From Laetmonice hystrix (Eukaryota): a DNA stretch of 64,000 bases. Location: positions 1,366,001-1,430,000 of the forward strand of contig OZ249436.1 of the NCBI GenBank assembly GCA_965235115.1. Reading direction: 5' to 3'. The translations under genes were made by a program, and so were the position numbers. Below the pieces are notes generated by a model, which had not been told where the DNA came from, made no database searches, and saw only the letters and a list, made by a program, of their open reading frames with translations. Of the stretch, positions 1-64,000 are shown one piece after another. Every line of letters begins with the position of its first letter. Position 1 is the first letter of the stretch.

Positions 1-67
1 CTGTCCAAGTCACCTAACCACCCCCACCCCCCTCCTAGATCCGCGCCTGCCGCTATCTTCCACGTTT

Positions 68-193
68 GATGATTTTGTTAATGATCTGTAGATATTGTAA
101 CAACGTGTCAACGTTAATGATCTAGTGTAGAGATGATTTTGTTAATGATCTGTAGATATTGTAACAACGTGTCAACGTTAATGATCTAGTGTA
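68..193. repeat. Tandem duplication, 2 x ~64 bp
   Basis: gatgattttgttaatgatctgtag... at 68 and 132. Confidence 0.9.
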
Positions 194-2162
194 CTGTACC
201 TAGCGCGCAAAAAGCCTGTATGTCGTCGCTGCCGTGTGATGCACACAGCGTCCCTGTAATAAAATATTTGAATAAATAAAAAAAACACGGAGTAGACGGA
301 TTCGAATGAAGAGGCAGTCGATCTTGGCTGTGGCTGTCATCGTTATCAAGATCATGATCATTGCAATGGTCATGATGACGAACTCATCGAGGTTCCTGGA
401 GAAATCGTGTCGATCGAATTATTTGATTAAATATGAAAAATTGTGGTTTTATGATGGTTTTGCCCAGAGATGACCCCCATATGTTCTATCTAATTAATCT
501 CACGTGAGCCCGCCAAGACGATTTCCTACCAATGAACCCCCCCACCCCACCCACCCACCCACCACCACCTCCACACACCCACCACCACCACCACCACCTC
601 CACACACCCACCAGCCCCACCCCAAGGCCATCAGCCACGAGTGTTTCTTTCTATCTTCAACATTTAAATTTCACTTGATGACTCCCGCTTTGGTTCACGT
701 TCGATATAAAAATAGACTTTCAAGTTCCCATCATTCGTAGAAAACATTTCTCCTAAACGCTGGCCATTCGACTGGAAACTGTCTAAATCTCCGACCAAGA
801 ATAACACGCCTGGCCGGGCAGCAAGCAAGCAGGACTCATTGCCGCCGCCGATTTCTTTCCCCAACCGTACGATTTTGTTACATTATTTGTAGCACGAAAA
901 TCGGATAAAGAGCATAGTGCATGAACATAACGGTGACAAAAAAAACCTTGTAAATTTCTTGCAGTGCCTCGTCATCCTTTTTGCCTAAAATTGTTTAGTA
1001 ATCTTTGGTCATTTGTTGCCATTCAGCAAATTTATCTATGTGAGGACTTGAATAATCGGTCAAACTGTGGGAAGGCGGGTTTAGCTTAGAAAACTCTGAT
1101 TACTAGGTGTATCATGTATCACCAGGGAATACGTATTCCTTCCCGTACTTCATTTCTCAGCTCTTACACGGAGATTGGTTGACGAAGCCGCAGTAGAAAC
1201 ATAATCTGCCGTATCCCTAGTTCTGCAGATGAAAATGGTGGTTGCCAGTCATCCTGAGACGTTGAAAATGATGAGATTGCCGTTACCATATGACTGAGGG
1301 GCTCCAGCTACCTCATTCCCTGCGGTCCGAGCGTGGTGAAACCCGGCAGGATCTGAGAGATACGGATTGACCACTCGGGTTACTCCATTTAATGTGGAAG
1401 GGTTGCTCCATTTAATGGACGCATCAGCTTCTCGGAATCCAGGTCTTCCTGTCCGCTTGGCAAGCACAAAGGTCATGCTTGATCTGAATCTTTAATAAAA
1501 GCGCGTTAGAAATTGGTTTGGCACCTTGCCAGATTTGCCTTCTCTAACGAGACAAACATGAGGTTGCGAGCGAGCGAGCGAGCGAGTGAGTGAGTGAGTC
1601 AGTGAGTGAGTCTTAAGGTTTGAATAAGTCTTAAGAATAAGTCTTAAGGTTTGAATCTTAAGACTCGGTTTGCACACTAAAAAAAAATATTTTCGGTTAA
1701 AGGTTCGCTTCTTTATTCCCGAACTGTCACGGATGTAGGACAAATGTTTATTGTTGGTAAGGTCCTTACCTCCTTACCTGACCTTACCTAGAGAAAGAAT
1801 GTCATCTCATTTCAGAGCAAAGGTAGAGTCAGGTTACTTAAATCTTGCCCACGGTCACGCACTTAATCAAACCTAAAAAAAAACATGTTGGATATTATTG
1901 AAACATTTGAATTCAGACGTTGTATTTTCTATTACATTTATTAATCTCATAAGTAATCCCTGTCGTACTTTCTGCCAATTTTTATCTCAAAGTAGGCCTT
2001 CCAAAGTTTATAATGAAACGTCAATGGCCACAGTTTGAGTTTGTCGGAGAACGTGAAGTTCAGATGATTAGGTTTCACATCTATATAACATTACAGAAGG
2101 ACATCACAATACAGCGAATAAATGGAGTAGGCGTTCTGGCGATTCACCTCCACATCGACCTG

Positions 2163-2279
2163 AGACCTGATTCACAAAGCACACGCAAGGCTTACGTGAC
2201 CGCAAAACTATTATCCTCCCGTTGTTTAATAATAGTTTGCGGGTCCGCAAGTCTTGCGTGTCCTTTGTGAATAAGGTCC
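2163..2279. mobile_element. PIF/Harbinger-type MITE
   Basis: Imperfect TIRs agacctgattcacaaagcacacgcaag / cttgcgtgtcctttgtgaataaggtcc, with CTG duplication on both sides. Confidence 0.75.
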
Positions 2280-2298
2280 CTGGAGTCCTCCTTGCTGC

Positions 2299-2805
2299 GT
2301 CTGGTCTGAACACCCCCACACAGGTAATGAGGGCATTGTCTGGTCTGAACTCCCCCACACAGGTAGTGAGGGCATTGTCTGGTCTGAACTTTCACACACA
2401 GGTAATGAGGGCATTGTCTGGTCTGAACTCCCCCACACAGGTAATGAGGGCATTGTCTGGTCTGAACTCCCCCACACAGGTAATGAGGGCATTGTCTGGT
2501 CTGAACTCCCCCACACAGGTAATGAGGGCATTGTCTGGTCTGAACTCCCCCACAGGTAATAAGGGCATTGTCTGGTCTGAACTCCCCCACACAGGTAATG
2601 AGGGCATTGTCTGGTCTGAACTCCCCCACACAGGTAATGAGGGCATTGTCTGGTCTGAACTCCCCCACACAGGTAATGAGGGCATTGTCTGGTCTGAACT
2701 CCCCACACAGGTAATGAGGGAATTGTCTGGTCTGAACTCCCCACACAGGTAATGAGGGCAGTGTCTGGTCTGAACTCCCCCACATGAGGGCATTGTCTGG
2801 TCTGA
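2299..2805. repeat. Minisatellite, 39-bp unit, ~13 copies
   Basis: gtctggtctgaactcccccacacaggtaatgagggcatt. Confidence 0.95.
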
Positions 2806-3764
2806 GACAAGACAAAATCTCTCCGACGACCATCTTTAAGGCGACAACTACTATTATTAAGGTTTTATCCATCACTTCTGAATTTGCCCCTTTCCAAATG
2901 AAAAAAGGAAACAGCCTCCTTGGCCCCCTCTGTCGCTCTGCCATCAGTGGTGACATCACAACTACAGCTTGAAATGCGTCACGGCTGTTATTTCCCGGCC
3001 TCCCGTTTGTAGTTATCAAGTGTCACCATCCAAACCTTTGATGTTCCTCACCTCTATCCGACTATGTCCTCAGTCGAGCTTTCACAGAACTCGTCCTCAT
3101 GCCCTCGTAAAGAGTCCTGTCTTTAATACATTCAGCCACATCATACTGTTCAAACAGTAGCATTCTCGACGAGAGAGGTTAACCTCAGGCCTGTGATTTC
3201 TCTGGTTTTTGTCGGATTTCTGTTTTTTTTATGTCAAAAAGTTATCCCTCACATGTGATTGGTGCAAATCCGTTGAGATCTTATAATGCATATGTAGGGA
3301 GGTGGGGGTAAAACTTGTCCAAATTGGTCAAAACTCGTCAGGGAATGGTTGGAAATCATTCCAGTTTTAACATAAATAAAACCTCCAAAATGCATCAGAC
3401 TGCACAATTTTAAACATGAAATTGTCACATTTTTCGCTGAGTTAGGGCGCATCCCTCCCTCACCCCGAGTCTGCGAGTTGCGCCACAAAAGTTTAGGTTT
3501 TCACCCCGAGTCTGCGAGTTGCGCCACAAAAGTTTAGGTTTTCCCCCTTTCACCTGATCATACCCGTGTACATCTATACTATACATCCTCACAGTCCCTC
3601 TGTAATAACTTAAACCACTTAGCACCGACATCAATGACACAATTTATCCCCTTCTAGGAAATGTGGTTTTTAGTCTCCCCGACCGCGCACGCAGGATGTT
3701 ACAGGATGCTCACAGAGCGACTCTTCAGCTAATAGCAAGTCAACTGCTGGCTGAGCAGCCAGAT

Positions 3765-4235
3765 GTGATGTGGTAAAGTCACCCCGTGGTAAAGTGACCC
3801 GGGGTAAATTTACCACGTGGTAAATTGACCCCCGGGTCCCTTTACCACAGTGGAAAAGTGACACCCCCCCCCCCCCGTGGAAAAATGACCCATCATGTTG
3901 AATAACATAGATATTTGGCATAACGTCTTTAGATTTGAATCTATCGTGATTTTCCTGCTTCTTGGTATCTTTCAACAGTTTTTAAGCCTGTAGTATACTT
4001 ACTTTGCCGACTTACGCAATTTGCAAATTGAGCATTATGACAAATTGAGTAGGACATGAACAAAAACATGTTTTGTATCCTTTCCATAGTAATAAAAAAT
4101 AAACCATACATACAGAAGAAGAAATATCGTAACTTTTCATTGAGGGTCAGATTACCACAGAGGGGGGCACTTATCCACTGTGGAAAAGTCACCCTGGGGG
4201 GCAATGTACCACGTGGGTCAGTTTTCGATGCGCCA
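3765..4235. mobile_element. Degenerate foldback-type DNA element
   Basis: Clusters of gtggtaaagtgaccc-like motifs at the left end and their inverse at the right end, around an AT-rich core. Confidence 0.4.
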
Positions 4236-4244
4236 AGGGCCCCT

Positions 4245-5215
4245 ACATGTATTGGCTGGCCTTAGACTGGAGCAAACACTGCAGTGAGGACTCCTACATA
4301 TATTGACTGAGCTTAGACTGAAGCAAACACTAGAGTGAGGTCTCCCAACATGTACTGTATGGCCTTATACTCGAGCACACACTACAGTGAAAGCTCCCCA
4401 CATGTATTGACTGGCCTTATACTCGAGCAGACACTACACTGAGGGCTCTCCACATGTACTGACTGGCATTATACTGCAGCAAACACTACAGTGAGGGCTC
4501 CGCACATGTACTGACTAGCCTTACATTCGAGCAAACACTACAGTGGGGGCTCCCTACATGTATTAACTGGCCTTACACTCGAGCAAACACTACAGTGAGG
4601 GCTCCCTACATGTATTGACTGCCCTTGGGCTAGAGCAAACACTAGAGTGAAGGCCCCCTATAGATATGTATTGACTGCCCTTCGGCTGGAGCAAACAGTA
4701 CAGTGGAGCAAACACTGCAGTGAGGGCCCCTACATGTATTGACTGAGCTTAGAGTAAAGCAAACACTACAGTGAGGGCTCCATACATGTACTGACTGGCC
4801 TTATACTGGAGCAAACACTACAGTGAGCGCCCCTTACCTGTATGGAATGGCCTTGGGCTGAAGCAAACACTAAAGTGAGGGCTCCCTACATGTATTGACT
4901 GGCCTTATACTCGAGCAAACACTATAGTGGGGGCTCCCTACATGTATTGACTGGCCTTATACTCGAGCAAACACTAAAGTGAGGGCTCCCTACATGTATT
5001 GACTGGCCTTATACTCGAGCAAACACTATAGTGAGGGCTCTCTACATGTATTGGCTAGCCTTAGACTGGAGCAAACACTACAGTGAGGGCTCTCTACATG
5101 TATTGGGTGGCCTTAGACTGGAGCAAACACTACAGTGAGGGCTCTCTACATGTATTGGCTGGCCTTAGACTGGAGCAAACACTACAGTGAGGGCTCTCTA
5201 GATGTATTGACCGGC
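4245..5215. repeat. Minisatellite, 52-bp unit, ~18 diverged copies
   Basis: gagcaaacactacagtgagggctccctacatgtattgactggccttatactc. Confidence 0.95.
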
Positions 5216-5774
5216 AAGAGGAGAGCATGTCGGCCGTTTCCGATCCGGAAGTCGTACGATCCGGTGTGACTGAGGCTTCAGTGAATCAGACCTGTTTTGA
5301 ACATATTATTTTTATAGTCCAGTTATGATCATATTGATCACATTTTAGGCCTATGCCTAATATAATATGTGTTTACTCGAAGCTACTCGGGGGATTTTTC
5401 TGCGAGTATATGTATACTAATCGTTGTGTAGGCTACTCGCGCGAACTCGCAGGTGTTTCTCACCCAGTTAGCAATATGTTTGTATCTATGGAAACACGGC
5501 ATTATTAAAACTTGAGATAATTGGTCACGAAGTGTCTCTTTCAAACGTCATTCACCCTGTGACCATCCACTCAAGATAGCTCGCAACATCATGGATCATT
5601 TACAAGTCTTGTCGATGCATAATGAGGAAACATATCAGGTTTAGGAGAATTGAGAACTATCTCCGAACTCACGATCTCACAAGGTAAGGCAATATACCGA
5701 TACAAGCTACAGCGTGTTGGCATTTAGCACACCCACAGTTTGCCATTTGTGTCTACAGCGTATTGGCATTTAGC

Positions 5775-6739
5775 ACACCCACCTCAAGAGGGAGAATCAC
5801 TGTCTGTAGATCCACGCCCTCACAGATGGACAATCACTGTCTGTGGATCGACCCACTCACAGTGGGAGAATCACTGTCTGTAGATCTACGCCCTCACAGA
5901 GGGAGAATCACCGTCTGTGGATCTAGCCACTCACAGAGGGAGAATCGCTGTCTGTAGATCCACGCCCTCACAGAGGGAGAATCGCTGTCTGTAGATCTAC
6001 CCACTCACAGAGGGAGAATCACTGTCTGTAGATCCACGCCCTCACAGAGGGAGAATCACTGTCTGTAGATCTACGCCCTCACAGAGGGAGAATCACTGTC
6101 TGTAGATCCACGCCCTCACAGAGAGAGAATCACTGTCTGTGGATCTAGCCACTCACAGAGGGAGAATCACTGTCTGTAGATCCACGCCCTCACAGATGGA
6201 GAATCACCGTCTGTGGATCCACGCCCTCACAGAGGGAGAATCACCGTCTGTGGATCTAGCCACTCACAGAGGGAGAATCACTGTCTGTAGATCTAGCCAC
6301 TCACAGAGGGAAAATCACTGTCTGTAGATCTACCCACTCACAGAGGGAGAATCACTGTCTGTAGATCTACCCACTCACAGAGGGAGAATCACTGTCTGTG
6401 GATCCACGCTCTCACAGAGGGTGAATCACTGTCTGTAGATCTACCCACTCACAGAGGGAGAATCACTGTCTGTAGATCTACCCACTCACAGAGGGAGAAT
6501 CACTGTCTGTGGATCCACGCTCTCACAGAGGGTGAATCACTGTCTGTAGATCTACCCACTCACAGAGGGAAAATCACTGTCTGTAGATCTACCCACTCAC
6601 AGAGGGAAAATCACTGTCTGTAGATCTACCCACTCACAGAGGGAAAATCACTGTCTGTAGATCTACCCACTCACAGAGGGAGAATCACTGTCTGTAGATC
6701 TACCCACTCACAGAGGGAGAATCACTGTCTGTAGATCCA
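5775..6739. repeat. Minisatellite, 37-bp unit, ~26 copies
   Basis: cacagagggagaatcactgtctgtagatctacccact. Confidence 0.95.
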
Positions 6740-8617
6740 GGTCCTAAGAGACGAAAAATCTCTACTGTGGATCAATTCCCTCGCAGAAGGAGACCCCCCC
6801 CCCCCCTAGCGGATCAAGGCAGGATACTTACGCCGTAGATATGACGTGAATGACATTTTATTTGGGTCTACATCGTGGCGTTAGTGTTTGGTCTTCATTC
6901 GTCCTATTAGCAAAGTTAAGCATGGTCTTATTTAAAACTAAAATCCAACTAATCCTATAAAAGACACTTGTCTGGTTGCCCCCGCAGATTTATCTGAGCA
7001 GAGTTAAATTTTCCTGTCTGCAATTAAATAGAAACTTCCAATCCTCGAGCGCACTCTTTAATTGATAACAATTATACACCGGGAAAATATTATCACGATC
7101 ATAAGTTGCACAGCGAGAGAGAGTCTGTAATGATGTATAAACAGAAAAACATATCTATATAATTACCCATTCTATCTACGTTCAAGTTATAGCAAAACAG
7201 TTTGTTGTTAACGTCATCTACATTTGAAAATGGAAATGGCATTACTCGAGAAACTTTGTAACTTGTCCAACTATTTACGAGGCGTAGATTTCTACAACTT
7301 TCTCAGTGCCCTAAACTAATCATGACTCCGATTTCATTGTACGAGATTGGGATTGTTGAGATGAGGTGTGACGATGACTACCCCGCCTCGTTCTGTCCTC
7401 TACCTGTATAAGGTTACACCACTGATAGGGTTAACACGTGATAATTAAGGCTGACATTGATCGTATGAGTTTCCAGGTGAAGATGATACGATGCCATGTG
7501 GCTGGATCAGTCCCGCGTGTCCTTTGTCCAGCCGTTCGGACAGTTCACCACAGCAGGACGGACTCCCATTCATTATGGTCGAACGGTTGGTTAGCAGCAG
7601 GCTCCTCGGACTGGTCTTTTATCGAAGTAGAAGTTAGAGCTATCAAATTTGAAATCTTCTCGCCAAAAGCAATTTCCTTCCTAATTTATTTTCTTTTAGT
7701 CCGAATTGGTCGTTAACCTATGCCATAGCTCAGTGGATTAACTATTGGTCGTTGACCTATGCCATAGCTCAGTGGACTAACTATATCGTTGCTAACAGCA
7801 TAATTAACCCAATTCAACAGAGGCAACTTGGAGAGATCATATCATGGGTGACCTTTGTCGCTTTGCAGGAGTTCTGTCTATGTAAAGGTGATTTAACGAT
7901 TCTAAATCGGCTTGCCGCTAACAGTTGATCAACAACCACATTATTCACAGCTAGAGTCCCTTGTTTTATGAGAGTAACATTTTTAAAGGAGTATTAAGTG
8001 ATGTGGGTGAGAGGTAGGACTTTCCTTACCTTCATCAACTTCCCCGTTGGGACCCGGGATAAAATAGGTGCCTTTAATTTTATTGGCTTTTAACTCTGTT
8101 TTCGCCGTGAAGATGCCCCGGATGCCGACACGGCGCAAAACCACCACTACTCACTCACTCACCTTCATCAACTCAAAACACACCTAACATGTCTACATGA
8201 TACCCAAAGTTATTGAATCCGCTGTCGTAATTACATTTGCTAGCGCTCTCATCGATACCCCAAGGTTGAGAAAGATAGATGTTTCATCATTCCAGTTCGC
8301 ACCCATTTGGAGGAATTGTTTTTCGATCGAGTTAAGGGTTACCTTGCATACAGTCCACTGCGGCGTACATGGACGTCGAGATTATGGGATTGTCTTATGG
8401 AGTGAACCTACTCCTCACCAATAAATACCCCAGCAGCCTGGGACAGAACAGTCTACTGTCAGCTAGAATGACTAAACTCCGAACATGTTTGACCAACTAC
8501 AAAAAATGATAATACCTAAAAAAGCGTAAAGCCTTCATGCATGGTGGCGGGTCTAAGTCCTACCGTTCGAAGATCATTTGGATAACACACGAATAACCCA
8601 CTGCGAGGATTGATTAT

Positions 8618-8892
8618 TACGGAGTCTGTAGAGGACATGAAGGAAAATAATGTTGTGGTGATCTCGAAATTACCACTTAATGACGTCATTAACTCGTTAT
8701 TATGACTTAATACGTCACTAAGTGGTAATTTCGAGATAACCACAAAATGTTTCTCTGAAACGAACGCAATTAACTCGTAATAACGACTTAGTGACGCCAT
8801 TAAGTCGTAATATTGAGTTAGTGACGTCACTAAGTGGTAATTTCGAGATCACTAGAATTTTTTTCTCTTCATGTCCCCAACAGGGCTCCGTA
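8618..8892. mobile_element. MITE, copy 1 (TACGGAG...CTCCGTA family)
   Basis: TIR tacggag...ggacatgaag, internal ttattacgacttaatgacgtcac-type repeats, related copy at 17556-18000. Confidence 0.75.
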
Positions 8893-9328
8893 GATTTAGA
8901 ACCTTGTCGCAGATTGAGGCCACTGATGAAGAACGGGTTTTATTGCTACAGCCTTTTAGAAGAGTCGAACCACACTCATCGTCCCGCAACTCTCCAAAGC
9001 GTCAGTCTCCAGACTACAACCGACCGTGGAGTCCGGTGTCGTAGGGCAGTTATATTCCCACAATGGTGGTAATTGCCATGACCGGCTCCAGTCTGGGGAC
9101 ACAGAAAGGATCTGTATAACATCCTCCACTTTCTCCTACGTTATTACCAACGTTCAGGCGAGTTTAAAAGTGTTTAAATACCACTACTAAAGGTCTAAAG
9201 TAAGCAATTCAAGTTTATCCTAATACAGCATTTGGTTTAGTGAAAATAAATGGATATTTGAAAATTGCACACCAAAATTGCGAGCTCTCTCGACATTGCA
9301 AGCGCACGTGTGTAGGTCTTGATACAAA

Positions 9329-9618
9329 TTACAGTGTCAGTGGTAGGGTCAGGCTATTGCTAGACGCTCTATTATTTTACAGTGTCAGTGGTAGGGTCAG
9401 GCTATTGCTAGACGCTCTATTATTTTACAGTGTCAGTGGTAGGGTCAGGCTATTGCTAGACGCTCTATTATTTTACAGTGTCAGTGGTAGGGTCAGGCTA
9501 TTGCTAGACGCTCTATTATTTTACAGTGTCAGTGGTAGGGTCAGGCTGTTGCTAGACGCTCTATTATTTTACAGTGTCAGTGGTAGGGTCAGGCTATTGC
9601 TAGACGCTCTATTATTTT
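9329..9618. repeat. Minisatellite, 48-bp unit, 6 copies
   Basis: ttacagtgtcagtggtagggtcaggctattgctagacgctctattatt. Confidence 0.95.
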
Positions 9619-10001
9619 GTCTTTGTGTTGCTTCCCAGTGGCGTACAAAGAAGTGCAAGCGGGCATCGACTGCGACACAAGTCCCTATGGATCTATAGCC
9701 CACATTCGCCACCAGGGGCGTAGGTCGCCTTTTACAAAGTATGGGACCCGTAGAATGCCAGCAAGTACCGAAGCTCCTAATAAGCTACGCTCCGCGGGGT
9801 TCTGGGCATGCTCAAGCCAGACAATTTCCCATAATGCAGAGGGGCTTGCTCCACTACCCCTCTGCCACACCTCACTTTTACGGACAGGATCGGTACCTAC
9901 ACGTTAAACTCGTTTTGTATCGATATTTTTACATTCGTTTCGATTTATCTTAACGGACTTAAATAATCGTGATGCTCCGGTTTATTCAGCATTTCAGCTT
10001 T

Positions 10002-10278
10002 AAAAGTCACCAAACCTAGACATCCTACATCCTTGGATAGCTCTAAAAGTCCCCAAACCTAGACATCCTTGGATAGCTCTAAACGTCACCAAACCTAGAC
10101 ATCCTTGGATAGCTCTAAACGTCACCAAACCTAGACATCCTTGGATAGCTCTAAACGTCACCAAACCTAGACATCCTTGGATAGCTCTATAAGTCACCAA
10201 ACCTAGACATCCTTGGATAGCTCTATAAGTCACCAAACCTAGACATCCTTGGATAGCTCTATAAGTCACCAAACCTAG
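10002..10278. repeat. Minisatellite, 36-bp unit, ~7 copies
   Basis: gtcaccaaacctagacatccttggatagctctataa. Confidence 0.95.
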
Positions 10279-10476
10279 GGTTTGCCATTTAGGGGCCATT
10301 TTAAGGCATTATATGTTGTGGATTCATCGCTCAACGGGTTCAAAACGGCGGGAATGGCTCAAAACGGCGGGAATGCTTAGAAAAAATCTATGCTCTGTGG
10401 GAGCAGGGGGATCCGGACCCCCTGGACCCCCCACCCCTGAACACGCGCCTGTGTTATGGAGGAGGTGAGAAATCTG

Positions 10477-10587
10477 CCCTGGGGCGTCTTACTAAGGTCT
10501 GGTTATTAACGATATCGTTAAATTACATAGGAGCCAATGAGAGCCCGACTGGTTATTAACCAGACCTTAGTAAGACGGACCCCAGGG
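10477..10587. mobile_element. Short palindromic MITE (Harbinger-like)
   Basis: ~30-bp inverted ends ccctgggg(c/tcc)gtcttactaaggtctggtta. Confidence 0.65.
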
Positions 10588-11129
10588 TGGCATGCATTCC
10601 CGTCACGTCTGATGTGCCATGCCTTGAAATGTGAACGGCCTCTTTTCTTGGCAGGCTTCTTGTTTTAATTTGATTAAGGCACGGTTCCAATTCAATAATA
10701 ATTTGTTTAAATCAATTACTAGATTTGAACTTCTTCAGTGAAAAGCAATGCTTGAAGGAAAATGAAAGATTTGCCCGAATAATGGACTGAAATGATTCGT
10801 GCTGCTCCGAGGACGAGGGTCAACATTTGTGGGAGACATTTTAGACAGTCTCATAAATCTTCTTTTATCTAGAACTTTAATTAACATGAACTTTAATTAA
10901 TTCAAATAAAGATATGATTTGTGGTGTCATTCACCACGAGCCGTACTTGTGACTGCAGTAGGCAGTCCAATGTGGATTATAATTGCTAATTTAGTTTTGC
11001 GATAAGAAGTTTAAAATCATGAGACAACCCACGCACTTCCAAAGTAGATCATTGTCCCGAAAACCCTTCTCACGCGGTTCCTCCTAGCATTATGGTTGTT
11101 GACAGCTGATGACTGCTTCATAAAAATAC

Positions 11130-14100
11130 CCCTCACCTAACAGGTTCCCGTTCACATACACACACACCCTCCGACCCTCACCTAACAGGTTCCCGTTCAC
11201 ATACACACCCTCCCGACCCTCACCTAACAGGTTCCCGTTCACATACACACCCTCCCGACCTTCACCTAACAGGTTCCCGTTCACATACACACCCACCCTC
11301 CCGACCCTCACCTAACAGGTTCCCGTTCACATACACACACACCCTCCGACCCTCACCTAACAGGTTCCCGTTCACATACACACCCTCCCGACCCTCACCT
11401 AACAGGTTCCCGTTCACACCCACCCTCCACCCTCCCGACCCTCACCTAACAGGTTCCCGTTCACATACACACCCACCCTCCCGACCCTCACCTAACAGGT
11501 TCCCGTTCACATACACACCCACCCTCCCGACCCTCACCTAACAGGTTCCCGTTCACACACACACCCACCCTCCCGACCCTCACCTAACAGGTTCCCGTTC
11601 ACATACACACACACCCTCCGACCCTCACCTAACAGGTTCCCTTTCACATAAACACACACCCTCCGACCCTCACCTAACAGGTTCCCGTTCACATACACAC
11701 ACACCCTCCCGACCCTCACCTAACAGGTTCCCGTTCACACACACACCCTCCGACCCTCACCTAACAGGTTCCCGTTCACATACACACCCTCCGACCCTCA
11801 CCTAACAGGTTCCCGTTCACATACACACACACCCTCCGACCCTCACCTAACAGGTTCCCGTTCACATACACACCCTCCGACCCTCACCTAACAGGTTCCC
11901 GTTCACATACACACCCTCCGACCCTCACCTAACAGGTTCCCGTTCACATACACACACACACTCCGACCCTCACCTAACAGGTTCCCGTTCACATACACAC
12001 CCACCCTCCCGACCCTCACCTAACAGGTTCCCGTTCACATACACACCCACCCTCCCGACCCTCACCTAACAGGTTCCCGTTCACATACACACCCACCCTC
12101 CCGACCCTCACCTAACAGGTTCCCGTTCACACACACACCCACCCTCCCGACCCTCACCTAACAGGTTCCCGTTCACATACATACACACCCACCCTCCCGA
12201 CCCTCACCTAACAGGTTCCCGTTCACATACACACACACCCTCCCGACCCTCACCTAACAGGTTCCCGTTTACATACACACCCACCCTCCCGACCCTCACC
12301 TAACAGGTTCCCGTTCACATACACACACACCCTCCCGACCCTCACCTAACAGGTTCCCGTTCACATACACACCCTCCCGACCCTCACCTAACATGTTCCC
12401 GTTCACATACACACACACCCTCCGACCCTCACCTAACAGGTTCCCGTTCACATACACACACACACCCTCCGACCCTCACCTAACAGGTTCCCGTTCACAT
12501 ACACACCCTCCGACCCTCACCTAACAGGTTCCCTTTCACATACACACCCACCCTCCCGACCCTCACCTAACAGGTTCCCGTTCACATACACACCCACCCT
12601 CCCGACCCTCACCTAACAGGTTCCCGTTCACATACACACCCTCCCGACCCTCACCTAACAGGTTCCCGTTCACATACACACACACACACCCACCCTCCCG
12701 ACCCTCACCTAACAGGTTCCCGTTCACATACACACCCTCCCGACCCTCACCTAACAGGTTCCCGTTCACATACACACCCTCCGACCCTCACCTAACAGGT
12801 TCCCGTTCACACACACACCCTCCCGACCCTCACCTAACAGGTTCCCTTTCACATACACACACACCCTCCGACCCTCACCTAACAGGTTCCCGTTTACATA
12901 CACACCGACCCTCCCGACCCTCACCTAACAGGTTCCCGTTCACATACACACCCTCCCGACCCTCACCTAACAGGTTCCCGTTCACATACACACACACCCT
13001 CCGACCCTCACCTAACAGGTTCCCGTTCACATACACACCCTCCCGACCCTCACCTAACAGGTTCCCGTTCATATACACACCCTCCCGACCCTCACCTAAC
13101 AGGTTCCCGTTCACACACACATCCTCCCGACCCTCACCTAACAGGTTCCCGTTCACATACACACCGACCCTCCCGACCCTCACCTAACAGGTTCCCTTTC
13201 ACATACACACCGACCCTCCCGACCCTCACCTAACAGGTTCCCGTTCACATACACACCCACCCTCCCGACCCTCACCTAACAGGTTCCCTTTCACATACAC
13301 ACCGACCCTCCCGACCCTCACCTAACAGGTTCCCGTTCACACACACACCCTCCCGACCCTCACCTAACAGGTTCCCGTTCACATACACACCCACCCTCCC
13401 GACCCTCACCTAACAGGTTCCCGTTCACATACACACCCTCCCGACCCTCACCTAACAGGTTCCCGTTCACATACACACCCACCCTCCCGACCCTCACCTA
13501 ACAGGTTCCCGTTCACACACACACCCTCCGACCCTCACCTAACAGGTTCCCGTTCACATACACACCCACCCTCCCGACCCTCACCTAACAGGTTCCCGTT
13601 CACATACACACCCTCCCGACCCTCACCTAACAGGTTCCCGTTCACATACACACCCTCCCGACCCTCACCTAACAGGTTCCCGTTCACACACACACCCTCC
13701 GACCCTCACCTAACAGGTTCCCGTTCACACACACACCCTCCCGACCCTCACCTAACAGGTTCCCGTTCACACACACACCCTCCGACCCTCACCTAACAGG
13801 TTCCCGTTCACACACACACCCTCCCGACCCTCACCTAACAGGTTCCCGTTCACATACACACCCACCCTCCGACCCTCACCTAACAGGTTCCCGTTCACAT
13901 ACACACCCACCCTCCCGACCCTCACCTAACAGGTTCCCGTTCAGATACACACCCACCCTCCCGACCCTCACCTAACAGGTTCCCGTTCACATACACACCC
14001 TCCCGACCCTCACCTAACAGGTTCCCGTTCACATACACACCCACCCTCCCGACCCTCACCTAACAGGTTCCCGTTCACATACACACCCACCCTCCCGACC

Positions 14101-14704
14101 CTCACCTAACAGGTTCCCGTTCACATACACACCCACCCTCCCGACCCTCACCTAACAGGTTCCCGTTCACATACATACACACCCACCCTCCCGACCCTCA
14201 CCTAACAGGTTCCCGTTCACATACATACACACCCACCCTCCCGACCCTCACCTAACAGGTTCCCGTTCACATACATACACACCCACCCTCCCGACCCTCA
14301 CCTAACAGGTTCCCGTTCACATACACACCGACCCTCCCGACCCTCACCTAACAGGTTCCCGTTCACATACATACACACCCACCCTCCCGACCCTCACCTA
14401 ACAGGTTCCCGTTCACATACACACCCACCCTCCCGACCCTCACCTAACAGGTTCCCGTTCACATACACACCCACTCCGACCCTCACCTAACAGGTTCCCG
14501 TTCACATACACACCCACCCTCCCGACCCTCACCTAACAGGTTCCCGTTCACATACACACACACCCTCCCGACCCTCACCTAACAGGTTCCCGTTCACATA
14601 CACACCCACCCTCCCGACCCTCACCTAACAGGTTCCCGTTCACATACACACACACCCTCCCGACCCTCACCTAACAGGTTCCCGTTCACATACACACCCA
14701 CCCC
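11130..14704. repeat. Minisatellite, ~41-52-bp unit with variable CA-rich linker, ~80 copies
   Basis: Constant ccgaccctcacctaacaggttcccgttcaca plus (ca)n/ccaccct linker. Confidence 0.97.
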
Positions 14705-15739
14705 GGGTGATTAATCAAGACAGCCAAGAAAACAAAGCGTAAATACGAGTGAATTAAGGAATAAACTGCAGATAACTGCAAAATGTCAGTGCAACAGAAC
14801 AATCTCAAACATCGCTGCTGCATAAATGACGCTAGATGGCGCTCTACGTGTCGTAGATGAAACTCACTGGGCTCACAGCTTCAAAACGTTTTTAACTTTA
14901 ATGACTTTAACTTCAACTAAGTAAGGAGTAGACTTTAGGCTGGTTGACTGGCGATACTGGCTGTCAATATGTATGATTTGAAGTCTAGTCACATCTAGGA
15001 ATGAGAGTGGATGGTGATTGGGTAAGAGATGCTCGTATCATAGGGATCATAAAATTACAATTAGCCGTGATGAGTCGGTCCAGAGAAGCCCTCAGCGTTT
15101 CCCTACCTAATAACCCCCGCATAATGACCTTGTAATGACCTCGTAATACCCCCGTCTATTGTTGCTACGCAGCTGAGCTTCAAATGTATGCCACAGGTAT
15201 ATGATATATATGTATTAAGTAGGTGCTGGTGTGGAGATACGTCTGGCAGCTCTTCACAAAATGGGTCCTGGATGAACAATTAACGCCTTTATATTACCAG
15301 ATTACCCGAAAATTTATCTGAATGAGCTCGCCATGAACAAATGGAATATGAAAAATGCATAGCGGCAGAACAGTAAATCATGTATTTGTGGCTTCCCTGC
15401 GTTCTGTCCCTAATCATGGCGGGGGAAGCCATTCAATGGCGGGGGAGGGGGCCCTCCTGGGTAATGGACCCTGTAATCCGTGGGACACGACCTACTTGGC
15501 AGAGACTTTACCTACCCTGTTACCCTGCTGCCTGGCGAGTCGAGCTGTCCAGTGTGTAGCTAACGCTGATGGCTTCTATAAGTGTTTAATGCTGAGATGC
15601 CACAAAAGATCCACGCAATAGGTTTTTAAGTAGGATATATCTGCGACTTATAAATAATGCTACGGACTTCCAGGGGTGCGTGTCACGATGACGGACGGCA
15701 CACGGTCGGTGCCCCATATATTATCTACCCCCCCCCCTT

Positions 15740-16392
15740 TTGTACCACCATATCTGCTCCGATGTACCGCCATATCTATGCTCCACTGTACCACCATATC
15801 TATGCTCCACTGTATCACCATATCTATGCTCCACTGTTCCACCATATCTATGCTTCACGGTTTCACGATATCTATGCTCCACTGTACCACCATATCTATG
15901 CTCCACTGTACCACCATATCTATGCTCCACTGTATCACCATATCTATGCTCCACTGTATCACCATATCTATGCTCCACTGTTCCACCATATCTATGCTCC
16001 ACTGTTCCACCATATCTATGCTCCACTGTACCACCATATCTATGCTCCACTGTTCCACCATATCTATGCTCCACTGTTCCACCATATCTATGCTCCACTG
16101 TTCCACCATATCTATGCTCCACTGTACCACCATATCTATGCTCCACTGTACCACCATATCTATGCTCCACTGTTCCACCATATCTATGCTCCACTGTACC
16201 ACCATATCTATGCTCCACTGTTCCACCATATCTATGCTCCACTGTTCCACCATATCTATGCTCCACTGTACCACCATATCTATGATCCACTGTTCCACCA
16301 TATCTATGCTCCACTGTACCACCATATCTATGCTCCACTGTACCACCATATCTATGCTCCACTGTTCCACCATATCTATGCTCCACTGTTCC
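15740..16392. repeat. Minisatellite, 24-bp unit, ~27 copies
   Basis: catatctatgctccactgtaccac. Confidence 0.97.
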
Positions 16393-17555
16393 AAGGGTTG
16401 GGAGACTGTAACAGAAGAGAGGACCCTCTGTCCTTGACCTGCTTTGTTCACTACTTCACTGCCTCAGTATAACGGACTCATGTTTATCATGGTTCAACTT
16501 CCATAATCCCCATCTTGATAAAAACAGGATTCGTCCTGGAAGGGCACATGTGCCCTCGGCGTTCTCCATTCCTAAATGTGGGTTCAGAAGTACGTTGGGA
16601 TGGTGTATTTGGGACACATCTGAACCAACGATTCTTTTGTTCCTTGCCTTGGGGGAAAATGAAGTTGTTAGGATTTAGGTATTTTGCAGATGACAAAACA
16701 AGCTAACGTCACCGGCAAAAGAAATGGAGTTGATGAGGTCGTTTAGTGCATTAGGGCAATACCATGCTGCACCTGCAGTCTCCGAGGGCAATGCCATGCT
16801 GCACCTGCAGTCTCCAAGGAGATGACAATCGATCAAAGATAAAGGTCAGAAGAACGCTGGTGATTTCACTACGGACAAGGTGACTATGCACATAGAAACT
16901 ACCACTGGAGGCAAAAATTACTCTTTACACTTTTTTTTCCAAATTATAATGTGTAAATTGATCAATTGTAGCTTTTTGAACTGGGCAGTTTTAAAACCGG
17001 TATCCCATAAATGACCTAATACAATGGCTGTCAATAGTTCCCTTCTCTGCAATGTTTCGTATTTTCAGAAAAAGTATAGAATTTAAACGTGTCTTTAGTA
17101 GAAAAAAAACGGATGCCCAGATATTATTTGGCTCCTCGTGTCAACCCGAAAAAAGAAGGGACGTGAAAACTGTTCAAGAGGCCTGTGCGTTCAACATGCC
17201 CCAAGAAATGCATGTCCTGAAGAATGTTTGTCAGTAATTTACGCAAAAACATTCTGTGATTGGTTTAAGACGGAGTCGTTCGAGTAATTCACTTTGTGTC
17301 TTTGTGTTGTTTATCCGCTCTCTCATGACGTATCAAGGTTACACAACGTAATAGGAAATGTCACCTTGACAGTCTAGCGTTCTGGTTAAGTGGGGAAAAG
17401 GGGGGAAAACCCGTGCCAAATTTATTGCGAAGAAAGGTAATGCAAATCATAGTTGAAGTTGAAACCTAACATCCTACAAATTAATTTTCCCGAAACGAGT
17501 TTCATGGATGGACAGAAAAATATCGGCTGATATTTTATGGCACAAGAAGATGCGC

Positions 17556-18000
17556 TACGGAGTCCTGTTGTGGACTTGAAGAAAGAAAAAATTCGTTTCA
17601 GAGAAAACGAAATTGTGGTGATCTCGTAATTTCATTAACTCGTTATTACGACTTAATGGCGTCACTAAATCGTTATAACGAGTTAATCGCGTTCGTTTAG
17701 AGAAAAAAGTGTGATCTCGTAATTACCACTTAGTGACGTCATTAACTTGTTATTACGACTTAATGATAACGATTCAGTGACGTCTTTAACCCGTTATTAC
17801 CAATTAATGACATCACTAAGTCGTTATTACGAGATCACCACAAATATTTTTTCTCTGAAAGGAACCTGATTTTCTCGTAATAACGACTTAGTAACGTCAT
17901 TAAGTCGTAATAACGAGTTAATGACGTCACTAAGAGGTAATTACGAGATCACCTCTGAAACAATTTTTTGTTTTCTTCATGTCCCCAACAGGGCTCCGTA
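17556..18000. mobile_element. MITE, copy 2 (TACGGAG...CTCCGTA family)
   Basis: Same termini (tcttcatgtccccaacagggctccgta) and internal repeats as 8618-8892. Confidence 0.75.
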
Positions 18001-19215
18001 GTTTTCGCAGTGGACGAAAAATATAATTCCGCGTTTACTCAGAGCGACCGACGACACGCCATGGACACAAATGGCCAGCGTTCTCCGTGGGACTGGTCAC
18101 GTGGCCGCGTGGGATTCTGGGACTAGATGCGGTTGTCATTAACCATTGTCAGCTGAGATGGTGCCTAATGCTCGAGTCGTGTTGCGCGCCACGTGCGGGC
18201 CTCTGGCCGTCGGAGACGATCAGGTGGCCACCGGGGACAGCGGACCGTAACGAGAGTTGATGTGGCCTCAAGGCTTCCGCACGGGCTCAGGGGTGTAATA
18301 AAGGTTGTAGGGACCGTAGACGACAGACAGAGGAGTATTGACAGCGGCCTTGGTGTGTCTGGCTGGATTAACACCCGCCAAAAGACCACTGGCGGACCTC
18401 CATATCCGGTCCACCCACACCTACCCAAGCTCCCCTAATCTGGCCTAGCAAGTCGGATTGACTAACTTTTGAGAAATTAAAAGGCTAATGATGGTGGTAA
18501 TTACTAGGTTTTTCCTGATCAGAACTATTTTAGGAGCTGACATGCCAGGTTCTTCCACAGCAATAGAAGCTAGCTATGATTTTATACCCTTGATCACAAG
18601 GGTTGAAGAAAAACCTAGTAAGTCTAAAAATGGATCAAAGTAATTTTCTTCAAAAAATGGGCTTGCTAGGTTTTTCTAGATCAGGGAAGCAATAGTGTCG
18701 TAGTAGGTCAAGGCCGGGGGATACACATACCCTCTGGTAATTCTGGATAATGTGCCCTTTTGTCAAGTGCCCTCTCTGAATCTCGGACTGTCCCTAGCAC
18801 TTGTCAAGAAGCTCCTAGTCAAGAAGAAGAGGACGAAGAAGAGGAGGAAGAAGGAGGGGAGGAAGAAGAGCGTTCCTTGTTGATTTACTCCGACTAGCCA
18901 AGCAAGGCTTTGCTTATTTCATTTAGACATAATTCTCTTCAAGGTAATTTCTCTCAGACAATCCTCCCCATTTTGGTGTAATCGGCTTTAAGAAGAGAGG
19001 CTCAAAGTTCCTTTTCCTGAGTTCACTTCAAAACATCAAATAGGTTCTGAATGTGTAGATCGGAACCGGATGAACACTAAATTATCGATGGGCTAAGGTA
19101 TCATACACAGTCGTTCAATGAAGCCTATTTCTGACATTTATAGAGGACAGAAAAAGGTCTTGGTGATGAACTTTTTAGATTTGACCATAACATATTGAAT
19201 TCATTTAAATTGCAG

Positions 19216-20408
19216 CCGCATAGTTGCACCTGTAACACCACAATCAGCAGCACCACAACCTGTAATAGTTCCAACACCACAACCTGCAGCACCACAACTT
19301 GTAACAGTACCAACACCACAACCTGTAATAGTTCCAACACCACAACCTGTAGCACCACAACTTGTAACAGTACCAACACCACAACCAGCTGCACCACAAC
19401 CTGTAACAGTACCAACACCACAACCTGCAGCACCACAACCTGTAACAGAACCAACACCACAACCTGCAGCACCACAACCTGTAACAGAACCAACACCACA
19501 ACCTGCAGCACCACAACCTGTAACAGTACCAACACCACAATCTGTAACAGTACCAACACCACAACCAGCAGCACCACAACCTGTAATAGTTCCAACACCA
19601 CAACCTGTAGCACCACAACCTGTAACAGTACCAACACCACAATCTGTAACAGTACCAACACCACAACCTGTAACAGTACCAACACCACAACCGGCAGCAC
19701 CACAACCTGTAACAGTACCAACACCACAACCTGTAACAGTACCAACACCACAACCGGCAGCACCACAACCTGTAATAGTTCCAACACCACAACCGGCAGC
19801 ACCACAACTTGTAACAGTACCAACACCACAACCAGCTGCACCACAACCTGTAACAGTACCAACACCACAACCTGCAGCACCACAACCTGTAACAGTACCA
19901 ACACCACAACCTGCAGCACCACAACCTGTAACAGTACCAACACCACAACCAGCAGCACCACAACCTGTAACAGTACCAACACCACAACCTGCAGCACCAC
20001 AACCTGTAACAGTACCAACACCACAATATGTAACAGTACCAACACCACAACCTGTAACAGTACCAACATCACAACCAGCTGCACCACAACCTGTAACAGT
20101 ACCAACATCACAACCAGCAGCACCACAATTGGTAATGCCCTATTTCCACTGGACACGAGCGCGCGATTTGTTTTTGGTGCGCGCGCGCGCGTCAAAAGTA
20201 GAAATAGTAAGATTACAGTAATTTCCACTGCAATTTCCACAATGGAAATTACTGTAATCTCTTTCTACTTTTGACCCGAGCGCGCGCACCAAAACAAATC
20301 GCTCGCTCGCGTCGAGTCGAAATCGGGCATAACAGTACCAACACAGGCAGCCGGCCATCTGGCCTCGTCCATCTGGCCTCGTCCAGCTGACCCTTCTGTA
20401 CCACACTG
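19216..20408 (+). pseudogene. Pro/Thr/Val-rich repetitive exon or gene remnant (PQPAA / PQPVTVPT repeats), interrupted by a MITE
   Basis: Acceptor ttgcag| at 19215; frame from 19217 is open for ~305 codons; PAA variants are synonymous only in this frame; the frame resumes after the MITE. Confidence 0.5.
20136..20329. mobile_element. PIF/Harbinger-type MITE
   Basis: Near-palindromic, TIR tgccc[t/g]atttc..., exact TAA target duplication at 20133-20135 and 20330-20332. Confidence 0.85.
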
Positions 20409-20969
20409 ACGTGTTTATGGCAGCTACAATCGCAAGTCTTTTTTCATTCACGAACGTTTAACTTTTGAAATTGAGTATGGGAAGATTGGTATGCCATTGG
20501 CAGCTAATTAAAATTTGTTACTAATTGTGACACATTAGACACATAATAATTAGTGCATTAATCAGCGAGCCTTTTAGTTCACTTAAGTTGAGTTTGAAGA
20601 TAAAACTAGACGGATATGATTCTAAACGTGGGCTCTTATATACTTGAGGTAAATTGCATCCCGTTCTGTCTCACTTCAGCCTCATCATCATTACCACTGT
20701 GACCAGGCCTGGAGTAATCCTAATTGTGATTGACGAAAGATGTTATCACGAAGAATGTGACAGTGTTCCAGTCCTGGGGGTCGGTCTATGATAGATGCCA
20801 TGACTGAACAATAGCGAATGAGTATACTCTTTGTGTATTACAGGGGATCAAGAGAGAGAAGTGCCACACGCAAAAATGGACATTTTGTGATCACTTATAA
20901 TACAATGCAATACAATGTGTACGAAATTATTTCCAACAGTGAAAGGAACATATTTGGTTATTCTGACCC

Positions 20970-21630
20970 TGACGTCGTGCGGTCGTTGCTAACGTCGTAT
21001 CGCCTGACACTGGGTCTGCAGTCACGTCTGGTGACGTCGTGCGGTCGTTGCTAACGTCGTATCGCCTGACACTGGGTCTGCAGTCACGTCTGGTGACGTC
21101 GTGCGGTCGTTGCTAACGTCGTATCGCCTGACACTGGGTCTGCAGTCACGTCTGGTGACGTCGTGCGGTCGTTGCTAACGTCGTGTTGTCTGACACTGGG
21201 TCTGCAGTCACGTCTGGTGACGTCGTGCGGTCGTTGCTAACGTCGTATCGCCTGACACTGGGTCTGCAGTCACGTCTGGTGACGTCGTGCGGTCGTTGCT
21301 AACGTCGTGTTGTCTGACACTGGGTCTGCAGTCACGTCTGGTGACGTCGTGCGGTCGTTGCTAACGTCGTATCGCCTGACACTGGGTCTGCAGTCACGTC
21401 TGGTCACGTCGTGCGGTCGTTGCTAACGTCGTATCGCCTGACACTGGGTCTGCAGTCACGTCTGGTCACGTCGTGCGGTCGTTGCTAACGTCGTATCGCC
21501 TGACACTGGGTCTGCAGTCACGTCAGGTCACGTCGTGCGGTCGTTGCTAACGTCGTATCGCCTGACACTGTGTCTGCAGTCACGTGGTGGTGACGTCGTG
21601 GTGACGCCGTGCGGTCGTTGCTAACGTCGA
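20970..21630. repeat. CpG-rich minisatellite, 62-bp unit, ~10 copies
   Basis: tgacgtcgtgcggtcgttgctaacgtcgtatcgcctgacactgggtctgcagtcacgtctgg. Confidence 0.95.
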
Positions 21631-22186
21631 CATTTGACAGTGATATAAAAAGACCCTGAGTTCATTAAATCTTTACAGACATTATTTCTGAAGGCTGCTG
21701 ATGTCTGTTGGTCAAAAGTTTAGGCACATAACCTTTCACACACGCTTGGAAAAGCTATCCAGGGTGGGCTGCATAGTACACTTAGCAAGTTTCTCATCTT
21801 GGAACCGATGTTGAGTGGACATTAGTAGCTCTGACGTTCAATGTGCAGGAAATGGGAACGAAGGGCAGACAGCATGTCCTGGGCGTCACTGGCCGGCTCA
21901 GGTTCCGCAGGTGTAGCCTCCTGTTGGATGAGGCGGGTCTCCCATCCGTCGTCCAGGGGAGGAGCAGCTGTCATCCATGGCTGTGTACCATTCAGCTGAC
22001 ATGGACTGTGCTGGGTTGCCTCAGGTGTCGAGCGTTAGGCGCGATTAGTGCGCCATTAATAGGGAACATCAATTGTCACCTAGCTGGTAACACCCTACAA
22101 TACCTTGGCTGCTCGCGAGTGACACCTCAGTTTGATTGACAGGTTTTATCTGGCAGCACCAGATGTGAAGGACGCGGTGTACGTAA

Positions 22187-22322
22187 TACGGAGCCCCTGG
22201 AGGGACAGGTGGGAATTCTGAGATATTATTTCCTTCCATCGAAATACATTTCGATCCTTCCAAATATATTTCGTTCCCTCGAAATATATTTCGTTCCCTC
22301 GAAATACATTTCGTTCTCTCGT
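22187..22322. mobile_element. Single end of a related TACGGAGCCC DNA element with subterminal repeats
   Basis: tacggagcccctggagggaca followed by ~21-bp repeats of gaaatatatttcgttccctc. Confidence 0.45.
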
Positions 22323-22334
22323 GTCAAATGTCAA

Positions 22335-22384
22335 ATGTCAAAATCGCATGGACGTCGCAAGGAAAATCGCCTTAGTGGATCAGG

Positions 22385-22466
<82 letters not shown>

Positions 22467-23530
22467 CTATTAGGGGAAGGGGGAGAACGAAGCAGAATAT
22501 GTGTTTGGTAAGGATGATTTGGCCTATAGCGACTAACAAACGTTTTATGTTAAAGCAGACTTTTCTTTCTATGCTGGCAACAAAGTACGAGATAGCTAAC
22601 GTAAATAACAATTTCCGGAATAGTGAGACGGCCCACCCGATTCATTAGACTTAATATATTCATGCAATCCATGCTAATCTTCAACAAATTCACGTGAGCT
22701 TTACAACACCAAAACTTAAATAGACCTAGAATGCAGTAGAAAGTGCTTGATAATGATAGGCAAGTGACTTTATTATAATGATGCCATCTGGCTCCATCTG
22801 CTTGAGCGTACGGCTCATAAAAGGGTGTGTCATGAAAATCGCGCTTTTCGAGATATTTTATCAGGTGGTTGACTACAACAGAAGTACGTCAATAAAGGGT
22901 GGCTAATGATTGTGCGATGAGGGAAGAACGCGTTCGTGGGGTCCGGTCATTCCTTTAGTCATCACAAAATAAAACAGCTCCAAGATGTCTTGCAGCTGTT
23001 GGACCGTTGAATTGTCTAGAAGAGGCCAGAGCACCTTTCAAAATCCAACCCATGATCGGCCACAGCCAACAAAGCCAGGCAGAACAAAGGTTGGGCGATT
23101 TGACTGGTATTAGGTATTTTCAAAAGCAGGAAGTAGTTCTTACTTTTCGGTTTTCTTTTTTTTTCAAATCAAGTATGGAAATTGGACATTATGAAATTGT
23201 TTTAATTCCCCGGACGGATTATAGCAGAATTGATGAGAACACTCCGGTGGCAGTACGGCCCCAGGTGTTGACGTGTGATTAATTGATCCGATGATTCCTT
23301 GTCAAGTGTGAGCAATGTGAAGTAGGGTAAAGTGCTGAACCCACCAAGACGATTCCCCTTGCGACGCCCATGCGATTTTGACATCACCCTTTTATTTTAC
23401 TGTAATTTTGAGATTAAAGGATGGAACCCATTTCCTGAAACGGTGAAGGCCAGCCAGGAGTGAAATTCCACCATTAAATCAAAAATCGCATGGCCGTCGC
23501 AAGGGGAATCGCCTTGGTGGGTTCAGGCCT
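22335..23530. repeat. Three dispersed copies of a ~50-bp element (22335-22389 +, 23335-23385 -, 23480-23530 +); probable SINE/LINE 3' tail
   Basis: Shared aaaatcgcatgg-cgtcgcaagg-aatcgccttggtgggttcag; the first copy is followed by (CT)n. Confidence 0.55.
22387..22462. repeat. (CT)n microsatellite
   Basis: Direct reading. Confidence 0.98.
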
Positions 23531-23609
23531 TAAGAGTAAAGTCAGGTCGCAATTTTAAAAATATTTATATTACTGCGTCGAAGCCTGGTCCAAACTGGTA
23601 CTGAACCTA

Positions 23610-24949
23610 AGACTACCTTAAAGCAGTGGGTATGAGCTATAGTATTCTCTGTTGATAAACGATAGACTACCTTAAAGCAGTGGGTACGAGCTAGTATTCT
23701 CTGTTGATAAACGATAGACTACCTTAAAGCAGTGGGTACGAGCTAGTATTCTCTGTTGATAAACGATAGACTACCTTAAAGCAGTGGGTACGAGCTAGTA
23801 TTCTCTGTTGATAAACGATAGACTACCTTAAAGCAGTGGGTATGAGCTAGTATTCTCTGTTGATAAACGATAGACTACCTTAAAGCAGTGGGTACGAGCT
23901 AGTATTCTCTGTTGATAAACGATAGACTACCTTAAAGCAGTGGGTATGAGCTAGTATTCTCTGTTGATAAACGATAGACTACCTTAAAGCAGTGGGTACG
24001 AGCTAGTATTCTCTGTTGATATATGATAGACTACCTTAAAGCAGTGGGTATGAGCTAGTATTCTCTGTTGATATATGATAGACTACCTTAAAGCAGTGGG
24101 TATGAGCTAGTATTCTCTGTTGATATATGATAGACTACCTTAAAGCAGTGGGTATGAGCTATAGTATTCTCTGTTGATATATATATGATAGACTACCTTA
24201 AAGCAGTGGGTATGAGCTAGTATTCTCTGTTGATATATGATAGACTACCTTAAAGCAGTGGGTATGAGCTAGTATTCTCTGTTGATAAATGATAGACTAC
24301 CTTAAAGCAGTGGGTATGAGCTAGTATTCTCTGTTGATAAATGATAGACTACCTTAAAGCAGTGGGTATGAGCTAGTATTCTCTGTTGATATATGATAGA
24401 CTACCTTAAAGCAGTGTGTATGAGCTACTATTCTCTGTTGATAAATGATAGACTACCTTAAAGCAGTGGGTATGAGCTAGTATTCTCTGTTGATAAACGA
24501 TAGACTACCTTAAAGCAGTGGGTATGAGCTAGTATTCTCTGTTGATATATGATAGACTACCTTAAAGCAGTGGGTATGAGCTAGTATTCTCTGTTGATAA
24601 ATGATAGACTACCTTAAAGCAGTGGGTATGAGCTAGTATTCTCTGTTGATATATGATAGACTACCTTAAAGCAGTGGGTATGAGCTAGTATTCTCTGTTG
24701 ATATATGATAGACTACCTTAAAGCAGTGGGTATGAGCTAGTATTCTCTGTTGATATATGATAGACTACCTTAAAGCAGTGGGTATGAGCTAGTATTCTCT
24801 GTTGATAAATGATAGACTACCTTAAAGCAGTGGGTATGAGCTAGTATTCTCTGTTGATATATGATAGACTACCTTAAAGCAGTGGGTATGAGCTAGTATT
24901 CTCTGTTGATATATGATAGACTACCTTAAAGCAGTGGGTATGAGCTATA
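23610..24949. repeat. Minisatellite, 52-bp unit, ~25 copies
   Basis: agactaccttaaagcagtgggtatgagctagtattctctgttgataaacgat. Confidence 0.97.
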
Positions 24950-26496
24950 GTCCTGCACCGTAAATTGGGAACTTGGGAGGTCATCCAGTTCAACCCCCAC
25001 TTGAAACCCCAGAACATGTTATTATATCGTTCTAGGTGATAAAAGTGTGGGCAGTTAGTCTTAATATTTATGCAAACCCGAATGTTATAAAAATAAATCA
25101 TTATTTTATAGTTAGAAAGTGTTATTTTAGAGCGCTGCTGCTCAAAAACCAGTGTACTGGCCGGGTGTCTTGGGCTGGTAGAGCCGTCAACACGTTCGTT
25201 GTCATCGCTTGGGCCAGAGACTGGCCGGCGATAACGTCCTCATAATCTGCATTGGCTACAATTTTATAGCCTGGGTTCGATCTGTTTGTGCTTTCATTGT
25301 CACTTGTGACATCATAGAATAGTTAACTACGTATTTTGATACATAATATTACAATGTTTCACTGACAAAAAGACGGTGCGTGCCTCGTTAAGTCAACTGT
25401 GGCTGTGACGTCATAGATAGGACGTGCGGCACAGTCGTGACGACTAACGTAGACTGCACTATTTTGCTGTCTAGCTCTCGTTTTATTGAAAGATGGATTA
25501 AAATACTACAGAAGCAGAGACTTCGAAGGTCAGTAGATAGTCTCAGAAAATTATAGCATTATAATACCTCCGTAAACATCACTGTAGGCCTCTGATCCTC
25601 CACAGCTTAGATTGGAGCCTGGCTGTCTATTGTGATATTTAACGTCATTATGGAAGTTTTGGGAACTTTTAAATTTCCAAACAAAGCTCGCTGTATTCAA
25701 AACTATAAGGAATCTCGCTAAAAGAAAGATATCTATGGAAACCTTACGATGTGGGGAATAATTCTGGGTACTTTTTTGTACAGGTCGTCGCGACAGATTT
25801 TGCGTGACAAACGCTCGAATCTCGAAAGGTCATGAGTTTTGCGACTTTTTGAGAAACTTCTACGTTTTTCAAACACCTCTGTAGAAATTATAACTTAGCA
25901 ACCTGGTGTAATTTTTATACTGATAAATAGCCTGCAGTCTCTAGTTTTATTTGCTACCATTCCTTAAGTAATTGACTGAGATTCCGCGTCACGACAAGGG
26001 TTTTGATGCGCCGATGTTGAAAAAACTAAGTTTTTAGTTCCCAAAACTCGGTGCAGGATTATAGTACTGTCTGTTGATAAATGGTGAGCAACAAGAAAGG
26101 TGGCAGAGATGGACTTTGGTCTCGAGAGTCTCTCGTGAAGATTTACAACTTGAGCAACACACTTCAGTGATACAAGGTAGGGTGTCTGACTGCATGATGG
26201 AAACAAGATTGTATGTAATCTCGGATCTCTTTTTCCCCATACCCACCCCTCAATTCCCTCTTTATTCCATTGGTCGTAATGGTTGTGATAATTATGTTGT
26301 ATGGCTCCAAGTAATGTCCTCATGAGTTTTATCGTTTTTATATCTAATTCGCCTTGTGCATTCAATCGTGTTTTATATGGTGTTTTATAAAAAAGGCAAA
26401 TAGAATATATCTTATAACACTTCTCGTTCTACTGCGTGTTCAATTATCCGAGAATGTCATAATGGAAGACGACGGTTGCTCCTCCTGTGCTCCATA

Positions 26497-27137
26497 TATC
26501 GGGTGTCCCAGAAAGAGTGAACCGCTTTTTGACAAGTATTTTCTCGGTGATAGATAAACCGAATTCATTGAAGATTTCCACACTGTAACCTTAGGTTATC
26601 ATCAACTAGTCTGCAAAATATCGAAAAGATCTGACAGAAATTTTGCGAGTATTGTCAAATTCAAAACAGCATGTCAAAAAATCTGATATCAAAGGAAAAC
26701 ACTTATTTCAGTTTATGCTCAATGTGGCCTCCATCTTCCTTCACGACTAAAAGAAGCCGTTTCTTTCAAGCAGAAATGCTTTTATGTATTTCTTCCATCG
26801 ATATCTTCTCCCATGACATAATTATCCTGTCCTTTAACACCTGCTCGGTCAATTTGTCTCTCAGTCCCCGGTAAACTTTCTCCTTCTGAGAGTTCCATAT
26901 GGCATAATCCATGAACATGATGTATGTCACATTGCACAGTTTTGATATCGGATTTTTTGACATGCTGTTTTGAATTTGACAATACTCGCATAAGTTCTGT
27001 CAGATCTTTTAGATATTTTGCAGACTTGTTGATGATACCCTAAGGTTATTGTGTGAAAATTTTCAATGAATTCGGTTTATCTATCACCGAGAAAATACTT
27101 GTCAAAAAGCGGTTCACTTTTTCTGGGACACCCGATA
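26497..27137 (-). mobile_element. Non-autonomous Tc1/mariner element retaining the transposase C-terminus
   Basis: ~195-bp TIRs (tatcgggtgtcccagaaa...), TA duplication. Core translates to MDYAIWNSQKEKVYRG...SISA*KKRLLLVVKEDGGHIEHKLK. Confidence 0.88.
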
Positions 27138-27246
27138 TATATTTATCATATTTTCTATTGTTGATGATAATTTTCCATCTACTATCCACAAACGAGGCAA
27201 CAGGTTATTGTATGCCGTATAATCATCATGATGCTTCATTCCGGTG

Positions 27247-27340
27247 CTTCTTCTTCTTCTACTTCTACTTCTACTTCTTCTTCTTCTTCTTCTTCTTCTA
27301 CTTCTTCTTCGTCTTCTTCAACTTCTTTTTCCTTTTCTTC
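27247..27340. repeat. (CTT)n-type microsatellite
   Basis: Direct reading. Confidence 0.9.
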
Positions 27341-28049
27341 TTGTTTTTTTAACCCGATCTCACTGCTTGCACTGAGTCTTAATGAATGCTGTCTAGATAT
27401 ACGTAGCGGATTCATCAGAATGCCAGTCAGTCCCGTTACGAAGACAGGTCAAACAAAGCGATTTCTTATTAATTATGCTTGACAACCGAAGTGGCTGAAC
27501 ACCACGTACACAGGCAGGTGAAAATAAATGAATACTAAAATCTACTCGTATTTAAAACCATGTCTTCACTTTGACTGTTCTCTCGTATGAGATTAACAAA
27601 AAAACATGGCGGATATAGTGGAACTTTACATAAGAGAACATGCTTTGAATATTTTAGGTATACTGAATCCTTACAGTGGAGACTGGCTGTACATTTCTAA
27701 CAGTATGTGTCATGTTTGATATTGGCCGCCTGGGGTTTTTCTTATTTTGGGGTGGAAGGAGAGATTACATATAGCTTTTAAAATATTAAAACATTAAAAT
27801 AAACATTAACATTAACATATTAATAATTTTAAAACAGCTTACCCGTCGAGAGGTGGCGCCACAGTATATTCAGTCCTTTAATTCGAACTCGCTTTGAAAA
27901 AGCCACGAATGAACATCTGCTCAATGAAACTTTTCGCACACAGAACGCGAGTAGAGGAAAAAAATCGAGAGACCTGCAGTAACTTTCCAAGGTGGTGTTT
28001 CAAAAGGTTCTTGATAAATTAACATAGCGACGCCTGGTCCAGATTCATC

Positions 28050-28790
28050 TACATAGCCCACCCAGTCTCAACCACATAGCCCATCCCAGCCGGCCTCACC
28101 CACATAACCCAGCCGGCCTCACCCACATAACCCACCCAGTCTCACCCACATAGCCCATCCCACCCGGCCTCACCTCCACAGCCCATCCCACCCGGCCTCA
28201 CCTCCATAGCCCATCCAACCCGGCCTCACCTACATAACCCATACGGCGTCACCCACATAACCCACCCGGCCTCACCTACATAGCCCATCCCATACGGCGT
28301 CACCCACATAACCCACCCGGCCTCACCTACATAGCCCATCCCATACGGCGTCACCCACATAACCCACCCGGCCTCACCTCCATAGCCCATCCCAGCCGGC
28401 CTCACCCACATAACCCACCCGGCCTCACCTACATAGCCCATCCCATACGGCGTCACCCACATAGCCCATCCCACCCGGCCTCACCTCCATAACCCATACG
28501 GCGTCACCCACATAACCCACCCGGCCTCACCTCCATAGCCCATCCCACCCGGCCTTACCCACATAACCCACCCGGCCTCACCTACATAGCCCATCCCACT
28601 CGTCCTCACCCACATAACCCACCCGGCCTCACCCACATAACCCACCCGGCCTCACCCACATAACCCACCCGGCCTCACCCACATAACCCACCCGGCCTCA
28701 CCCACATAACCCACCCGGCCTCACCCACATAACCCATCCGGCCTCACCCACATAACCCACCCGGCCTCACCTACATAGCCCATCCCATAG
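28050..28790. repeat. C-rich minisatellite, 23-28-bp variants
   Basis: cccacccggcctcacccacataa and variants. Confidence 0.93.
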
Positions 28791-29986
28791 AGTGGTTGTC
28801 CCCGGGCCAGTTGTCCCCCGGCGTAGACCAGTTGGATTATATTAGGGTTGTGCACGAACAACGCCATTTAATGCCAACAGAGGGCGCGGCAGTTGTCCCT
28901 TGCTAACTGTGCATCTGCTCAGGGAGGTCATCCAGTCGACCGCGATTTGCTCGTTTCTAAAGCAGTGATGGCGGAAGCTAAAAAAAAAGTGAAGGCCAAA
29001 CGGAAATCGTGTGACCGTACTCCGTACTGCGAACGTCAAAGGCGTGAGGCGTGCATGCGGCGGGGGCCCTTTCCCGGATTTTCCTTTTTTTTTAATTTTG
29101 AAGGCCAAAAACGCTATTTCCCGACACCTGGAGATAAAAATTCTGAAAGAAATTAAAGGCCTAAAGCGAGCGACTATTCCATAATGGCGGACGGCAATAT
29201 TCACCGGGCACAGCAACTGCCGCCCTCCAGGCTAGGACTACAGTCTTGTGACACATTTTTTAAATTTATCACTCAACTTGGAATATATGCTCTAGGTGGG
29301 GCTCGTCTATTATAGGCCTATATAACACAATATAGGCTCCCCCAATTTGAAAGTGGGGGGGGGGCATGGCTCTTGTCCCCCCTATTCCGACCTCACTGTA
29401 AAAGTTGCCTACAGTGGTCTTGTGCTACAGGTGGCACTTAGTATACCTGACGGGTTTACGACGGTCTTTCTAGAGACTTATTGTATCAATTATTCAAACT
29501 GCATGCAAGGCGAGTTATATGATCACCGCAGCCGCTAGTAACGGACAATGAATTCATATTGGATTACATGGACACTTCGACTTATTACATATGGCTTTAT
29601 ATCTGTGAGATTTCAACGACAAGAGATGTTTCCTAAACATTAATGTTGACTGGAAATAATATTGTATGGTAAGGGTAATCTAATATCCTAGGAGAATATA
29701 CCTTCTGGCCTATGGTGAGAATGATATAGCCAATTTCCCAAGCATTCCAAATTCATTTGGACAGGCATGAGGAATTTTACATTTCAGAACTGCAATTGAA
29801 ATTCAATTACAATTGTTGATGAGCATATTAAAGTGAATCTCCAGATATTGTCATATTGAATCTGTTAGTTATGAGTATAGATGCTGTTAGTTTATACAAG
29901 ATCTCACGGTGTGGTATTCCTCACGGACGTATGCTATTATAGGACTGTTGTTTCGGACTTAGCTGTAATAACGGACGTACAACCTG

Positions 29987-30841
29987 CAATGGGTTTACTG
30001 GAACAGGTGGTCAATGGGTTTACTGGAACTGGTGGTCAATGGGTTTACTGCAACAGGTGGTCAATGGGTTTACTGCAACAGGTGGTCAATGGGTTTACTG
30101 GAACAGGTGGTCAATGGGTTTACTGGAACAGCTGGTCAATGGGTTTACTGGAAGAGGTGGTCAATGGGTTTACTGGAACAGCTGGGCAATGGGTTTACTG
30201 GAACAGCTGGGCAATGGGTTTACTGGAACAGGTGGTCAATGGGTTTACTGGAACAGGTGGTCAATGGTTTACTGAAACAGGTGGTCAATGGGTTTACTGG
30301 AACAGGTGGTCAATGGGTTTACTGGAACAGCTGGGCAATGGGTTTACTGGAACAGCTGGGCAATGGGTTTACTGGAAGAGGTGGTCAATGGGTTTACTGG
30401 AAGAGGTGGTCAATGGGTTTACTGGAAGAGGTGGTCAATGGGTTTACTGGAACAGATGGTCAATGGGTTTACTGGAACAGGTGGTCAATGGGTTTACTGG
30501 AACAGGTGGTCAATGGGTTTACTGGAACAGGTGGTCAATGGGTTTACTGGAACAGGTGGTCAATGGGTTTACTGGAACAGGTGGTCAATGGGTTTACTGG
30601 AACAGGTGGTCAATGGGTTTACTGGAACAGGCGGTCAATGGGTTTACTGGAACAGGCGGTCAATGGGTTTACTGGAACAGGCGGTCAATGGGTTTACTGG
30701 AACAGGTGGTCAATGGGTTTACTGGAACAGGTGGTCAATGGGTTTACTGGAACAGGTGGTCAATGGGTTTACTGGAACAGGTGGTCAATGGGTTTACTGG
30801 AACAGGTGGTCAATGGGTTTACTGGAACAGGTGGTTAATGG
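29987..30841. repeat. Minisatellite, 25-bp unit, ~34 copies
   Basis: caatgggtttactggaacaggtggt. Confidence 0.97.
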
Positions 30842-31728
30842 CCACACTTTTAATTTGGTCTCATCAAGTAAGAACTATTTGAGATATCAACTTAAAAATT
30901 TCAAAAGATGTTAAGAATACCAAGGTGTTTAAGCCTGAGCCTTTAGCTAACTTAATGTTCTGTTTTGAACACCTTTCTGGAGTAGGCCTACGTCTTCGCT
31001 TATACCCACGCCTTTACACATTATTTTCTCCAACATAATCCTCTTCTTGCTCACTGTTGTTTACAGCAAGTCACATGACTTGAGAACGCAAGCTGATTGG
31101 CTTATCAGGGACTTGGGTACTTTTAGCACCCTAGCGAGTGACTCGAGTACTTTTCATCACGAGAATATGCATGACAGACCAGGACAAGCATGGTCTGAGA
31201 ACAGAGACTTGGGAACTTGTTTCGCTGAAGATCGACACATATATGTATAAAATGTTTATATATATAACATTCTAAATGGAGTTACATGATGCTAACTCAG
31301 TTCATGTCCAAATGTGACGTAAACTTTTTTTTGTACATCTTCCACTCAGGTCTTCTAACTGTTGATAAGGAAGCATTCCCCGTAATGCGGCTGTCGAAGC
31401 CAGTTTTTTAATGGTTGTTAAATACTTTGAGACTACGGAAAAAACCTCTCTCTCATGATGTGAAACCCGCTCTGCTACGGCTTCATAAGGTCCACTCACA
31501 GCGCCGTTCATGACATATTCTGCAAAGCAAACTGTACCAGACAAAAAGGCTTACTATCGACGGCCATAACGTTCTACATTTGCAACATAAATACCCTACA
31601 GTCTTTTGGGTGTTTTTAATTTTTGTGTACATATTGCCAATCAGAAGACGCAATAGACGTGCATTACTGTTAATAGAAAAACGTTGTTTTAAATGTAGCG
31701 TCCTATCCACTTGTTAAGTGTTCAGGTC

Positions 31729-32732
31729 CAGGTCGAACTGGAGGGCTACCTCTCGGATCCTGATTGACCACATACCACAGCCACGATAGCAGCAGTCTGT
31801 ACACGGACAGGTCGAACTGGAGGGCTACCTCTCGGATCCTGATTGACCACATACCACAGCCACGATAGCAGCAGTCTGTACACGGACAGGTCGAACTGGA
31901 GAGCTACCTCTCGGATCCTGATTGACCACATACCACAGCCACGATAGCAGAAGTCTGTACACGGACAGGTCGAACTGGAGGGCTACCTCTCGGATCCTGA
32001 TTGACCACATACCACAGCCACGATAGGAGCAGTCTGTACACGGACAGGTCGAACTGGAGGGCTACCTCTCGGATCCTGATTGACCATATACCACAGCCAC
32101 GATAGCAGTCTGTACACTGACAGGTCGAACTGGAGAGCTACCTCTCGGATCCTGATTGACCACATACCACAGCCACGACAGCAGTCTGTACACGGACAGA
32201 TCGAACTGGAGAGCTACCTCTCGGATCCTGATTGACCATAACCACAGCCACGATAGCAGCAGTCTGTACACGGACAGGTCGAACTGGAGGGCCACCTCTC
32301 GGATCCTGATTGACCACATACCACGACAGCAATCTGTACACGGACAGGTCGAACTGGAGGGCTACCTCTCGGATCCTGATTGACCACATACCACAGCCAC
32401 GATAGCAGCAGTCTGTACACGGACAGGTCGAACTGGAGGGCTACCTCTCGGATCCTGATTGGCCACATACTACAGCCACGATAGCAGCAGTCTGTACACG
32501 GACAGGTCGAACTGGAGGGCTACCTCTCGGATCCTGATTGACCACACACCACAGCCACGATAGCAGCAGTCTGTACACGGACAGGTCGAACTGGAGGGCT
32601 ACCTCTCGGATCCTGATTGACCACACACCACAGCCACGATAGCAGCAGTCTGTACATGGACAGGTCGAACTGGAGGGCTACCTCTCGGATCCTGATTAGC
32701 CACATACTACAGCCACGATAGCAGCAGTCTGT
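31729..32732. repeat. Minisatellite, 79-bp unit, ~13 copies
   Basis: caggtcgaactggagggctacctctcggatcctgattgaccacatacc... Confidence 0.97.
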
Positions 32733-33559
32733 CTGAACCGATTGGTTCCCCTCCCCGAGGGGTATTTTCAGAAGATCAGCTTCAATCCCCTCAAGTATTA
32801 ATTTGATTGAAAGTTTGATTGGAGATCCTGAAGTGCATGGTGACGTCTCTAAGTGAAGAATTCGGCACAACGTTTCATACTGCGCGAATATATTAAACGG
32901 AATTTAAAACTACACTAAGCTACTTTATAATCGATGTAGTTTCAACGTTATGTGTAAATATAGTATCAGGAAACGTCTGGTAGTATGTCTATAACTGGGA
33001 CAGTTTTGCCCCCACCCCACACCCCACGATTCATATAGGGGTTAACTTTAGTTCTGTCCATTTCACCACTGCCACGCACACAACTTAAAATTCCCATGGA
33101 ACATGGCCTATTTGCCCCCGCTCCCACACCAAAGATTTGCTTCCGACATCACGGCAGTTTGACCATATACGACAAGGTATAACTAGCTTGGTAGTTGCAG
33201 TGCTTGCTGGTGGTTCGTGGGGCTCACTGCTTCATGCAGGTAATCCCCACTTACATAATCTTTCTGGGTCAGTGGGTGGCGGAACAGAAGACAGAACAAT
33301 AGAGCGTCTTACAATAGGCCTTGCGACTAACACCCTAATGTGCATATCAATGAACTCAAGACATGCACACGTGACTGCAATATAGAGAGGGCACTGACTA
33401 CAAATTTGCTGTGTGATTTTCAAAATATCTGTTTATGTTCATTAAAACAAATTTTACAGACGTAAAATGTCCATCCAAATTTGTATTTAATTTTTACCTA
33501 AGTCCTGTAGCACTTGAATACTTTTAATTTCGGCGGAATTTTGTATTTATCCTAGCAGA

Positions 33560-33860
33560 ACGTTGAGTGTATGTGTACACCCTTTCTGTGGTCCTCGAAC
33601 TGGAGGGGGATATATAAAGCAAATGCCACCACTGTAGTAATGTAGGGAACTGTGAGGCACCGGTCTCCACGTTCGGTCGTAGTCTGGAAACAGACGCTGT
33701 TGAAAACCTGATAGTACGAAGAGTTCGGCTCGGTTGGTGTGTGTCCACTTGGAGAGGTGAGGGTGTAACTCGGCGAAAAGTGTGACATAACTCTTCTAAA
33801 GGGATCTAGCAATAGAACCCGTACCCCGTCAGTGGGCTCAATCTGCGGCAAGGTTCCAAA
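33560..33860 (-). mobile_element. Decayed 3' fragment of an L2/CR1-type LINE ORF2
   Basis: Frameshifted motifs SPSY..., HQPSRTLR, RGDRCLTV resemble the PSYL..PSRxLRS..GDRAFS tail of L2/CR1 ORF2. Confidence 0.45.
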
Positions 33861-34854
33861 TCAGTTGTCTCTCAATGGGGTATCGCGTGTTCTCCAGACG
33901 CCAGATCTTTGAACGGTATAGGACTTGGACCAGCCATTAAGTTCAGTTTCATTTTTTAAGGCATTTTCAATTTTTAGTTATTCTCAACTCTCCAGTTAGC
34001 TCTAGCCCCAGAATCTGATTCTTCCGTGATCATCTCTGGCACTGTAGGCTTTTCCGATAGCTCACAAGGCACAATGTCGTTTGACCCAGGCTGCTTATTG
34101 CCGAAACATCAGGACATGAAAGGTCATGGAAAATGAAATTTGTTTTTCCAGGCATGGAAAAGTCATGGAAAATGGAAAAACGAAGGAAAGTCATGAAAAA
34201 GTCATGGAATTTGCTATTTCTCTTGAACTCTTTCCCCCTATGGAATATTTCATTAGGCCTCTATTCCTATCTCATGTTTCGCTACCCCCTCCTCCAATCT
34301 ATTCCTATCTCATATGCCATTACTTTTTTGCTACCCCCCCCCCCCCCCAATATATAATCGGCTCCTAGTAGACTAAACGGCCAATGGAGCCATCGGGACT
34401 CCATCGCTACCTGACCCCGTTTTTAGTTCGGAAACTAAGATGAAGACAATTTTGAAATAAAAAATTGTTTTATGTTTGAAGCCATCAACAAATTTCTTGT
34501 CTAGTCTTAGTATTAGACTAGACAAGAACTTTTAGTATTTAACGGCGGTAGAATATTACGTGCTTTCTTCAATCTCTGTGACGTGAACCGGGGCCAGTGG
34601 TCACAGGTGGGGGTATAAGGGTTGTGGCGCCATCTAGTTTTAAACATCGCCACTATTTCCATTCAAGAAACATTGGCTGGCCTATTCGCTCGTTTCGTCG
34701 GCCAGCTTTGAATGGCTGCTTCGTGACCAGAGAGGCATTAGTCGGCATTAACCAGTCCGATAGTTTGGCTTATAATATTTACACTAACTGAAAATATACA
34801 TGAGGAAATATGGGCACTGATAAATCTACCAAAGGTATCCTGGGGCCTCATTAC

Positions 34855-35163
34855 GGGCACGGCGGAGCAGGGGGGCTGGGGGAGGGGGCTATACCTATAG
34901 TCCCCCCCCCCCCGCCAATAATTTCATTTTCTGGAGAGAGAAAAAAAAGTCGAGAATTAATACGGAAGTGATAACACCTTATCTATTTTTGGTCATTTTT
35001 ACAGTTTTTACAGTTTTATACCTCAAATATGCCAGAATTCGTCTACTGGCGTCTTTTATCCCCCGTAACTTCTGGGGCCTATAGGCGGTCCCTGGACCCT
35101 CCCCTGAAGTCATGTGATAATGTAGCCCCCCCCCCCCATCCGATATTGCTTTCACCGTGCCTG
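34855..35163. mobile_element. hAT-like MITE
   Basis: Ends cgggcacgg / ccgtgcctg with G/C homopolymer tracts inside. Related CAGGCGCG-type ends near 35-50, 10440-10451 and 36564. Confidence 0.45.
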
Positions 35164-35657
35164 CTCAAGGCCTTAACTTCATCATAACGACCCCCTACAT
35201 GTTTATATCTCGATCCTGTACGATCCCCCCATCCATCACATGAGGTAAATCATGTTAAGGTAGGCTACATGACTTGAATCCCGATAGCGACAGACATGAC
35301 CTAAATACGTTCATGTATACTTGACGTAAATTATTGGTAAGGATTATGAAGATTTTTTCGATTATGATGTAGGAAACTCTGATAACATATAATATATGTA
35401 ATGTCAGCCATTCCGATGTTTTCGAAGTGGAAGGTACATGCATGCTAACACCTGGAGAGCTACTAGAATTACGTATATCCAATTTAAAGTGATTTAAAAC
35501 GTAATAATTCCATTCCATGACGTTCCATGACGTACTTCCTCCTATGGAAAGTCAGGATTTCCCCCCATGGTAGGACAACAGCCGATCCTAACGACCTGGG
35601 ACTAGGTCACCTAATGATAAAGCAATCTTTTATTCAGTTAATAATTTAGTGATGTTA

Positions 35658-35902
35658 TCAGTTAGCGGCCTCTGTCGCCTTCTCCACGTCCTTGTCCTCC
35701 TTGCCTGGCACGGTGCCGTACGTTTTCCCGGTGTTGTTAACGGTGTCCGTCTCTCCGTGACCGGCGCCGTCCTCCGACTGTTCGGGGTCTGGGTGGGAAC
35801 CGATCACCCAGCGCATGAAACGGTACGGGACTCTGGCCAGCCCACACGTTAACTCTGTCACGACGGTCAGGCATGGCGCCAGACATGGGCAGCAACATTT
35901 AC
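35658..35902 (-). CDS. Cys-rich membrane protein (TAXIMIN-like), terminal exon; total 157 aa
   Basis: Acceptor tgttgtgttgtctcag|GT, CKCCCPCLAPCLTVVTELTCGLARVPYRFMRWVIG...EAAN*. AATAAA on minus strand at 35629-35634. Confidence 0.8.
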
Positions 35903-36310
35903 CTGAGACAACACAACAAACAAAACATCGTTAAATAACGACCGGAGAAAACGGCAGTCTGGCCAGTCCACACGTTAACTCTGTCACGACTGTCAGGCAT
36001 GGCGCCAGACATGGGCAGCAACATTTACCTGAGACAACACAACAAAACATCGTTAAATAACGACCCGAGAAAACGGGAGTCTGGCCAGTCCACACGTTAA
36101 CTCTGTCACGACTGTCAGGCATGGCGCCAGACATGGGCAGCAACATTTACCTGAGACAACAAACAAAACATCGTTAAATAACGACCCGAGAAAACGGGAG
36201 TCTGGCCAGTCCACACGTTAACTCTGTCACGACCGTCAGGCATGGCGCCAGACATGGGCAGCAACATTTACCTGAGACAACACAACAAACAAAACATCGT
36301 TAAATAACCA
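35828..36310 (-). repeat. Four ~121-126-bp tandem copies of an intron end plus exon start
   Basis: Acceptor ttgtctcag|GTAAATG with exon starts at 35902, 36028, 36150 and 36271. Confidence 0.93.
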
Positions 36311-37092
36311 CCGGACAATTGGCCTGGCATAGCGCGGTATACACGCAGTTGTAGTAGGCCCATACGGACCTATAATAATGGCGCCTATAGTGCTGACTCG
36401 GCTGACGTTATTGACCAGCATAGCTTACATTTTGTGGGAGAAAACCAGGGAGCCTAACGGGTAATATGAGTGGGTGTGTGTGTGGGGGGGGGGGCAGGTT
36501 ATAAAGGTTATGCATGTAGTACATTGACTGGTCCATCAGGCCTACATCGAGGCCATATGTTTGCCAGGCGCGGATCCAAAGGCTCTCTTTTTGAAGAAGT
36601 TACAACAACTATTGGTAGGCTGAGTCTAAATGCATTGAGAATTAAGAATTTCTATCTGCAGATGCCGGGAAATAGCGGGGTTTATGTTTGGGTCTTCTAA
36701 ATTCAAAGATTTATGGGGAAGGACCCCCTGCAGACCCCCCCCCCCCCTCATGTCGGGAAATATATATAACGTTGTTTGGCCAATTCTAAATTCAAAAATT
36801 ATCTAAGAGAGAACCCTTATACCCCCCCCCCCCCCGGCGCATGCATGATCGCCTGGTGCTGTCCGTGCCCGAGGGCGCCCCCCCCCCTTCGTTCAGTGCT
36901 GGATCCTGTTTAGTCCTATGGATCTATAAGGCTAATAGTATGATGATCCCACCACGGCTGCTATAGACCTGACATAAAGTCTCATAATGATGATCCCACC
37001 ACGGCTGCTATAGACCTGACATGTATTTCCTGGTAGGATGAAGATGAAAATAACTGGATATCAATCATGATGTTAATAATACGAGATATGAA

Positions 37093-39123
37093 ACTTACAT
37101 GGTGTTAGAACGACTCACACAACTATAGCCACCACTCCTGTGACTACCAGGAACGGGAAGGCGAGAATCAATGTGAGACTTACATGGTGTTAGAACGACC
37201 CACACAACTATAGCCACCACTCCTGTGACTACCAGGAACGGGAAGGCGAGAATCAATGTGAGACTTACATGGTGTTAGAACGACCCACACAACTACAGCC
37301 ACCACTCCTGTGACTACCAGGAACGGGAAGGCGAGAATCAATGTGAGACTTACATGGTGTTAGAACGACCCACACAACTATAGCCACCACTCCTGTGACT
37401 ACCAGGAACGGGAAGGGGAGAATCAATGTGAGACTTACATGGTGTTAGAACGACCCACACAACTATAGCCACCACTCCTGTGACTACCAGGAACGGGAAG
37501 GCGAGAATCAATGTGAGACTCACATGGTGTTAGAACGACCCACACAACTATAGCCACCACTCCTGTGACTACCAGGAACGGGAAGGCGAGAATCAATGTG
37601 AAACTTACATGGTGTTAGAACGACCCACACAACTACAGCCACCACCCCTGTGACTACCAGGAACGGGAAGGCGAGAATCAATGTGAGACTTACATGGTGT
37701 TAGAACGACCCACACAACTATAGCCACCACTCCTGTGACTACCAGGAACGGGAAGGCGAGAATCAATGTGAGACTTACATGGTGTTAGAACGACCCACAC
37801 AACTACAGCCACCACTCCTGTGACTACCAGGAACGGGAAGGCGAGAATCAATGTGAGACTTAAATGGTGTTAGAACGACCCACACAACTACAGCCACCAC
37901 TCCTGTGACTACCAGGAACGGGAAGGCGAGAATCAATGTGAGACTTACATGGTGTTAGAACGACCCACACAACTATAGCCACCACTCCTGTGACTACCAG
38001 GAACGGGAAGGCGAGAATCAATGTGAGACTTACATGGTGTTAGAACGACCCACACAACTATAGCCACCACTCCTGTGACTACCAGGAACGCTAAGGCGAG
38101 AATCAATGTGAGACTTACATGGTGTTAGAACGACCCACACAACTATAGCCACCACTCCTGTGACTACCAGGAACGGGAAGGCGAGAATCAATGTGAGACT
38201 TACATGGTGTTAGAACGACCCACACAACTACAGCCACCACTCCTGTGACTACCAGGAACGGGAAGGCGAGAATCAATGTGAGACTTCCATGGTGTTAGAA
38301 CGACCCACACAACTATAGCCACCAGTCCTGTGACTACCAGGAACGGGAAGGCGAGAATCAATGTGAGACTTACATGGTGTTAGAACGACCCACACAACTA
38401 CAGCCACCACTCCTGTGACTACCAGGAACGGGAAGGCGAGAATCAATGTGAGACTTACATGGTGTTAGAACGACCCACACAACTACAGCCACCACCCCTG
38501 TGACTACCAGGAACGGGAAGGCGAGAATCAATGTGAGACTTACATGGTGTTAGAACGACCCACACAACTACAGCCACCACTCCTGTGACTACCAGGAACG
38601 GGAAGGCGAGAATCAATGTGAGACTTCCATGGTGTTAGAACGACCCACACAACTATAGCCACCAGTCCTGTGACTACCAGGAACGGGAAGGCGAGAATCA
38701 ATGTGAGACTTACATGGTGTTAGAACGACCCACACAACTACAGCCACCACTCCTGTGACTACCAGGAACGGGAAGGCGAGAATCAATGTGAGACTTACAT
38801 GGTGTTAGAACGACCCACACAACTACAGCCACCACTCCTGTGACTACCAGGAACGGGAAGGCGAGAATCAATGTGAGACTTACATGGTGTTAGAACGACC
38901 CACACAACTATAGCCACCACTCCTGTGACTACCAGGAACGGGAAGGCGAGAATCAATGTGAGACTTACATGGTGTTAGAACGACCCACACAACTATAGCC
39001 ACCACTCCCGTGACTACCAGGAACGGGAAGGCGAGAATCAATGTGAGACTTACATGGTGTTAGAACGACCCACACAACTATAGCCACCACTCCTGTGACT
39101 ACCAGGAACGGGAAGGCGAGAAT
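37093..39123 (-). repeat. 24 x 85-bp tandem copies of an exon end plus splice donor
   Basis: The donor site (acttac on +) recurs every 85 bp from 37093 to 39048; a few copies are mutated. Confidence 0.97.
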
Positions 39124-39215
39124 GAAGGCAAGTCCCCTGCAGAACCCGAGACAGCAGCGGGCTGTCGCACTCCTCTCCCGGCGGGCCCCCTCCTCCTTGT
39201 CATTGGCAGCCGTGT
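39054..39215 (-). CDS. Cys-rich membrane protein (TAXIMIN-like), second coding exon with transmembrane segment
   Basis: Acceptor tttcttgctgccttccctgcag|, 162 nt, phase 1-1, ...ARCCLGFCRGLAFILAFPFLVVTGVVAIVVWVVLTP, donor T|gtaagt. Confidence 0.8.
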
Positions 39216-39629
39216 CTGCAGGGAAGGCAGCAAGAAATATATGACTCTCTGAGAGCCGCCGAGAGTAAGAACGGGCCCTGGGGCAAAACATAAAATATAA
39301 CATTAACAATGAGGATTAAAATCGATTTATAATCCGCTATGTTGAAATCTATTAAGGAACCTGAGCAGATTCTATATACTGTTGGTTCCACGGTACATGA
39401 TGTGCATAATATTATCTCTTAAATTAGATCCATTTTTACACTTTACATATTTTTTAACATAAAGTACGCATCGATCTAGTAGTTTTGAACAACTTTATTC
39501 ACCAACCTTTGCAAGATACCATGCCTCGTATAGAATTAGACCCCATTACCTGTCAGAATTGGTGTACAGTTTCAGGAATGGGAGTTCTGTTGTACATGAA
39601 AAGATGTCAACGTTTAGATCTACACTCAC

Positions 39630-39696
39630 GTGTTATGCCGTCCGGGGCCGTAGTGGGTGTGTCCTCTGTCAGTGGTTTCTTATCTCCGTCAGTCAT
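39630..39696 (-). CDS. Cys-rich membrane protein (TAXIMIN-like), first coding exon
   Basis: Acceptor ttctttcag| (exon starts 39709), ATG at 39696, MTDGDKKPLTEDTPTTAPDGIT, phase-1 donor C|gtgagt. Confidence 0.7.
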
Positions 39697-39814
39697 AATG
39701 AATCCACCTCTGAAAGAATCTGTTCTCTGACAGGGTTAGAATCCGTAATGTTAACTGTTGTATACTAATGCGACATTGATATATGTTATCGTTTTATTCT
39801 TTCGTAGTTTTGTT

Positions 39815-40040
39815 TTTATTTTTGTTTTCGTTTTGGTTGTTTTTTGTTTGGTTTTTGGTTTTTCTCTCCCTAAACTTTTTCAGTCGATGAGATCCTTTGT
39901 GACTGGGTGGCTATTCATTGGGTGAACCGTCAGAATTTATTTATTTTTGTTTTTTTGTTTTTTTGTTTTGTTTTTTGTTTTTCTCTCCCTAAACTTTTCC
40001 AGCCGATGAGATCCCTTATGACTGGGAGGGTTATCATTGA
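39815..40040. repeat. Two diverged ~119-bp tandem copies
   Basis: T-rich tract plus ttctctccctaaacttt...gatgagatcc...gactggg, twice. Confidence 0.8.
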
Positions 40041-41347
40041 CATTAGAACTAGCACCTGTGTGAGCAGCTGCTAGACACACCGGTCTGATCGTGACATACC
40101 AGACTGATCCGGGGATATTTATGTCAAACTTATGTCATTGTACAATGCTGGTTCTTTGTCTCAGCTAAAAAAAACAGCTGTAATCGTTTGTAACGTTGTG
40201 TGTGTGTGCTCACCCAACAACATGAAGCATGAGAACAGCTTTTATAGAACAAAACGACGCCTCATTGTTGATCTTAAAAAAGTCGCCAATTCGTTTGTTT
40301 TCAATGCATGAAATATATTCAAAGATGGCGAATTGAAAGAGTCAAACTATTTACAATTATTAATAATATTGTATACAGATCACTGTTGGCATCGATGATT
40401 GAAACAGATTAATGTAGAATAGGTTTGTTTGTTACATCCATCATTACCGATTACATTTACGGGTTAGTATTAATGTCATTAATAATCGTTGATTGTTTAT
40501 GCCATAACTACCAACGCTCAAGGCGCGTTTATTGAAATTATAGGGAATGTAGCGTTCGTCTTTCTATTTACAATCGAGGTGCGTCGCTTCCATTAGGCCC
40601 TGTAAGCACGTGCCTACACATTTTTCCCACAAATGAAAAAATTAAAACAAAGACAAAATGCAAAACAATAAGAGGAGATGGCGGTAATAGGTCTAGGGTA
40701 TGTGTAAAATTAAGTTAAAAATAGATTCTAAAAAGTATTAGAATTTCCTTTTCCTAAACGCTCCGATCGCTGGGGTTTTTTATTGAGCCTCAAAGTCATA
40801 CCCGGGTTGACAACATGTGCCAATACCCCAGACCCCCCCCCCCCCCCCTGCAAAAAGTGCCTACACGTTTATTTCAGCCAAGCTACGCCCCTGAAATTGA
40901 AGGTTGATTCAAACAACCCTGTCGAGAACGTTATCGCTACGATCGCTTTCCCCGCCACAGTCGTGTTTTCGGTCGGCATGTTTTGATCACGCCACAGTCC
41001 ACACTTCATACCGGCACTACCATCTTGGACGTCTCAGCCATAAACAGAAGCACAATACGGAAAAAGTAAAATTCAGTCAAACTACATATCCCCACCATGT
41101 CAACGAATGCTGTGTACTCAGGCAGTGGAGACATGTTGATGACATAACACCCGGAAACCTCGTACAACAAGACGTTCATGTCAGCGAGTCATTATTGTTC
41201 GATCGGTTTTGGTTTTATATCATGCTATCAGCACCTCATCTTTACGGCCAGTATGAACTGACGTTTAGAAATGCCAACACGGCCCCATATGACATCAAGT
41301 ACATCTCTGCATGATATCATATCAAACTCACACGTCTAAAAGCTCAC

Positions 41348-41440
41348 CTTTCAGAAACCGTTGACAGAGTCCGACATGGGGTTCCTTGGTGTCAGTACTG
41401 TGTCGTCCCGTCACAGTTCAGTCACAGGTCAAGTCTTGGT
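41348..41440 (-). other. Candidate 5'-UTR exon of the TAXIMIN-like gene (5' boundary unknown)
   Basis: Strong donor AAG|gtgagc at 41347, upstream of the acceptor at 39710. Confidence 0.35.
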
Positions 41441-42542
41441 GTTGTCGATGTGAAGGTCGCCCTTCAGGAGACCTTTAAAAGTTACGTGCCATTTTTTCCG
41501 ACACACAGTTGTGAATTTTTCATTTGTTGTGACCAATTGAAACATATGGCACCAAGTATGGATGGCCGGGCAATTATGGACTCAACCAGGCCACTGGTCG
41601 TGAGAGCAGATGTATTAAAGTCATTACCCCAGCATGCCCATCAAATTGATTTCATACATGACATTTAAACGTGGCTGCCCTGTAAATTCACATTGAGGCG
41701 TGTTGCTCTCGATGTTCACTCGCTGGGAAAGCCCTAAATAACTCAGATATGTTTTATTGAATGCCTGATGCGTGAATTAGACATGTGCATATACGAATAA
41801 CGTAGGCCTAATCTTAAACTGTCAGTGATAATTTGATCTTCGCCGTCTCTCCCTATTATATACCGTCATTTATGTGATAGGCAGGCCGAGCTCAGGGTGT
41901 CTAGTATGCCCCTTTTGTATAACAATATACCCTGTATCAGTATATATATGTCTGAAAGTCCGGGCGCAGCTGAAGTGAATGGATTATGGTTGTGTATAAT
42001 CTCGTATCCCATAGATCCCACAAGGGTTCCAAGCGCAGACATCATGTTTTTCAAGGAACACTCAAAGGTATACACTCGTTACGTAAACCCGTCGACCTGA
42101 CTGCGAGCAGCGGAGTGTTGGGCCGAGCGCCGAGCCGGCCCCGAGTGGACCCCGAGTGGGCGCCGAGTGAGCTCCGAGCGGGTCCCGAGTGGTGGGGTGG
42201 GGGATTGGATTCCAGGTAGGTGACTAAAACAGACCACCGGGGTGCCTAGAAGTGCACCGAGTGCGCCCCAGTCCCACCGAGAGTTTCACGTCGACGGTTC
42301 GCACTCGACCGACTATAAAGTAATGTTGAAATATCCATGTGTATGATCACGATATTATTGAGGTACACAGTAGTGAACACAATTATAAAAAATATTAGAG
42401 ATGTTTAAATATTTTTAATTAGAAAGCCGGTTGCCGTTGTAGGGTCAGATAAAGAAAATTAATTCCTTCTATATGATTACCGTTTAATTAGCAATAATGA
42501 GATAGATATACCCATCAATCTTAAATTCCTGCAGAAATACAC

Positions 42543-42714
42543 CCTGGTTTTTAGTTTGGAAACCGAGTTTTAAGATTCAAATCTTAAGACTGAACTCATG
42601 TTCAGCTTCTGATTGGGTTTTCAAATGAAGTCAGCCAATGAGAGACCATAACACAAGTCAGTCTTAAAATTCCAGTCTTAAGATCGGTAAAATGACGAAA
42701 TAAAAACCGGCCCC
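42543..42714. mobile_element. Harbinger-like MITE (cttaaga-rich)
   Basis: Ends ccctggttttta / taaaaaccggccc; internal similarity to 1610-1680. Confidence 0.45.
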
Positions 42715-44050
42715 ATGACGCCTTGAACGTTGTACACAGCAAGATGCCCTGCCTTCATGGCTACGGGTCGGGATCCATGGGGGTTTCTCTACACCCCTAG
42801 CTACCTATAGCTGTCACCCCTCAGGGTTGAATACTTAGACTGGACCATGGGGGCCTCCATACCCCTACCCTATACCCCTCAGGGTGGAATACTTAGACTG
42901 CACCTCTCCGTCCAGGATGTGGTGCTCATCACCATCGTGCTTGGGTCCCGTTCCCTTCCTACCGTCAATCAAACTCTGGTATCGCTTGGCCTAATTCCCA
43001 CACTGTTATAACACATTTAACCCCGACACATAACCCCCACATTCTTACCCTCCCCGGGTACTGATGTTTTATCATGCTGCCAATAGACGTGCCTTGTCTT
43101 AAACTCGGGATCCTCCGGGTCTGCCCGGGACAGGGTGCGAACACCAACCACACCTTGACCCGCCCGTGAGCAGTAACGTCATTTGGTGAACTTTCCTCGA
43201 ACCAAACGGACCTGGTGTGGGTTTAGTGAAGGCACACATCTCGGCAACTGTTGACATTATTACTGGTCTGAGGTTAGACGTGCACGGATATACCGAGAGG
43301 TCAGTGACTTCATCTTATAACACAAGTTGACCAAGATCAAAACCTTTCAAATGTTTTAAGGATTATTATAGAGAAAGTATGTCGGAAAGCGTAGTTGTTC
43401 AATGGGTGATTCTCGTTCTGATCGATATCTCAACTAAAAACATTGGGGTGTAACTGTGCAATATTAGGAGAACAGAGTGAAGCGCTCACAAGGTGGGAAG
43501 TCAGGTTCATCACTGCTCAGTGCGAATGGGTCACAGTGTGTGCCACGATTAGTGTGTGCTATTCCTGAGCACGCACTACAACAATACGACGCCATGTTAC
43601 TCAATCAAATTACATAGAACGGAAATCTCCTGAGGCGTTTTTGTATTTCTGTTGTAACAATAATGTTAGCCAGGCCCCTTTGACGGCTTATAGTAGGGGT
43701 ATATCCACCCCGTGGCCACTTTTGTAGAGTCCTGAGATTAACGTAGAAATATAAAAAGGGAGCAAACAGAAAAAAAGGAAAACAAATGCCACAGGGAGCT
43801 CGGCCCCAGTGTTTATATGTATGCTAACTTGTATACATGAGGCGGGCAAAAACCTGGGCCAGACAAAAATATATAGTAATCTACAGAACCCTCTGGGCTA
43901 GAAATATAGTCTGACACGTTTAGTGGAAGTGAATTGTGTATACAGCTCTATTCACGTTTTTATCGTCGTTGAAAATTGTTTTGTGTCTGCTAGTACCTAC
44001 AGTACTAGTGAGCTATAAATATGTATACATGTATGCGGGGGCGAACGCCA

Positions 44051-44052
44051 TC

Positions 44053-44117
<65 letters not shown>

Positions 44118-44199
44118 CTATGTCCCTGTCGGTTTCTCTCTGTCTCTCTCCGCCTCTCTCTCTCTTTCTCTGTCTGTCTGTCTTTCTGTCTGTCCCCCG

Positions 44200-44290
<91 letters not shown>

Positions 44291-44308
44291 CTCCCCCTCG
44301 CTCTCTCT
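44051..44308. repeat. Compound (CT)n microsatellite
   Basis: Direct reading. Confidence 0.97.
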
Positions 44309-44611
44309 GTATTGTAACCATTTACACATGTAGGTAGCCTAGGCCTATAGCAACCAACAGAATAGTTCATCGGCTGAGGTTACTGTAGATGTTTAAATAT
44401 CACACAATACAATATTTCTTTGACCCTAGGTTACTCCACACGAGTCCATCCCTGCCCTCTCTGATCTACAGCCGAGCCTCATCGCCTCCTGGGTAACGAC
44501 TGACGCCAGCCACGTCGCGATTTCTTCCAACTCCGTCACTTTTTGTCCCTCATTCACGTGGAGATATCGTTGCCATCGCCGCGGCAGCAGGAGCGCCCCC
44601 TTGTGGACAGA

Positions 44612-45211
44612 ATGCGCGAGGCTGAGCGACGCCTTCGCAAGGAAAATGATGAGTACCTTGAGAAGATGAAGACGATCCTGACTGCCCCACGGAGGGGCGC
44701 CAGTAAGAGCTCCTACATGCCGGCTGAACTACTCGAGTTCCTCTACATCGGAAACATGGCCGAGGCTCGGAACCCACATCTGTTAAAACGTTTAAAGATT
44801 ACACACGTCTTAAACTGCGCCGGCGATCCTGACGAGGACTTCGATAGAAACAACCCGTATGACTTCGACAGGACCGGGGTGGTCGCCTACGAGGAGTTTC
44901 AAGCTCTGGACAATGATGGCTACCAGATGCTGAAACATTTCCGTAGGGCGCGTAGGTTTATTAACGAGGCTCGGGACAGCGGTGGGCGGGCACTAGTCCA
45001 TTGTCAGTTAGGGGTGAACCGTAGCGGATGTATCTGTATTGCTTACATCATGCTAGAACTCGGTATCACCCTCCTGGAGACCCTCCGGATGGTGAAACTC
45101 CACCGGCCAGTCATACTCTGTAATGAAGGCTTTCAGAAAGAACTTATAGATTTCGGTCGGGAACATGACCTCTTGTACAAGGAGGACACTCCCACGTTGT
45201 CCTTCACCTAA
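44612..45211 (+). CDS. Atypical dual-specificity protein phosphatase (DSPc domain only), ~199 aa, single coding exon
   Basis: Motifs FLYIG, ITHVLNC, acid-loop Asp (ALDN), P-loop VHCQLGVNRS (HCxxGxxRS), IAYIM, RPVILCNEGF. First ATG at 44612, in-frame stops upstream, acceptor ttctttgaccctag at 44429. Confidence 0.92.
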   Translation: MREAERRLRKENDEYLEKMKTILTAPRRGASKSSYMPAELLEFLYIGNMAEARNPHLLKRLKITHVLNCAGDPDEDFDRNNPYDFDRTGVVAYEEFQALDNDGYQMLKHFRRARRFINEARDSGGRALVHCQLGVNRSGCICIAYIMLELGITLLETLRMVKLHRPVILCNEGFQKELIDFGREHDLLYKEDTPTLSFT

Positions 45212-45455
45212 AACCTCCCGTCCATCCGACAGTAGTGGGTCTAGGGGGACTAAGGGGGGCTATACCCCCCTAAAGTCTGGCTTACATTACAAATAACATG
45301 AAGAGCCCCCTTGTCGAGCGTTGGGAGTAGCCCGATATGGTTATAGGCCCCCTCTTACCCCGATAAAAAAAAAGCTGTTGGATTCGCACATGAAATTGCT
45401 ATGGTCCACGGAGAATTTGGCAGAGAGAATGTACTGACATGCTCCAAAAGGGTAT

Positions 45456-45538
45456 AGTTATATTGTAAAGAACTACAGTTATATTGTAAAGAACTACAGT
45501 TATATTGTAAAGAACTACAGTTATATTGTAAAGAACTA
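45456..45538. repeat. 4 x 21-bp tandem repeat
   Basis: agttatattgtaaagaactac. Confidence 0.9.
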
Positions 45539-45997
45539 AGTCTAGGCATGGTTTTCAGACAGCCTGTATTTATTAATGCTCCCGAGGAGTATGATTACGT
45601 GGCCATGAGGTGGCCGGTAGTGAATAGAGCCGACCGTTGTCGCCGTAGCTCTAGGTGTATAGGATATGTACTCTACATGTGAAAGTTTATCAGATTATAT
45701 CTTTTAAACAGATGCGTGCTAATTGCTATGTCTAGATAATATCTATGCACATCAGGTTCAGGACTTATAAACGCTGCTCGAATGGCCTAGAGTGGTGTAC
45801 TACCTGGGACCATAGGGTGTAAATATGGAGAAGGGTATGGTTTACGTTTGTGATGGTGCCGCTGTGGTATGTTTAAAAATATTATCCTGCAGGGCCTAAA
45901 CATCTTGTTATTATTTGTAATTTTAGCTATCATATAGTGATGTATGCTAGTTCATCAGGAAATTATATACACATGCTGTTAGATGTGTGCATTGTTA

Positions 45998-46589
45998 CAA
46001 CCGCTAATGTAATAACGCCCACTATTGTAATAACTGGAGTGCTAGGGGGTACCGGGGAAGTACCACCAGAGTACCGGACAGGACCAGGGGAGCATTTTTA
46101 GGGTACCCTCTGAGTACCCTCTGGGTACCCCCTGGGTACCCAGAGGGTACCAACCGGGGGGTACCCGGGAAATACTACTGGAGTACCGGACAGGACCAGG
46201 TGAGCATTTTGGGGGTACCCTCTGAGTACCATGTGGTACTTCCCTGGTACCCCCTAGCACCCCAGTTATTACAATAGCGGTTGCGTTCGCCAGAATTCGC
46301 AACCGCTATTGTAATAAAACTTTGTTCAAGGGCTACCGACCAGATCGGTACCTAAGGGTACCCAGGGGTACCCAGATGGTACTCAGAGGGTACCCCCAAA
46401 ATGCTCACCTGGTCCTGTCCGGTACTCCAGTAGTATTTCCCTGGTACCCCCCCCCCCCCGGTTGGTACCCTCTGGGTACCCAGAGGGTACTCAGAGGGTA
46501 CCCCAAAAATGCTCCCCTGGTCCTGTCCGGTACTCTGGTGGTACTTCCCTGGTACCCCCCTAGCACCCCAGTTATTACAATAGCGGTTG
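45998..46589. mobile_element. Two oppositely oriented MITE copies forming a ~600-bp inverted repeat
   Basis: TIR caaccgctattgtaataa at four positions; internal accggacaggaccagg versus cctggtcctgtccggt; TA at the outer ends. Confidence 0.75.
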
Positions 46590-47088
46590 TAACAGTGCAT
46601 GCACTGGGCACAACGGTAAATATCGCTCCTTCACAATATAAGTGGTTATATTTTCACAAGGACTGACTGTTGTAGAAAGAAAGTTATGTAGGGAGCCCCC
46701 TAAAAAAAGGGGCAGTCGTCATTTATTAGAAATGTGTATGATAGAACAAGTACTGCGTGTTGGGTTGAAGATTTTATACTGTAGTACTATTTCTTGTAAA
46801 TAAATATCTATTATCCCAGTTCGTTTAACAAAGGAAATGGGATTTTAAAATGGTCTGGCTTCGTCTCCACGTTTCGTATTTCCTATTTCCCCTGTCAGGG
46901 AATTGTATAATATTGCGATGCTCCAGGCTACTCAGTATACCTTCGAAATCTGTCGTATACTGCAGATTCCAACCCTGCTCCCATTCTCAGTGTGTGTGTG
47001 TGTGTGGGGGGGGGGGGGGGTCCCTACTGTATAGCTATATTTGATACATGAAATATGTCGTGTATAGTATGCAGATTTCAATCCTGTT

Positions 47089-48708
47089 CCCATGTTATGT
47101 AAGTTTCCTCACCTAGAGCATTGTAACGTCCATAGCTATCCTTGATACGTGATATCCCATGTTATGTAAGTTTCCTCACCTATAGCATTCTAACGTCCAT
47201 AGCTATCCTTGATACGTGATAGCCCTTGTTATGTAAGTTTTTTCACCTAGCGTCCTAACGTCCATAGCTATCCTTGATACGTGATATCTCACGTTATGTA
47301 AGTTTCCTCACCCAGCATTCTAACGTCCATAGCTATCCTTGATACGTGATATCCCATGTTATGTAAGTTACCTCACCCAGCATTCTACGTCCATAGCTAT
47401 CCTTGATACGTGATATCCCATGTTATGTAAGTTACCTCACCCAGCATTCTACGTCCATAGCTATCCTTGATACGTGATATCCCATGTTATGTAAGTTACC
47501 TCACCCAGCATTCTAACGTCCATAGCTATCCTTGATACGTGATATCCCATGTTATGTAAGTTACCTCACCTAGCATTCTAACGTCCATAGCTATCCTTGA
47601 TACGTGATATCCCATGTTATGTAAGTTACCTCACCCAGCATTCTACGTCCATAGCTATCCTTGATACGTGATATCCCATGTTATGTAAGTTTCCTCACCT
47701 AGCATTCTAACGTCCATAGCTATCCTTGATACGTGATATCCCTTGTTATGTAAGTTACCTCACCCAGCATTCTAACGTCCATAGCTATCCTTGATACGTG
47801 ATATCCTATGTTATGTGAGTTACCTCACCCAGCATTCTGTGTCCATAGCTATCCTTGATACGTGATATCCCATGTTATGTAAGTTACCTCACCCAGCATT
47901 CTAACGTCCATAGCTATCCTTGATACGTGATATCCTATGTTATGTGAGTTACCTCACCCAGCATTCTGTGTCCATAGCTATCCTTGATACGTGATATCCC
48001 ATGTTATGTAAGTTTTCTCACCCAGCATTCTACGTCCATAGCTATCCTTGATACGTGATATCCCAGGTTATGTAAGTTTTCTCACCCAGCATTCTACGTC
48101 CATAGCTATCCTTGATACGTGATATCCCATGTTATGTAAGTTTCCTCACCTAGCATTCTAACGTCCATAGCTATCCTTGATACGTGATATCCCATGTTAT
48201 GTAAGTTTCCTCACCTAGCATTCTACGTCCATAGCTATCCTTGATACGTGATATCCTATGTTATGTGAGTTACCTCACCCAGCATTCTACGTCCATAGCT
48301 ATCCTTGATACGTGATATCCCATGTTATGTAAGTTACCTCACCCAGCATTCTGTGTCCATAACTATCCTTGATACGTGATATCTCATGTTATGTAAGTTA
48401 CCTCACCCAGCATTCTACGTCCATAGCTATCCTGGATACGTGATATCCCATGTTATGTAAGTTTCCTCACCTATAGCATTCTAACGTCCATAGCTATCCT
48501 TGATACGTGATATCCTATGTTATGTAAGTTTCCTCACCTAGCGTTCTAACGTCCATAGCTATCCTTGATACGTGATATCCCATGTTATGTAAGTTTCCTC
48601 ACCTAGCGTTCTAACGTCCATAGCTATCCTTGATACGTGATATCTCATGTTATGTAAGTTTCCTCACCTAGCGTTCTAACGTCCATAGCTATCCTTGATA
48701 CGTGATAT
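47089..48708. repeat. Minisatellite, 64-65-bp unit, ~25 copies
   Basis: cccatgttatgtaagtttcctcacctagcattctaacgtccatagctatccttgatacgtgatat. Confidence 0.97.
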
Positions 48709-49178
48709 CGTATATGTACGCTCGGGTTTGTACTTCTCCGCGATCAATGGGGTTCTCTGTGTGAGTATCGCATTCCACAGCCGTAATTCATTATGCAAGT
48801 TACAATGACGGTAATGGCAATGAGGACAGGGAGACATACTTTGTAGCCAGACAGACAGACACACATACAGACAGACAGACAGAGAGACAGACAGAGGCAG
48901 AGAGACACAGAAAGATGTAGAAAGAGAGAGCAAAAAGTATAGTTGCATAAAGTAGAGCATTCATCTTTATTTTCTTCTTCTTCTTCTTCTTTCCTTTTTG
49001 CGTTTAAAATCAATAAAGAAGAAAAAAAACAATCTGGTCTGGCGTCTGAGACACGAGAACCCATGGCACTGGTAGCCACCATTTGGCGCTATTCCACCGC
49101 GACCTCCGCCGCTGACGGAGACTATGGTTTGTATTACCACGTCACTTTACAATAATCTCATTGGGTATCATAACATCC

Positions 49179-52100
49179 TTACTAGTTTACCTTTATCATC
49201 AGATTAATGTTTGCATGCAATCATGGTTACTAGTTTACCTTTATCATCAGATTAATGTCTGCATGCAATCATGGTTACTAGTTTACCTTTATCATCAGAT
49301 TAATGTTTGCATGCAATCATGGTTACTAGTTTACCTTTATCATCAGATTAATGTTTGCATGCAATCATGGTTACTAGTTTACCTTTATCATCAGATTAAT
49401 GTTTGCATGCAATCATGGTTACTAGTTTACCTTTATCATCAGATTAATGTCTGCATGCAATCATGGTTACTAGTTTACCTTTATCATCAGATTAATGTTT
49501 GCATGCAATCATGGTTACTAGTTTACCTTTATCATCAGATTAATGTTTGCATGCAATCATGGTTACTAGTTTACCTTTATCATCTGATTAATGTTTGCAT
49601 GCAATCATGGTTACTAGTTTACCTTTATCATCTGATTAATGTTTGCATGCAATCATGGTTACTAGTTTACCTTTATCATCAGATTAATGTTTGCATGCAA
49701 TCATGGTTACTAGTTTACCTTTATCATCAGATTAATGTTTGCATGCAATCATGGTTACTAGTTTACCTTTATCATCTGATTAATGTTTGCATGCAATCAT
49801 GGTTACTAGTTTACCTTTATCATCTGATTAATGTTTGCATGCAATCATGGTTACTAGTTTACCTTTATCATCTGATTAATGTTTGCATGCAATCATGATT
49901 ACTAGTTTACCTTTATCATCTGATTAATGTTTGCATGCAATCATGGTTACTAGTTTACCTTTATCATCTGATTAACGTTTGCATGCAATCATGGTTACTA
50001 GTTTACCTTTATCATAGATCTGATTAATGTTTGCATGCAATCATGGTTACTAGTTTACCGTTATCATCTGATTAATGTTTGCATGCAATCATGGTTACTA
50101 GTTTACCGTTATCATCTGATTAATGTTTGCATGCAATCATGGTTACTAGTTTACCTTTATCATCTGATTAATGTTTGCATGCAATCATGGTTACTAGTTT
50201 ACCGTTATCTGATTAATGTTTGCATGCAATCATGGTTACTAGTTTACCTTTATCATCAGATTAATGTTTGCATGCAATCATGATTACTAGTTTACCTTTA
50301 TCATCTGATTAATGTTTGCATGCAATCATGGTTACTAGTTTACCTTCATCATCTGATTAATGTTTGCATGCAATCATGGTGACTAGTTTACCTTTATCAT
50401 CTGATTAATGTTTGCATGCAATCATGGTTACTAGTTTACCTTTATCATAGATCTGATTAATGTTTGCATGCAATCATGGTTACTATAGTTTACCTTTATC
50501 ATCTGATTAATGTTTGCATGCAATCATGGTTATTAGTTTACCTTTATCATCTGATTAATGTTTGCATGCAATCATGGTTACTAGTTTACCTTTATCATCT
50601 GATTAATGTTTGCATGCAATCATGGTGACTAGTTTGTAAACCTTTATCATCTGATTAATGTTTGCATGCAATCATGGTTACTAGTTTACCGTTATCATCT
50701 GATTAATGTTTGCATGCAATCATGGTTACTAGTTTACCGTTATCATCTGATTAATGTTTGCATGCAATCATGGTTACTAGTTTACCTTTATCATAGATCT
50801 GATTAATGTTTGCATGCAATCATGGTTACTAGTTTACCTTTATCATCTGATTAATGTTTGCATGCAATCATGGTTACTAGTTTACCTTTATCATAGATCT
50901 GATTAATGTTTGCATGCAATCATGGTTACTAGTTTGTAAACCTTTATCATCTGATTAATGTTTGCATGCAATCATGGTTACTAGTTTACCTTTATCATCT
51001 GATTAATGTTTGCATGCAATCATGGTTACTAGTTTACCTTTATCATCTGATTAATGTTTGCATGCAATCATGGTTACTAGTTTATCGTTATCATCTGATT
51101 AACGTTTGCATTCAATCATGGTTACTAGTTTACCTTTATCATCTGATTAACGTTTGCATGCAATCATGATTACTAGTTTACCTTTATCATCTGATTGCAT
51201 GCAATCATGGTTACTAGTTTACCGTTATCATCTGATTAATGTTTGCATGCAATCATGGTTACTAGTTTACCGTTATCTGATTAATGTTTGCATGCAATCA
51301 TGGTTACTAGTTTACCTTTATCATCTGATTAATGTTTGCATGCAATCATGGCTACTAGTTTATCGTTATCATCTGATTAATGTCTGCATGGAATCATGGT
51401 TACTAGTTTACCGTTATCATCTGATTAATGTTTGCATGCAATCATGGTTACTAGTTTGTAAACCTTTATCATCTGATTAATGTTTGCATGCAATCATGGT
51501 TACTAGTTTACCGTTATCATCTGATTAATGTCTGCATGCAATCATGGTTACTAGTTTACCGTTATCATCTGATTAATGTTTGCATGCAATCATGGTTACT
51601 AGTTTACCTTTATCATCTGATTAATGTTTGCATGCAATCATGGTTACTAGTTTACCTTCATCATCTGATTAATGTTTGCATGCAATCATGGTTACTAGTT
51701 TACCTTTATCATCTGATTAATGTTTGCATGCAATCATGATTACTAGTTTACCGTTATCATCTGATTAATGTTTGCATGCAATCATGGTTACTAGTTTACC
51801 TTTATCATCTGATTAATGTTTGCATGCAATCATGGTTACTATAGTTTACCTTTATCATCTGATTAATGTTTGCATGCAATCATGGTTACTAGTTTACCTT
51901 TATCATCTGATTAATGTTTGCATGCAATCATGATTACTAGTTTACCCTTATCATCTGATTAATGTTTGCATGCAATCATGATTACTAGTTTACCTTTAAC
52001 ATCTGATTAATGTTTGCATGCAGTCATGATTACTAGTTTACCCTTATCATCTGATTAATGTTTGCATGCAATCATGGTTACTATATTTTACCTTTATCAT

Positions 52101-52204
52101 CTGATTAATGTTTGCATGCAATCATGGTTACTAGTTTACCGTTATTATCTGATTAATGTTTGCATGCAATCATGGTTATTATAGTTTACCTTTATCATCT
52201 GATT
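49179..52204. repeat. Minisatellite, 48-bp unit, ~63 copies
   Basis: actagtttacctttatcatctgattaatgtttgcatgcaatcatggtt. Confidence 0.97.
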
Positions 52205-52293
52205 CGAAAGTGATTCTCAACTTCAAAGCATTTCACTTATTTATTTATCCTCCAAGTATAGCGATAGATAGCAAGATTATTCACGTAGAACGG

Positions 52294-53247
52294 TAGACCT
52301 GCCAAAACTCCCGCTTTGGCGGGAGAATTCCCGAATTTGGGGCTGTTTTGCCTTTTTCTCCCGATCTCTCGACTGATAGGTGACATCTCCCGCCACCATC
52401 ATCGTAACTTCCAGGGCTACAATCTCCCTGTCACCAAGGAGCTCCTGGTAAAAGTCAAGGAAGCTGAAAGCAGGAAAACTAACTTCTCTAAGGGTGAATT
52501 CGTATTCTGTATTAAAGGAAATCTGTCCGAAAATTGAAATAAACGCAGTCAATTCAACAAAACTTGAGTAAAAACAATTATTGTAAGGGGTTTCTAGCAG
52601 TCTGGTACCATGGCTCGTCCATATCGACAATAATTTTAATTAATTAATTAAGTGTTTACCTATTTGGCTAGAGACGAAAGCACGCGAATCAAATCATGCC
52701 CTTATTTGGATTATGGGGGAGGGCGGGCGGAGCTGTGCGAGGCAACGCTTGCGCCCAATCCCGTTGCTTAGTAACGACCGCCCTAACAATGCTAACGCGG
52801 CCATGGCGGTCGTTCTCGGTTCTCAGTCCATTGAGATGGACAATATGGGATGTTATCGTCTCATTATGGCTCATAATCAACAACAGACCTAGCACCACAA
52901 TGTTATGGATATGACAGAATGTTTTATCAGTCCAGTGGGATAGATTCAAGATCAGGTAAGCTTGAAATACGCGGATTCGTAAGAGATGGGGGACAAAACT
53001 CGGCGGCCGTAGGGTGATCGATTACCTTTAATCTGTATAACTCAGTGTAAATATAAAAGTTTTGCTATTCAAAGACCTTTGTATTTCTGTATTAATTTTC
53101 ATCTCCACCAAAATAAGTATACATCAATACGTGTATTTACAATACAAGTAATCACTGGTACGGTTTCACCGCGACCTATCTCCCTCATAAGATTACTTTA
53201 AGTGCGAGATTCTCCCGCTTGGTGGGCAAAACGAGCTGGCAGGTCTG
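52294..53247. mobile_element. Putative non-autonomous hAT-like element
   Basis: Ends tagacctgcca / tggcaggtctg with subterminal gcgggaga motifs; flanks share only tagaa. Confidence 0.45.
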
Positions 53248-53715
53248 TAGAAACTGTACATCAATCAAAAGACGACAACGGTAACCGCACCGTTTAACTT
53301 CAATGCGTATAGTTTAGGCGACAAGAAAGAGCAACTATATCTCATATATGTAAAAGTCCTTTTGCAAAATCACAGTGTCTGAACACTTCCAAGGAGATAC
53401 ATCTCTGATTGCCTTCACCATATCCACGATTATACAAGAGGGATATAGAAAATATTGTGTTAATATAATATCTGATCTTCCGCTGACACAGTGACACAAT
53501 GCGACATCGAATACAATCAAAAACCTCAAATCTATAGCATAACGTTCAAGATGCAAGGGCAGACCCAATATTTATTTTGTAAAATGGGTTCCAACTACTA
53601 TAGGCCTGTAATAGGAATAAAGATGGCCAAAAAGAGAGCGTTCCGCCTAAAAATGGAGTTCAACAGGAGTCGATTTAAGCAGCAGGATATGACCCCGACA
53701 GCCCTCAAGAAATAA

Positions 53716-54852
53716 CCATGGTGTGCCTGCCAGACTACCAGGTACACGTCGGGGTGTATGTGCCTGCCAGACTACCCGGTACACGTACACGTCATGGTGT
53801 GCCTGCCAGACTACCCGGTACACGTCGAGGTGTATGTGCCTGCCAGACTACCAGGTACACGTCGGGGTGTGCCTGCCAGACTACCCGGTACACGTCGAGG
53901 TGTGCCTGCCAGACTACCCGGTACACGTCGGGGTGTGCCTGCCAGACTACCCGGTACACGTACACGTCATGGTGTGCCTGCCAGACTACCCGGTACACGT
54001 ACACGTCATGGTGTGCCTGCCAGACTACCCGGTACACGTACACGTCGGGGTGTGCCTGCCAGACTACCCGGTACACGTACACGTCATGGTGTGCCTGCCA
54101 GACTACCCGGTACACGTACACGTCATGGTGTGCCTGCCAGACTACCCGGTACACGTACACGTCATGGTGTGCCTGCCAGACTACCCGGTACACGTAGGCT
54201 ACACGTCATGGTGTGCCTGCCAGACTACCCGGTACACGTCATGGTGTGCCTGCCAGACTACCCGGTACACGTACACGTCATGGTGTGCCTGCCAGACTAC
54301 CCGGTACACGTCATGGTGTGCCTGCCAGACTACCCGGTACACGTCGAGGTGTGCCTGCCAGACTACCCGGTACACGTACACGTCGGGGTGTGCCTGCCAG
54401 ACTACCCGGTACACGTACACGCCATGGTGTGCCTGCCAGACTACCCGGTACACGTACACGCCATGGTGTGCCTGCCAGACTACCCGGTACACGTACACGT
54501 CATGGTGTGCCTGCCAGACTACCCGGTACACGTACACGTCATGGTGTGCCTGCCAGACTACCCGGTACACGTACACGCCATAGTGTGCCTGCCAGACTAC
54601 CCGGTACACGTCGAGGTGTGCCTGCCAGACTACCCGGTACACGTCGGGGTGTGCCTGCCAGACTACCCGGTACACGTACACGTCATGGTGTGCCTGCCAG
54701 ACTACCCGGTACACGTACACGTCATGGTGTGCCTGCCAGACTACCCGGTACACGTACACGCCATAGTGTGCCTGCCAGACTACCCGGTACACGTCGAGGT
54801 GTGCCTGCCAGACTACCCGGTACACGTCGGGGTGTGCCTGCCAGACTACCCG
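53716..54852. repeat. Minisatellite, 33/39-bp unit, ~30 copies, overlapping the cGLR stop codon
   Basis: gtgtgcctgccagactacccggtacac(gtacac)gtcatg. Confidence 0.97.
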
Positions 54853-55111
54853 TTCTGTGTCTGGCCCTGGTTTTCCCGTGAGAAATGTGCCCTGTATATG
54901 TGATCGAGCGCGGTGCGCTGCCCTGTCCGGATGAGGCCGTTGAGGAGGGAGCCCGGACAGCGATGGTGTCCGTACCGGCGGGTCGTGTCCAGTACAGCCC
55001 GGAGAGGATTATCTGTCTGTAGTTTACAGTGTATCGTCCTGGCTGTGGGCCCCTGACAGCCACCAGCCACCGCCGGGAACCGCCATGCCAGGTCCGCCAG
55101 CAGCGCCGCCT
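54846..55111 (-). CDS. cGLR gene, probable terminal coding exon; spliced product ~874 aa
   Basis: Strong acceptor ttctgccgtttccccag|AG, GC-rich. Phase-1 join gives EAALLADLAWRFPAV...ENQGQTQNG*. Exon lengths 2216+143+266=2625 nt. Confidence 0.7.
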
Positions 55112-56275
55112 CTGGGGAAACGGCAGAACCAAAGCAAGGCAGGTTACATGAGAACGATGAAAATATCAAAAGAATCAAGGACTTTTGTCAACACGTTTTA
55201 TTATTATCCTGAATTCACAACAGGCATTTGTGTCGAGACTTCCTTGAATCTTCGGCGGAAATTCTGCACTGGGAGGATTTTGTAGACTCAAACTGAACAC
55301 AACAGGCGATAATATCCACCTCTGTTTGTGTCCAATTCATATTTCCGAAAAATGATAACCCGTGTGCGATAATTGATTTAAATGATCTCGGACCTTGGCG
55401 GAAATTATCTTTAAACGATATTGTCCAGGGGATTGTTACAAAATGTAGAAAATAAAGTTCGGCCTGAATGGTGAACTTGCGGCTCATTAAGGATAGCTGA
55501 TATCTAATATGATAGCTGCACTTCCAAGACCTATCCATATCGGTGACTTTATCCCCTGATGGATGAACTATCTATCTGCTATAGTGACCTTCACGCCATA
55601 GGGTCAAATGAAATGAGCATATTATGAGGAAACGTGAAAAATCGGTATTTCAAAGAACTTTTGCTGTTTTCATAAAGAGATCCTTCATTAATATTGCTTG
55701 GTAAACAAAGACAGACTTATCAGTTTCATTTTGTGTGAGAAATCGAAGTTTATGAAGCTCCCTTGCCCGCTTTTCTGGCGATTTCGTAAAATATTTTTTA
55801 GGTGGCATTCTGATGCCGGGCGATCGAGTGCAACTGCTGAATTGTTTACAACTAAGCGAAGCACGTGACTAAGCACATGCAGAGAGTGCACACGCAGGAT
55901 ATGACACAGTATGCAATTACACGGGTTAATGGGAGGTTGTCTATAGCAAATTGTGGCGGGAGATGTGCTATCGGGAGAAATCTATAGGTTTGGTCGTATA
56001 GAATCTACTTGCGCTGCATACGCAACGAAAACACGTCGGAGGACAAAATGCTGTGGTAGGATTATTTACTTGGATCCCTAGTACACGATCATGTTGGATA
56101 ATTGCCGGAAATCCTCCAAAACGTGTTTCATAGCATGCCCCTTTAATGGAAGAGCAGAGCCTGACGCAGACCTAGATTTAGAAGGGCAACTTGATCACAG
56201 GGATGAATTCACACCCTTAAAAGGGCACCAGCTCATGAAAAGGACCCTTTTCCCACATGGTGAGGTCCCTACTGG

Positions 56276-56308
<33 letters not shown>

Positions 56309-56373
56309 GGAGCTACTCCTTCTGCCCCCCCCCCCCCCCAGGTACGACCCTGAAGAGTATGTTAACGGCCTAC

Positions 56374-56516
56374 CGTCGGCCTCAGGCGTGCTCGACCCGG
56401 ACCCAGGATGACGTTCGAACGGGAACTTGTGAACAAATTGTGTGATTTGTCTCGTCCCGCCAGGAGTGAACACAAGCCGGATAGATCCGATCACATTCAA
56501 GTCTTCGGCCAGCACT
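56374..56516 (-). CDS. cGLR gene, second coding exon (143 nt, phase 2 to phase 1)
   Basis: Acceptor cttttgtttttggtacctgctag|AGTG and donor GACG|gtaggc. Reads (I)VLAEDLNVIGSIRLVFTPGG...STPEAD, in phase with both neighbouring exons. Confidence 0.75.
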
Positions 56517-56520
56517 CTAG

Positions 56521-56729
56521 CAGGTACCAAAAACAAAAGGTCATTTAATGAATTTATCATCACATTGATAAAAAAAAAGTGACACTGACATCTTCTGCCA
56601 ACGCTAACAGGTACCAAAAACAAAAGGTCATTTAATGAATATTTATCATCATATTGATAAAAAAAAAGTGACACTGACATCTTCTGCCAACGCTAACAGG
56701 TACCAAAAACAAAAGGTAATTTAATGAAT
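56521..56729. repeat. ~2.4 x 87-89-bp tandem repeat filling the first cGLR coding intron
   Basis: caggtaccaaaaacaaaagg at 56521, 56608 and 56697. Confidence 0.9.
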
Positions 56730-56746
56730 ATATAGCCTATACTTAC

Positions 56747-58962
56747 ATAGCCCATCCTTCACCTCGCTTGACCGCTTCCTCTAGACCTTGCTGGGCATAG
56801 CACTCGCCCGTGACGACTCGGTGTGCGAACTTTGTCACGTGGGCAAGGTCCTTGCACAGTAGCCGTTCATTGATGTCTTCCACAAACCAAGCATTCTCCA
56901 GTGAACCGGCCTGCAGGTCCCGAAGATAACTGGTCAAAGCAGCAGCCAGACGCTCCGTAGACTCACACGGCTGCGTCTTGTTGGGCGTCTTCTTTTCTTC
57001 TACAAATGTTCTCAAAACACACACAAGCCGTTCAGCTGTCTTCCCAGGTTCCCAGTGCTTTTCGCCTTTGTGACTTTCAAGTTCTTCCACAGCTGCACGT
57101 TGAAGCGACTGACAAGTGGTTCGTTCAAGTGACTGACTGGCTGAGAACATTTGGATCTGTTCCAAGATGAAGTTTATGAGACGTAGTAAACGGTCAGCAC
57201 CTTGCGTTCTCACAGTATCCACCGAACTAATCACTCCGCGCACAGACTTCCGGTCAATTAACTCTGTTTTCATTGGTCGCGTGTCAAGGAATCCCAGAAC
57301 TTCCGTGAAGACAAGGTTCAGATATGTAACCTGCCTTTCAGTAAAGTTGAATTCCGAGTCATCCTTATCAATACAAGCCTTTTGTTTGGCTATCTGACAA
57401 AACCAAAGTGATGCAAGATCGTTTTCAAAAGCAATGCTAGACTCAAGGTTAGTGTCAATGCCAATTTGAAATGTTTGTTGCTTTGAGAAACCGTGCATCC
57501 GCCTGAGACAATTCGTAAGAATATTGAAATCACTGGTGCACAGATTTAATGTCAGGCCCTTCTTCAACAGAACATTAAGTTCAGAGAAGAAATAGCTTCT
57601 CATGTGTTTCCGCTGCAAAGCTTTTAATAGACTTCTCACTATGCTGAGAACACGGACACTGACACCTGACTCGAGCCAGTCGCCGACGTCTGAATAGGTC
57701 TCCAGCTCAAATAGAAACAGCGTCTTCAAAGCATAAGAACTTATAAGATGAAGGGGACTCGAGTTTGGTTCAGAGGTTGATGGGGGGATAAGTACGTCAA
57801 AATCCGTCCCGAAATCCTTAAAAGAAGATGGGTCTGACAAAAGTCCTGTTATTATTTTAGTTATCCTCATCACTTTAGCAGGGATGCTGCAATGGTCATA
57901 ATGTGTCATCAGTTCCATCTCAGCTGTGGAGTTTGAAATACGCCACAGCGAATCCTTCGCCTCACATACGATACTTTCGTGCGGTCCAGTTCCCACGACA
58001 TAAAATCCCTTCTGAGACGCGCGGTAAAAGTTCACAGCATCGACATGAGACAACGCAATTCGGTCCGGAAAGTCGCTCCGCGTTGGCCACCCCACAAAGC
58101 CAATGCTGAGGGTGAGGTCGACAGATACGTTGTGCGACTCGGGAAGTTCCTCCGTGGGAGGGACATAGATTTCAAGTCTTACGGCTGGTCCGTCCTGTAA
58201 GACCTTGATAGAGAAATCTCTCGGCTCCGGGAACACGTCCTGCTCCGGGTCACCGATCCCGATAAATACGTGCTGCTTGGAACCAATATTAAAAATATCC
58301 GACAATGTCCCGACATCAAGGACCTTTCCTGATGCCCCTGGAAGGTCACACTCATTGACGTTTTCCATTGAAACTGGTATAGCCTTGACTACCCAGCGAA
58401 TCAGCTCAAAGAACCGCTGTCGTATTTTGTGGGGGAGCAGGCAACCATCAGCATCCATGAATTCTGACCAGTCCTTGAACAGAGACGGTCGGCTGCGTTC
58501 GTTAACTTGAACACGTGCAAAACCTGATGGAACTGTTTCCGGGTCGTCGAGAATACGACACGGGGGATTCTGGGAGCTGCCATCAAGCGCTGGGCACGAC
58601 ACCTGATTCAGTCGTATCATGAAGTCATACTCGTCCGGTCTGTTGATCTTGTAATGTTCATACGTACTTCCGGTTGGGAGGACAAACTTGGAGGCAAAAC
58701 GCGCGTCGAGTTTACCAGCTGACGTCACAAGTCGCTGTACCAGACGTTCAATGGTCGCTTCGATACTTCCTGGCACATCCATGCCCAGGAGGTTCGGCCC
58801 GCCGCCGCTAGGTGTCATGGTGCCGTAGTAACTGTTCAGTGCATGGTTACATGTTCGTTCTATGTTCGTGAAATATCGGTTTAGATATTCAAGCTCATCA
58901 TTGTCGAAGCTAAGATCGATTTCTGGCAGAACGTAACGCCTTGGGCCGTCGTTTTCTCCCAT
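56747..58962 (-). CDS. cGAS-like receptor (cGLR / Mab21-family nucleotidyltransferase), main coding exon
   Basis: 739-aa ORF with GSTYEHYKINRPDEYDFM (hGS-x-[DE]h[DE] catalytic motif), VSVDLTLSI (third acidic residue), WP, FYVV, LWRISNSTAE, ISSYALKTLFL and SYFFSELNVL, in cGAS/Mab21 order. The ORF end ATG-TAA overlaps a perfect donor (GCTAT|gtaagt, intron starts at 56746). Confidence 0.93.
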
Positions 58963-59794
58963 CTCTAGGACTAGATAATAACCTATTTAAATGAAATGAC
59001 AATCAAACCAACAGATCAAGAACTTGATATTTCAACACAGGCTGGCGCTAGAACATTTTGTGAAGTTAATTACAATAATGGCTTAACTTACAATCGAGCC
59101 TAGATTTAATGGTACGGTTGGGTAGGCCTACATTTGGTAGTCAACTGAATTCTGTTGTGCTTGGTCAGCGAAATAAGGGCCAGTCTAACAAAAGGAGGAT
59201 TTTTACTTTCTGGCAACTGGTAATAAGCATAAATCCATAGATTGGGTTAATCTCGACACTAATTACGTTCTTGCATACGGTCACATGTGTTTGTCCGAGT
59301 ATTTTAATTGTGCACAAAAACTGCGACGTCGTGTTTCTATAATTTGTCACAGAGCGCTATTACATATTATCCTCCAGTATTGAGTAGCTTTGATCTAAAT
59401 GAACTGGGCGTACCTTATTTCCAGGGAGTATAGTCCTAAGCAACGATTTCCTCTTAATGTCAACGTATGCAAGTCTTCCCAAACACAACGCAGATATTAC
59501 CTACAGTTTACACAATGTTTTAAATCGCCGCAGTGGAGCGAACAATACACGTATGTACAACCCACCTGTCGTCTAGGCACGGGCAGTTGTCCGGTTGTTC
59601 TGTACGAACAGATCGTAAGTATACTCTGATCATGACAAGAGATCCAACTGCATGGCTAACCGTGAGACACCTTACATATACAGGTAGGCCTACACCGTGT
59701 GTCTGCGTGTGTAGGCCGCACTCATCCGTGACCATGCACACTCAGCGGCTGGGGAATTTTGTTGGATCCTTTAAAAAAGTGGGTCACGCGGAGG

Positions 59795-60715
59795 GTGTCC
59801 CGCCACGGAACCAGCCAGGGTATATCTCTATACCGTACGGTCAGACAAGGTGTCCCGACACGGAACCAGCCAGGGCAGGAGGGTATATCTCTATACGGTC
59901 AGACAAGGTGTCCCGCTACGGAACCAGCCAGCGCAGGAGGTATCTCTATACGGTCAGACAAGGTGTCCCGCCACGGAACCAGCCAGCGCAGGGTATATCT
60001 CTATACGGTCAGACAAGGTGTCCCGATATCTCTATACGGTCAGACAAGGTGTTCCGATATCTCTATACGGTCAGACAAGGTGTCCCGCTACGGAACCAGC
60101 CAGGGCAGGAGGGTATATCTCTATATGGTCAGACAAGGTGTTCCGATATCTCTATACGGTCAGACAAGGTGTCCCGATATCTCTATACGGTCAGACAAGG
60201 TGTCCCGATATCTCTATACGGTCAGACAAGGTGTCCCGATATCTCTATACGGTCAGACAAGGTGTCCCGATATCTCTATACGGTCAGACAAGGTGTTCCG
60301 ATATCTCTATACGGTCAGACAAGGTGTCCCGATATCTCTATACGGTCAGACAAGGTGTCCCGATATCTCTATGCGGTCAGACAAGGTGTTCCGATATCTC
60401 TATACGGTCAGACAAGGTGTTCCGATATCTCTATACGGTTAGACAAGGTGTCCCGACACGGAACCAGCCAGGGCAGGAGGGTATATCTCTATACGGTCAG
60501 ACAAGGTGTTCCGATATCTCTATACGGTCAGACAAGGTGTTCCGATATCTCTATACGGTCAGACAAGGTGTTCCGATATCTCTATACGGTCAGACAAGGT
60601 GTGCCGGCACGGAACCAGCCAGGGCAGGAGGGTATATCTCTATACGGTCAGACAAGGTGTGCCGGCACGGAACCAGCCAGGGCAGGAGGGTATATCTCTA
60701 TACAGTCAGACAAGG
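59795..60715. repeat. Composite minisatellite, 31-bp core with an optional ~29-bp insert
   Basis: tatctctatacggtcagacaaggtgtcccga with or without cacggaaccagccagggcaggagggta. Confidence 0.95.
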
Positions 60716-61359
60716 TTGTTCGGCCATATCATTGGGTTCTCTGTTTTGTAATTGTTTTGCGTATTTACAGAAAAGACAACTGTTTCAGTGGTGGATCCAG
60801 CATTTTGATAAGGGGGGGGGGCACCTAAAAAAAAAGTTAGCTCGCTACGCTCGGCATGATTTGATTGTGCCTGTATTACACCCGTACACCCACACCAATT
60901 CTATTCCAATACTAATTTATATATTATTAAATATAGTCATAACATCTTCATAAAATAAACCCTGAAAATCTATTGAATATACAAGTTTTAACCTGCCAGT
61001 AGATGTTTCGTGAGGTAGAACTGTGGCTGTTGTCTCTATACACGCGGGTAACACGTATTGTCATTGTTCTGAATGCTACTGTGCCAGTTGAACATAATGT
61101 AGGCAGTAGCCTGCCAAATGCTGACTGGTAGAAACTCTATATTTATAATATTCTGTGCCAAATTACAGTCCACATGACCATGGGAGTCGAGGACCTAACT
61201 CCACGTTACACAGTGAGAGTATTTGGTGCACCGTCTTGTGTTAGCTGACTATAACAGCAGCGCTGGAATCGAGATCTTCTAAGAGTTCTGTCTTGCTGTC
61301 AGTTTCCTAAACCGATATCAATATGATGATCCCTGTCATTATGTGATCCCACTACATGT

Positions 61360-62240
61360 GGTTACATCATGACAGGGGATCTCACTACATGCAGTATGCG
61401 GTTACATAATGACAGGGGATCTCACTACATGCAGTAGGCGGTCACATAATGGCAGAGGATCTGACTACATGCAGTAGGCGGTCACATAATGAAAGGGGAT
61501 CTCACTACATGCAGTAGGCGGTCACATAATGACAGGGGATCTCACTACATGCAGTAGGCGGTCACATAATGACAGGGGATCTCACTACATGCAGTTGGCG
61601 GTCACATGGCAGGGGATCTCACTACATGCAGTAGGCTGTTACATGGAAGGGGATCTCACTACATGCAGTAGGCGGTCACATAATGACAGGGGATCTCACT
61701 ACATGCAGTAGGCTGTTACATGGAAGGGGATCTCACTACATGCAGTAGGCGGTCACATAATGACAGGGGATCTCACTACATGCAGTATGCGGTCACATAA
61801 TGACAGGGGATCTCACTACATGCAGTAGGCGGTCACATAATGACAGGGGATCTCACTACATGCAGTATGCGGTTACATGGCAGGGGATCTTACTACATGC
61901 AGTATGCGGTCACATAATGACAGGGGATCTCACTACATGTAGTAGGCGGTCACATAATGACAGGAGATCTCACTACATGCAGTAGGCGGTCACATAATGA
62001 TAGGGGATCTCACTACATGCAGTATACAGTTACATAATGATAGGGGGCATCACTACATGAGTAGGCGGTAACAAAATGATAGGTGATATCACTACCCTGT
62101 ACATCATGCAAGATGTGGTCACGATAGGGGTATCTCACAAGATCTAGTATGTACCCCACTACGTCCAGGAACTTACATAATGACAGGGCATCTCACTACA
62201 TGCAGTAGAAGGTTACATAATGACAGGGCATCTCACTCAC
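61360..62240. repeat. Minisatellite, 37-40-bp unit, ~20 copies, degenerate at the right end
   Basis: cacataatgacaggggatctcactacatgcagtaggcggt. Confidence 0.93.
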
Positions 62241-63557
62241 AAATTTCCCTGATGACTAAATGCAGGATTCTGACACATGAAAACAGAAGGTCCCATATGA
62301 CGTTTATTGTCAACGGAAATTTTTCGAACGTAAGACTATTCAATAGGAATTTGATAACAAAAACACGAGAAACGTCAGCGACCGGCTTCGACTCGGAATT
62401 TTGCTTCCTGTTCGTGCCCAGATGAGCCCAGATACAGTCAACAATATTTTGTCAAACGGTCCGTTTTTTCTACCAGTGCTGTTGTTTACACGGTGCCAAC
62501 CAGTGACTATGGACAGCCAGCAAAACACGAAATAGGTGACCTACCTGGGGGGGGGGGGGGGCGGGGGGGCGGGGGGGGGTCCCACTCTCCCATGAGCCAC
62601 TGCACGCCGAGAGTCGGGGAATCCCAGCCTTCCATTCGCCCAATGAGAGGCGCTCACTCAACCATATTGCTGGAGCATAAAATGAAAGCCCCGCGCCGTG
62701 TCGAGAGAAAACTTGTCGTGACAGCAGGTTTATTTTACATCCCAGTACCTGTAAAACCAGGAATCCATGTGTCCGTATTGCGTAATCAAAACAATGAAAA
62801 CACGCATTACGCATACATGGAATCACTCCACTTGTTTTCATTGATGTTGATGAATACGCATTACGCACTACGCCCACACCACGTGGCTTCCTGTGCCTAG
62901 TCTAACCTCATCTAGGGTCGCTTCTAAACGTGCTCAGCCACACGATGTGTCAGCTGTACTAGTTACAAACATTATACTCAAATATCTTACTTATATGCGG
63001 CACGATTGTTGAATGGTTAAATACAATAATTCCCATTCAATATATCAGTACATAATATTCACAGTGTTCAGTAGCTGTCAGTATTCTTGATGTTTTAATC
63101 AATTACAAATGAAACAAAATCGGTTGTTCTCTTTCTGTCGCCTTCACTTTATTTGCTATTGTACAGCACCACCACCACCACCACGAGTCAAGTATCCGGT
63201 ACCATTGCCCTGTTTTTATAAACTTGTAAGGTGTAAGGTGACACAGACACACAAACATGGCAAAGTGAACAGTGGATCATTAAAACAACATGTTCCGATT
63301 CAGTTCCACACGGCACAAGATCTAAATACAAATACATGTGTACATTCACTGACTTCGGAGAGTGATACTCCATTGCATACAGTTTAGCTATCCATTTTTA
63401 AAGAACCAACGGCAGTAAACTGTTAACAATAAGCCATTCAATAGGTTTATGTCGGTAAAACTCGAGTGTGACGGCTCAAGTATGTCTCCCTGAAAATATG
63501 CTCCGTGCCTCGACGACATAATGTTCACCAGTGAAGTCGACGAATATTATTAAACTC

Positions 63558-64000
63558 TATAATCTAACCGTCCACCTTGGAGCACCCGTCAAGGGCCCGG
63601 GAGGGTGACTAGTTGAATCCCCACACGTTCATACAGAACCTGTGTATAATCTAACCGTCCACCTTGGAGCACCCGTCAAGGGCCTGGGAGGGTGACTAGT
63701 TGAATCCCCACACGTTCATACAGAACCTGTGTATAATCTAACCGTCCACCTTGGAGCACCCGTCAAGGGCCCGGGAGGGTGACTAGTTGAATCCCCACAC
63801 GTTCTACCACAACCTGTGTATAATCTAACCGTCCACCTTGGAGCACCCGTCAAGGGCCCGGGAGGGTGACTAGTTGAATCCCCACACGTTCTACCAGAAC
63901 CTGTGTATAATCTAACCGTCCACCTTGGAGCACCCGTCAAGGGCCCGGGAGGGTGACTAGTTGAATCCCCACACGTTCTACCAGAACCTGTGTATAATCT
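63558..64000. repeat. Minisatellite, 87-bp unit, at least 5 copies (runs off the window)
   Basis: tataatctaaccgtccaccttggagcacccgtcaagggcccgggagggtgactag... Confidence 0.95.

Follow-up and report, generated by a model that had tools for sequence, protein, structure and literature searches.

A predicted spliced gene of Laetmonice hystrix encoding a probable homologue of plant TAXIMIN with features of an uncleaved membrane protein

A three-exon gene of Laetmonice hystrix is predicted to encode a protein of 157 residues that is, judging from its sequence, in all likelihood homologous to the TAXIMIN peptides of plants. It is a TAXIMIN homologue and variant, and not a member under the published definition, because its hydrophobic segment starts past residue 41 and a 43-residue acidic tail follows. 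The 70-residue module of the family would serve as a membrane-anchoring unit and not as a signal peptide joined to a secreted peptide, and the gene itself would be a single-copy, vertically inherited animal (spiralian) member.

The title of Onrubia et al. 2014 calls TAXIMIN plant-specific. Described representatives include TbTAX of Taxus as well as TAX1 (At2g31090) and TAX2 (At2g20562) of Arabidopsis; they were published as plant-specific secreted peptides in which six cysteines and three prolines are conserved, for which the authors report neither a receptor nor a loss-of-function phenotype, and TAX1-Venus was seen at the cell membrane (PMC4526920). According to a review, synthetic Taximin given to Taxus cells regulated taxane synthesis (PMC6273650).

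The gene lies on the minus strand of contig OZ249436.1, and all coordinates refer to the window, i.e., the whole 64,000-nt stretch of DNA that was analysed. The following features were predicted from the letters of this stretch:

39630..39696, minus strand: exon 1 (coding), 67 nt; ATG and residues 1-22, acidic Thr/Pro-rich N-tail
39216..39629, minus strand: intron 1, 414 nt, phase 1, GT-AG
39054..39215, minus strand: exon 2, 162 nt; end of N-tail, Cys cluster C43/C44/C48, R49
37089..39123, minus strand: tandem array of 24 units of 85 bp, mirage-type minisatellite, repeating the 3' part of exon 2 and the donor
35903..39053, minus strand: intron 2, 3151 nt, phase 1, GT-AG
35825..36312, minus strand: array of four units of 121 bp, with copies of the acceptor plus the initial ~70 nt of exon 3
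35658..35902, minus strand: exon 3, 245 nt; K78, Cys cluster 79-83 (CCCPC), acidic C-tail, stop
35709..35720, minus strand: YGTV, residues 138-141, candidate tyrosine-based sorting signal found by sequence comparison
35629..35634, minus strand: AATAAA, candidate polyadenylation signal, 24 bases 3' of the stop

The three exons and the 157-residue frame put forward in the sequence-only reading hold, as the joined exons give 474 nt (157 codons and TGA) and both introns have GT-AG ends, with the donors GTGAGT and GTAAGT and two pyrimidine-rich acceptors ending in CAG. Exon 2 encodes an uncharged segment (residues 50-77) with the conserved P58, W71, and P76, and exon 3 an amphipathic helix (residues 87-110) with E93, R100, P102, and W108. 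In genome-wide searches, exon 3 was backed by residues 40-103 of a Dimorphilus protein (52% identity, E 1e-10) and exon 2 by residues 4-44 of the same protein (41% identity, E 0.08). Exon 1 had no homology backing (p 0.14-0.33 against shuffles in all three N-tail comparisons); it was the sole candidate longer than 3 codons among the phase-compatible GT(A/G)AG donors with an upstream ATG within 3.8 kb, and an unspliced start at an in-frame ATG within intron 1 (position 39303) is a possible alternative. An in-frame stop lies 13 codons upstream of the exon-1 ATG, and a non-coding exon probably precedes exon 1, since an acceptor-like CAG is found 13 bases before this ATG. Three sequencing runs over positions 39040-43900 covered intron 1 evenly, as DNA would, with no joint at this intron; the depth of exon 1 and intron 1 equalled that of the flanks in all three DNA runs, with allelic differences, including a synonymous allele at 39652 (exon 1) in one of them. 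Among 140 other frames of at least 62 residues situated outside the arrays between 14.7 and 63.4 kb, a single Pfam family pair, a phosphatase, was found.

The exon-copy arrays inside intron 2 had not been described in the sequence-only reading. The first unit of the 85-bp array is the real end of exon 2, and the GT is kept in 21 of the 24 copies, while the 121-bp array places three extra copies of the acceptor and exon-3 start inside the intron; use of these decoy starts (36271, 36150, and 36028) is predicted to yield products of 108 residues, without the tail and the conserved W108. In amphioxus, exon-intron boundaries repeated in tandem, at donors as well as acceptors, are known as 'mirage' minisatellites (PMC3087553), from which the L. 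hystrix gene differs in that both ends of one intron are affected. This likeness concerns the DNA of the gene and not the protein. Exon-edge minisatellites also occur elsewhere in the window.

The proposed metazoan relationship to TAXIMIN was supported by a plant-only profile, by reciprocal profiles, and by profile-profile comparison. Against a profile of 27 land-plant TAXIMINs (E scaled to 1.84 billion proteins, Z 1.84e9), the spliced protein scored 40.8 bits (E 2e-5) over profile positions 7-74 of 77, above all of 120,000 shuffles of six kinds (best 39.1 bits) and the reversed protein (-8.3). A single-sequence search recovered 12 of the 27 plant proteins at E ≤ 0.001, and a moss TAXIMIN query against the 627-Mb genome returned exon 3 as the best of two candidates (E 1.07). 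Comparison of the animal and plant profiles gave 98.6% over 65 columns with a score of 77.8 (reversed control 18.6; best of 60 local shuffles 42.6). The plant set carries the name TAXIMIN from its sources in all three clusters found. A profile built from a third, alga-like group gave the L. hystrix protein 65.4 bits and recovered 11 of the 12 canonical rows of plants (E < 0.001). The other three animal-type proteins, which came from a profile including the L. hystrix exons, scored 28.7, 26.7, and 14.8 bits with the plant-only profile, i.e., below significance. The R, P, W, C, P, C, L, P, and W positions and the W-to-CPC spacing are common to the three groups; when compared with the aligned plant residues (not with the exact published positions), C48, C79, C81, C83, C87, P58, P82, and P102 correspond to the commonest residue, and the terminal P-C and one cluster Cys of plants have no match in the L. 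hystrix protein.

Searches for other families gave little. The single exons matched no Pfam family at E ≤ 10, nor any homologue by word-based searches or in the ESM Atlas, so that, with caveolin also rejected (see below), no better-fitting animal family emerged. Five plant TAXIMINs matched no family of the Pfam set searched, which does not include PF28483, and no solved structure was matched by sequence (best E 0.48 and 0.12).

A library-wide search in a single round yielded 146 matches, of which 136 were land-plant-like, three animal-type, and seven others. The animal-type ones were DgyrCDS7764 (CAD5119121.1) of Dimorphilus gyrociliatus and LOC141904217 (XP_074648878.1) of Tubulanus polymorphus, both annotated as uncharacterised, together with the cluster P0170; their core identities to the L. 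hystrix protein are 45%, 37%, and 44%, respectively. As they scored 36-46 bits, near the search threshold of about 35.5 bits, other animals were easily missed. All of them share with the L. hystrix protein the uncharged run of 28 residues, P-x-K-C, acidic tails, and YG[TS], and the acidic tails initially claimed for both ends were thus found again in the two named orthologues, although the N-tail is almost absent in Dimorphilus. The N-tails of the animal-type proteins were not alignable, and C-tail similarity exceeded shuffles for one of three orthologues (p 0.009). In the tree, the four animal-type proteins form one clade (97/92) that groups with the alga-like set (98/95), apart from land plants, and the 3-residue gap of the animal rows is common to 10 of 11 alga-like rows. 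Judging by sequence style, the alga-like set probably represents green algae. The animal rows are sister to this set and not nested in it, but with a support of 82/35 for the set itself the distinction is not established. When viral and prokaryotic genome contigs were searched without alignments, the protein P0142 proved to have no close relative there. The module also occurs fused to a PPR (P0039) and to a GDSL (P0149) protein, single cases that were taken as mis-annotation, and two weak genome matches on contig C5 were rejected as paralogues, since no group profile gave them more than 14.2 bits.

Three other origins of the resemblance were weighed against inheritance from a common ancestor. 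By convergence, a hydrophobic helix with a Cys cluster behind it could look like TAXIMIN whatever its origin; the bias correction of the plant-profile score is indeed large (15.4 bits), very local shuffles nearly equal the real score (39.1 vs. 40.8 bits), and single exons stay below significance (24.3 and 16.2 bits). Nevertheless, shuffles that preserve the hydrophobic pattern and the cysteines reached at most 22.6 bits, the conserved positions and the W-to-CPC spacing are held in three groups, the alga-like group bridges the animal and plant sides, and all 146 library matches fall into these groups, which leaves convergence largely refuted and very improbable. That the gene is a contaminant, or came recently from a land plant, could be suspected since the best single plant matches are mosses, but this is refuted by the exon-edge minisatellites that the gene has in common with the rest of the window, the read depth and allelic differences described above, the orthologues in two other named animals, and the rejection of a tree joining the animal rows to two moss rows (p-AU 0.005, for a group defined post hoc). 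Horizontal transfer from an alga-like eukaryote to an early spiralian, as opposed to ancient inheritance followed by loss, is compatible with any topology and would agree with the scarcity of animal-type matches (3/146, both named ones spiralian), with the grouping and common gap of animal and alga-like rows, and with the lack of an intron position common with land plants; the sister position of the animal rows and the ease with which further animals are missed near the threshold in one search round speak against it, and we consider it somewhat unlikely.

In six clusters of the alga-like set, a group that had not been noticed in the first reading, the TAXIMIN module forms the end of a BROX-like ESCRT protein; the BROX-like proteins with this end are P0160, P0175, and P0178-P0182. 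P0160 and P0175 contain a BRO1 domain (E 4e-25 and 3e-24, with all five PDB matches being BROX), and a BRO1 C-terminal stretch precedes the module in 5 of 11 other proteins tested. Relatives carry a lipid anchor at the place of the module, since human BROX is farnesylated (PMC6141507) and S-acylation targets Arabidopsis BRAF to the plasma membrane (PMC6141507, PMC11374797). The L. hystrix protein resembles these fusions in its animal-type gap, its P-L-K-C-C-C-P-C form, and the internal position of the module, but has no BRO1 part; that the gene might be the end of a BROX gene was rejected, as the BRO1 matches of the genome lie on other contigs (C3, C7, C21, C29) and the one Pfam family pair among the 140 frames scanned is a phosphatase.

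The whole module aligns with plant TAXIMIN (31-39% identity to 12 canonical rows), including R and P at its start, W and C-x-C-P-C at equal spacing, and an amphipathic helix with E, K/R-x-P, and W. Plant TAXIMINs have 73-75 residues, with a predicted N-terminal secretion peptide and a C-terminal mature peptide of 46 residues, a layout that is missing from the 157-residue protein of this animal genome, which instead has acidic tails of 41 residues (N-terminal) and 43 residues (C-terminal, with YGT), lacks the terminal IPC, and shows a 3-residue gap in helix 1 and a 1-residue insertion after the Cys cluster. The plant gene has two exons and a phase-2 intron 11 nt after the start of the W codon (57 of 57 spliced genes rebuilt), whereas intron 2 of L. 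hystrix is in phase 1 and lies 19 nt after this point, i.e., 8 nt downstream, so the intron position is not shared with land plants. The segment regarded as a signal peptide in plants has 41 residues ahead of it in L. hystrix, ~50-60 in P0170 and Tubulanus, and ~450 in P0160; coming behind a tail or standing at the end of BROX-like proteins, it is not a cleaved N-terminal signal peptide there. Of the 38 rows of the family alignment, 30 retain R49 and 35 retain P58 within this segment, and the uncharged run measures exactly 28 residues in P0160 and in each of the four animal-type proteins. Throughout the family, helix 87-110 has an amphipathic character (p 0.0014) and bears charges at positions 93, 100, 104, and 107, and AlphaFold2 predicted a helix-turn-helix with a break at the Cys-Pro cluster (pTM 0.45 for Dimorphilus and 0.42 for moss). 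YG[TS] occurs in the C-tail of all four animal-type proteins but is not a conserved YxxPhi signal, as the fourth residue is bulky (V) in L. hystrix only and K, T, or G in the others.

Our preferred reading, to which we give slightly better than even chances, is a membrane anchor flanked by cysteines, with cytosolic tails and probable S-acylation. The animal protein is very likely an uncleaved membrane protein, which would enter the ER membrane intact and embed its hydrophobic segment in the bilayer in the form of a Pro-kinked hairpin; the two Cys clusters and the two tails would face the cytosol (likely for the tails), and the second helix would lie flat on the cytosolic leaflet. The cysteines are probably S-acylated, and may be palmitoylated as the first reading proposed; it counts against the anchor reading that At2g31090, At2g20562, and 'taximin' do not occur in two files supplementing an S-acyl proteome of Arabidopsis (PMC12236689). 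The YG[TS] tail might sort the protein between plasma membrane and endosomes, where it might mark or shape patches for ESCRT-type traffic, a link to endosomal or ESCRT traffic to which we give somewhat less than even chances and against which stand the animal's own BRO1 genes on other contigs.

One tilted transmembrane pass would suit the 28-residue segment too, and in a single-pass topology (N-in, C-out) the cysteines would form extracellular disulfides and the outer part might be shed as a TAXIMIN-like ligand, in line with the proposal made for plants. This is consistent with the higher positive charge before the hydrophobic segment (+2 to +4 vs. 0 to +1 after it, within 15 residues, in the four animal-type proteins), with one N-glycosylation sequon (N132), with the activity of the synthetic peptide in Taxus cells, which fits a secreted signal and counts against an anchor (PMC6273650), and with the dependence of plant function on the N-terminal segment (PMC4526920). 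We nevertheless regard it as unlikely: the sequon is missing from the other three animal-type proteins, YG[TS] in four of four C-tails suits the cytosol, the plant 'mature peptide' still includes the amphipathic helix in full along with half of the hydrophobic segment, and loss of the N-terminal segment would equally disable a membrane anchor. A two-pass hairpin, with helix 1 running outward, the Cys-Pro cluster as the outer turn, helix 2 running back, and cytosolic tails, would agree with the AlphaFold2 helix-turn-helix and the basic residues R100, R104, and R107 after helix 2, but charged residues at 93 (68% of 38 rows) and 100 (79%) occupy one face of helix 2, whose mean hydrophobicity is about half that of helix 1 (0.47 vs. 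0.92), making this arrangement quite improbable.

Caveolins, which are small and palmitoylated, have both ends in the cytosol and combine a long hydrophobic segment with an amphipathic C-terminal helix. The R-x8-P...W...PC pattern, which we took to be caveolin-like, prompted a test of homology. This was rejected: profile-profile comparison with 15 caveolins of this genome, a low-diversity set, gave 0.07-0.23%, within the range of shuffles, PF01146 matched neither 12 family members nor the L. hystrix exons at E ≤ 10, and the protein has no caveolin signature or scaffolding region. Foldseek returned no structure matches, and VIA-align gave unrelated helical hairpins (best Z 6.6), with caveolin absent from the 50 matches listed. 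Caveolins (PF01146) may be considered a functional analogue, with no sequence relation.

The Pfam label PF28483 was attached to 3 of 11 matches, including the Dimorphilus protein; it may be a curated TAXIMIN family model, in which case the databases may already hold the animal-plant link silently. We take IPR055283 and PTHR33834 to be the InterPro and PANTHER ids of TAXIMIN. At the level of titles and abstracts, all taximin papers concerned plant topics and no report of animal members was found, while PF28483, IPR055283, PTHR33834, and the two animal gene names were without mention; pairing taximin with anchor terms gave nothing relevant among the matches listed. The surprise is limited, as the family is small and little studied and the recent Pfam label may already join these proteins.

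The occurrence of the module outside land plants, in forms incapable of secretion by a cleaved N-terminal signal, questions the accepted mode of action of plant TAXIMIN and makes the plant model testable, as TAX1 is either cleaved or an acylated membrane protein. Uncharacterised annelid and nemertean genes gain a family name, and ESCRT/BROX offers the first functional lead for the family. More speculatively, and with the odds rather against it, TAXIMIN could be, not a plant peptide hormone family, but an ancient hairpin module of eukaryotes that anchors to membranes and cooperates with the ESCRT machinery, present in land plants, the alga-like group, and spiralians: as a substitute for the lipid anchor when fused to BROX (one lineage), on its own with a tyrosine sorting tail (animals), or reduced to the bare module (plants). 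If this were true, the organ fusion caused by TAX1 overexpression would result from disturbed membrane traffic and not from ectopic receptor activation.

Once spliced, the three minus-strand exons proposed in the sequence-only reading give a single frame of 157 codons; both introns have GT-AG boundaries and lie in phase 1. The ATG has an in-frame stop ahead of it, and AATAAA is present behind the stop codon. We consider the gene model real, with its splicing predicted and exon 1 placed by sequence signals. Intron 2 carries tandem arrays at its donor and acceptor ends:

39696-39630, minus strand, exon 1
39215-39054, minus strand, exon 2
37089-39123, minus strand, intron 2 donor-side array, exon-2 end plus donor, 24 units of 85 bp (GT kept in 21)
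35825-36312, minus strand, intron 2 acceptor-side array, acceptor plus exon-3 start, 4 units of 121 bp
35902-35658, minus strand, exon 3

The three earlier acceptors keep the reading frame, with predicted products of 108 residues that lack W108 and the tail, whereas the match of the Dimorphilus orthologue to exon 3 extends through the tail; the full protein therefore needs the last acceptor. In amphioxus, such boundary-spanning arrays were termed mirages and reported to leave splicing undisturbed (PMC3087553). Long minisatellite arrays, each built on a private unit, number more than 20 across the window.

The locus is present in one copy in the 627-Mb, 35-contig genome, the remaining matches being local repeat copies or weak matches that failed the family profiles. 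Three sequencing runs over 39040-43900 were DNA-like, and contamination as the source of the gene was excluded because of the even depth with alleles present and the orthologues in other animals. Just upstream of exon 1 (39850-40040), a stretch of ~70 bases occurs in two copies, each followed by A-rich repeats. Two dispersed repeats, also upstream of the gene, lie at 40500-41000 and 42460-42790; over the second, the summed contig depth exceeds that of the flanks by a factor of thousands. A single open frame of 235 residues (44504-45208, plus strand), 4.8 kb from the gene and in head-to-head orientation to it, encodes a phosphatase domain of the dual-specificity type (E 2e-28 in Pfam; best PDB match DUSP26) with an intact catalytic HCxxGxxRS motif. 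An uninterrupted 747-residue frame at 56743-58986 (minus strand), with Mab-21 nucleotidyltransferase and Mab-21_C domains and a long C-terminal part, is a candidate cGAS-like receptor. Elsewhere in the genome, at least 23 near-identical caveolin matches (contigs C1, C2, C13, C18, C20, and C30), nine of them clustered at C1:26.78-26.85 Mb, several of these nine at ~4.1-kb spacing, represent a recent caveolin expansion.

No family in the Pfam set searched covered TAXIMIN in five plant proteins. To obtain a plant set, metagenome contigs were scanned for a short motif, which gave 69 loci. A complete protein was recovered from 62 of them (57 genes with a single intron, 5 without), and the resulting 27 distinct proteins are skewed towards the canonical N-terminal motif. 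Three of the four plant proteins looked up were found in the collection, each in a cluster that includes proteins to which NCBI or UniRef gives the name 'signaling peptide TAXIMIN 1'. Against the profile of these 27 proteins only, the spliced protein scored 40.8 bits over profile positions 7-74 of 77, which corresponds to E 2e-5 in a database of 1.84 billion sequences, and its reverse -8.3 bits. None of 120,000 shuffles reached 40.8 bits, the maxima being 10.4 (full), 22.6 (hydrophobic pattern and cysteines kept), and 39.1 bits (within 4-residue blocks). Taken singly, the exons were not significant (24.3 and 16.2 bits), hence the blank outcome of searches with one exon at a time. When a moss TAXIMIN was searched against the whole genome, exon 3 ranked first of two candidates. 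The kinship with plant TAXIMIN first suspected from the sequence is thus borne out by the plant-only profile and the shuffles, and we regard the cross-kingdom homology as real.

A mixed profile (two plants plus two exons) was searched against 1.84 billion representatives (E ≤ 0.001), and the 146 matches were assigned by best group profile to land-plant-like (136), animal-type (3), and a third group (7, including one named Physcomitrium protein), which P0177-P0184 joined in a further search. The animal-type matches were:

Dimorphilus gyrociliatus CAD5119121.1, annelid
Tubulanus polymorphus XP_074648878.1, nemertean
P0170, presumably animal

The profile of these three, built without the studied gene, gave the studied protein 78.7 bits; of 12 canonical plant rows, it recovered two at E < 0.001. 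With the third-group profile, the studied protein scored 65.4 bits and 11 of the 12 plant rows were recovered at that threshold. With the plant profile alone, the other three animal-type proteins were not significant. Profile-profile probabilities were 98.6% (animal-plant), 99.3% (animal-third group), and 99.0% (third group-plant). In an unrooted tree built from 38 cores, the four animal-type proteins formed a clade (97/92) whose neighbour was the third group (98/95) rather than the land plants; placement with two moss rows, a grouping chosen once the tree had been seen, was rejected (p-AU 0.005). The host is accordingly most likely a spiralian. The patchy spread of the family more likely reflects old inheritance with loss than transfer from an alga.

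Acidic tails at both ends, as the sequence-only reading had them, were confirmed: residues 1-41 are acidic and polar, and the acidic C-tail carries YGTV. C43, C44, C48, and R49 stand before an uncharged segment (50-77) in which P58 (35/38 rows) and W71 (32/38) are kept, followed by K78, the cluster C79-C83, and a helix (87-110, charges at 93, 100, 104, and 107) that is amphipathic across the family (p 0.0014). All four animal-type proteins have an uncharged run of 28 residues and YG[TS] in their tails, a bulky fourth residue following only in the studied protein; in SLC11A1, YGSI serves as a lysosomal signal (review, PMC12247208). The N-tail of the third-group protein P0124 contains YGTL, which recalls the animal C-tail motif. 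Modelled with AlphaFold2, the Dimorphilus and moss proteins showed, at low global confidence, two long helices with a break at the Cys-Pro cluster, and fold searches returned generic hairpins only.

Six clusters of BROX-like predicted proteins end in a TAXIMIN module. P0160 and P0175 (one cluster, 547-602 residues) have a BRO1 domain, with human BROX in 5/5 PDB matches of this part, and the module at the C-terminus; of 11 other proteins tested, five that represent further clusters (P0178-P0182) have the BRO1 C-terminal stretch directly before it. Their Ala/Gly-rich style suggests that all may be green algal. BRO1-only proteins carry a lipid anchor, human BROX being farnesylated (PMC6141507) and Arabidopsis BRAF reaching the plasma membrane by S-acylation (PMC6141507, PMC11374797), and the fusions end in the module, which thus occupies the place of the lipid anchor; P0160 ends without a CAAX box. 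The studied gene is free-standing, with the BRO1 genes of L. hystrix on other contigs.

Plant TAXIMIN was published as a signal peptide plus a very hydrophobic 46-residue mature peptide; TAX1-Venus localised to the cell membrane, both localisation and phenotype were lost when the N-terminal segment was removed, and double mutants appeared normal (PMC4526920). These data are also compatible with an uncleaved anchor. In animals and in the BROX fusions the module is internal, so a signal cleaved from the N-terminus is ruled out there. We lean towards a reading in which the hydrophobic segment would form a Pro-kinked membrane hairpin acylated on cysteines at both sides, with a surface helix, both tails cytosolic, and a role in plasma-membrane/endosome traffic. 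Short hydrophobic proteins are often missed by S-acyl proteomes. TAX genes were absent from the tables of one such proteome in Arabidopsis (PMC12236689), which argues mildly against acylation. A single pass with the Cys-rich part outside, in line with the charge bias around the hydrophobic segment and with the reported activity of synthetic Taximin (review, PMC6273650), is the main rival and appears unlikely.

The studied protein is a homologue that nevertheless departs from the published TAXIMIN definition in length, N-terminal signal, taxon, and intron position, and is therefore a new variant. No report of animal or BROX-fused members was found in the literature searched. A precomputed label, PF28483, which is outside the Pfam set searched, is attached to the Dimorphilus protein and to two proteins of the third group; should it stand for TAXIMIN, databases already contain the animal link implicitly. 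The 'plant-specific secreted peptide' may be a membrane-anchor module, a case that is open to test.

What the first reader, a model, noticed from the sequence alone, without database searches (positions are those of the whole stretch)
37093..39123. A splice donor amplified 24-fold together with the TM-coding exon end
Seen: the 85-bp unit is the last ~69 nt of the exon plus gtaagtctcacattg. The distal copy (37093) continues into unique intron sequence. A few copies have broken GT sites (near 37860, 38285, 38625) and one reads gtgagt (near 37520). Only the first donor gives the full-length protein; extending the exon to any later donor leads to a stop. Inference: the spliceosome must choose among ~20 near-identical donors, so copy number could tune expression.
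Basis: seen in the sequence. Interest (0 to 1): 0.7.

Follow-up and report, generated by a model that had tools for sequence, protein, structure and literature searches.

The report
Splice-donor "mirage" minisatellite in invertebrate gene
An 85-base piece covering the end of an exon and its splice signal is repeated 24 times inside an intron of a small membrane-protein gene of an invertebrate; it is real, but it is a known kind of repeat ("mirage"), and where such repeats have been tested the first signal is used mainly or only.

Summary
The array is real: 24 copies of 85 bp (70 nt of exon end + 15 nt of intron), 21 of 24 keeping GT. Read-derived contigs show the head-to-tail unit, but do not confirm the count of 24. 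Homologues validate the gene: donor 1 joined to the last acceptor aligns without gaps across the junction, and a relative has the same phase-1 intron without an array. This is a boundary-spanning minisatellite, known from human F7, IFI6, CBS and ABCA7 and from amphioxus "mirages". In F7 minigenes the first donor won at every copy number tested. Most likely it is a tolerated by-product of a repeat-rich genome (37% of this window); tuning by donor competition is unsupported. No RNA run was listed, so donor use is untested here. This scan noted the same kind of array many times elsewhere in this genome and in others. Side lead: the protein probably belongs to the TAXIMIN family, described as plant-specific.

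The parts
37089..39123 (-). Donor array: 24 x 85 bp, each 70 nt of exon-3 end + 15 nt of intron start; copy 1 (39039-39123) holds the authentic donor (first intron base 39053)
   Evidence: head-to-tail unit seen in read-derived contigs
39054..39215 (-). Exon 3 (162 nt, phase 1 at both ends); codes the hydrophobic segment (19-residue hydropathy peak 2.6)
   Evidence: aligns with P0002 and P0011 (0 of 1000 shuffles reach the score) and weakly with P0010 (34 of 1000)
35903..39053 (-). Intron 3, 3151 nt: about 1955 nt extra donor copies, 776 nt unique middle, about 367 nt extra acceptor copies
   Evidence: same position and phase in relative L001, where it is 256 nt without an array
35825..36312 (-). 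Acceptor array: 4 x ~121 bp, each the intron end + about 78 nt of exon-4 start; acceptors at 36271, 36150, 36028, 35902; only the last is continuous with the rest of exon 4
35658..35902 (-). Coding part of exon 4 (probable last exon): CCCPC motif, second hydrophobic stretch, charged tail, stop at 35658-35660; AATAAA at 35629-35634
   Evidence: 11 proteins at E <= 0.001, 10 of them sharing the Cys motif
39630..39726 (-). Predicted exon 2 with start codon at 39696 and a phase-1 GTGAGT donor; its acceptor is uncertain (39726, 39719 or 39709)
   Evidence: sequence only; no homologue or RNA support for this exon
41348..41500 (-). Possible untranslated exon 1 (AAG|GTGAGC donor at 41347; 5' end unknown)
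   Evidence: sequence only; inference
37184..39013 (-). Acceptor-like site inside every internal unit (branch-like motif, 13 of 16 pyrimidines, TAG) 45 nt before that unit's donor; open in phase 1 with an intact GT in 19 of 23 internal units
   Evidence: not above a synonymous re-coding null (0.37)

Best explanation
A tolerated exon-intron-boundary minisatellite ('mirage'). SHOWN: an 85-bp segment straddling the exon 3 donor is present as 24 near-identical tandem copies, and a 121-bp segment straddling the exon 4 acceptor as 4. The extra copies lie on the intron side, so the first donor and the last acceptor still give the conserved 157-aa protein. INFERRED, origin: a short tandem duplication arose by slippage or unequal repair, as for some two dozen other arrays in this window. 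It was expanded and homogenised by unequal crossing-over or conversion, with the edge copy left out. INFERRED, splicing: the spliceosome defines the 162-nt exon at the first donor; later donors would make exons of 247, 332 ... 2117 nt and are rarely used, with leakage limited to copies 2-3. Donor 3 and beyond place the stop at least 81 nt upstream of the last junction and should be removed by nonsense-mediated decay; donor 2 would escape it and give a minor 105-aa truncated product. Because only the nearest copies can compete, going from a few to 24 copies should change donor choice little.
For: Unit anatomy and register. Homologues found with exon 4 alone align without a gap over 73-98 residues across the donor 1/last acceptor junction; a profile without window sequence ranks this join first of 13 models. 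Same intron in a relative with no array at either end (L001) and none at the acceptor in another (L002). Concerted evolution: mean 1.6 differences among copies 1-23, 5 in copy 24, a shared two-variant type in copies 6 and 10; the same pattern is described for amphioxus mirages (PMC3087553). 27 arrays cover 23,719 of 64,000 bases. The decoys nearest the exon (2-5) are all intact, as expected if they are harmless. Precedent: first donor only in F7, LMNB2 and PDGF; first plus two more in IFI6 and CBS (PMC1557585); normal mRNA in amphioxus Adh3, globin and troponin C mirages.
Against: No transcript data for this gene, so first-donor use is borrowed from mammals and amphioxus. Both ends of one intron lying in arrays has a naive chance of 0.011-0.031 (6-10 sites, 2.8% per site), a post hoc hint that arrays favour splice junctions. 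2 of 12 distinct variant alleles hit the GT (p 0.03) and 3 of 12 the GTAAGT (p 0.048), a weak post hoc hint of selection against decoys. ABCA7 shows that the length of such a repeat can track expression (33% lower at the longest) and exon skipping.
Confidence: 0.74

Rival explanations
1. Length-dependent rheostat. Longer arrays divert transcripts to non-productive forms or slow removal of intron 3, by donor competition, by sequestering U1 snRNP or by adding protein-binding sites, so array length sets the protein level.
For: 20 extra intact donors, all identical or near-identical to the real one; every extension is frameshifted. ABCA7: expression and exon 19 skipping follow repeat length (PMC5954066). 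IFI6 and CBS use two extra donors (as cited in PMC1557585).
Against: F7: donor choice unchanged with 1-6 and 8-12 copies. ABCA7: retention of one unit was not affected by length. Relative L001 has no array, so it is not a conserved control element. No length polymorphism was shown here.
Confidence: 0.13
2. Cassette bank. The acceptor-like site inside each unit pairs with that unit's donor to give a 45-nt in-frame exon adding 15 hydrophobic residues, so later donors can be used without a stop. This would be the intron-gain route proposed for mirages, caught in action.
For: Branch-like motifs at -31 and -25, 13 of 16 pyrimidines and TAG, comparable with the real acceptors of exons 3 and 4 (14 and 11 of 16); open frame and intact GT in 19 of 23 internal units; 0.0008 of base shuffles give such a cassette. 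One cassette keeps the family match (94.5 bits). Model proposed in PMC3087553.
Against: The fair null, synonymous re-coding of the same hydrophobic codons, gives it in 0.37 of trials. The same site sits inside the real exon. It is T-poor (5 of 16 against 7-11 in the coding-exon acceptors). Adjacent units would leave 40-nt introns, short for an animal (own knowledge). No full-length homologue in alignment A4 shows a tandem copy of this segment.
Confidence: 0.06
3. Splice junctions themselves seed such arrays in this lineage (for example through transcription- or splicing-linked breaks), so the two arrays at the ends of one intron are not a coincidence.
For: Both ends of intron 3 are amplified (naive p 0.011-0.031); a possible third case at the 3' end of the Mab-21 gene.
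Against: The window was selected for this feature. GTRAG occurs in 7 of 22 arrays against 4.3 expected from shuffles, not a clear excess. Most arrays here cannot be tied to any exon. No genome was held to test this.
Confidence: 0.15
4. Assembly artefact or inflated copy number.
For: The three runs are one sample, possibly the source of the assembly; no listed piece spans the array; normalised depth differs about threefold between runs.
Against: A 115-nt contig covering the unit plus 30 nt at about ten to twenty times flank depth, and a loose end reading into the next unit; shared variant patterns among copies.
Confidence: 0.03

Closest known systems
Human F7 intron 7 37-bp VNTR (Borensztajn et al. 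2006, PMC1557585; read parts 1-2 of 6 and 12 search passages)
   Same: First monomer spans the exon-intron boundary; the authentic donor is followed by identical pseudo-donors.
   Different: F7: 4 nt of exon, 5-9 copies, tested in minigenes. Here: 70 nt of coding exon, 24 copies, an invertebrate, untested; the acceptor of the same intron is repeated too.
Human IFI6 (6-16; 25 pseudo-sites), CBS intron 13 (15-20 copies), LMNB2 (100 bp x 10-15), PDGF intron 4 (81 bp x 16-18); known to me only as cited in the Introduction of PMC1557585
   Same: Same geometry; LMNB2 and PDGF have similar unit length and copy number and use only the authentic donor; IFI6 and CBS leak to the two nearest copies.
   Different: Mammalian; original papers not seen.
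Amphioxus 'mirage' minisatellites: globins BflGb6 and BflGb9 (PMC3087553, 6 passages read), PGBD5 (PMC3902484, 4 passages read), Adh3 and troponin C (as cited there, not seen)
   Same: Tandem copies of exon-intron boundaries at either the 5' or the 3' end, homogenised inside with edge copies left out, most copies keeping the splice signal, in a repeat-rich marine invertebrate.
   Different: Different lineage (best named hits here are annelids); more copies than the globin and PGBD5 cases; donor and acceptor of one intron both amplified.
Human ABCA7 intron 18 25-bp VNTR (De Roeck et al. 2018, PMC5954066, 12 passages read)
   Same: Each unit begins with the donor GT; one-unit retention gives an out-of-frame transcript.
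   Different: No exon sequence in the unit; 12-427 copies; length correlates with expression and exon 19 skipping but not with second-donor use.
TAXIMIN peptides, Pfam PF28483 (host protein; PMC4526920, 12 passages read)
   Same: Hydrophobic, cysteine- and proline-rich core; the closest named homologue (annelid P0002, 49 of 99 aligned residues identical) carries a precomputed PF28483 hit and has TAXIMIN clusters as its top three atlas neighbours.
   Different: 157 aa with charged extensions at both ends; the hydrophobic segment starts near residue 45 rather than at the N-terminus; no plant sequence was aligned directly.

Membership tests
Boundary-spanning minisatellite ('mirage', F7 type) | Head-to-tail tandem array with a minisatellite-sized unit | tested here: met
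   85 bp x 23.9, 97% matches; head-to-tail junction in read-derived contigs
Boundary-spanning minisatellite ('mirage', F7 type) | Unit spans a real exon-intron boundary, with the authentic site in the terminal copy | tested here: met
   Gap-free alignment to homologues across donor 1; same intron position and phase in L001
Boundary-spanning minisatellite ('mirage', F7 type) | Many but not all copies keep the splice signal | tested here: met
   21 of 24 keep GT; 4 of 4 acceptor copies keep the AG
Boundary-spanning minisatellite ('mirage', F7 type) | Concerted evolution within the cluster, boundary copy excluded | tested here: met
   Mean 1.6 differences among copies 1-23; copy 24 has 5
Boundary-spanning minisatellite ('mirage', F7 type) | Normal splicing at the authentic site is largely undisturbed | not testable with these tools
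   No RNA holder listed
Boundary-spanning minisatellite ('mirage', F7 type) | Length polymorphism or somatic instability | tested here: inconclusive
   One sample only; contig depth is not a copy number
TAXIMIN peptide family (PF28483) | Match to the family profile | tested here: inconclusive
   Precomputed PF28483 hit (no score shown) on 5 homologues: P0002, P0006, P0011, P0013, P0042; atlas score 0.85 for P0002, a lead only. The window's separate exons gave no Pfam hit and exon 4 no atlas hit; P0002 itself gave none in the local Pfam copy, which probably lacks this model (inference).
TAXIMIN peptide family (PF28483) | N-terminal secretion signal followed by a 46-residue mature peptide ending the protein | tested here: not met
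   Model has about 40 polar residues before the hydrophobic segment and a charged tail of about 45 after the core; feature taken from PMC4526920
TAXIMIN peptide family (PF28483) | [quoted passage not shown] | tested here: inconclusive
   7 Cys at residues 77-96 and invariant prolines among homologues, but no plant sequence was retrieved to align
Recursive-splicing (ratchet) site | Acceptor AG directly followed by a donor-like GT | tested here: met
   All 4 acceptor copies begin GTAAAT; joining donor 1 to any of them recreates CAT|GTAAAT
Recursive-splicing (ratchet) site | Stepwise use shown by intermediates or lariats | not testable with these tools
   No RNA data

The most novel reading that the evidence does not exclude
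Intron 3 is a length-variable splicing switchboard. The 23 extra units supply up to 19 in-frame 45-nt cassette exons that lengthen the membrane segment, the 4 acceptor copies are resolved by stepwise re-splicing because each recreates the donor, and array length sets the amount or isoform mix of an animal TAXIMIN-like membrane peptide.
Probability: 0.07. Interest if true: 0.65.

Novelty: new member of a known kind. Interest (0 to 1): 0.22.

Why it matters
As it stands it is a clean extra example of a known oddity. It is a natural test of 'first donor wins' outside mammals and amphioxus, with both ends of one intron amplified, and a hazard for gene annotation and read mapping. If length did tune output, or cassette exons were used, it would show a minisatellite turning into a regulatory or coding device and would make the mirage model of intron gain directly testable. 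The side lead, a likely TAXIMIN-family gene in annelids and echinoderms, would matter to plant peptide biologists, because the family was published as plant-specific.

Tried and rejected
No whole genome is held, so genome-wide enrichment of arrays at splice sites could not be tested. No RNA holder listed among 3 runs; this says nothing about expression. Contig depth was not used as a copy number: the window's array predicts a mean of 15.8 copies per consensus 31-mer, and the observed ratios differ about threefold between runs. RNA structure as a guide to donor choice: exon 3 plus two units folds no better than shuffles (z +0.99, 164 of 200 fold as well). Pfam on 102 reading frames of the window (of 590 stop-to-stop frames of 45 aa or more listed) found credible domains in two only, a dual-specificity phosphatase and a Mab-21 protein. 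The atlas search with exon 4 alone gave no usable hit. Two profile searches did not retrieve a named plant TAXIMIN (word-filtered, and only 8000 candidates scored). Splice motifs in the window's arrays: GTRAG in 7 of 22 against 4.3 expected; the acceptor pattern found 1 of 22 against 3.1 expected and missed the true acceptor array, so it is too crude to use. The 45-nt cassette looked striking against base shuffles (0.0008) but not against synonymous re-coding (0.37), so it was rejected as evidence of design. A transposon or dispersed-repeat origin: neither unit has a copy elsewhere in the window; the rest of the genome was not searchable. A first donor model was off by one base and was corrected. 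Literature: no paper on this kind of array in annelids came up; the 19 papers holding 'taximin' (listings only, one read in passages) showed no animal study by title or abstract start. The library lacks most subscription papers, and no supplements were read.

Full report
VERDICT. The array is real and correctly described. It is a new example of a known kind of repeat, the exon-intron-boundary minisatellite or 'mirage'.

1. THE OBSERVATION. Tandem Repeats Finder reports 37089-39123, period 85, 23.9 copies, 97% matches and no indels. On the minus strand there are 24 units in exact register. Each holds the last 70 nt of an exon and the first 15 nt of the intron. 20 of 24 donors read GTAAGT, 1 of 24 GTGAGT (37523), and 3 of 24 have lost GT (38628, 38288, 37863). 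Copies 1-23 differ by 1.6 bases on average. Copy 24 differs from the consensus at 5 positions, 4 of them in its last 9 bases. Copies 6 and 10 share two variants, so the three broken donors are probably two events.

2. IS IT IN THE READS? Three public runs hold the locus, all of one sample and none on record as RNA. I laid their contigs on 39039-41588, which holds one unit. They cover introns evenly, as DNA would. The unit bin has depth 1799, 432 and 445, against about 50-60, 32-47 and 33-40 on unique flanks. One 115-nt contig at depth 429 covers the 85-nt unit plus 30 nt, which is what a tandem unit leaves in a 31-mer assembly graph (inference). A loose end after 39123 reads into the next unit. 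So the tandem structure does not depend on the long-range assembly. The number 24 is not confirmed: the tool warns that depth is no copy number, no piece spans the array, and these runs may be the source of the assembly.

3. THE GENE. The model on the minus strand is exon 2 (start codon 39696, donor after 39630), exon 3 (39215-39054, 162 nt) and exon 4 (from 35902, stop at 35658, AATAAA at 35634), giving 157 aa with one strong hydrophobic segment and a cysteine cluster. Exons 1 and 2 rest on sequence alone. A search with exon 4 alone found 11 proteins at E <= 0.001, among them an annelid and a sea-urchin protein. Three full-length hits align to the model without a gap over 73, 98 and 73 residues across the exon 3/exon 4 junction, although exon 3 was not in the query. 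A profile of nine homologues with no window sequence ranks donor 1 + last acceptor first of 13 models: 101.5 bits, against 78-79 for upstream acceptors and 29.5 for donors 2 or 3. Of 82 pattern matches in a metagenome collection, 2 encoded a relative. L001 has the same intron at the same position and phase, 256 nt long, with no array; L002 shows the same acceptor position, with no array there. The neighbouring phosphatase has annelids as its only named hits (2 of 24), so the organism is probably an annelid (inference).

4. (a) The acceptor of the same intron is repeated too: 4 copies of about 121 bp at 35825-36312. Copies 1-3 give a 108-aa product that loses the family's invariant tryptophan; only the last gives 157 aa. 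Each copy begins GTAAAT, so joining donor 1 to any of them recreates a donor, and a second splicing step to the last acceptor would repair the message (use is inferred, not shown). (b) The later donors are not equivalent. With donor 2 the stop ends 4 nt after the junction; with donor 3 and beyond it lies 81 nt or more before it. By the usual 50-55-nt rule (own knowledge) only the latter would be degraded. (c) Each unit also holds an acceptor-like site 45 nt before its donor, open in frame with an intact GT in 19 of 23 internal units, so a later donor could in principle be used without a stop. Base shuffles give this in 0.0008 of trials, but synonymous re-coding of the same hydrophobic codons gives it in 0.37, so it follows from the protein sequence.

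5. IS IT MORE THAN CHANCE? The array itself is far beyond chance. Its position on a splice site is less special: 27 arrays cover 23,719 of 64,000 bases. A given site has about a 2.8% chance of lying in a terminal unit, and two of 6-10 sites a chance of 0.011-0.031, in a window chosen for this feature. GTRAG occurs in 7 of 22 arrays against 4.3 expected. Two of 12 distinct variant alleles hit the GT (p 0.03, post hoc), yet decoys 2-5, where selection should act most, are intact. No genome was held for a proper test.

6. HOW IT MOST LIKELY WORKS (0.74). A short duplication across the boundary arose like the other arrays, expanded and was homogenised. It persists because the extra copies fall into the intron. 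The first donor defines a 162-nt exon; later ones would define 247, 332 ... 2117 nt and are seldom used (inferred). Only the nearest copies can compete, so total copy number should matter little for donor choice. Rivals: junction-seeded arrays (0.15, compatible with the main reading), a length rheostat (0.13), a cassette bank (0.06), an artefact (0.03).

7. WHAT IS KNOWN. Borensztajn et al. 2006 (PMC1557585; parts 1-2 of 6 and 12 passages read) describe the human F7 37-bp repeat whose first unit spans the boundary. [quoted passage not shown] Their Introduction lists IFI6 (25 pseudo-sites, two nearest also used), CBS (two also used), LMNB2 (100 bp x 10-15) and PDGF (81 bp x 16-18), the last two using only the authentic site; I did not see those originals. 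The amphioxus globin paper PMC3087553 (6 passages) uses the name 'mirages', shows them at both 5' and 3' boundaries, reports concerted evolution with edge copies excluded and undisturbed splicing, and proposes a model of intron gain. PMC3902484 (4 passages) adds PGBD5 and cites Adh and troponin C. In ABCA7 (PMC5954066, 12 passages) repeat length tracked expression and exon 19 skipping but not one-unit retention. PMC10078293 (12 passages) catalogues repeats linked to splicing in humans and added nothing specific. Searches found no paper on such arrays in annelids, in a library that lacks most subscription journals; no supplements were read. Earlier notes of this scan report the same kind of array repeatedly in this genome and in others; they gave me the term 'mirage' and the paper, which I then read, and are not counted as evidence.

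8. THE HOST PROTEIN. Five homologues carry a precomputed PF28483 hit, which the atlas names TAXIMIN; the annelid homologue's top three atlas neighbours are plant TAXIMIN clusters (score 0.85, a lead). Only one of the five is a named animal protein. TAXIMIN was published as plant-specific (reference title in PMC4526920). The window's protein is longer and lacks an N-terminal signal, and no plant sequence was aligned, so membership is probable, not shown.

9. SCORES. Interest 0.22; new member of a known kind. Most novel reading not excluded (cassette exons, stepwise acceptor repair and length-set output): probability 0.07, interest 0.65 if true.

Noticed in passing
window 35658-39696 (-); homologues P0002, P0010, P0014, P0015: The host protein has relatives in an annelid, two sea urchins and a starfish; the annelid one carries a precomputed TAXIMIN (PF28483) hit, a family published as plant-specific. 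Probable animal branch of the family.
   Followed up: partly
window 35825-36312 (-): The acceptor of the same intron is repeated four times; every copy starts with GTAAAT, so splicing to any copy recreates a donor (possible self-correction by re-splicing).
   Followed up: yes
window 56517-56731 (-), next to the Mab-21 frame 56746-58986 (-): A Mab-21/nucleotidyltransferase-fold gene ends in a donor-like site at 56746, followed by an 89-bp repeat (2.4 copies) with three acceptor-like sites (56692, 56603, 56516): a possible third mirage in the window. No homologue test was made.
   Followed up: partly
window 44504-45208 (+): Dual-specificity phosphatase frame (PF00782, E 2e-28). Its best hit P0018 and the best hit of exon 4, P0001, both lie on a contig of 700,687 bases, which suggests the two genes are neighbours in a relative too.
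   Followed up: partly
window 47088-48709 (+): 65-bp x 25 array in which every unit has a GTAAGT donor-like site; no exon could be assigned to it.
   Followed up: no
window 39129-39249: Two haplotypes in all three runs (0 and 4 differences); the three listed differences in exon 3 all change a residue in its non-conserved first part, usable for allele-specific expression.
   Followed up: partly
whole window: 27 tandem arrays cover 37% of the window; units of 24-121 bp, up to about 80 copies.
   Followed up: partly
window 40569-40908: Very high contig depth and many loose ends: a dispersed high-copy element inside the predicted first intron.
   Followed up: no
window 46008-46630 and 26440-27140: Stretches that look like long inverted-repeat (foldback) elements on reading; not tested with a tool.
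   Followed up: no

Follow-up and report, generated by a model that had tools for sequence, protein, structure and literature searches.

A predicted cGAS-like receptor of Laetmonice hystrix with a probable partial second Mab-21 unit, from a family whose insect members appear to have lost the catalytic residues

The best sequence and fold matches to the protein described here are the cGAS-like receptors (cGLRs) Sp-cGLR1 (PDB 8GJY) and Cv-cGLR1 (PDB 8GJW), which carry the catalytic triad and are without a zinc thumb. They are activated by dsRNA or dsDNA and produce cyclic UMP-AMP (Li 2023). In the same work, 87% of catalogued cGLRs are single-domain proteins, nucleic-acid-sensing members have a pI >8.5, acidic auto-active members are known, and triggers other than nucleic acids have been proposed, not identified. 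In human cGAS, residues R376, S378, S380 and E383 form the guanine acceptor pocket and contact the donor sugar, and Tyr-436 and Lys-439 (Y436, K439) bind the donor nucleotide (PMC4897736). A protein may keep the triad and still be inactive, as the triad-bearing human MB21D2 is silent with nucleic acids (PMC8410604). In shrimp, three Mab21 proteins are reported to lack cGAMP production (PMC12928593). OAS2, comparable only in the way it works, contains one catalytic and one deficient unit of a related fold per chain; its dead unit regulates, and the protein is myristoylated (10.1101/2025.01.28.635220).

The gene lies in the 64,000-nt stretch OZ249436.1:1366001-1430000 of the Laetmonice hystrix assembly GCA_965235115.1, referred to as the window, and positions are counted from the window start. 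It is on the minus strand, with an open reading frame beginning at 58962. A three-exon model (58962-56747 / 56516-56374 / 55111-54846) encodes 874 aa without an internal stop and with GT-AG introns, as follows.

56747..58962, minus strand: exon 1 (aa 1-739), a complete cGLR unit, a linker helix, a core-less second unit and further helices
56517..56746, minus strand: intron 1, phase 2, 230 nt, taken up for the most part by an 89-bp repeat (2.4 copies)
56374..56516, minus strand: exon 2, 143 nt, a conserved family block (homology)
55112..56373, minus strand: intron 2, 1262 nt, phase 1 (GT-AG model)
54846..55111, minus strand: exon 3, 266 nt, a conserved family block with a provisional 3' end (homology)
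53717..54852, no strand: 39-bp minisatellite, 30.6 copies (repeat analysis)

It is virtually certain that the first unit has the cGLR fold. The Pfam search proposed in the preliminary description returned Mab-21 at aa 100-353 (E 3.8e-16) and Mab-21_C at aa 397-466 (E 3.2e-13), both above the cut-offs. The structure model (pLDDT 82.8, pTM 0.86) gives for unit 1 a match to Cv-cGLR1 with Z 19.7 (rmsd 3.1, 339 residues aligned) and to Sp-cGLR1 with Z 19.4 (rmsd 3.2, 328 aligned). The fold matches to human MB21D2 and MAB21L1 have Z 17.1 and 17.8, and OAS2, from a different family, gives Z 8.1. All five cGAS-like motifs that had been claimed are present in the minus-strand reading frame (aa 98-114, 279-287, 340-345, 353-359 and 408-414). 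Alignment with human cGAS chains likewise bears out two further claims: the catalytic residues are intact, and a short segment replaces the zinc thumb of vertebrates.

57478..58914, minus strand: unit 1 (aa 17-495), the cGAS/Mab-21 fold in its entirety (structure match and Pfam)
58624..58674, minus strand: T97-G98-S99 loop and metal ligands E111 and D113 (human T211, G212, S213, E225, D227; alignment with the PDB 7ftn chain)
58201..58374, minus strand: acidic family-specific insert of ~50 aa (roughly aa 195-254) in the NTase lobe (profile alignment)
58117..58119, minus strand: third catalytic acid D282 (human D319; alignment with human cGAS)
57919..57945, minus strand: R341, S343, S345 and E348 (human R376, S378, S380, E383; alignment with human cGAS)
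57886..57906, minus strand: short segment where vertebrate cGAS has its zinc thumb (human cGAS chain alignment)
57721..57741, minus strand: Y410 and K413 (human Y436, K439; alignment with human cGAS)

The triad and the donor and guanine-pocket residues thus align one to one with human cGAS, which differs in its zinc thumb, its basic DNA groove and a triad spacer of 91 residues, against 168 between D113 and D282 here. Computational alignment shows that all residues predicted to bind metal and nucleotide are present in unit 1. Human K362, a functionally relevant position, aligns with G/T here, which weighs against the catalytic reading. The G-S loop (aa 99-107) was modelled at pLDDT <50, probably an effect of the large share of insect rows in the alignment. 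On balance, we lean towards unit 1 being catalytically competent.

The cGLR signature of Li 2023 is h[QT]GS, followed 8-20 residues on by [DE]h[DE]h. Here T97-G98-S99 is preceded by proline and followed after 11 residues by E111/D113, and D282 occupies the third acid position in h[DE]h. The Pfam domain and the predicted structural homology to cGLRs and CD-NTases are also found. The 168-residue spacer is longer than the 50-90 residues given in that definition, and the insert, about 58 profile positions opposite 10 residues of Sp-cGLR1, falls within it. Because barnacle proteins with the same insert are listed in Li 2023, and most other cGLR-like rows also exceed 90, this limit is not strictly applied, and the gene is therefore filed as a cGLR variant. 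It lacks the zinc thumb of vertebrate cGAS as well as the MAB21L1/2 signature (third acid replaced by Q, acceptor pocket missing), since D282, R341, S343 and S345 are present. Nor is it a tandem fusion of two complete domains per chain as described in Li 2023, its second unit being partial. Unlike this gene, Sp-cGLR1 and Cv-cGLR1 are single-unit proteins with neither the insert nor a second unit.

Downstream of unit 1, exon 1 encodes a linker and a second unit.

57364..57453, minus strand: linker helix (aa 504-533) with the family-invariant W520 (structure model and alignment)
56896..57351, minus strand: unit 2 (aa 538-689; model, fold match and profile comparison)

Entirely helical and some 150 aa in length, unit 2 was modelled at pLDDT 83.6. 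It consists of a second spine helix and a helical C-lobe without the NTase beta-lobe, with ~20 residues where unit 1 has ~310, and its donor-binding residues are lost. The model matches MAB21L1 with Z 10.6 (rmsd 3.4, 133 residues aligned onto chain 1-354), a value under the Z of ~13 below which the fold-search tool warns for helical bundles. Rows 1-40 of 50 in that search all belong to the nucleotidyltransferase superfamily, and the first unrelated row stands at Z 6.1. HHalign aligned unit 2 with the unselected aa 10-495 at E 1.3e-4 and score 38.8 (30 shuffles, <=17.7), and comparison with a profile built from 41 cGLR-like proteins outside the family gave E 1e-5 and score 42.6 (25 shuffles, <=21.1). 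Against the spine and C-lobe, segments picked after the fold result, the HHalign probability was 94.8 with E 5e-8. An insect-weighted unit 2 profile gave no match to the outside cGLR profile (E 0.39). For aa 495-739, Foldseek returned nothing at E <0.001, Pfam gave no match, and a PDB sequence search returned nothing. In the ESM Atlas, Mab-21_C clusters appeared at 0.83 and below, which serves as a lead only. A predicted complex of units 1 and 2 scored 0.00, with the alignment unused and the partner fold uncertain, and counts neither for nor against. On the fold and profile results, unit 2 very likely duplicates the spine helix and the helical lobe, minus the catalytic beta-lobe.

In the literature searched, as far as it was available, we found no published description of a half-duplicated Mab-21 fold, and a second half-unit is unreported for MB21D2 and MAB21L1 in the parts of the literature compared. 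OAS2 differs in that a whole domain is repeated and dsRNA is sensed, whereas the second unit here is without a beta-lobe, follows the active unit and belongs to an acidic protein. The family looks uncharacterised, and the half-duplicated second unit looks like a new observation. The preliminary description had passed over this unit, the insert of about 50 residues and the catalytically dead insect members.

The same family includes barnacle proteins, KAF0291777.1 / XP_043201284.1 from Amphibalanus amphitrite and XP_037076832.1 from Pollicipes pollicipes, with 36% barnacle identity to the gene over aa 17-858. They share the intact triad, the insert, the 168-aa spacer and the exon-2 and exon-3 blocks, and differ in an M-G-x-x-x-S start and a shorter, more diverged unit 2; the Amphibalanus proteins are also about 80 aa longer and end T-K-L. 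Two barnacle members are rows of Table S1 of Li 2023, yet lie outside its 140-protein screen table, and the domain table there gives KAF0291777.1 one Mab-21 match only, at aa 114-467. Residues G98, S99, E111, D282, K369 and K413 are kept in 5/5 non-insect rows at an overall identity of 34-68%, and D113 in 4/5, P0005 having Q there.

The insect members are Mab-21_C proteins of 790-1300 aa (for example XP_018907269, Bemisia; XP_014294082, Halyomorpha; XP_017778096, Nicrophorus; XP_032517507, Danaus). They resemble the gene in the order of parts, the insert (28-47% identity) and the exon-2 and exon-3 blocks, and differ in longer tails and in the loss of the G-S loop and third acid in 16/16 rows. 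The alignment held 23 insect rows, of which 7 that looked like duplicates, fragments or mispredictions were left out to give these 16. None retains G98, an acid at 282, R341 or S343, one retains K369, and W520, Q544 and Y547 are found in every one. Computational comparison shows that, as judged from these residues, the family lost its predicted catalytic residues in insects while retaining its build.

Tree support was 94-99 for the family, 100 for the insects and 89-98 for the barnacle as sister to the insects, in trees that were midpoint-rooted only. The input was 83 core regions from 105 proteins of at least 300 aa, with 16 near-duplicates dropped; the larger tree held 65 rows after three more were dropped and P0004 was added by hand, and the smaller 25 rows. 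Two further homologue searches, with 8000 candidates scored each, added the barnacle protein only, and the range of the family is a lower bound. A metagenome scan gave 32 loci with 24-50% local identity, none matching past aa 467. The named members include no fly; Drosophila CG15865, listed as a Mab-21-domain protein (PMC1784063), is a candidate orthologue.

Our leading explanation, held tentatively, is a conserved invertebrate cGLR of 'one-and-a-half' build: a nucleotide-messenger synthase with a non-nucleic-acid switch and a built-in dead half-unit. Unit 1 would synthesise a nucleotide second messenger in a metal-dependent reaction, a suggestion that gains weight because the active site is selectively retained in non-insect relatives. 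The product would most likely be a guanine-containing cyclic dinucleotide, since the guanine pocket of cGAS is retained. The enzyme might be turned on when a protein, or another basic ligand, contacts the acidic insert or the spine. The dead half-unit could regulate the enzyme from within the chain or bind partners, in the way that the inactive domain works in OAS2. In insects, the scaffold role alone would be left.

The alternative that survives best, though rather unlikely, is a nucleotide-binding scaffold that holds an NTP or product-like ligand, makes no messenger and works by way of partners, in the manner of MiD49/51, MAB21L1 or the shrimp Mab21 proteins. The full triad is found in 0/16 insect members, and yet the same build persists in eight insect orders; this survival without catalysis, together with D113Q in P0005, implies that catalysis is dispensable. 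Among the 34 family rows listed, 13 start M-G-x-x-x-S/T and 16 end T-x-L/F, suggesting membrane and partner targeting. The shrimp Mab21 proteins are kinase enhancers that activate IKK-epsilon (PMC12928593). However, the three acids and the donor and acceptor pockets are kept together and were lost together in insects, which binding alone explains less well, and the third acid and acceptor residues present here are absent from MAB21L1. MB21D2, by comparison, is like the gene in having the triad and a non-basic groove (PMC8410604).

An ordinary nucleic-acid-sensing cGLR, which would take dsRNA or dsDNA in and give a cyclic dinucleotide out, its C-terminal part perhaps widening the binding surface, is improbable. 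Of the solved structures, those of the dsDNA sensor Cv-cGLR1 and the dsRNA sensor Sp-cGLR1 come nearest, R366 and K369 are each kept in 5/5 non-insect rows, and aa 740-874 are basic (pI 9.4). Against this, the pI is 5.33 for aa 1-500 (4.98-5.77 in four relatives) and 5.76 for the 874 aa, compared with >8.5 in known sensors. Both spine helices are, by sequence, net acidic, with 2 basic and 5 acidic residues in the spine helix, and the high pI and basic spine groove of nucleic-acid-sensing cGLRs are missing. An acidic protein of pI 5.3 makes activation by DNA or RNA unlikely, so that dsRNA or dsDNA, put forward earlier as the assay trigger, is probably wrong. Given activity, the trigger is likely to be something other than nucleic acid.

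Quite improbable, too, is an active nucleotidyltransferase of another reaction, making a linear oligonucleotide or transferring a nucleotide to a protein or RNA end. The 50-residue insert and extra unit, unlike known cGLRs, could present a macromolecular acceptor, and OAS, TUTases and poly(A) polymerases share the superfamily. But cGLRs match at Z 15-20 and OAS1 and TUTases at Z 8-9, and the guanine acceptor pocket is retained.

Exons 2 and 3 very probably belong to the gene, judging by homology. They align in frame and in order with barnacle and insect proteins over 859 columns. An HMM from 21 insect relatives only scored 382 bits for exon 1, 393 with exon 2 and 423 with exon 3, and in this profile the exon-3 frame ranks second among 2650 window frames (E 5e-8). 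Exon 3 shares 23/52 residues (44%, E 9e-13) with barnacle XP_043201284, and exon 2 matches the barnacle orthologue at E 4e-4, with an identical 16-residue spacing over junction 1; exon 2 by itself was not significant against the insect sub-profile (E 0.48, rank 2). By these sequence measures the extension is beyond chance. The earlier proposal of ~874 aa thus stands as regards two in-phase exons. Its exact length is less secure: the predicted stop (54848-54846) sits in the edge unit of the 39-bp minisatellite, making the 874-aa length provisional and the C-terminus uncertain.

The minisatellite edge unit also offers a possible GT donor. In intron 1, the 89-bp repeat duplicates the acceptor, with decoy AGs at 56693 and 56604, and three ATTAAA signals occur; in intron 2, a repeat element of high copy number occupies roughly 55617-56146. 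Acceptor 56692 leads to a stop after 19 aa, acceptor 56603 adds 29 aa in frame, and neither these nor exon-2 skipping gained profile score. Three DNA runs (contigs, one sample) span both introns; none of their listed rows has a joint where the junctions are predicted, and they are uninformative on splicing. Their 22 listed coding variant rows comprise 16 synonymous and 6 non-synonymous changes (8 and 1 in unit 1), and 2/2 listed exon-2 variants are synonymous. An upstream M-G-x-x-x-S start was absent among four ATG-G starts in 58962-64000, and a scan of 45200-54850 for frames ending S/T-x-L/V/F/I gave none credible. ORF-called relatives P0002-P0005 all end at a common column, their last residues being W-A-M or W-A-R; such an end would be expected from read-through into a GTAA donor.

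That the main product is the unspliced 739 aa, or that a fourth exon lies beyond the minisatellite, is very improbable: the signals and decoys of intron 1, the shared end of the four relatives, the stop within a repeat and the 60-200 aa by which full-length relatives extend further, often ending T-x-L, speak for it, but exons 2-3 match the barnacle and insect proteins in order, and a search of the 2650 window frames with a profile made from the downstream block of insect members found no fourth exon.

The family is acidic and conserved rather than recently expanded, with a half-duplicated fold, and a conserved, unannotated insect protein family gains a fold assignment. The active site is kept in barnacles and Laetmonice hystrix and lost in insects, so that one build can be compared with and without catalysis; such a comparison could separate a messenger-dependent function from a scaffold-only one. 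A broader reading, in which an old invertebrate family comprises active synthases switched by protein, the half-copy supplies a sensor module or a pseudo-dimer within the chain and the insect members are membrane-anchored pseudo-receptors, is unlikely on present evidence. If a protein-switched synthase with a half-copy is nevertheless what this gene encodes, cGAS-fold enzymes would gain a new mode of regulation, and the family would provide an enzyme together with its natural pseudoenzyme counterpart.

The cGAS/Mab-21 (cGLR) gene is modelled as three exons on the minus strand (window-relative coordinates):

58962-56747, minus strand, exon 1 (aa 1-739)
56516-56374, minus strand, exon 2
55111-54846, minus strand, exon 3

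The minus-strand open reading frame starting at 58962 encodes 739 residues, and inspection of the sequence locates in it all five cGLR motifs claimed in the preliminary description. The Pfam search proposed there was positive, with Mab-21 at aa 100-353 (E 3.8e-16) and Mab-21_C at aa 397-466 (E 3.2e-13). A GTAAGT donor overlaps the stop codon at 56745-56743, and the three-exon join reads in frame for 874 aa with GT-AG introns. The two further exons proposed earlier are supported by barnacle and insect homology and by the in-frame join. The 874-aa length is provisional because the stop codon falls within a minisatellite's edge unit, with a possible splice donor alongside. Homology carries the case for exons 2 and 3, since the three DNA runs compared are contigs from one sample that cover the introns.

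Residues 17-858 of the joined model align with the orthologue from the barnacle Amphibalanus amphitrite (RefSeq XP_043201284, 956 aa) at 36%. Against this protein exon 3 by itself matches at 44% (E 9e-13) and exon 2 at E 4e-4, and both proteins have a 16-residue spacing across junction 1. The score with a profile from 21 insect relatives rises from 382 bits to 393 and 423 as exons 2 and 3 are joined; three alternative joins gave no rise with this profile, and exon 2 alone was not significant against an insect sub-profile (E 0.48). The relatives extend beyond the window protein, frequently with a T-x-L ending, and a search of the window for a fourth exon found none. Intron 1 consists mostly of 2.4 copies of an 89-bp repeat (56517-56731, minus strand), each carrying an ATTAAA signal. 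The copies repeat the acceptor together with the opening bases of exon 2: use of the middle acceptor (56604) would lengthen the protein by 29 in-frame residues, and use of the first (56693) runs into a stop.

Intron 2 contains a very high-copy element at about 55617-56146, where contig depth sums to as much as about one million; the gene itself stands at about 60. Loose contig ends at the element carry TTAAAGG, and no clear terminal inverted repeat was found in it; it is probably a non-autonomous DNA transposon. Other elements in the window are the following:

59070-59240, lower-copy repeat element directly before the start codon, at a depth of about 5,000-12,000
44504-45211, plus strand, 235-aa open frame, apparently a single exon, in which a dual-specificity phosphatase domain is complete (Pfam DSPc, E 2e-28)
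52290-53245, stretch flanked by inverted sequences similar by eye, with an open frame of 120 aa at 52277-52639; probably repetitive rather than exonic
38965-39315, minus strand, 116-aa frame without a Pfam match, two cysteines then a hydrophobic stretch, its end adjoining a possible donor; possibly one exon of a small membrane protein
19144-20274, plus strand, 376-aa frame of Thr/Cys/Ser/Asn repeats then a hydrophobic stretch; a tandem repeat or a mucin-like exon

The first unit (aa 17-495) has the complete cGAS/Mab-21 fold, and the solved structures closest to the protein in sequence are those of coral Sp-cGLR1 and human cGAS. In the alignment, T97, G98, S99, E111, D113 and D282 correspond to human cGAS T211, G212, S213, E225, D227 and D319; R341, S343, S345 and E348 to R376, S378, S380 and E383; and Y410 and K413 to Y436 and K439 (numbering counted on the PDB chain, residue roles as given in PMC4897736). 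K369 aligns with a lysine of Sp-cGLR1 that, taken by eye, would be the counterpart of human K414. The protein has no zinc thumb, as had been claimed, and PMC8410604 describes the same for non-vertebrate cGLRs. The predicted structure (pLDDT 82.8, pTM 0.86, G-S loop of low confidence) matches Cv-cGLR1 with Z 19.7 and Sp-cGLR1 with Z 19.4 over aa 22-491. Among the coding differences listed from the DNA runs, 16 of 22 are synonymous, and in unit 1 this holds for 8 of 9; the gene looks intact and under constraint. Five of the six listed amino-acid-changing variants cluster at aa 639-685 (56908-57047, minus strand) in the second unit, with one in unit 1, reflecting either relaxed constraint or a divergent haplotype.

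The earlier interpretation stands in part; it missed a predicted second, core-less unit (aa 538-689). Folded separately, aa 495-739 are predicted to be entirely helical (pLDDT 83.6). The best match among 48,161 solved chains is MAB21L1 (rmsd 3.4 over 133 residues) with Z 10.6, a value at which the tool still urges caution with helical bundles. The match places aa 541-688 on chain residues 1-354: it takes in the spine helix at the N-terminus and the lobe at the C-terminus and leaves out the beta-lobe. Among the best 50 matches, every row from 1 to 40 has a cGAS, CD-NTase, MiD49, OAS, TUTase or poly(A) polymerase fold, and the first unrelated fold appears at Z 6.1. Foldseek, Pfam and phmmer gave no match for aa 495-739.

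A non-insect profile of aa 530-739 matches the protein's own C-lobe at E 1.3e-4 with no segment chosen and its own spine at E 4.5e-5; with the two joined, segments picked after the fold result was known, the probability is 94.8 (E 5e-8). The same region scores 38.8 against its own protein and at most 17.7 in 30 shuffles. Compared with a profile built on 41 cGLR-like proteins that lie outside the family, the non-insect unit-2 profile again matches, at E 1e-5 with a score of 42.6, where 25 shuffles reached no more than 21.1. An insect-weighted unit-2 profile matches the window protein's own spine plus lobe (E 1.5e-5) and gave no match to the extra-family profile (E 0.39). In the profile alignments, unit 2 shows N, Q and Q at the positions of the donor-binding K, Y and K. 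Profiles and predicted fold indicate that unit 2 is very probably a duplicate of the spine helix and helical lobe.

A phmmer search of 1.84 billion representatives returned 115 matches, the top block comprising four ORF-called non-insect relatives (P0002-P0005, 34-68%) and many uncharacterised insect proteins from Odonata, Ephemeroptera, Orthoptera, Thysanoptera, Hemiptera, Hymenoptera, Coleoptera and Lepidoptera; no flies are among the named family members. The NTase lobe of family members carries a shared acidic insertion roughly 50 residues long (spacer 168), and the window protein, P0002-P0005 and the insect relatives also share the C-terminal half. In two trees, both midpoint-rooted only, the family is a single group (support 99 and 94), in which the insects are united at 100 and the barnacle is placed as sister to them (89, 98). 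All five non-insect rows carry the G-S loop, E111 and D282, and four carry D113; the barnacle retains all of these residues. G98 and an acidic residue at 282 are both missing from all 16 insect rows, the insect columns near the loop being less sure. The simplest history is a single loss of the active site on the insect line, with an independent D113Q in P0005. H306, H328, C333 and H354 (58047-57901, minus strand; aa 306-354) occur in all five non-insect rows and in 16, 10, 11 and 11 of the 16 catalytically dead insect rows, possibly marking a family-specific metal or structural site. A small cGLR-like group with degenerate active sites (P0029 from the hemichordate Glandiceps, P0053 and P0062) adjoins the family on a long branch in both trees; the unit-2 profile matched none of the three.

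As a triad-bearing cGLR the protein belongs to a group already catalogued. The tables of Li 2023 list two barnacle members among predicted cGLRs, give one Mab-21 match for the barnacle protein and do not include the family's barnacle members in the screen. The open-access literature listings searched returned no description of the core-less second unit or of an enzyme-to-pseudoenzyme split between barnacles and insects.

Unit 1 is equipped with the residues that a cGAS-type synthase requires, and it is a predicted catalyst because these are kept jointly in non-insects and lost jointly in insects. Its chief competitor is the reading as a scaffold without catalysis, a role reported for shrimp Mab21 proteins (PMC12928593). 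For a catalytic unit 1, the first guess at a product would be a cyclic dinucleotide containing G, since the guanine pocket is kept. A protein or some other basic ligand is the more probable trigger, because aa 1-500 (computed pI 5.33) and both spine helices are acidic, against a pI above 8.5 in DNA- and RNA-sensing cGLRs (Li 2023); certain acidic cGLRs are active without added ligand (Li 2023). The natural reading of the unit 2 model is a regulatory or docking module, since it keeps the side through which cGAS contacts its ligands and partners (PMC8410604) and drops the catalytic side. OAS2, with one active and one dead unit in a chain, would be a precedent (10.1101/2025.01.28.635220). Among 34 listed family rows, 13 begin M-G-x-x-x-S/T and 16 end T-x-L/F, features of many barnacle and insect members; the window protein and P0002-P0005 have neither. 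Such a start suggests lipid anchoring and such an ending PDZ-type binding.

From sequence and models, we tentatively propose that the protein could be a nucleotide-messenger synthase with a non-nucleic-acid switch and a built-in dead half-unit, a reading we hold with a little less than even confidence. For the family as a whole, active cGAS-like synthases switched by protein, with the empty half-copy as an internal module and a pseudo-receptor in insects, would be a rather unlikely, if conceivable, arrangement.
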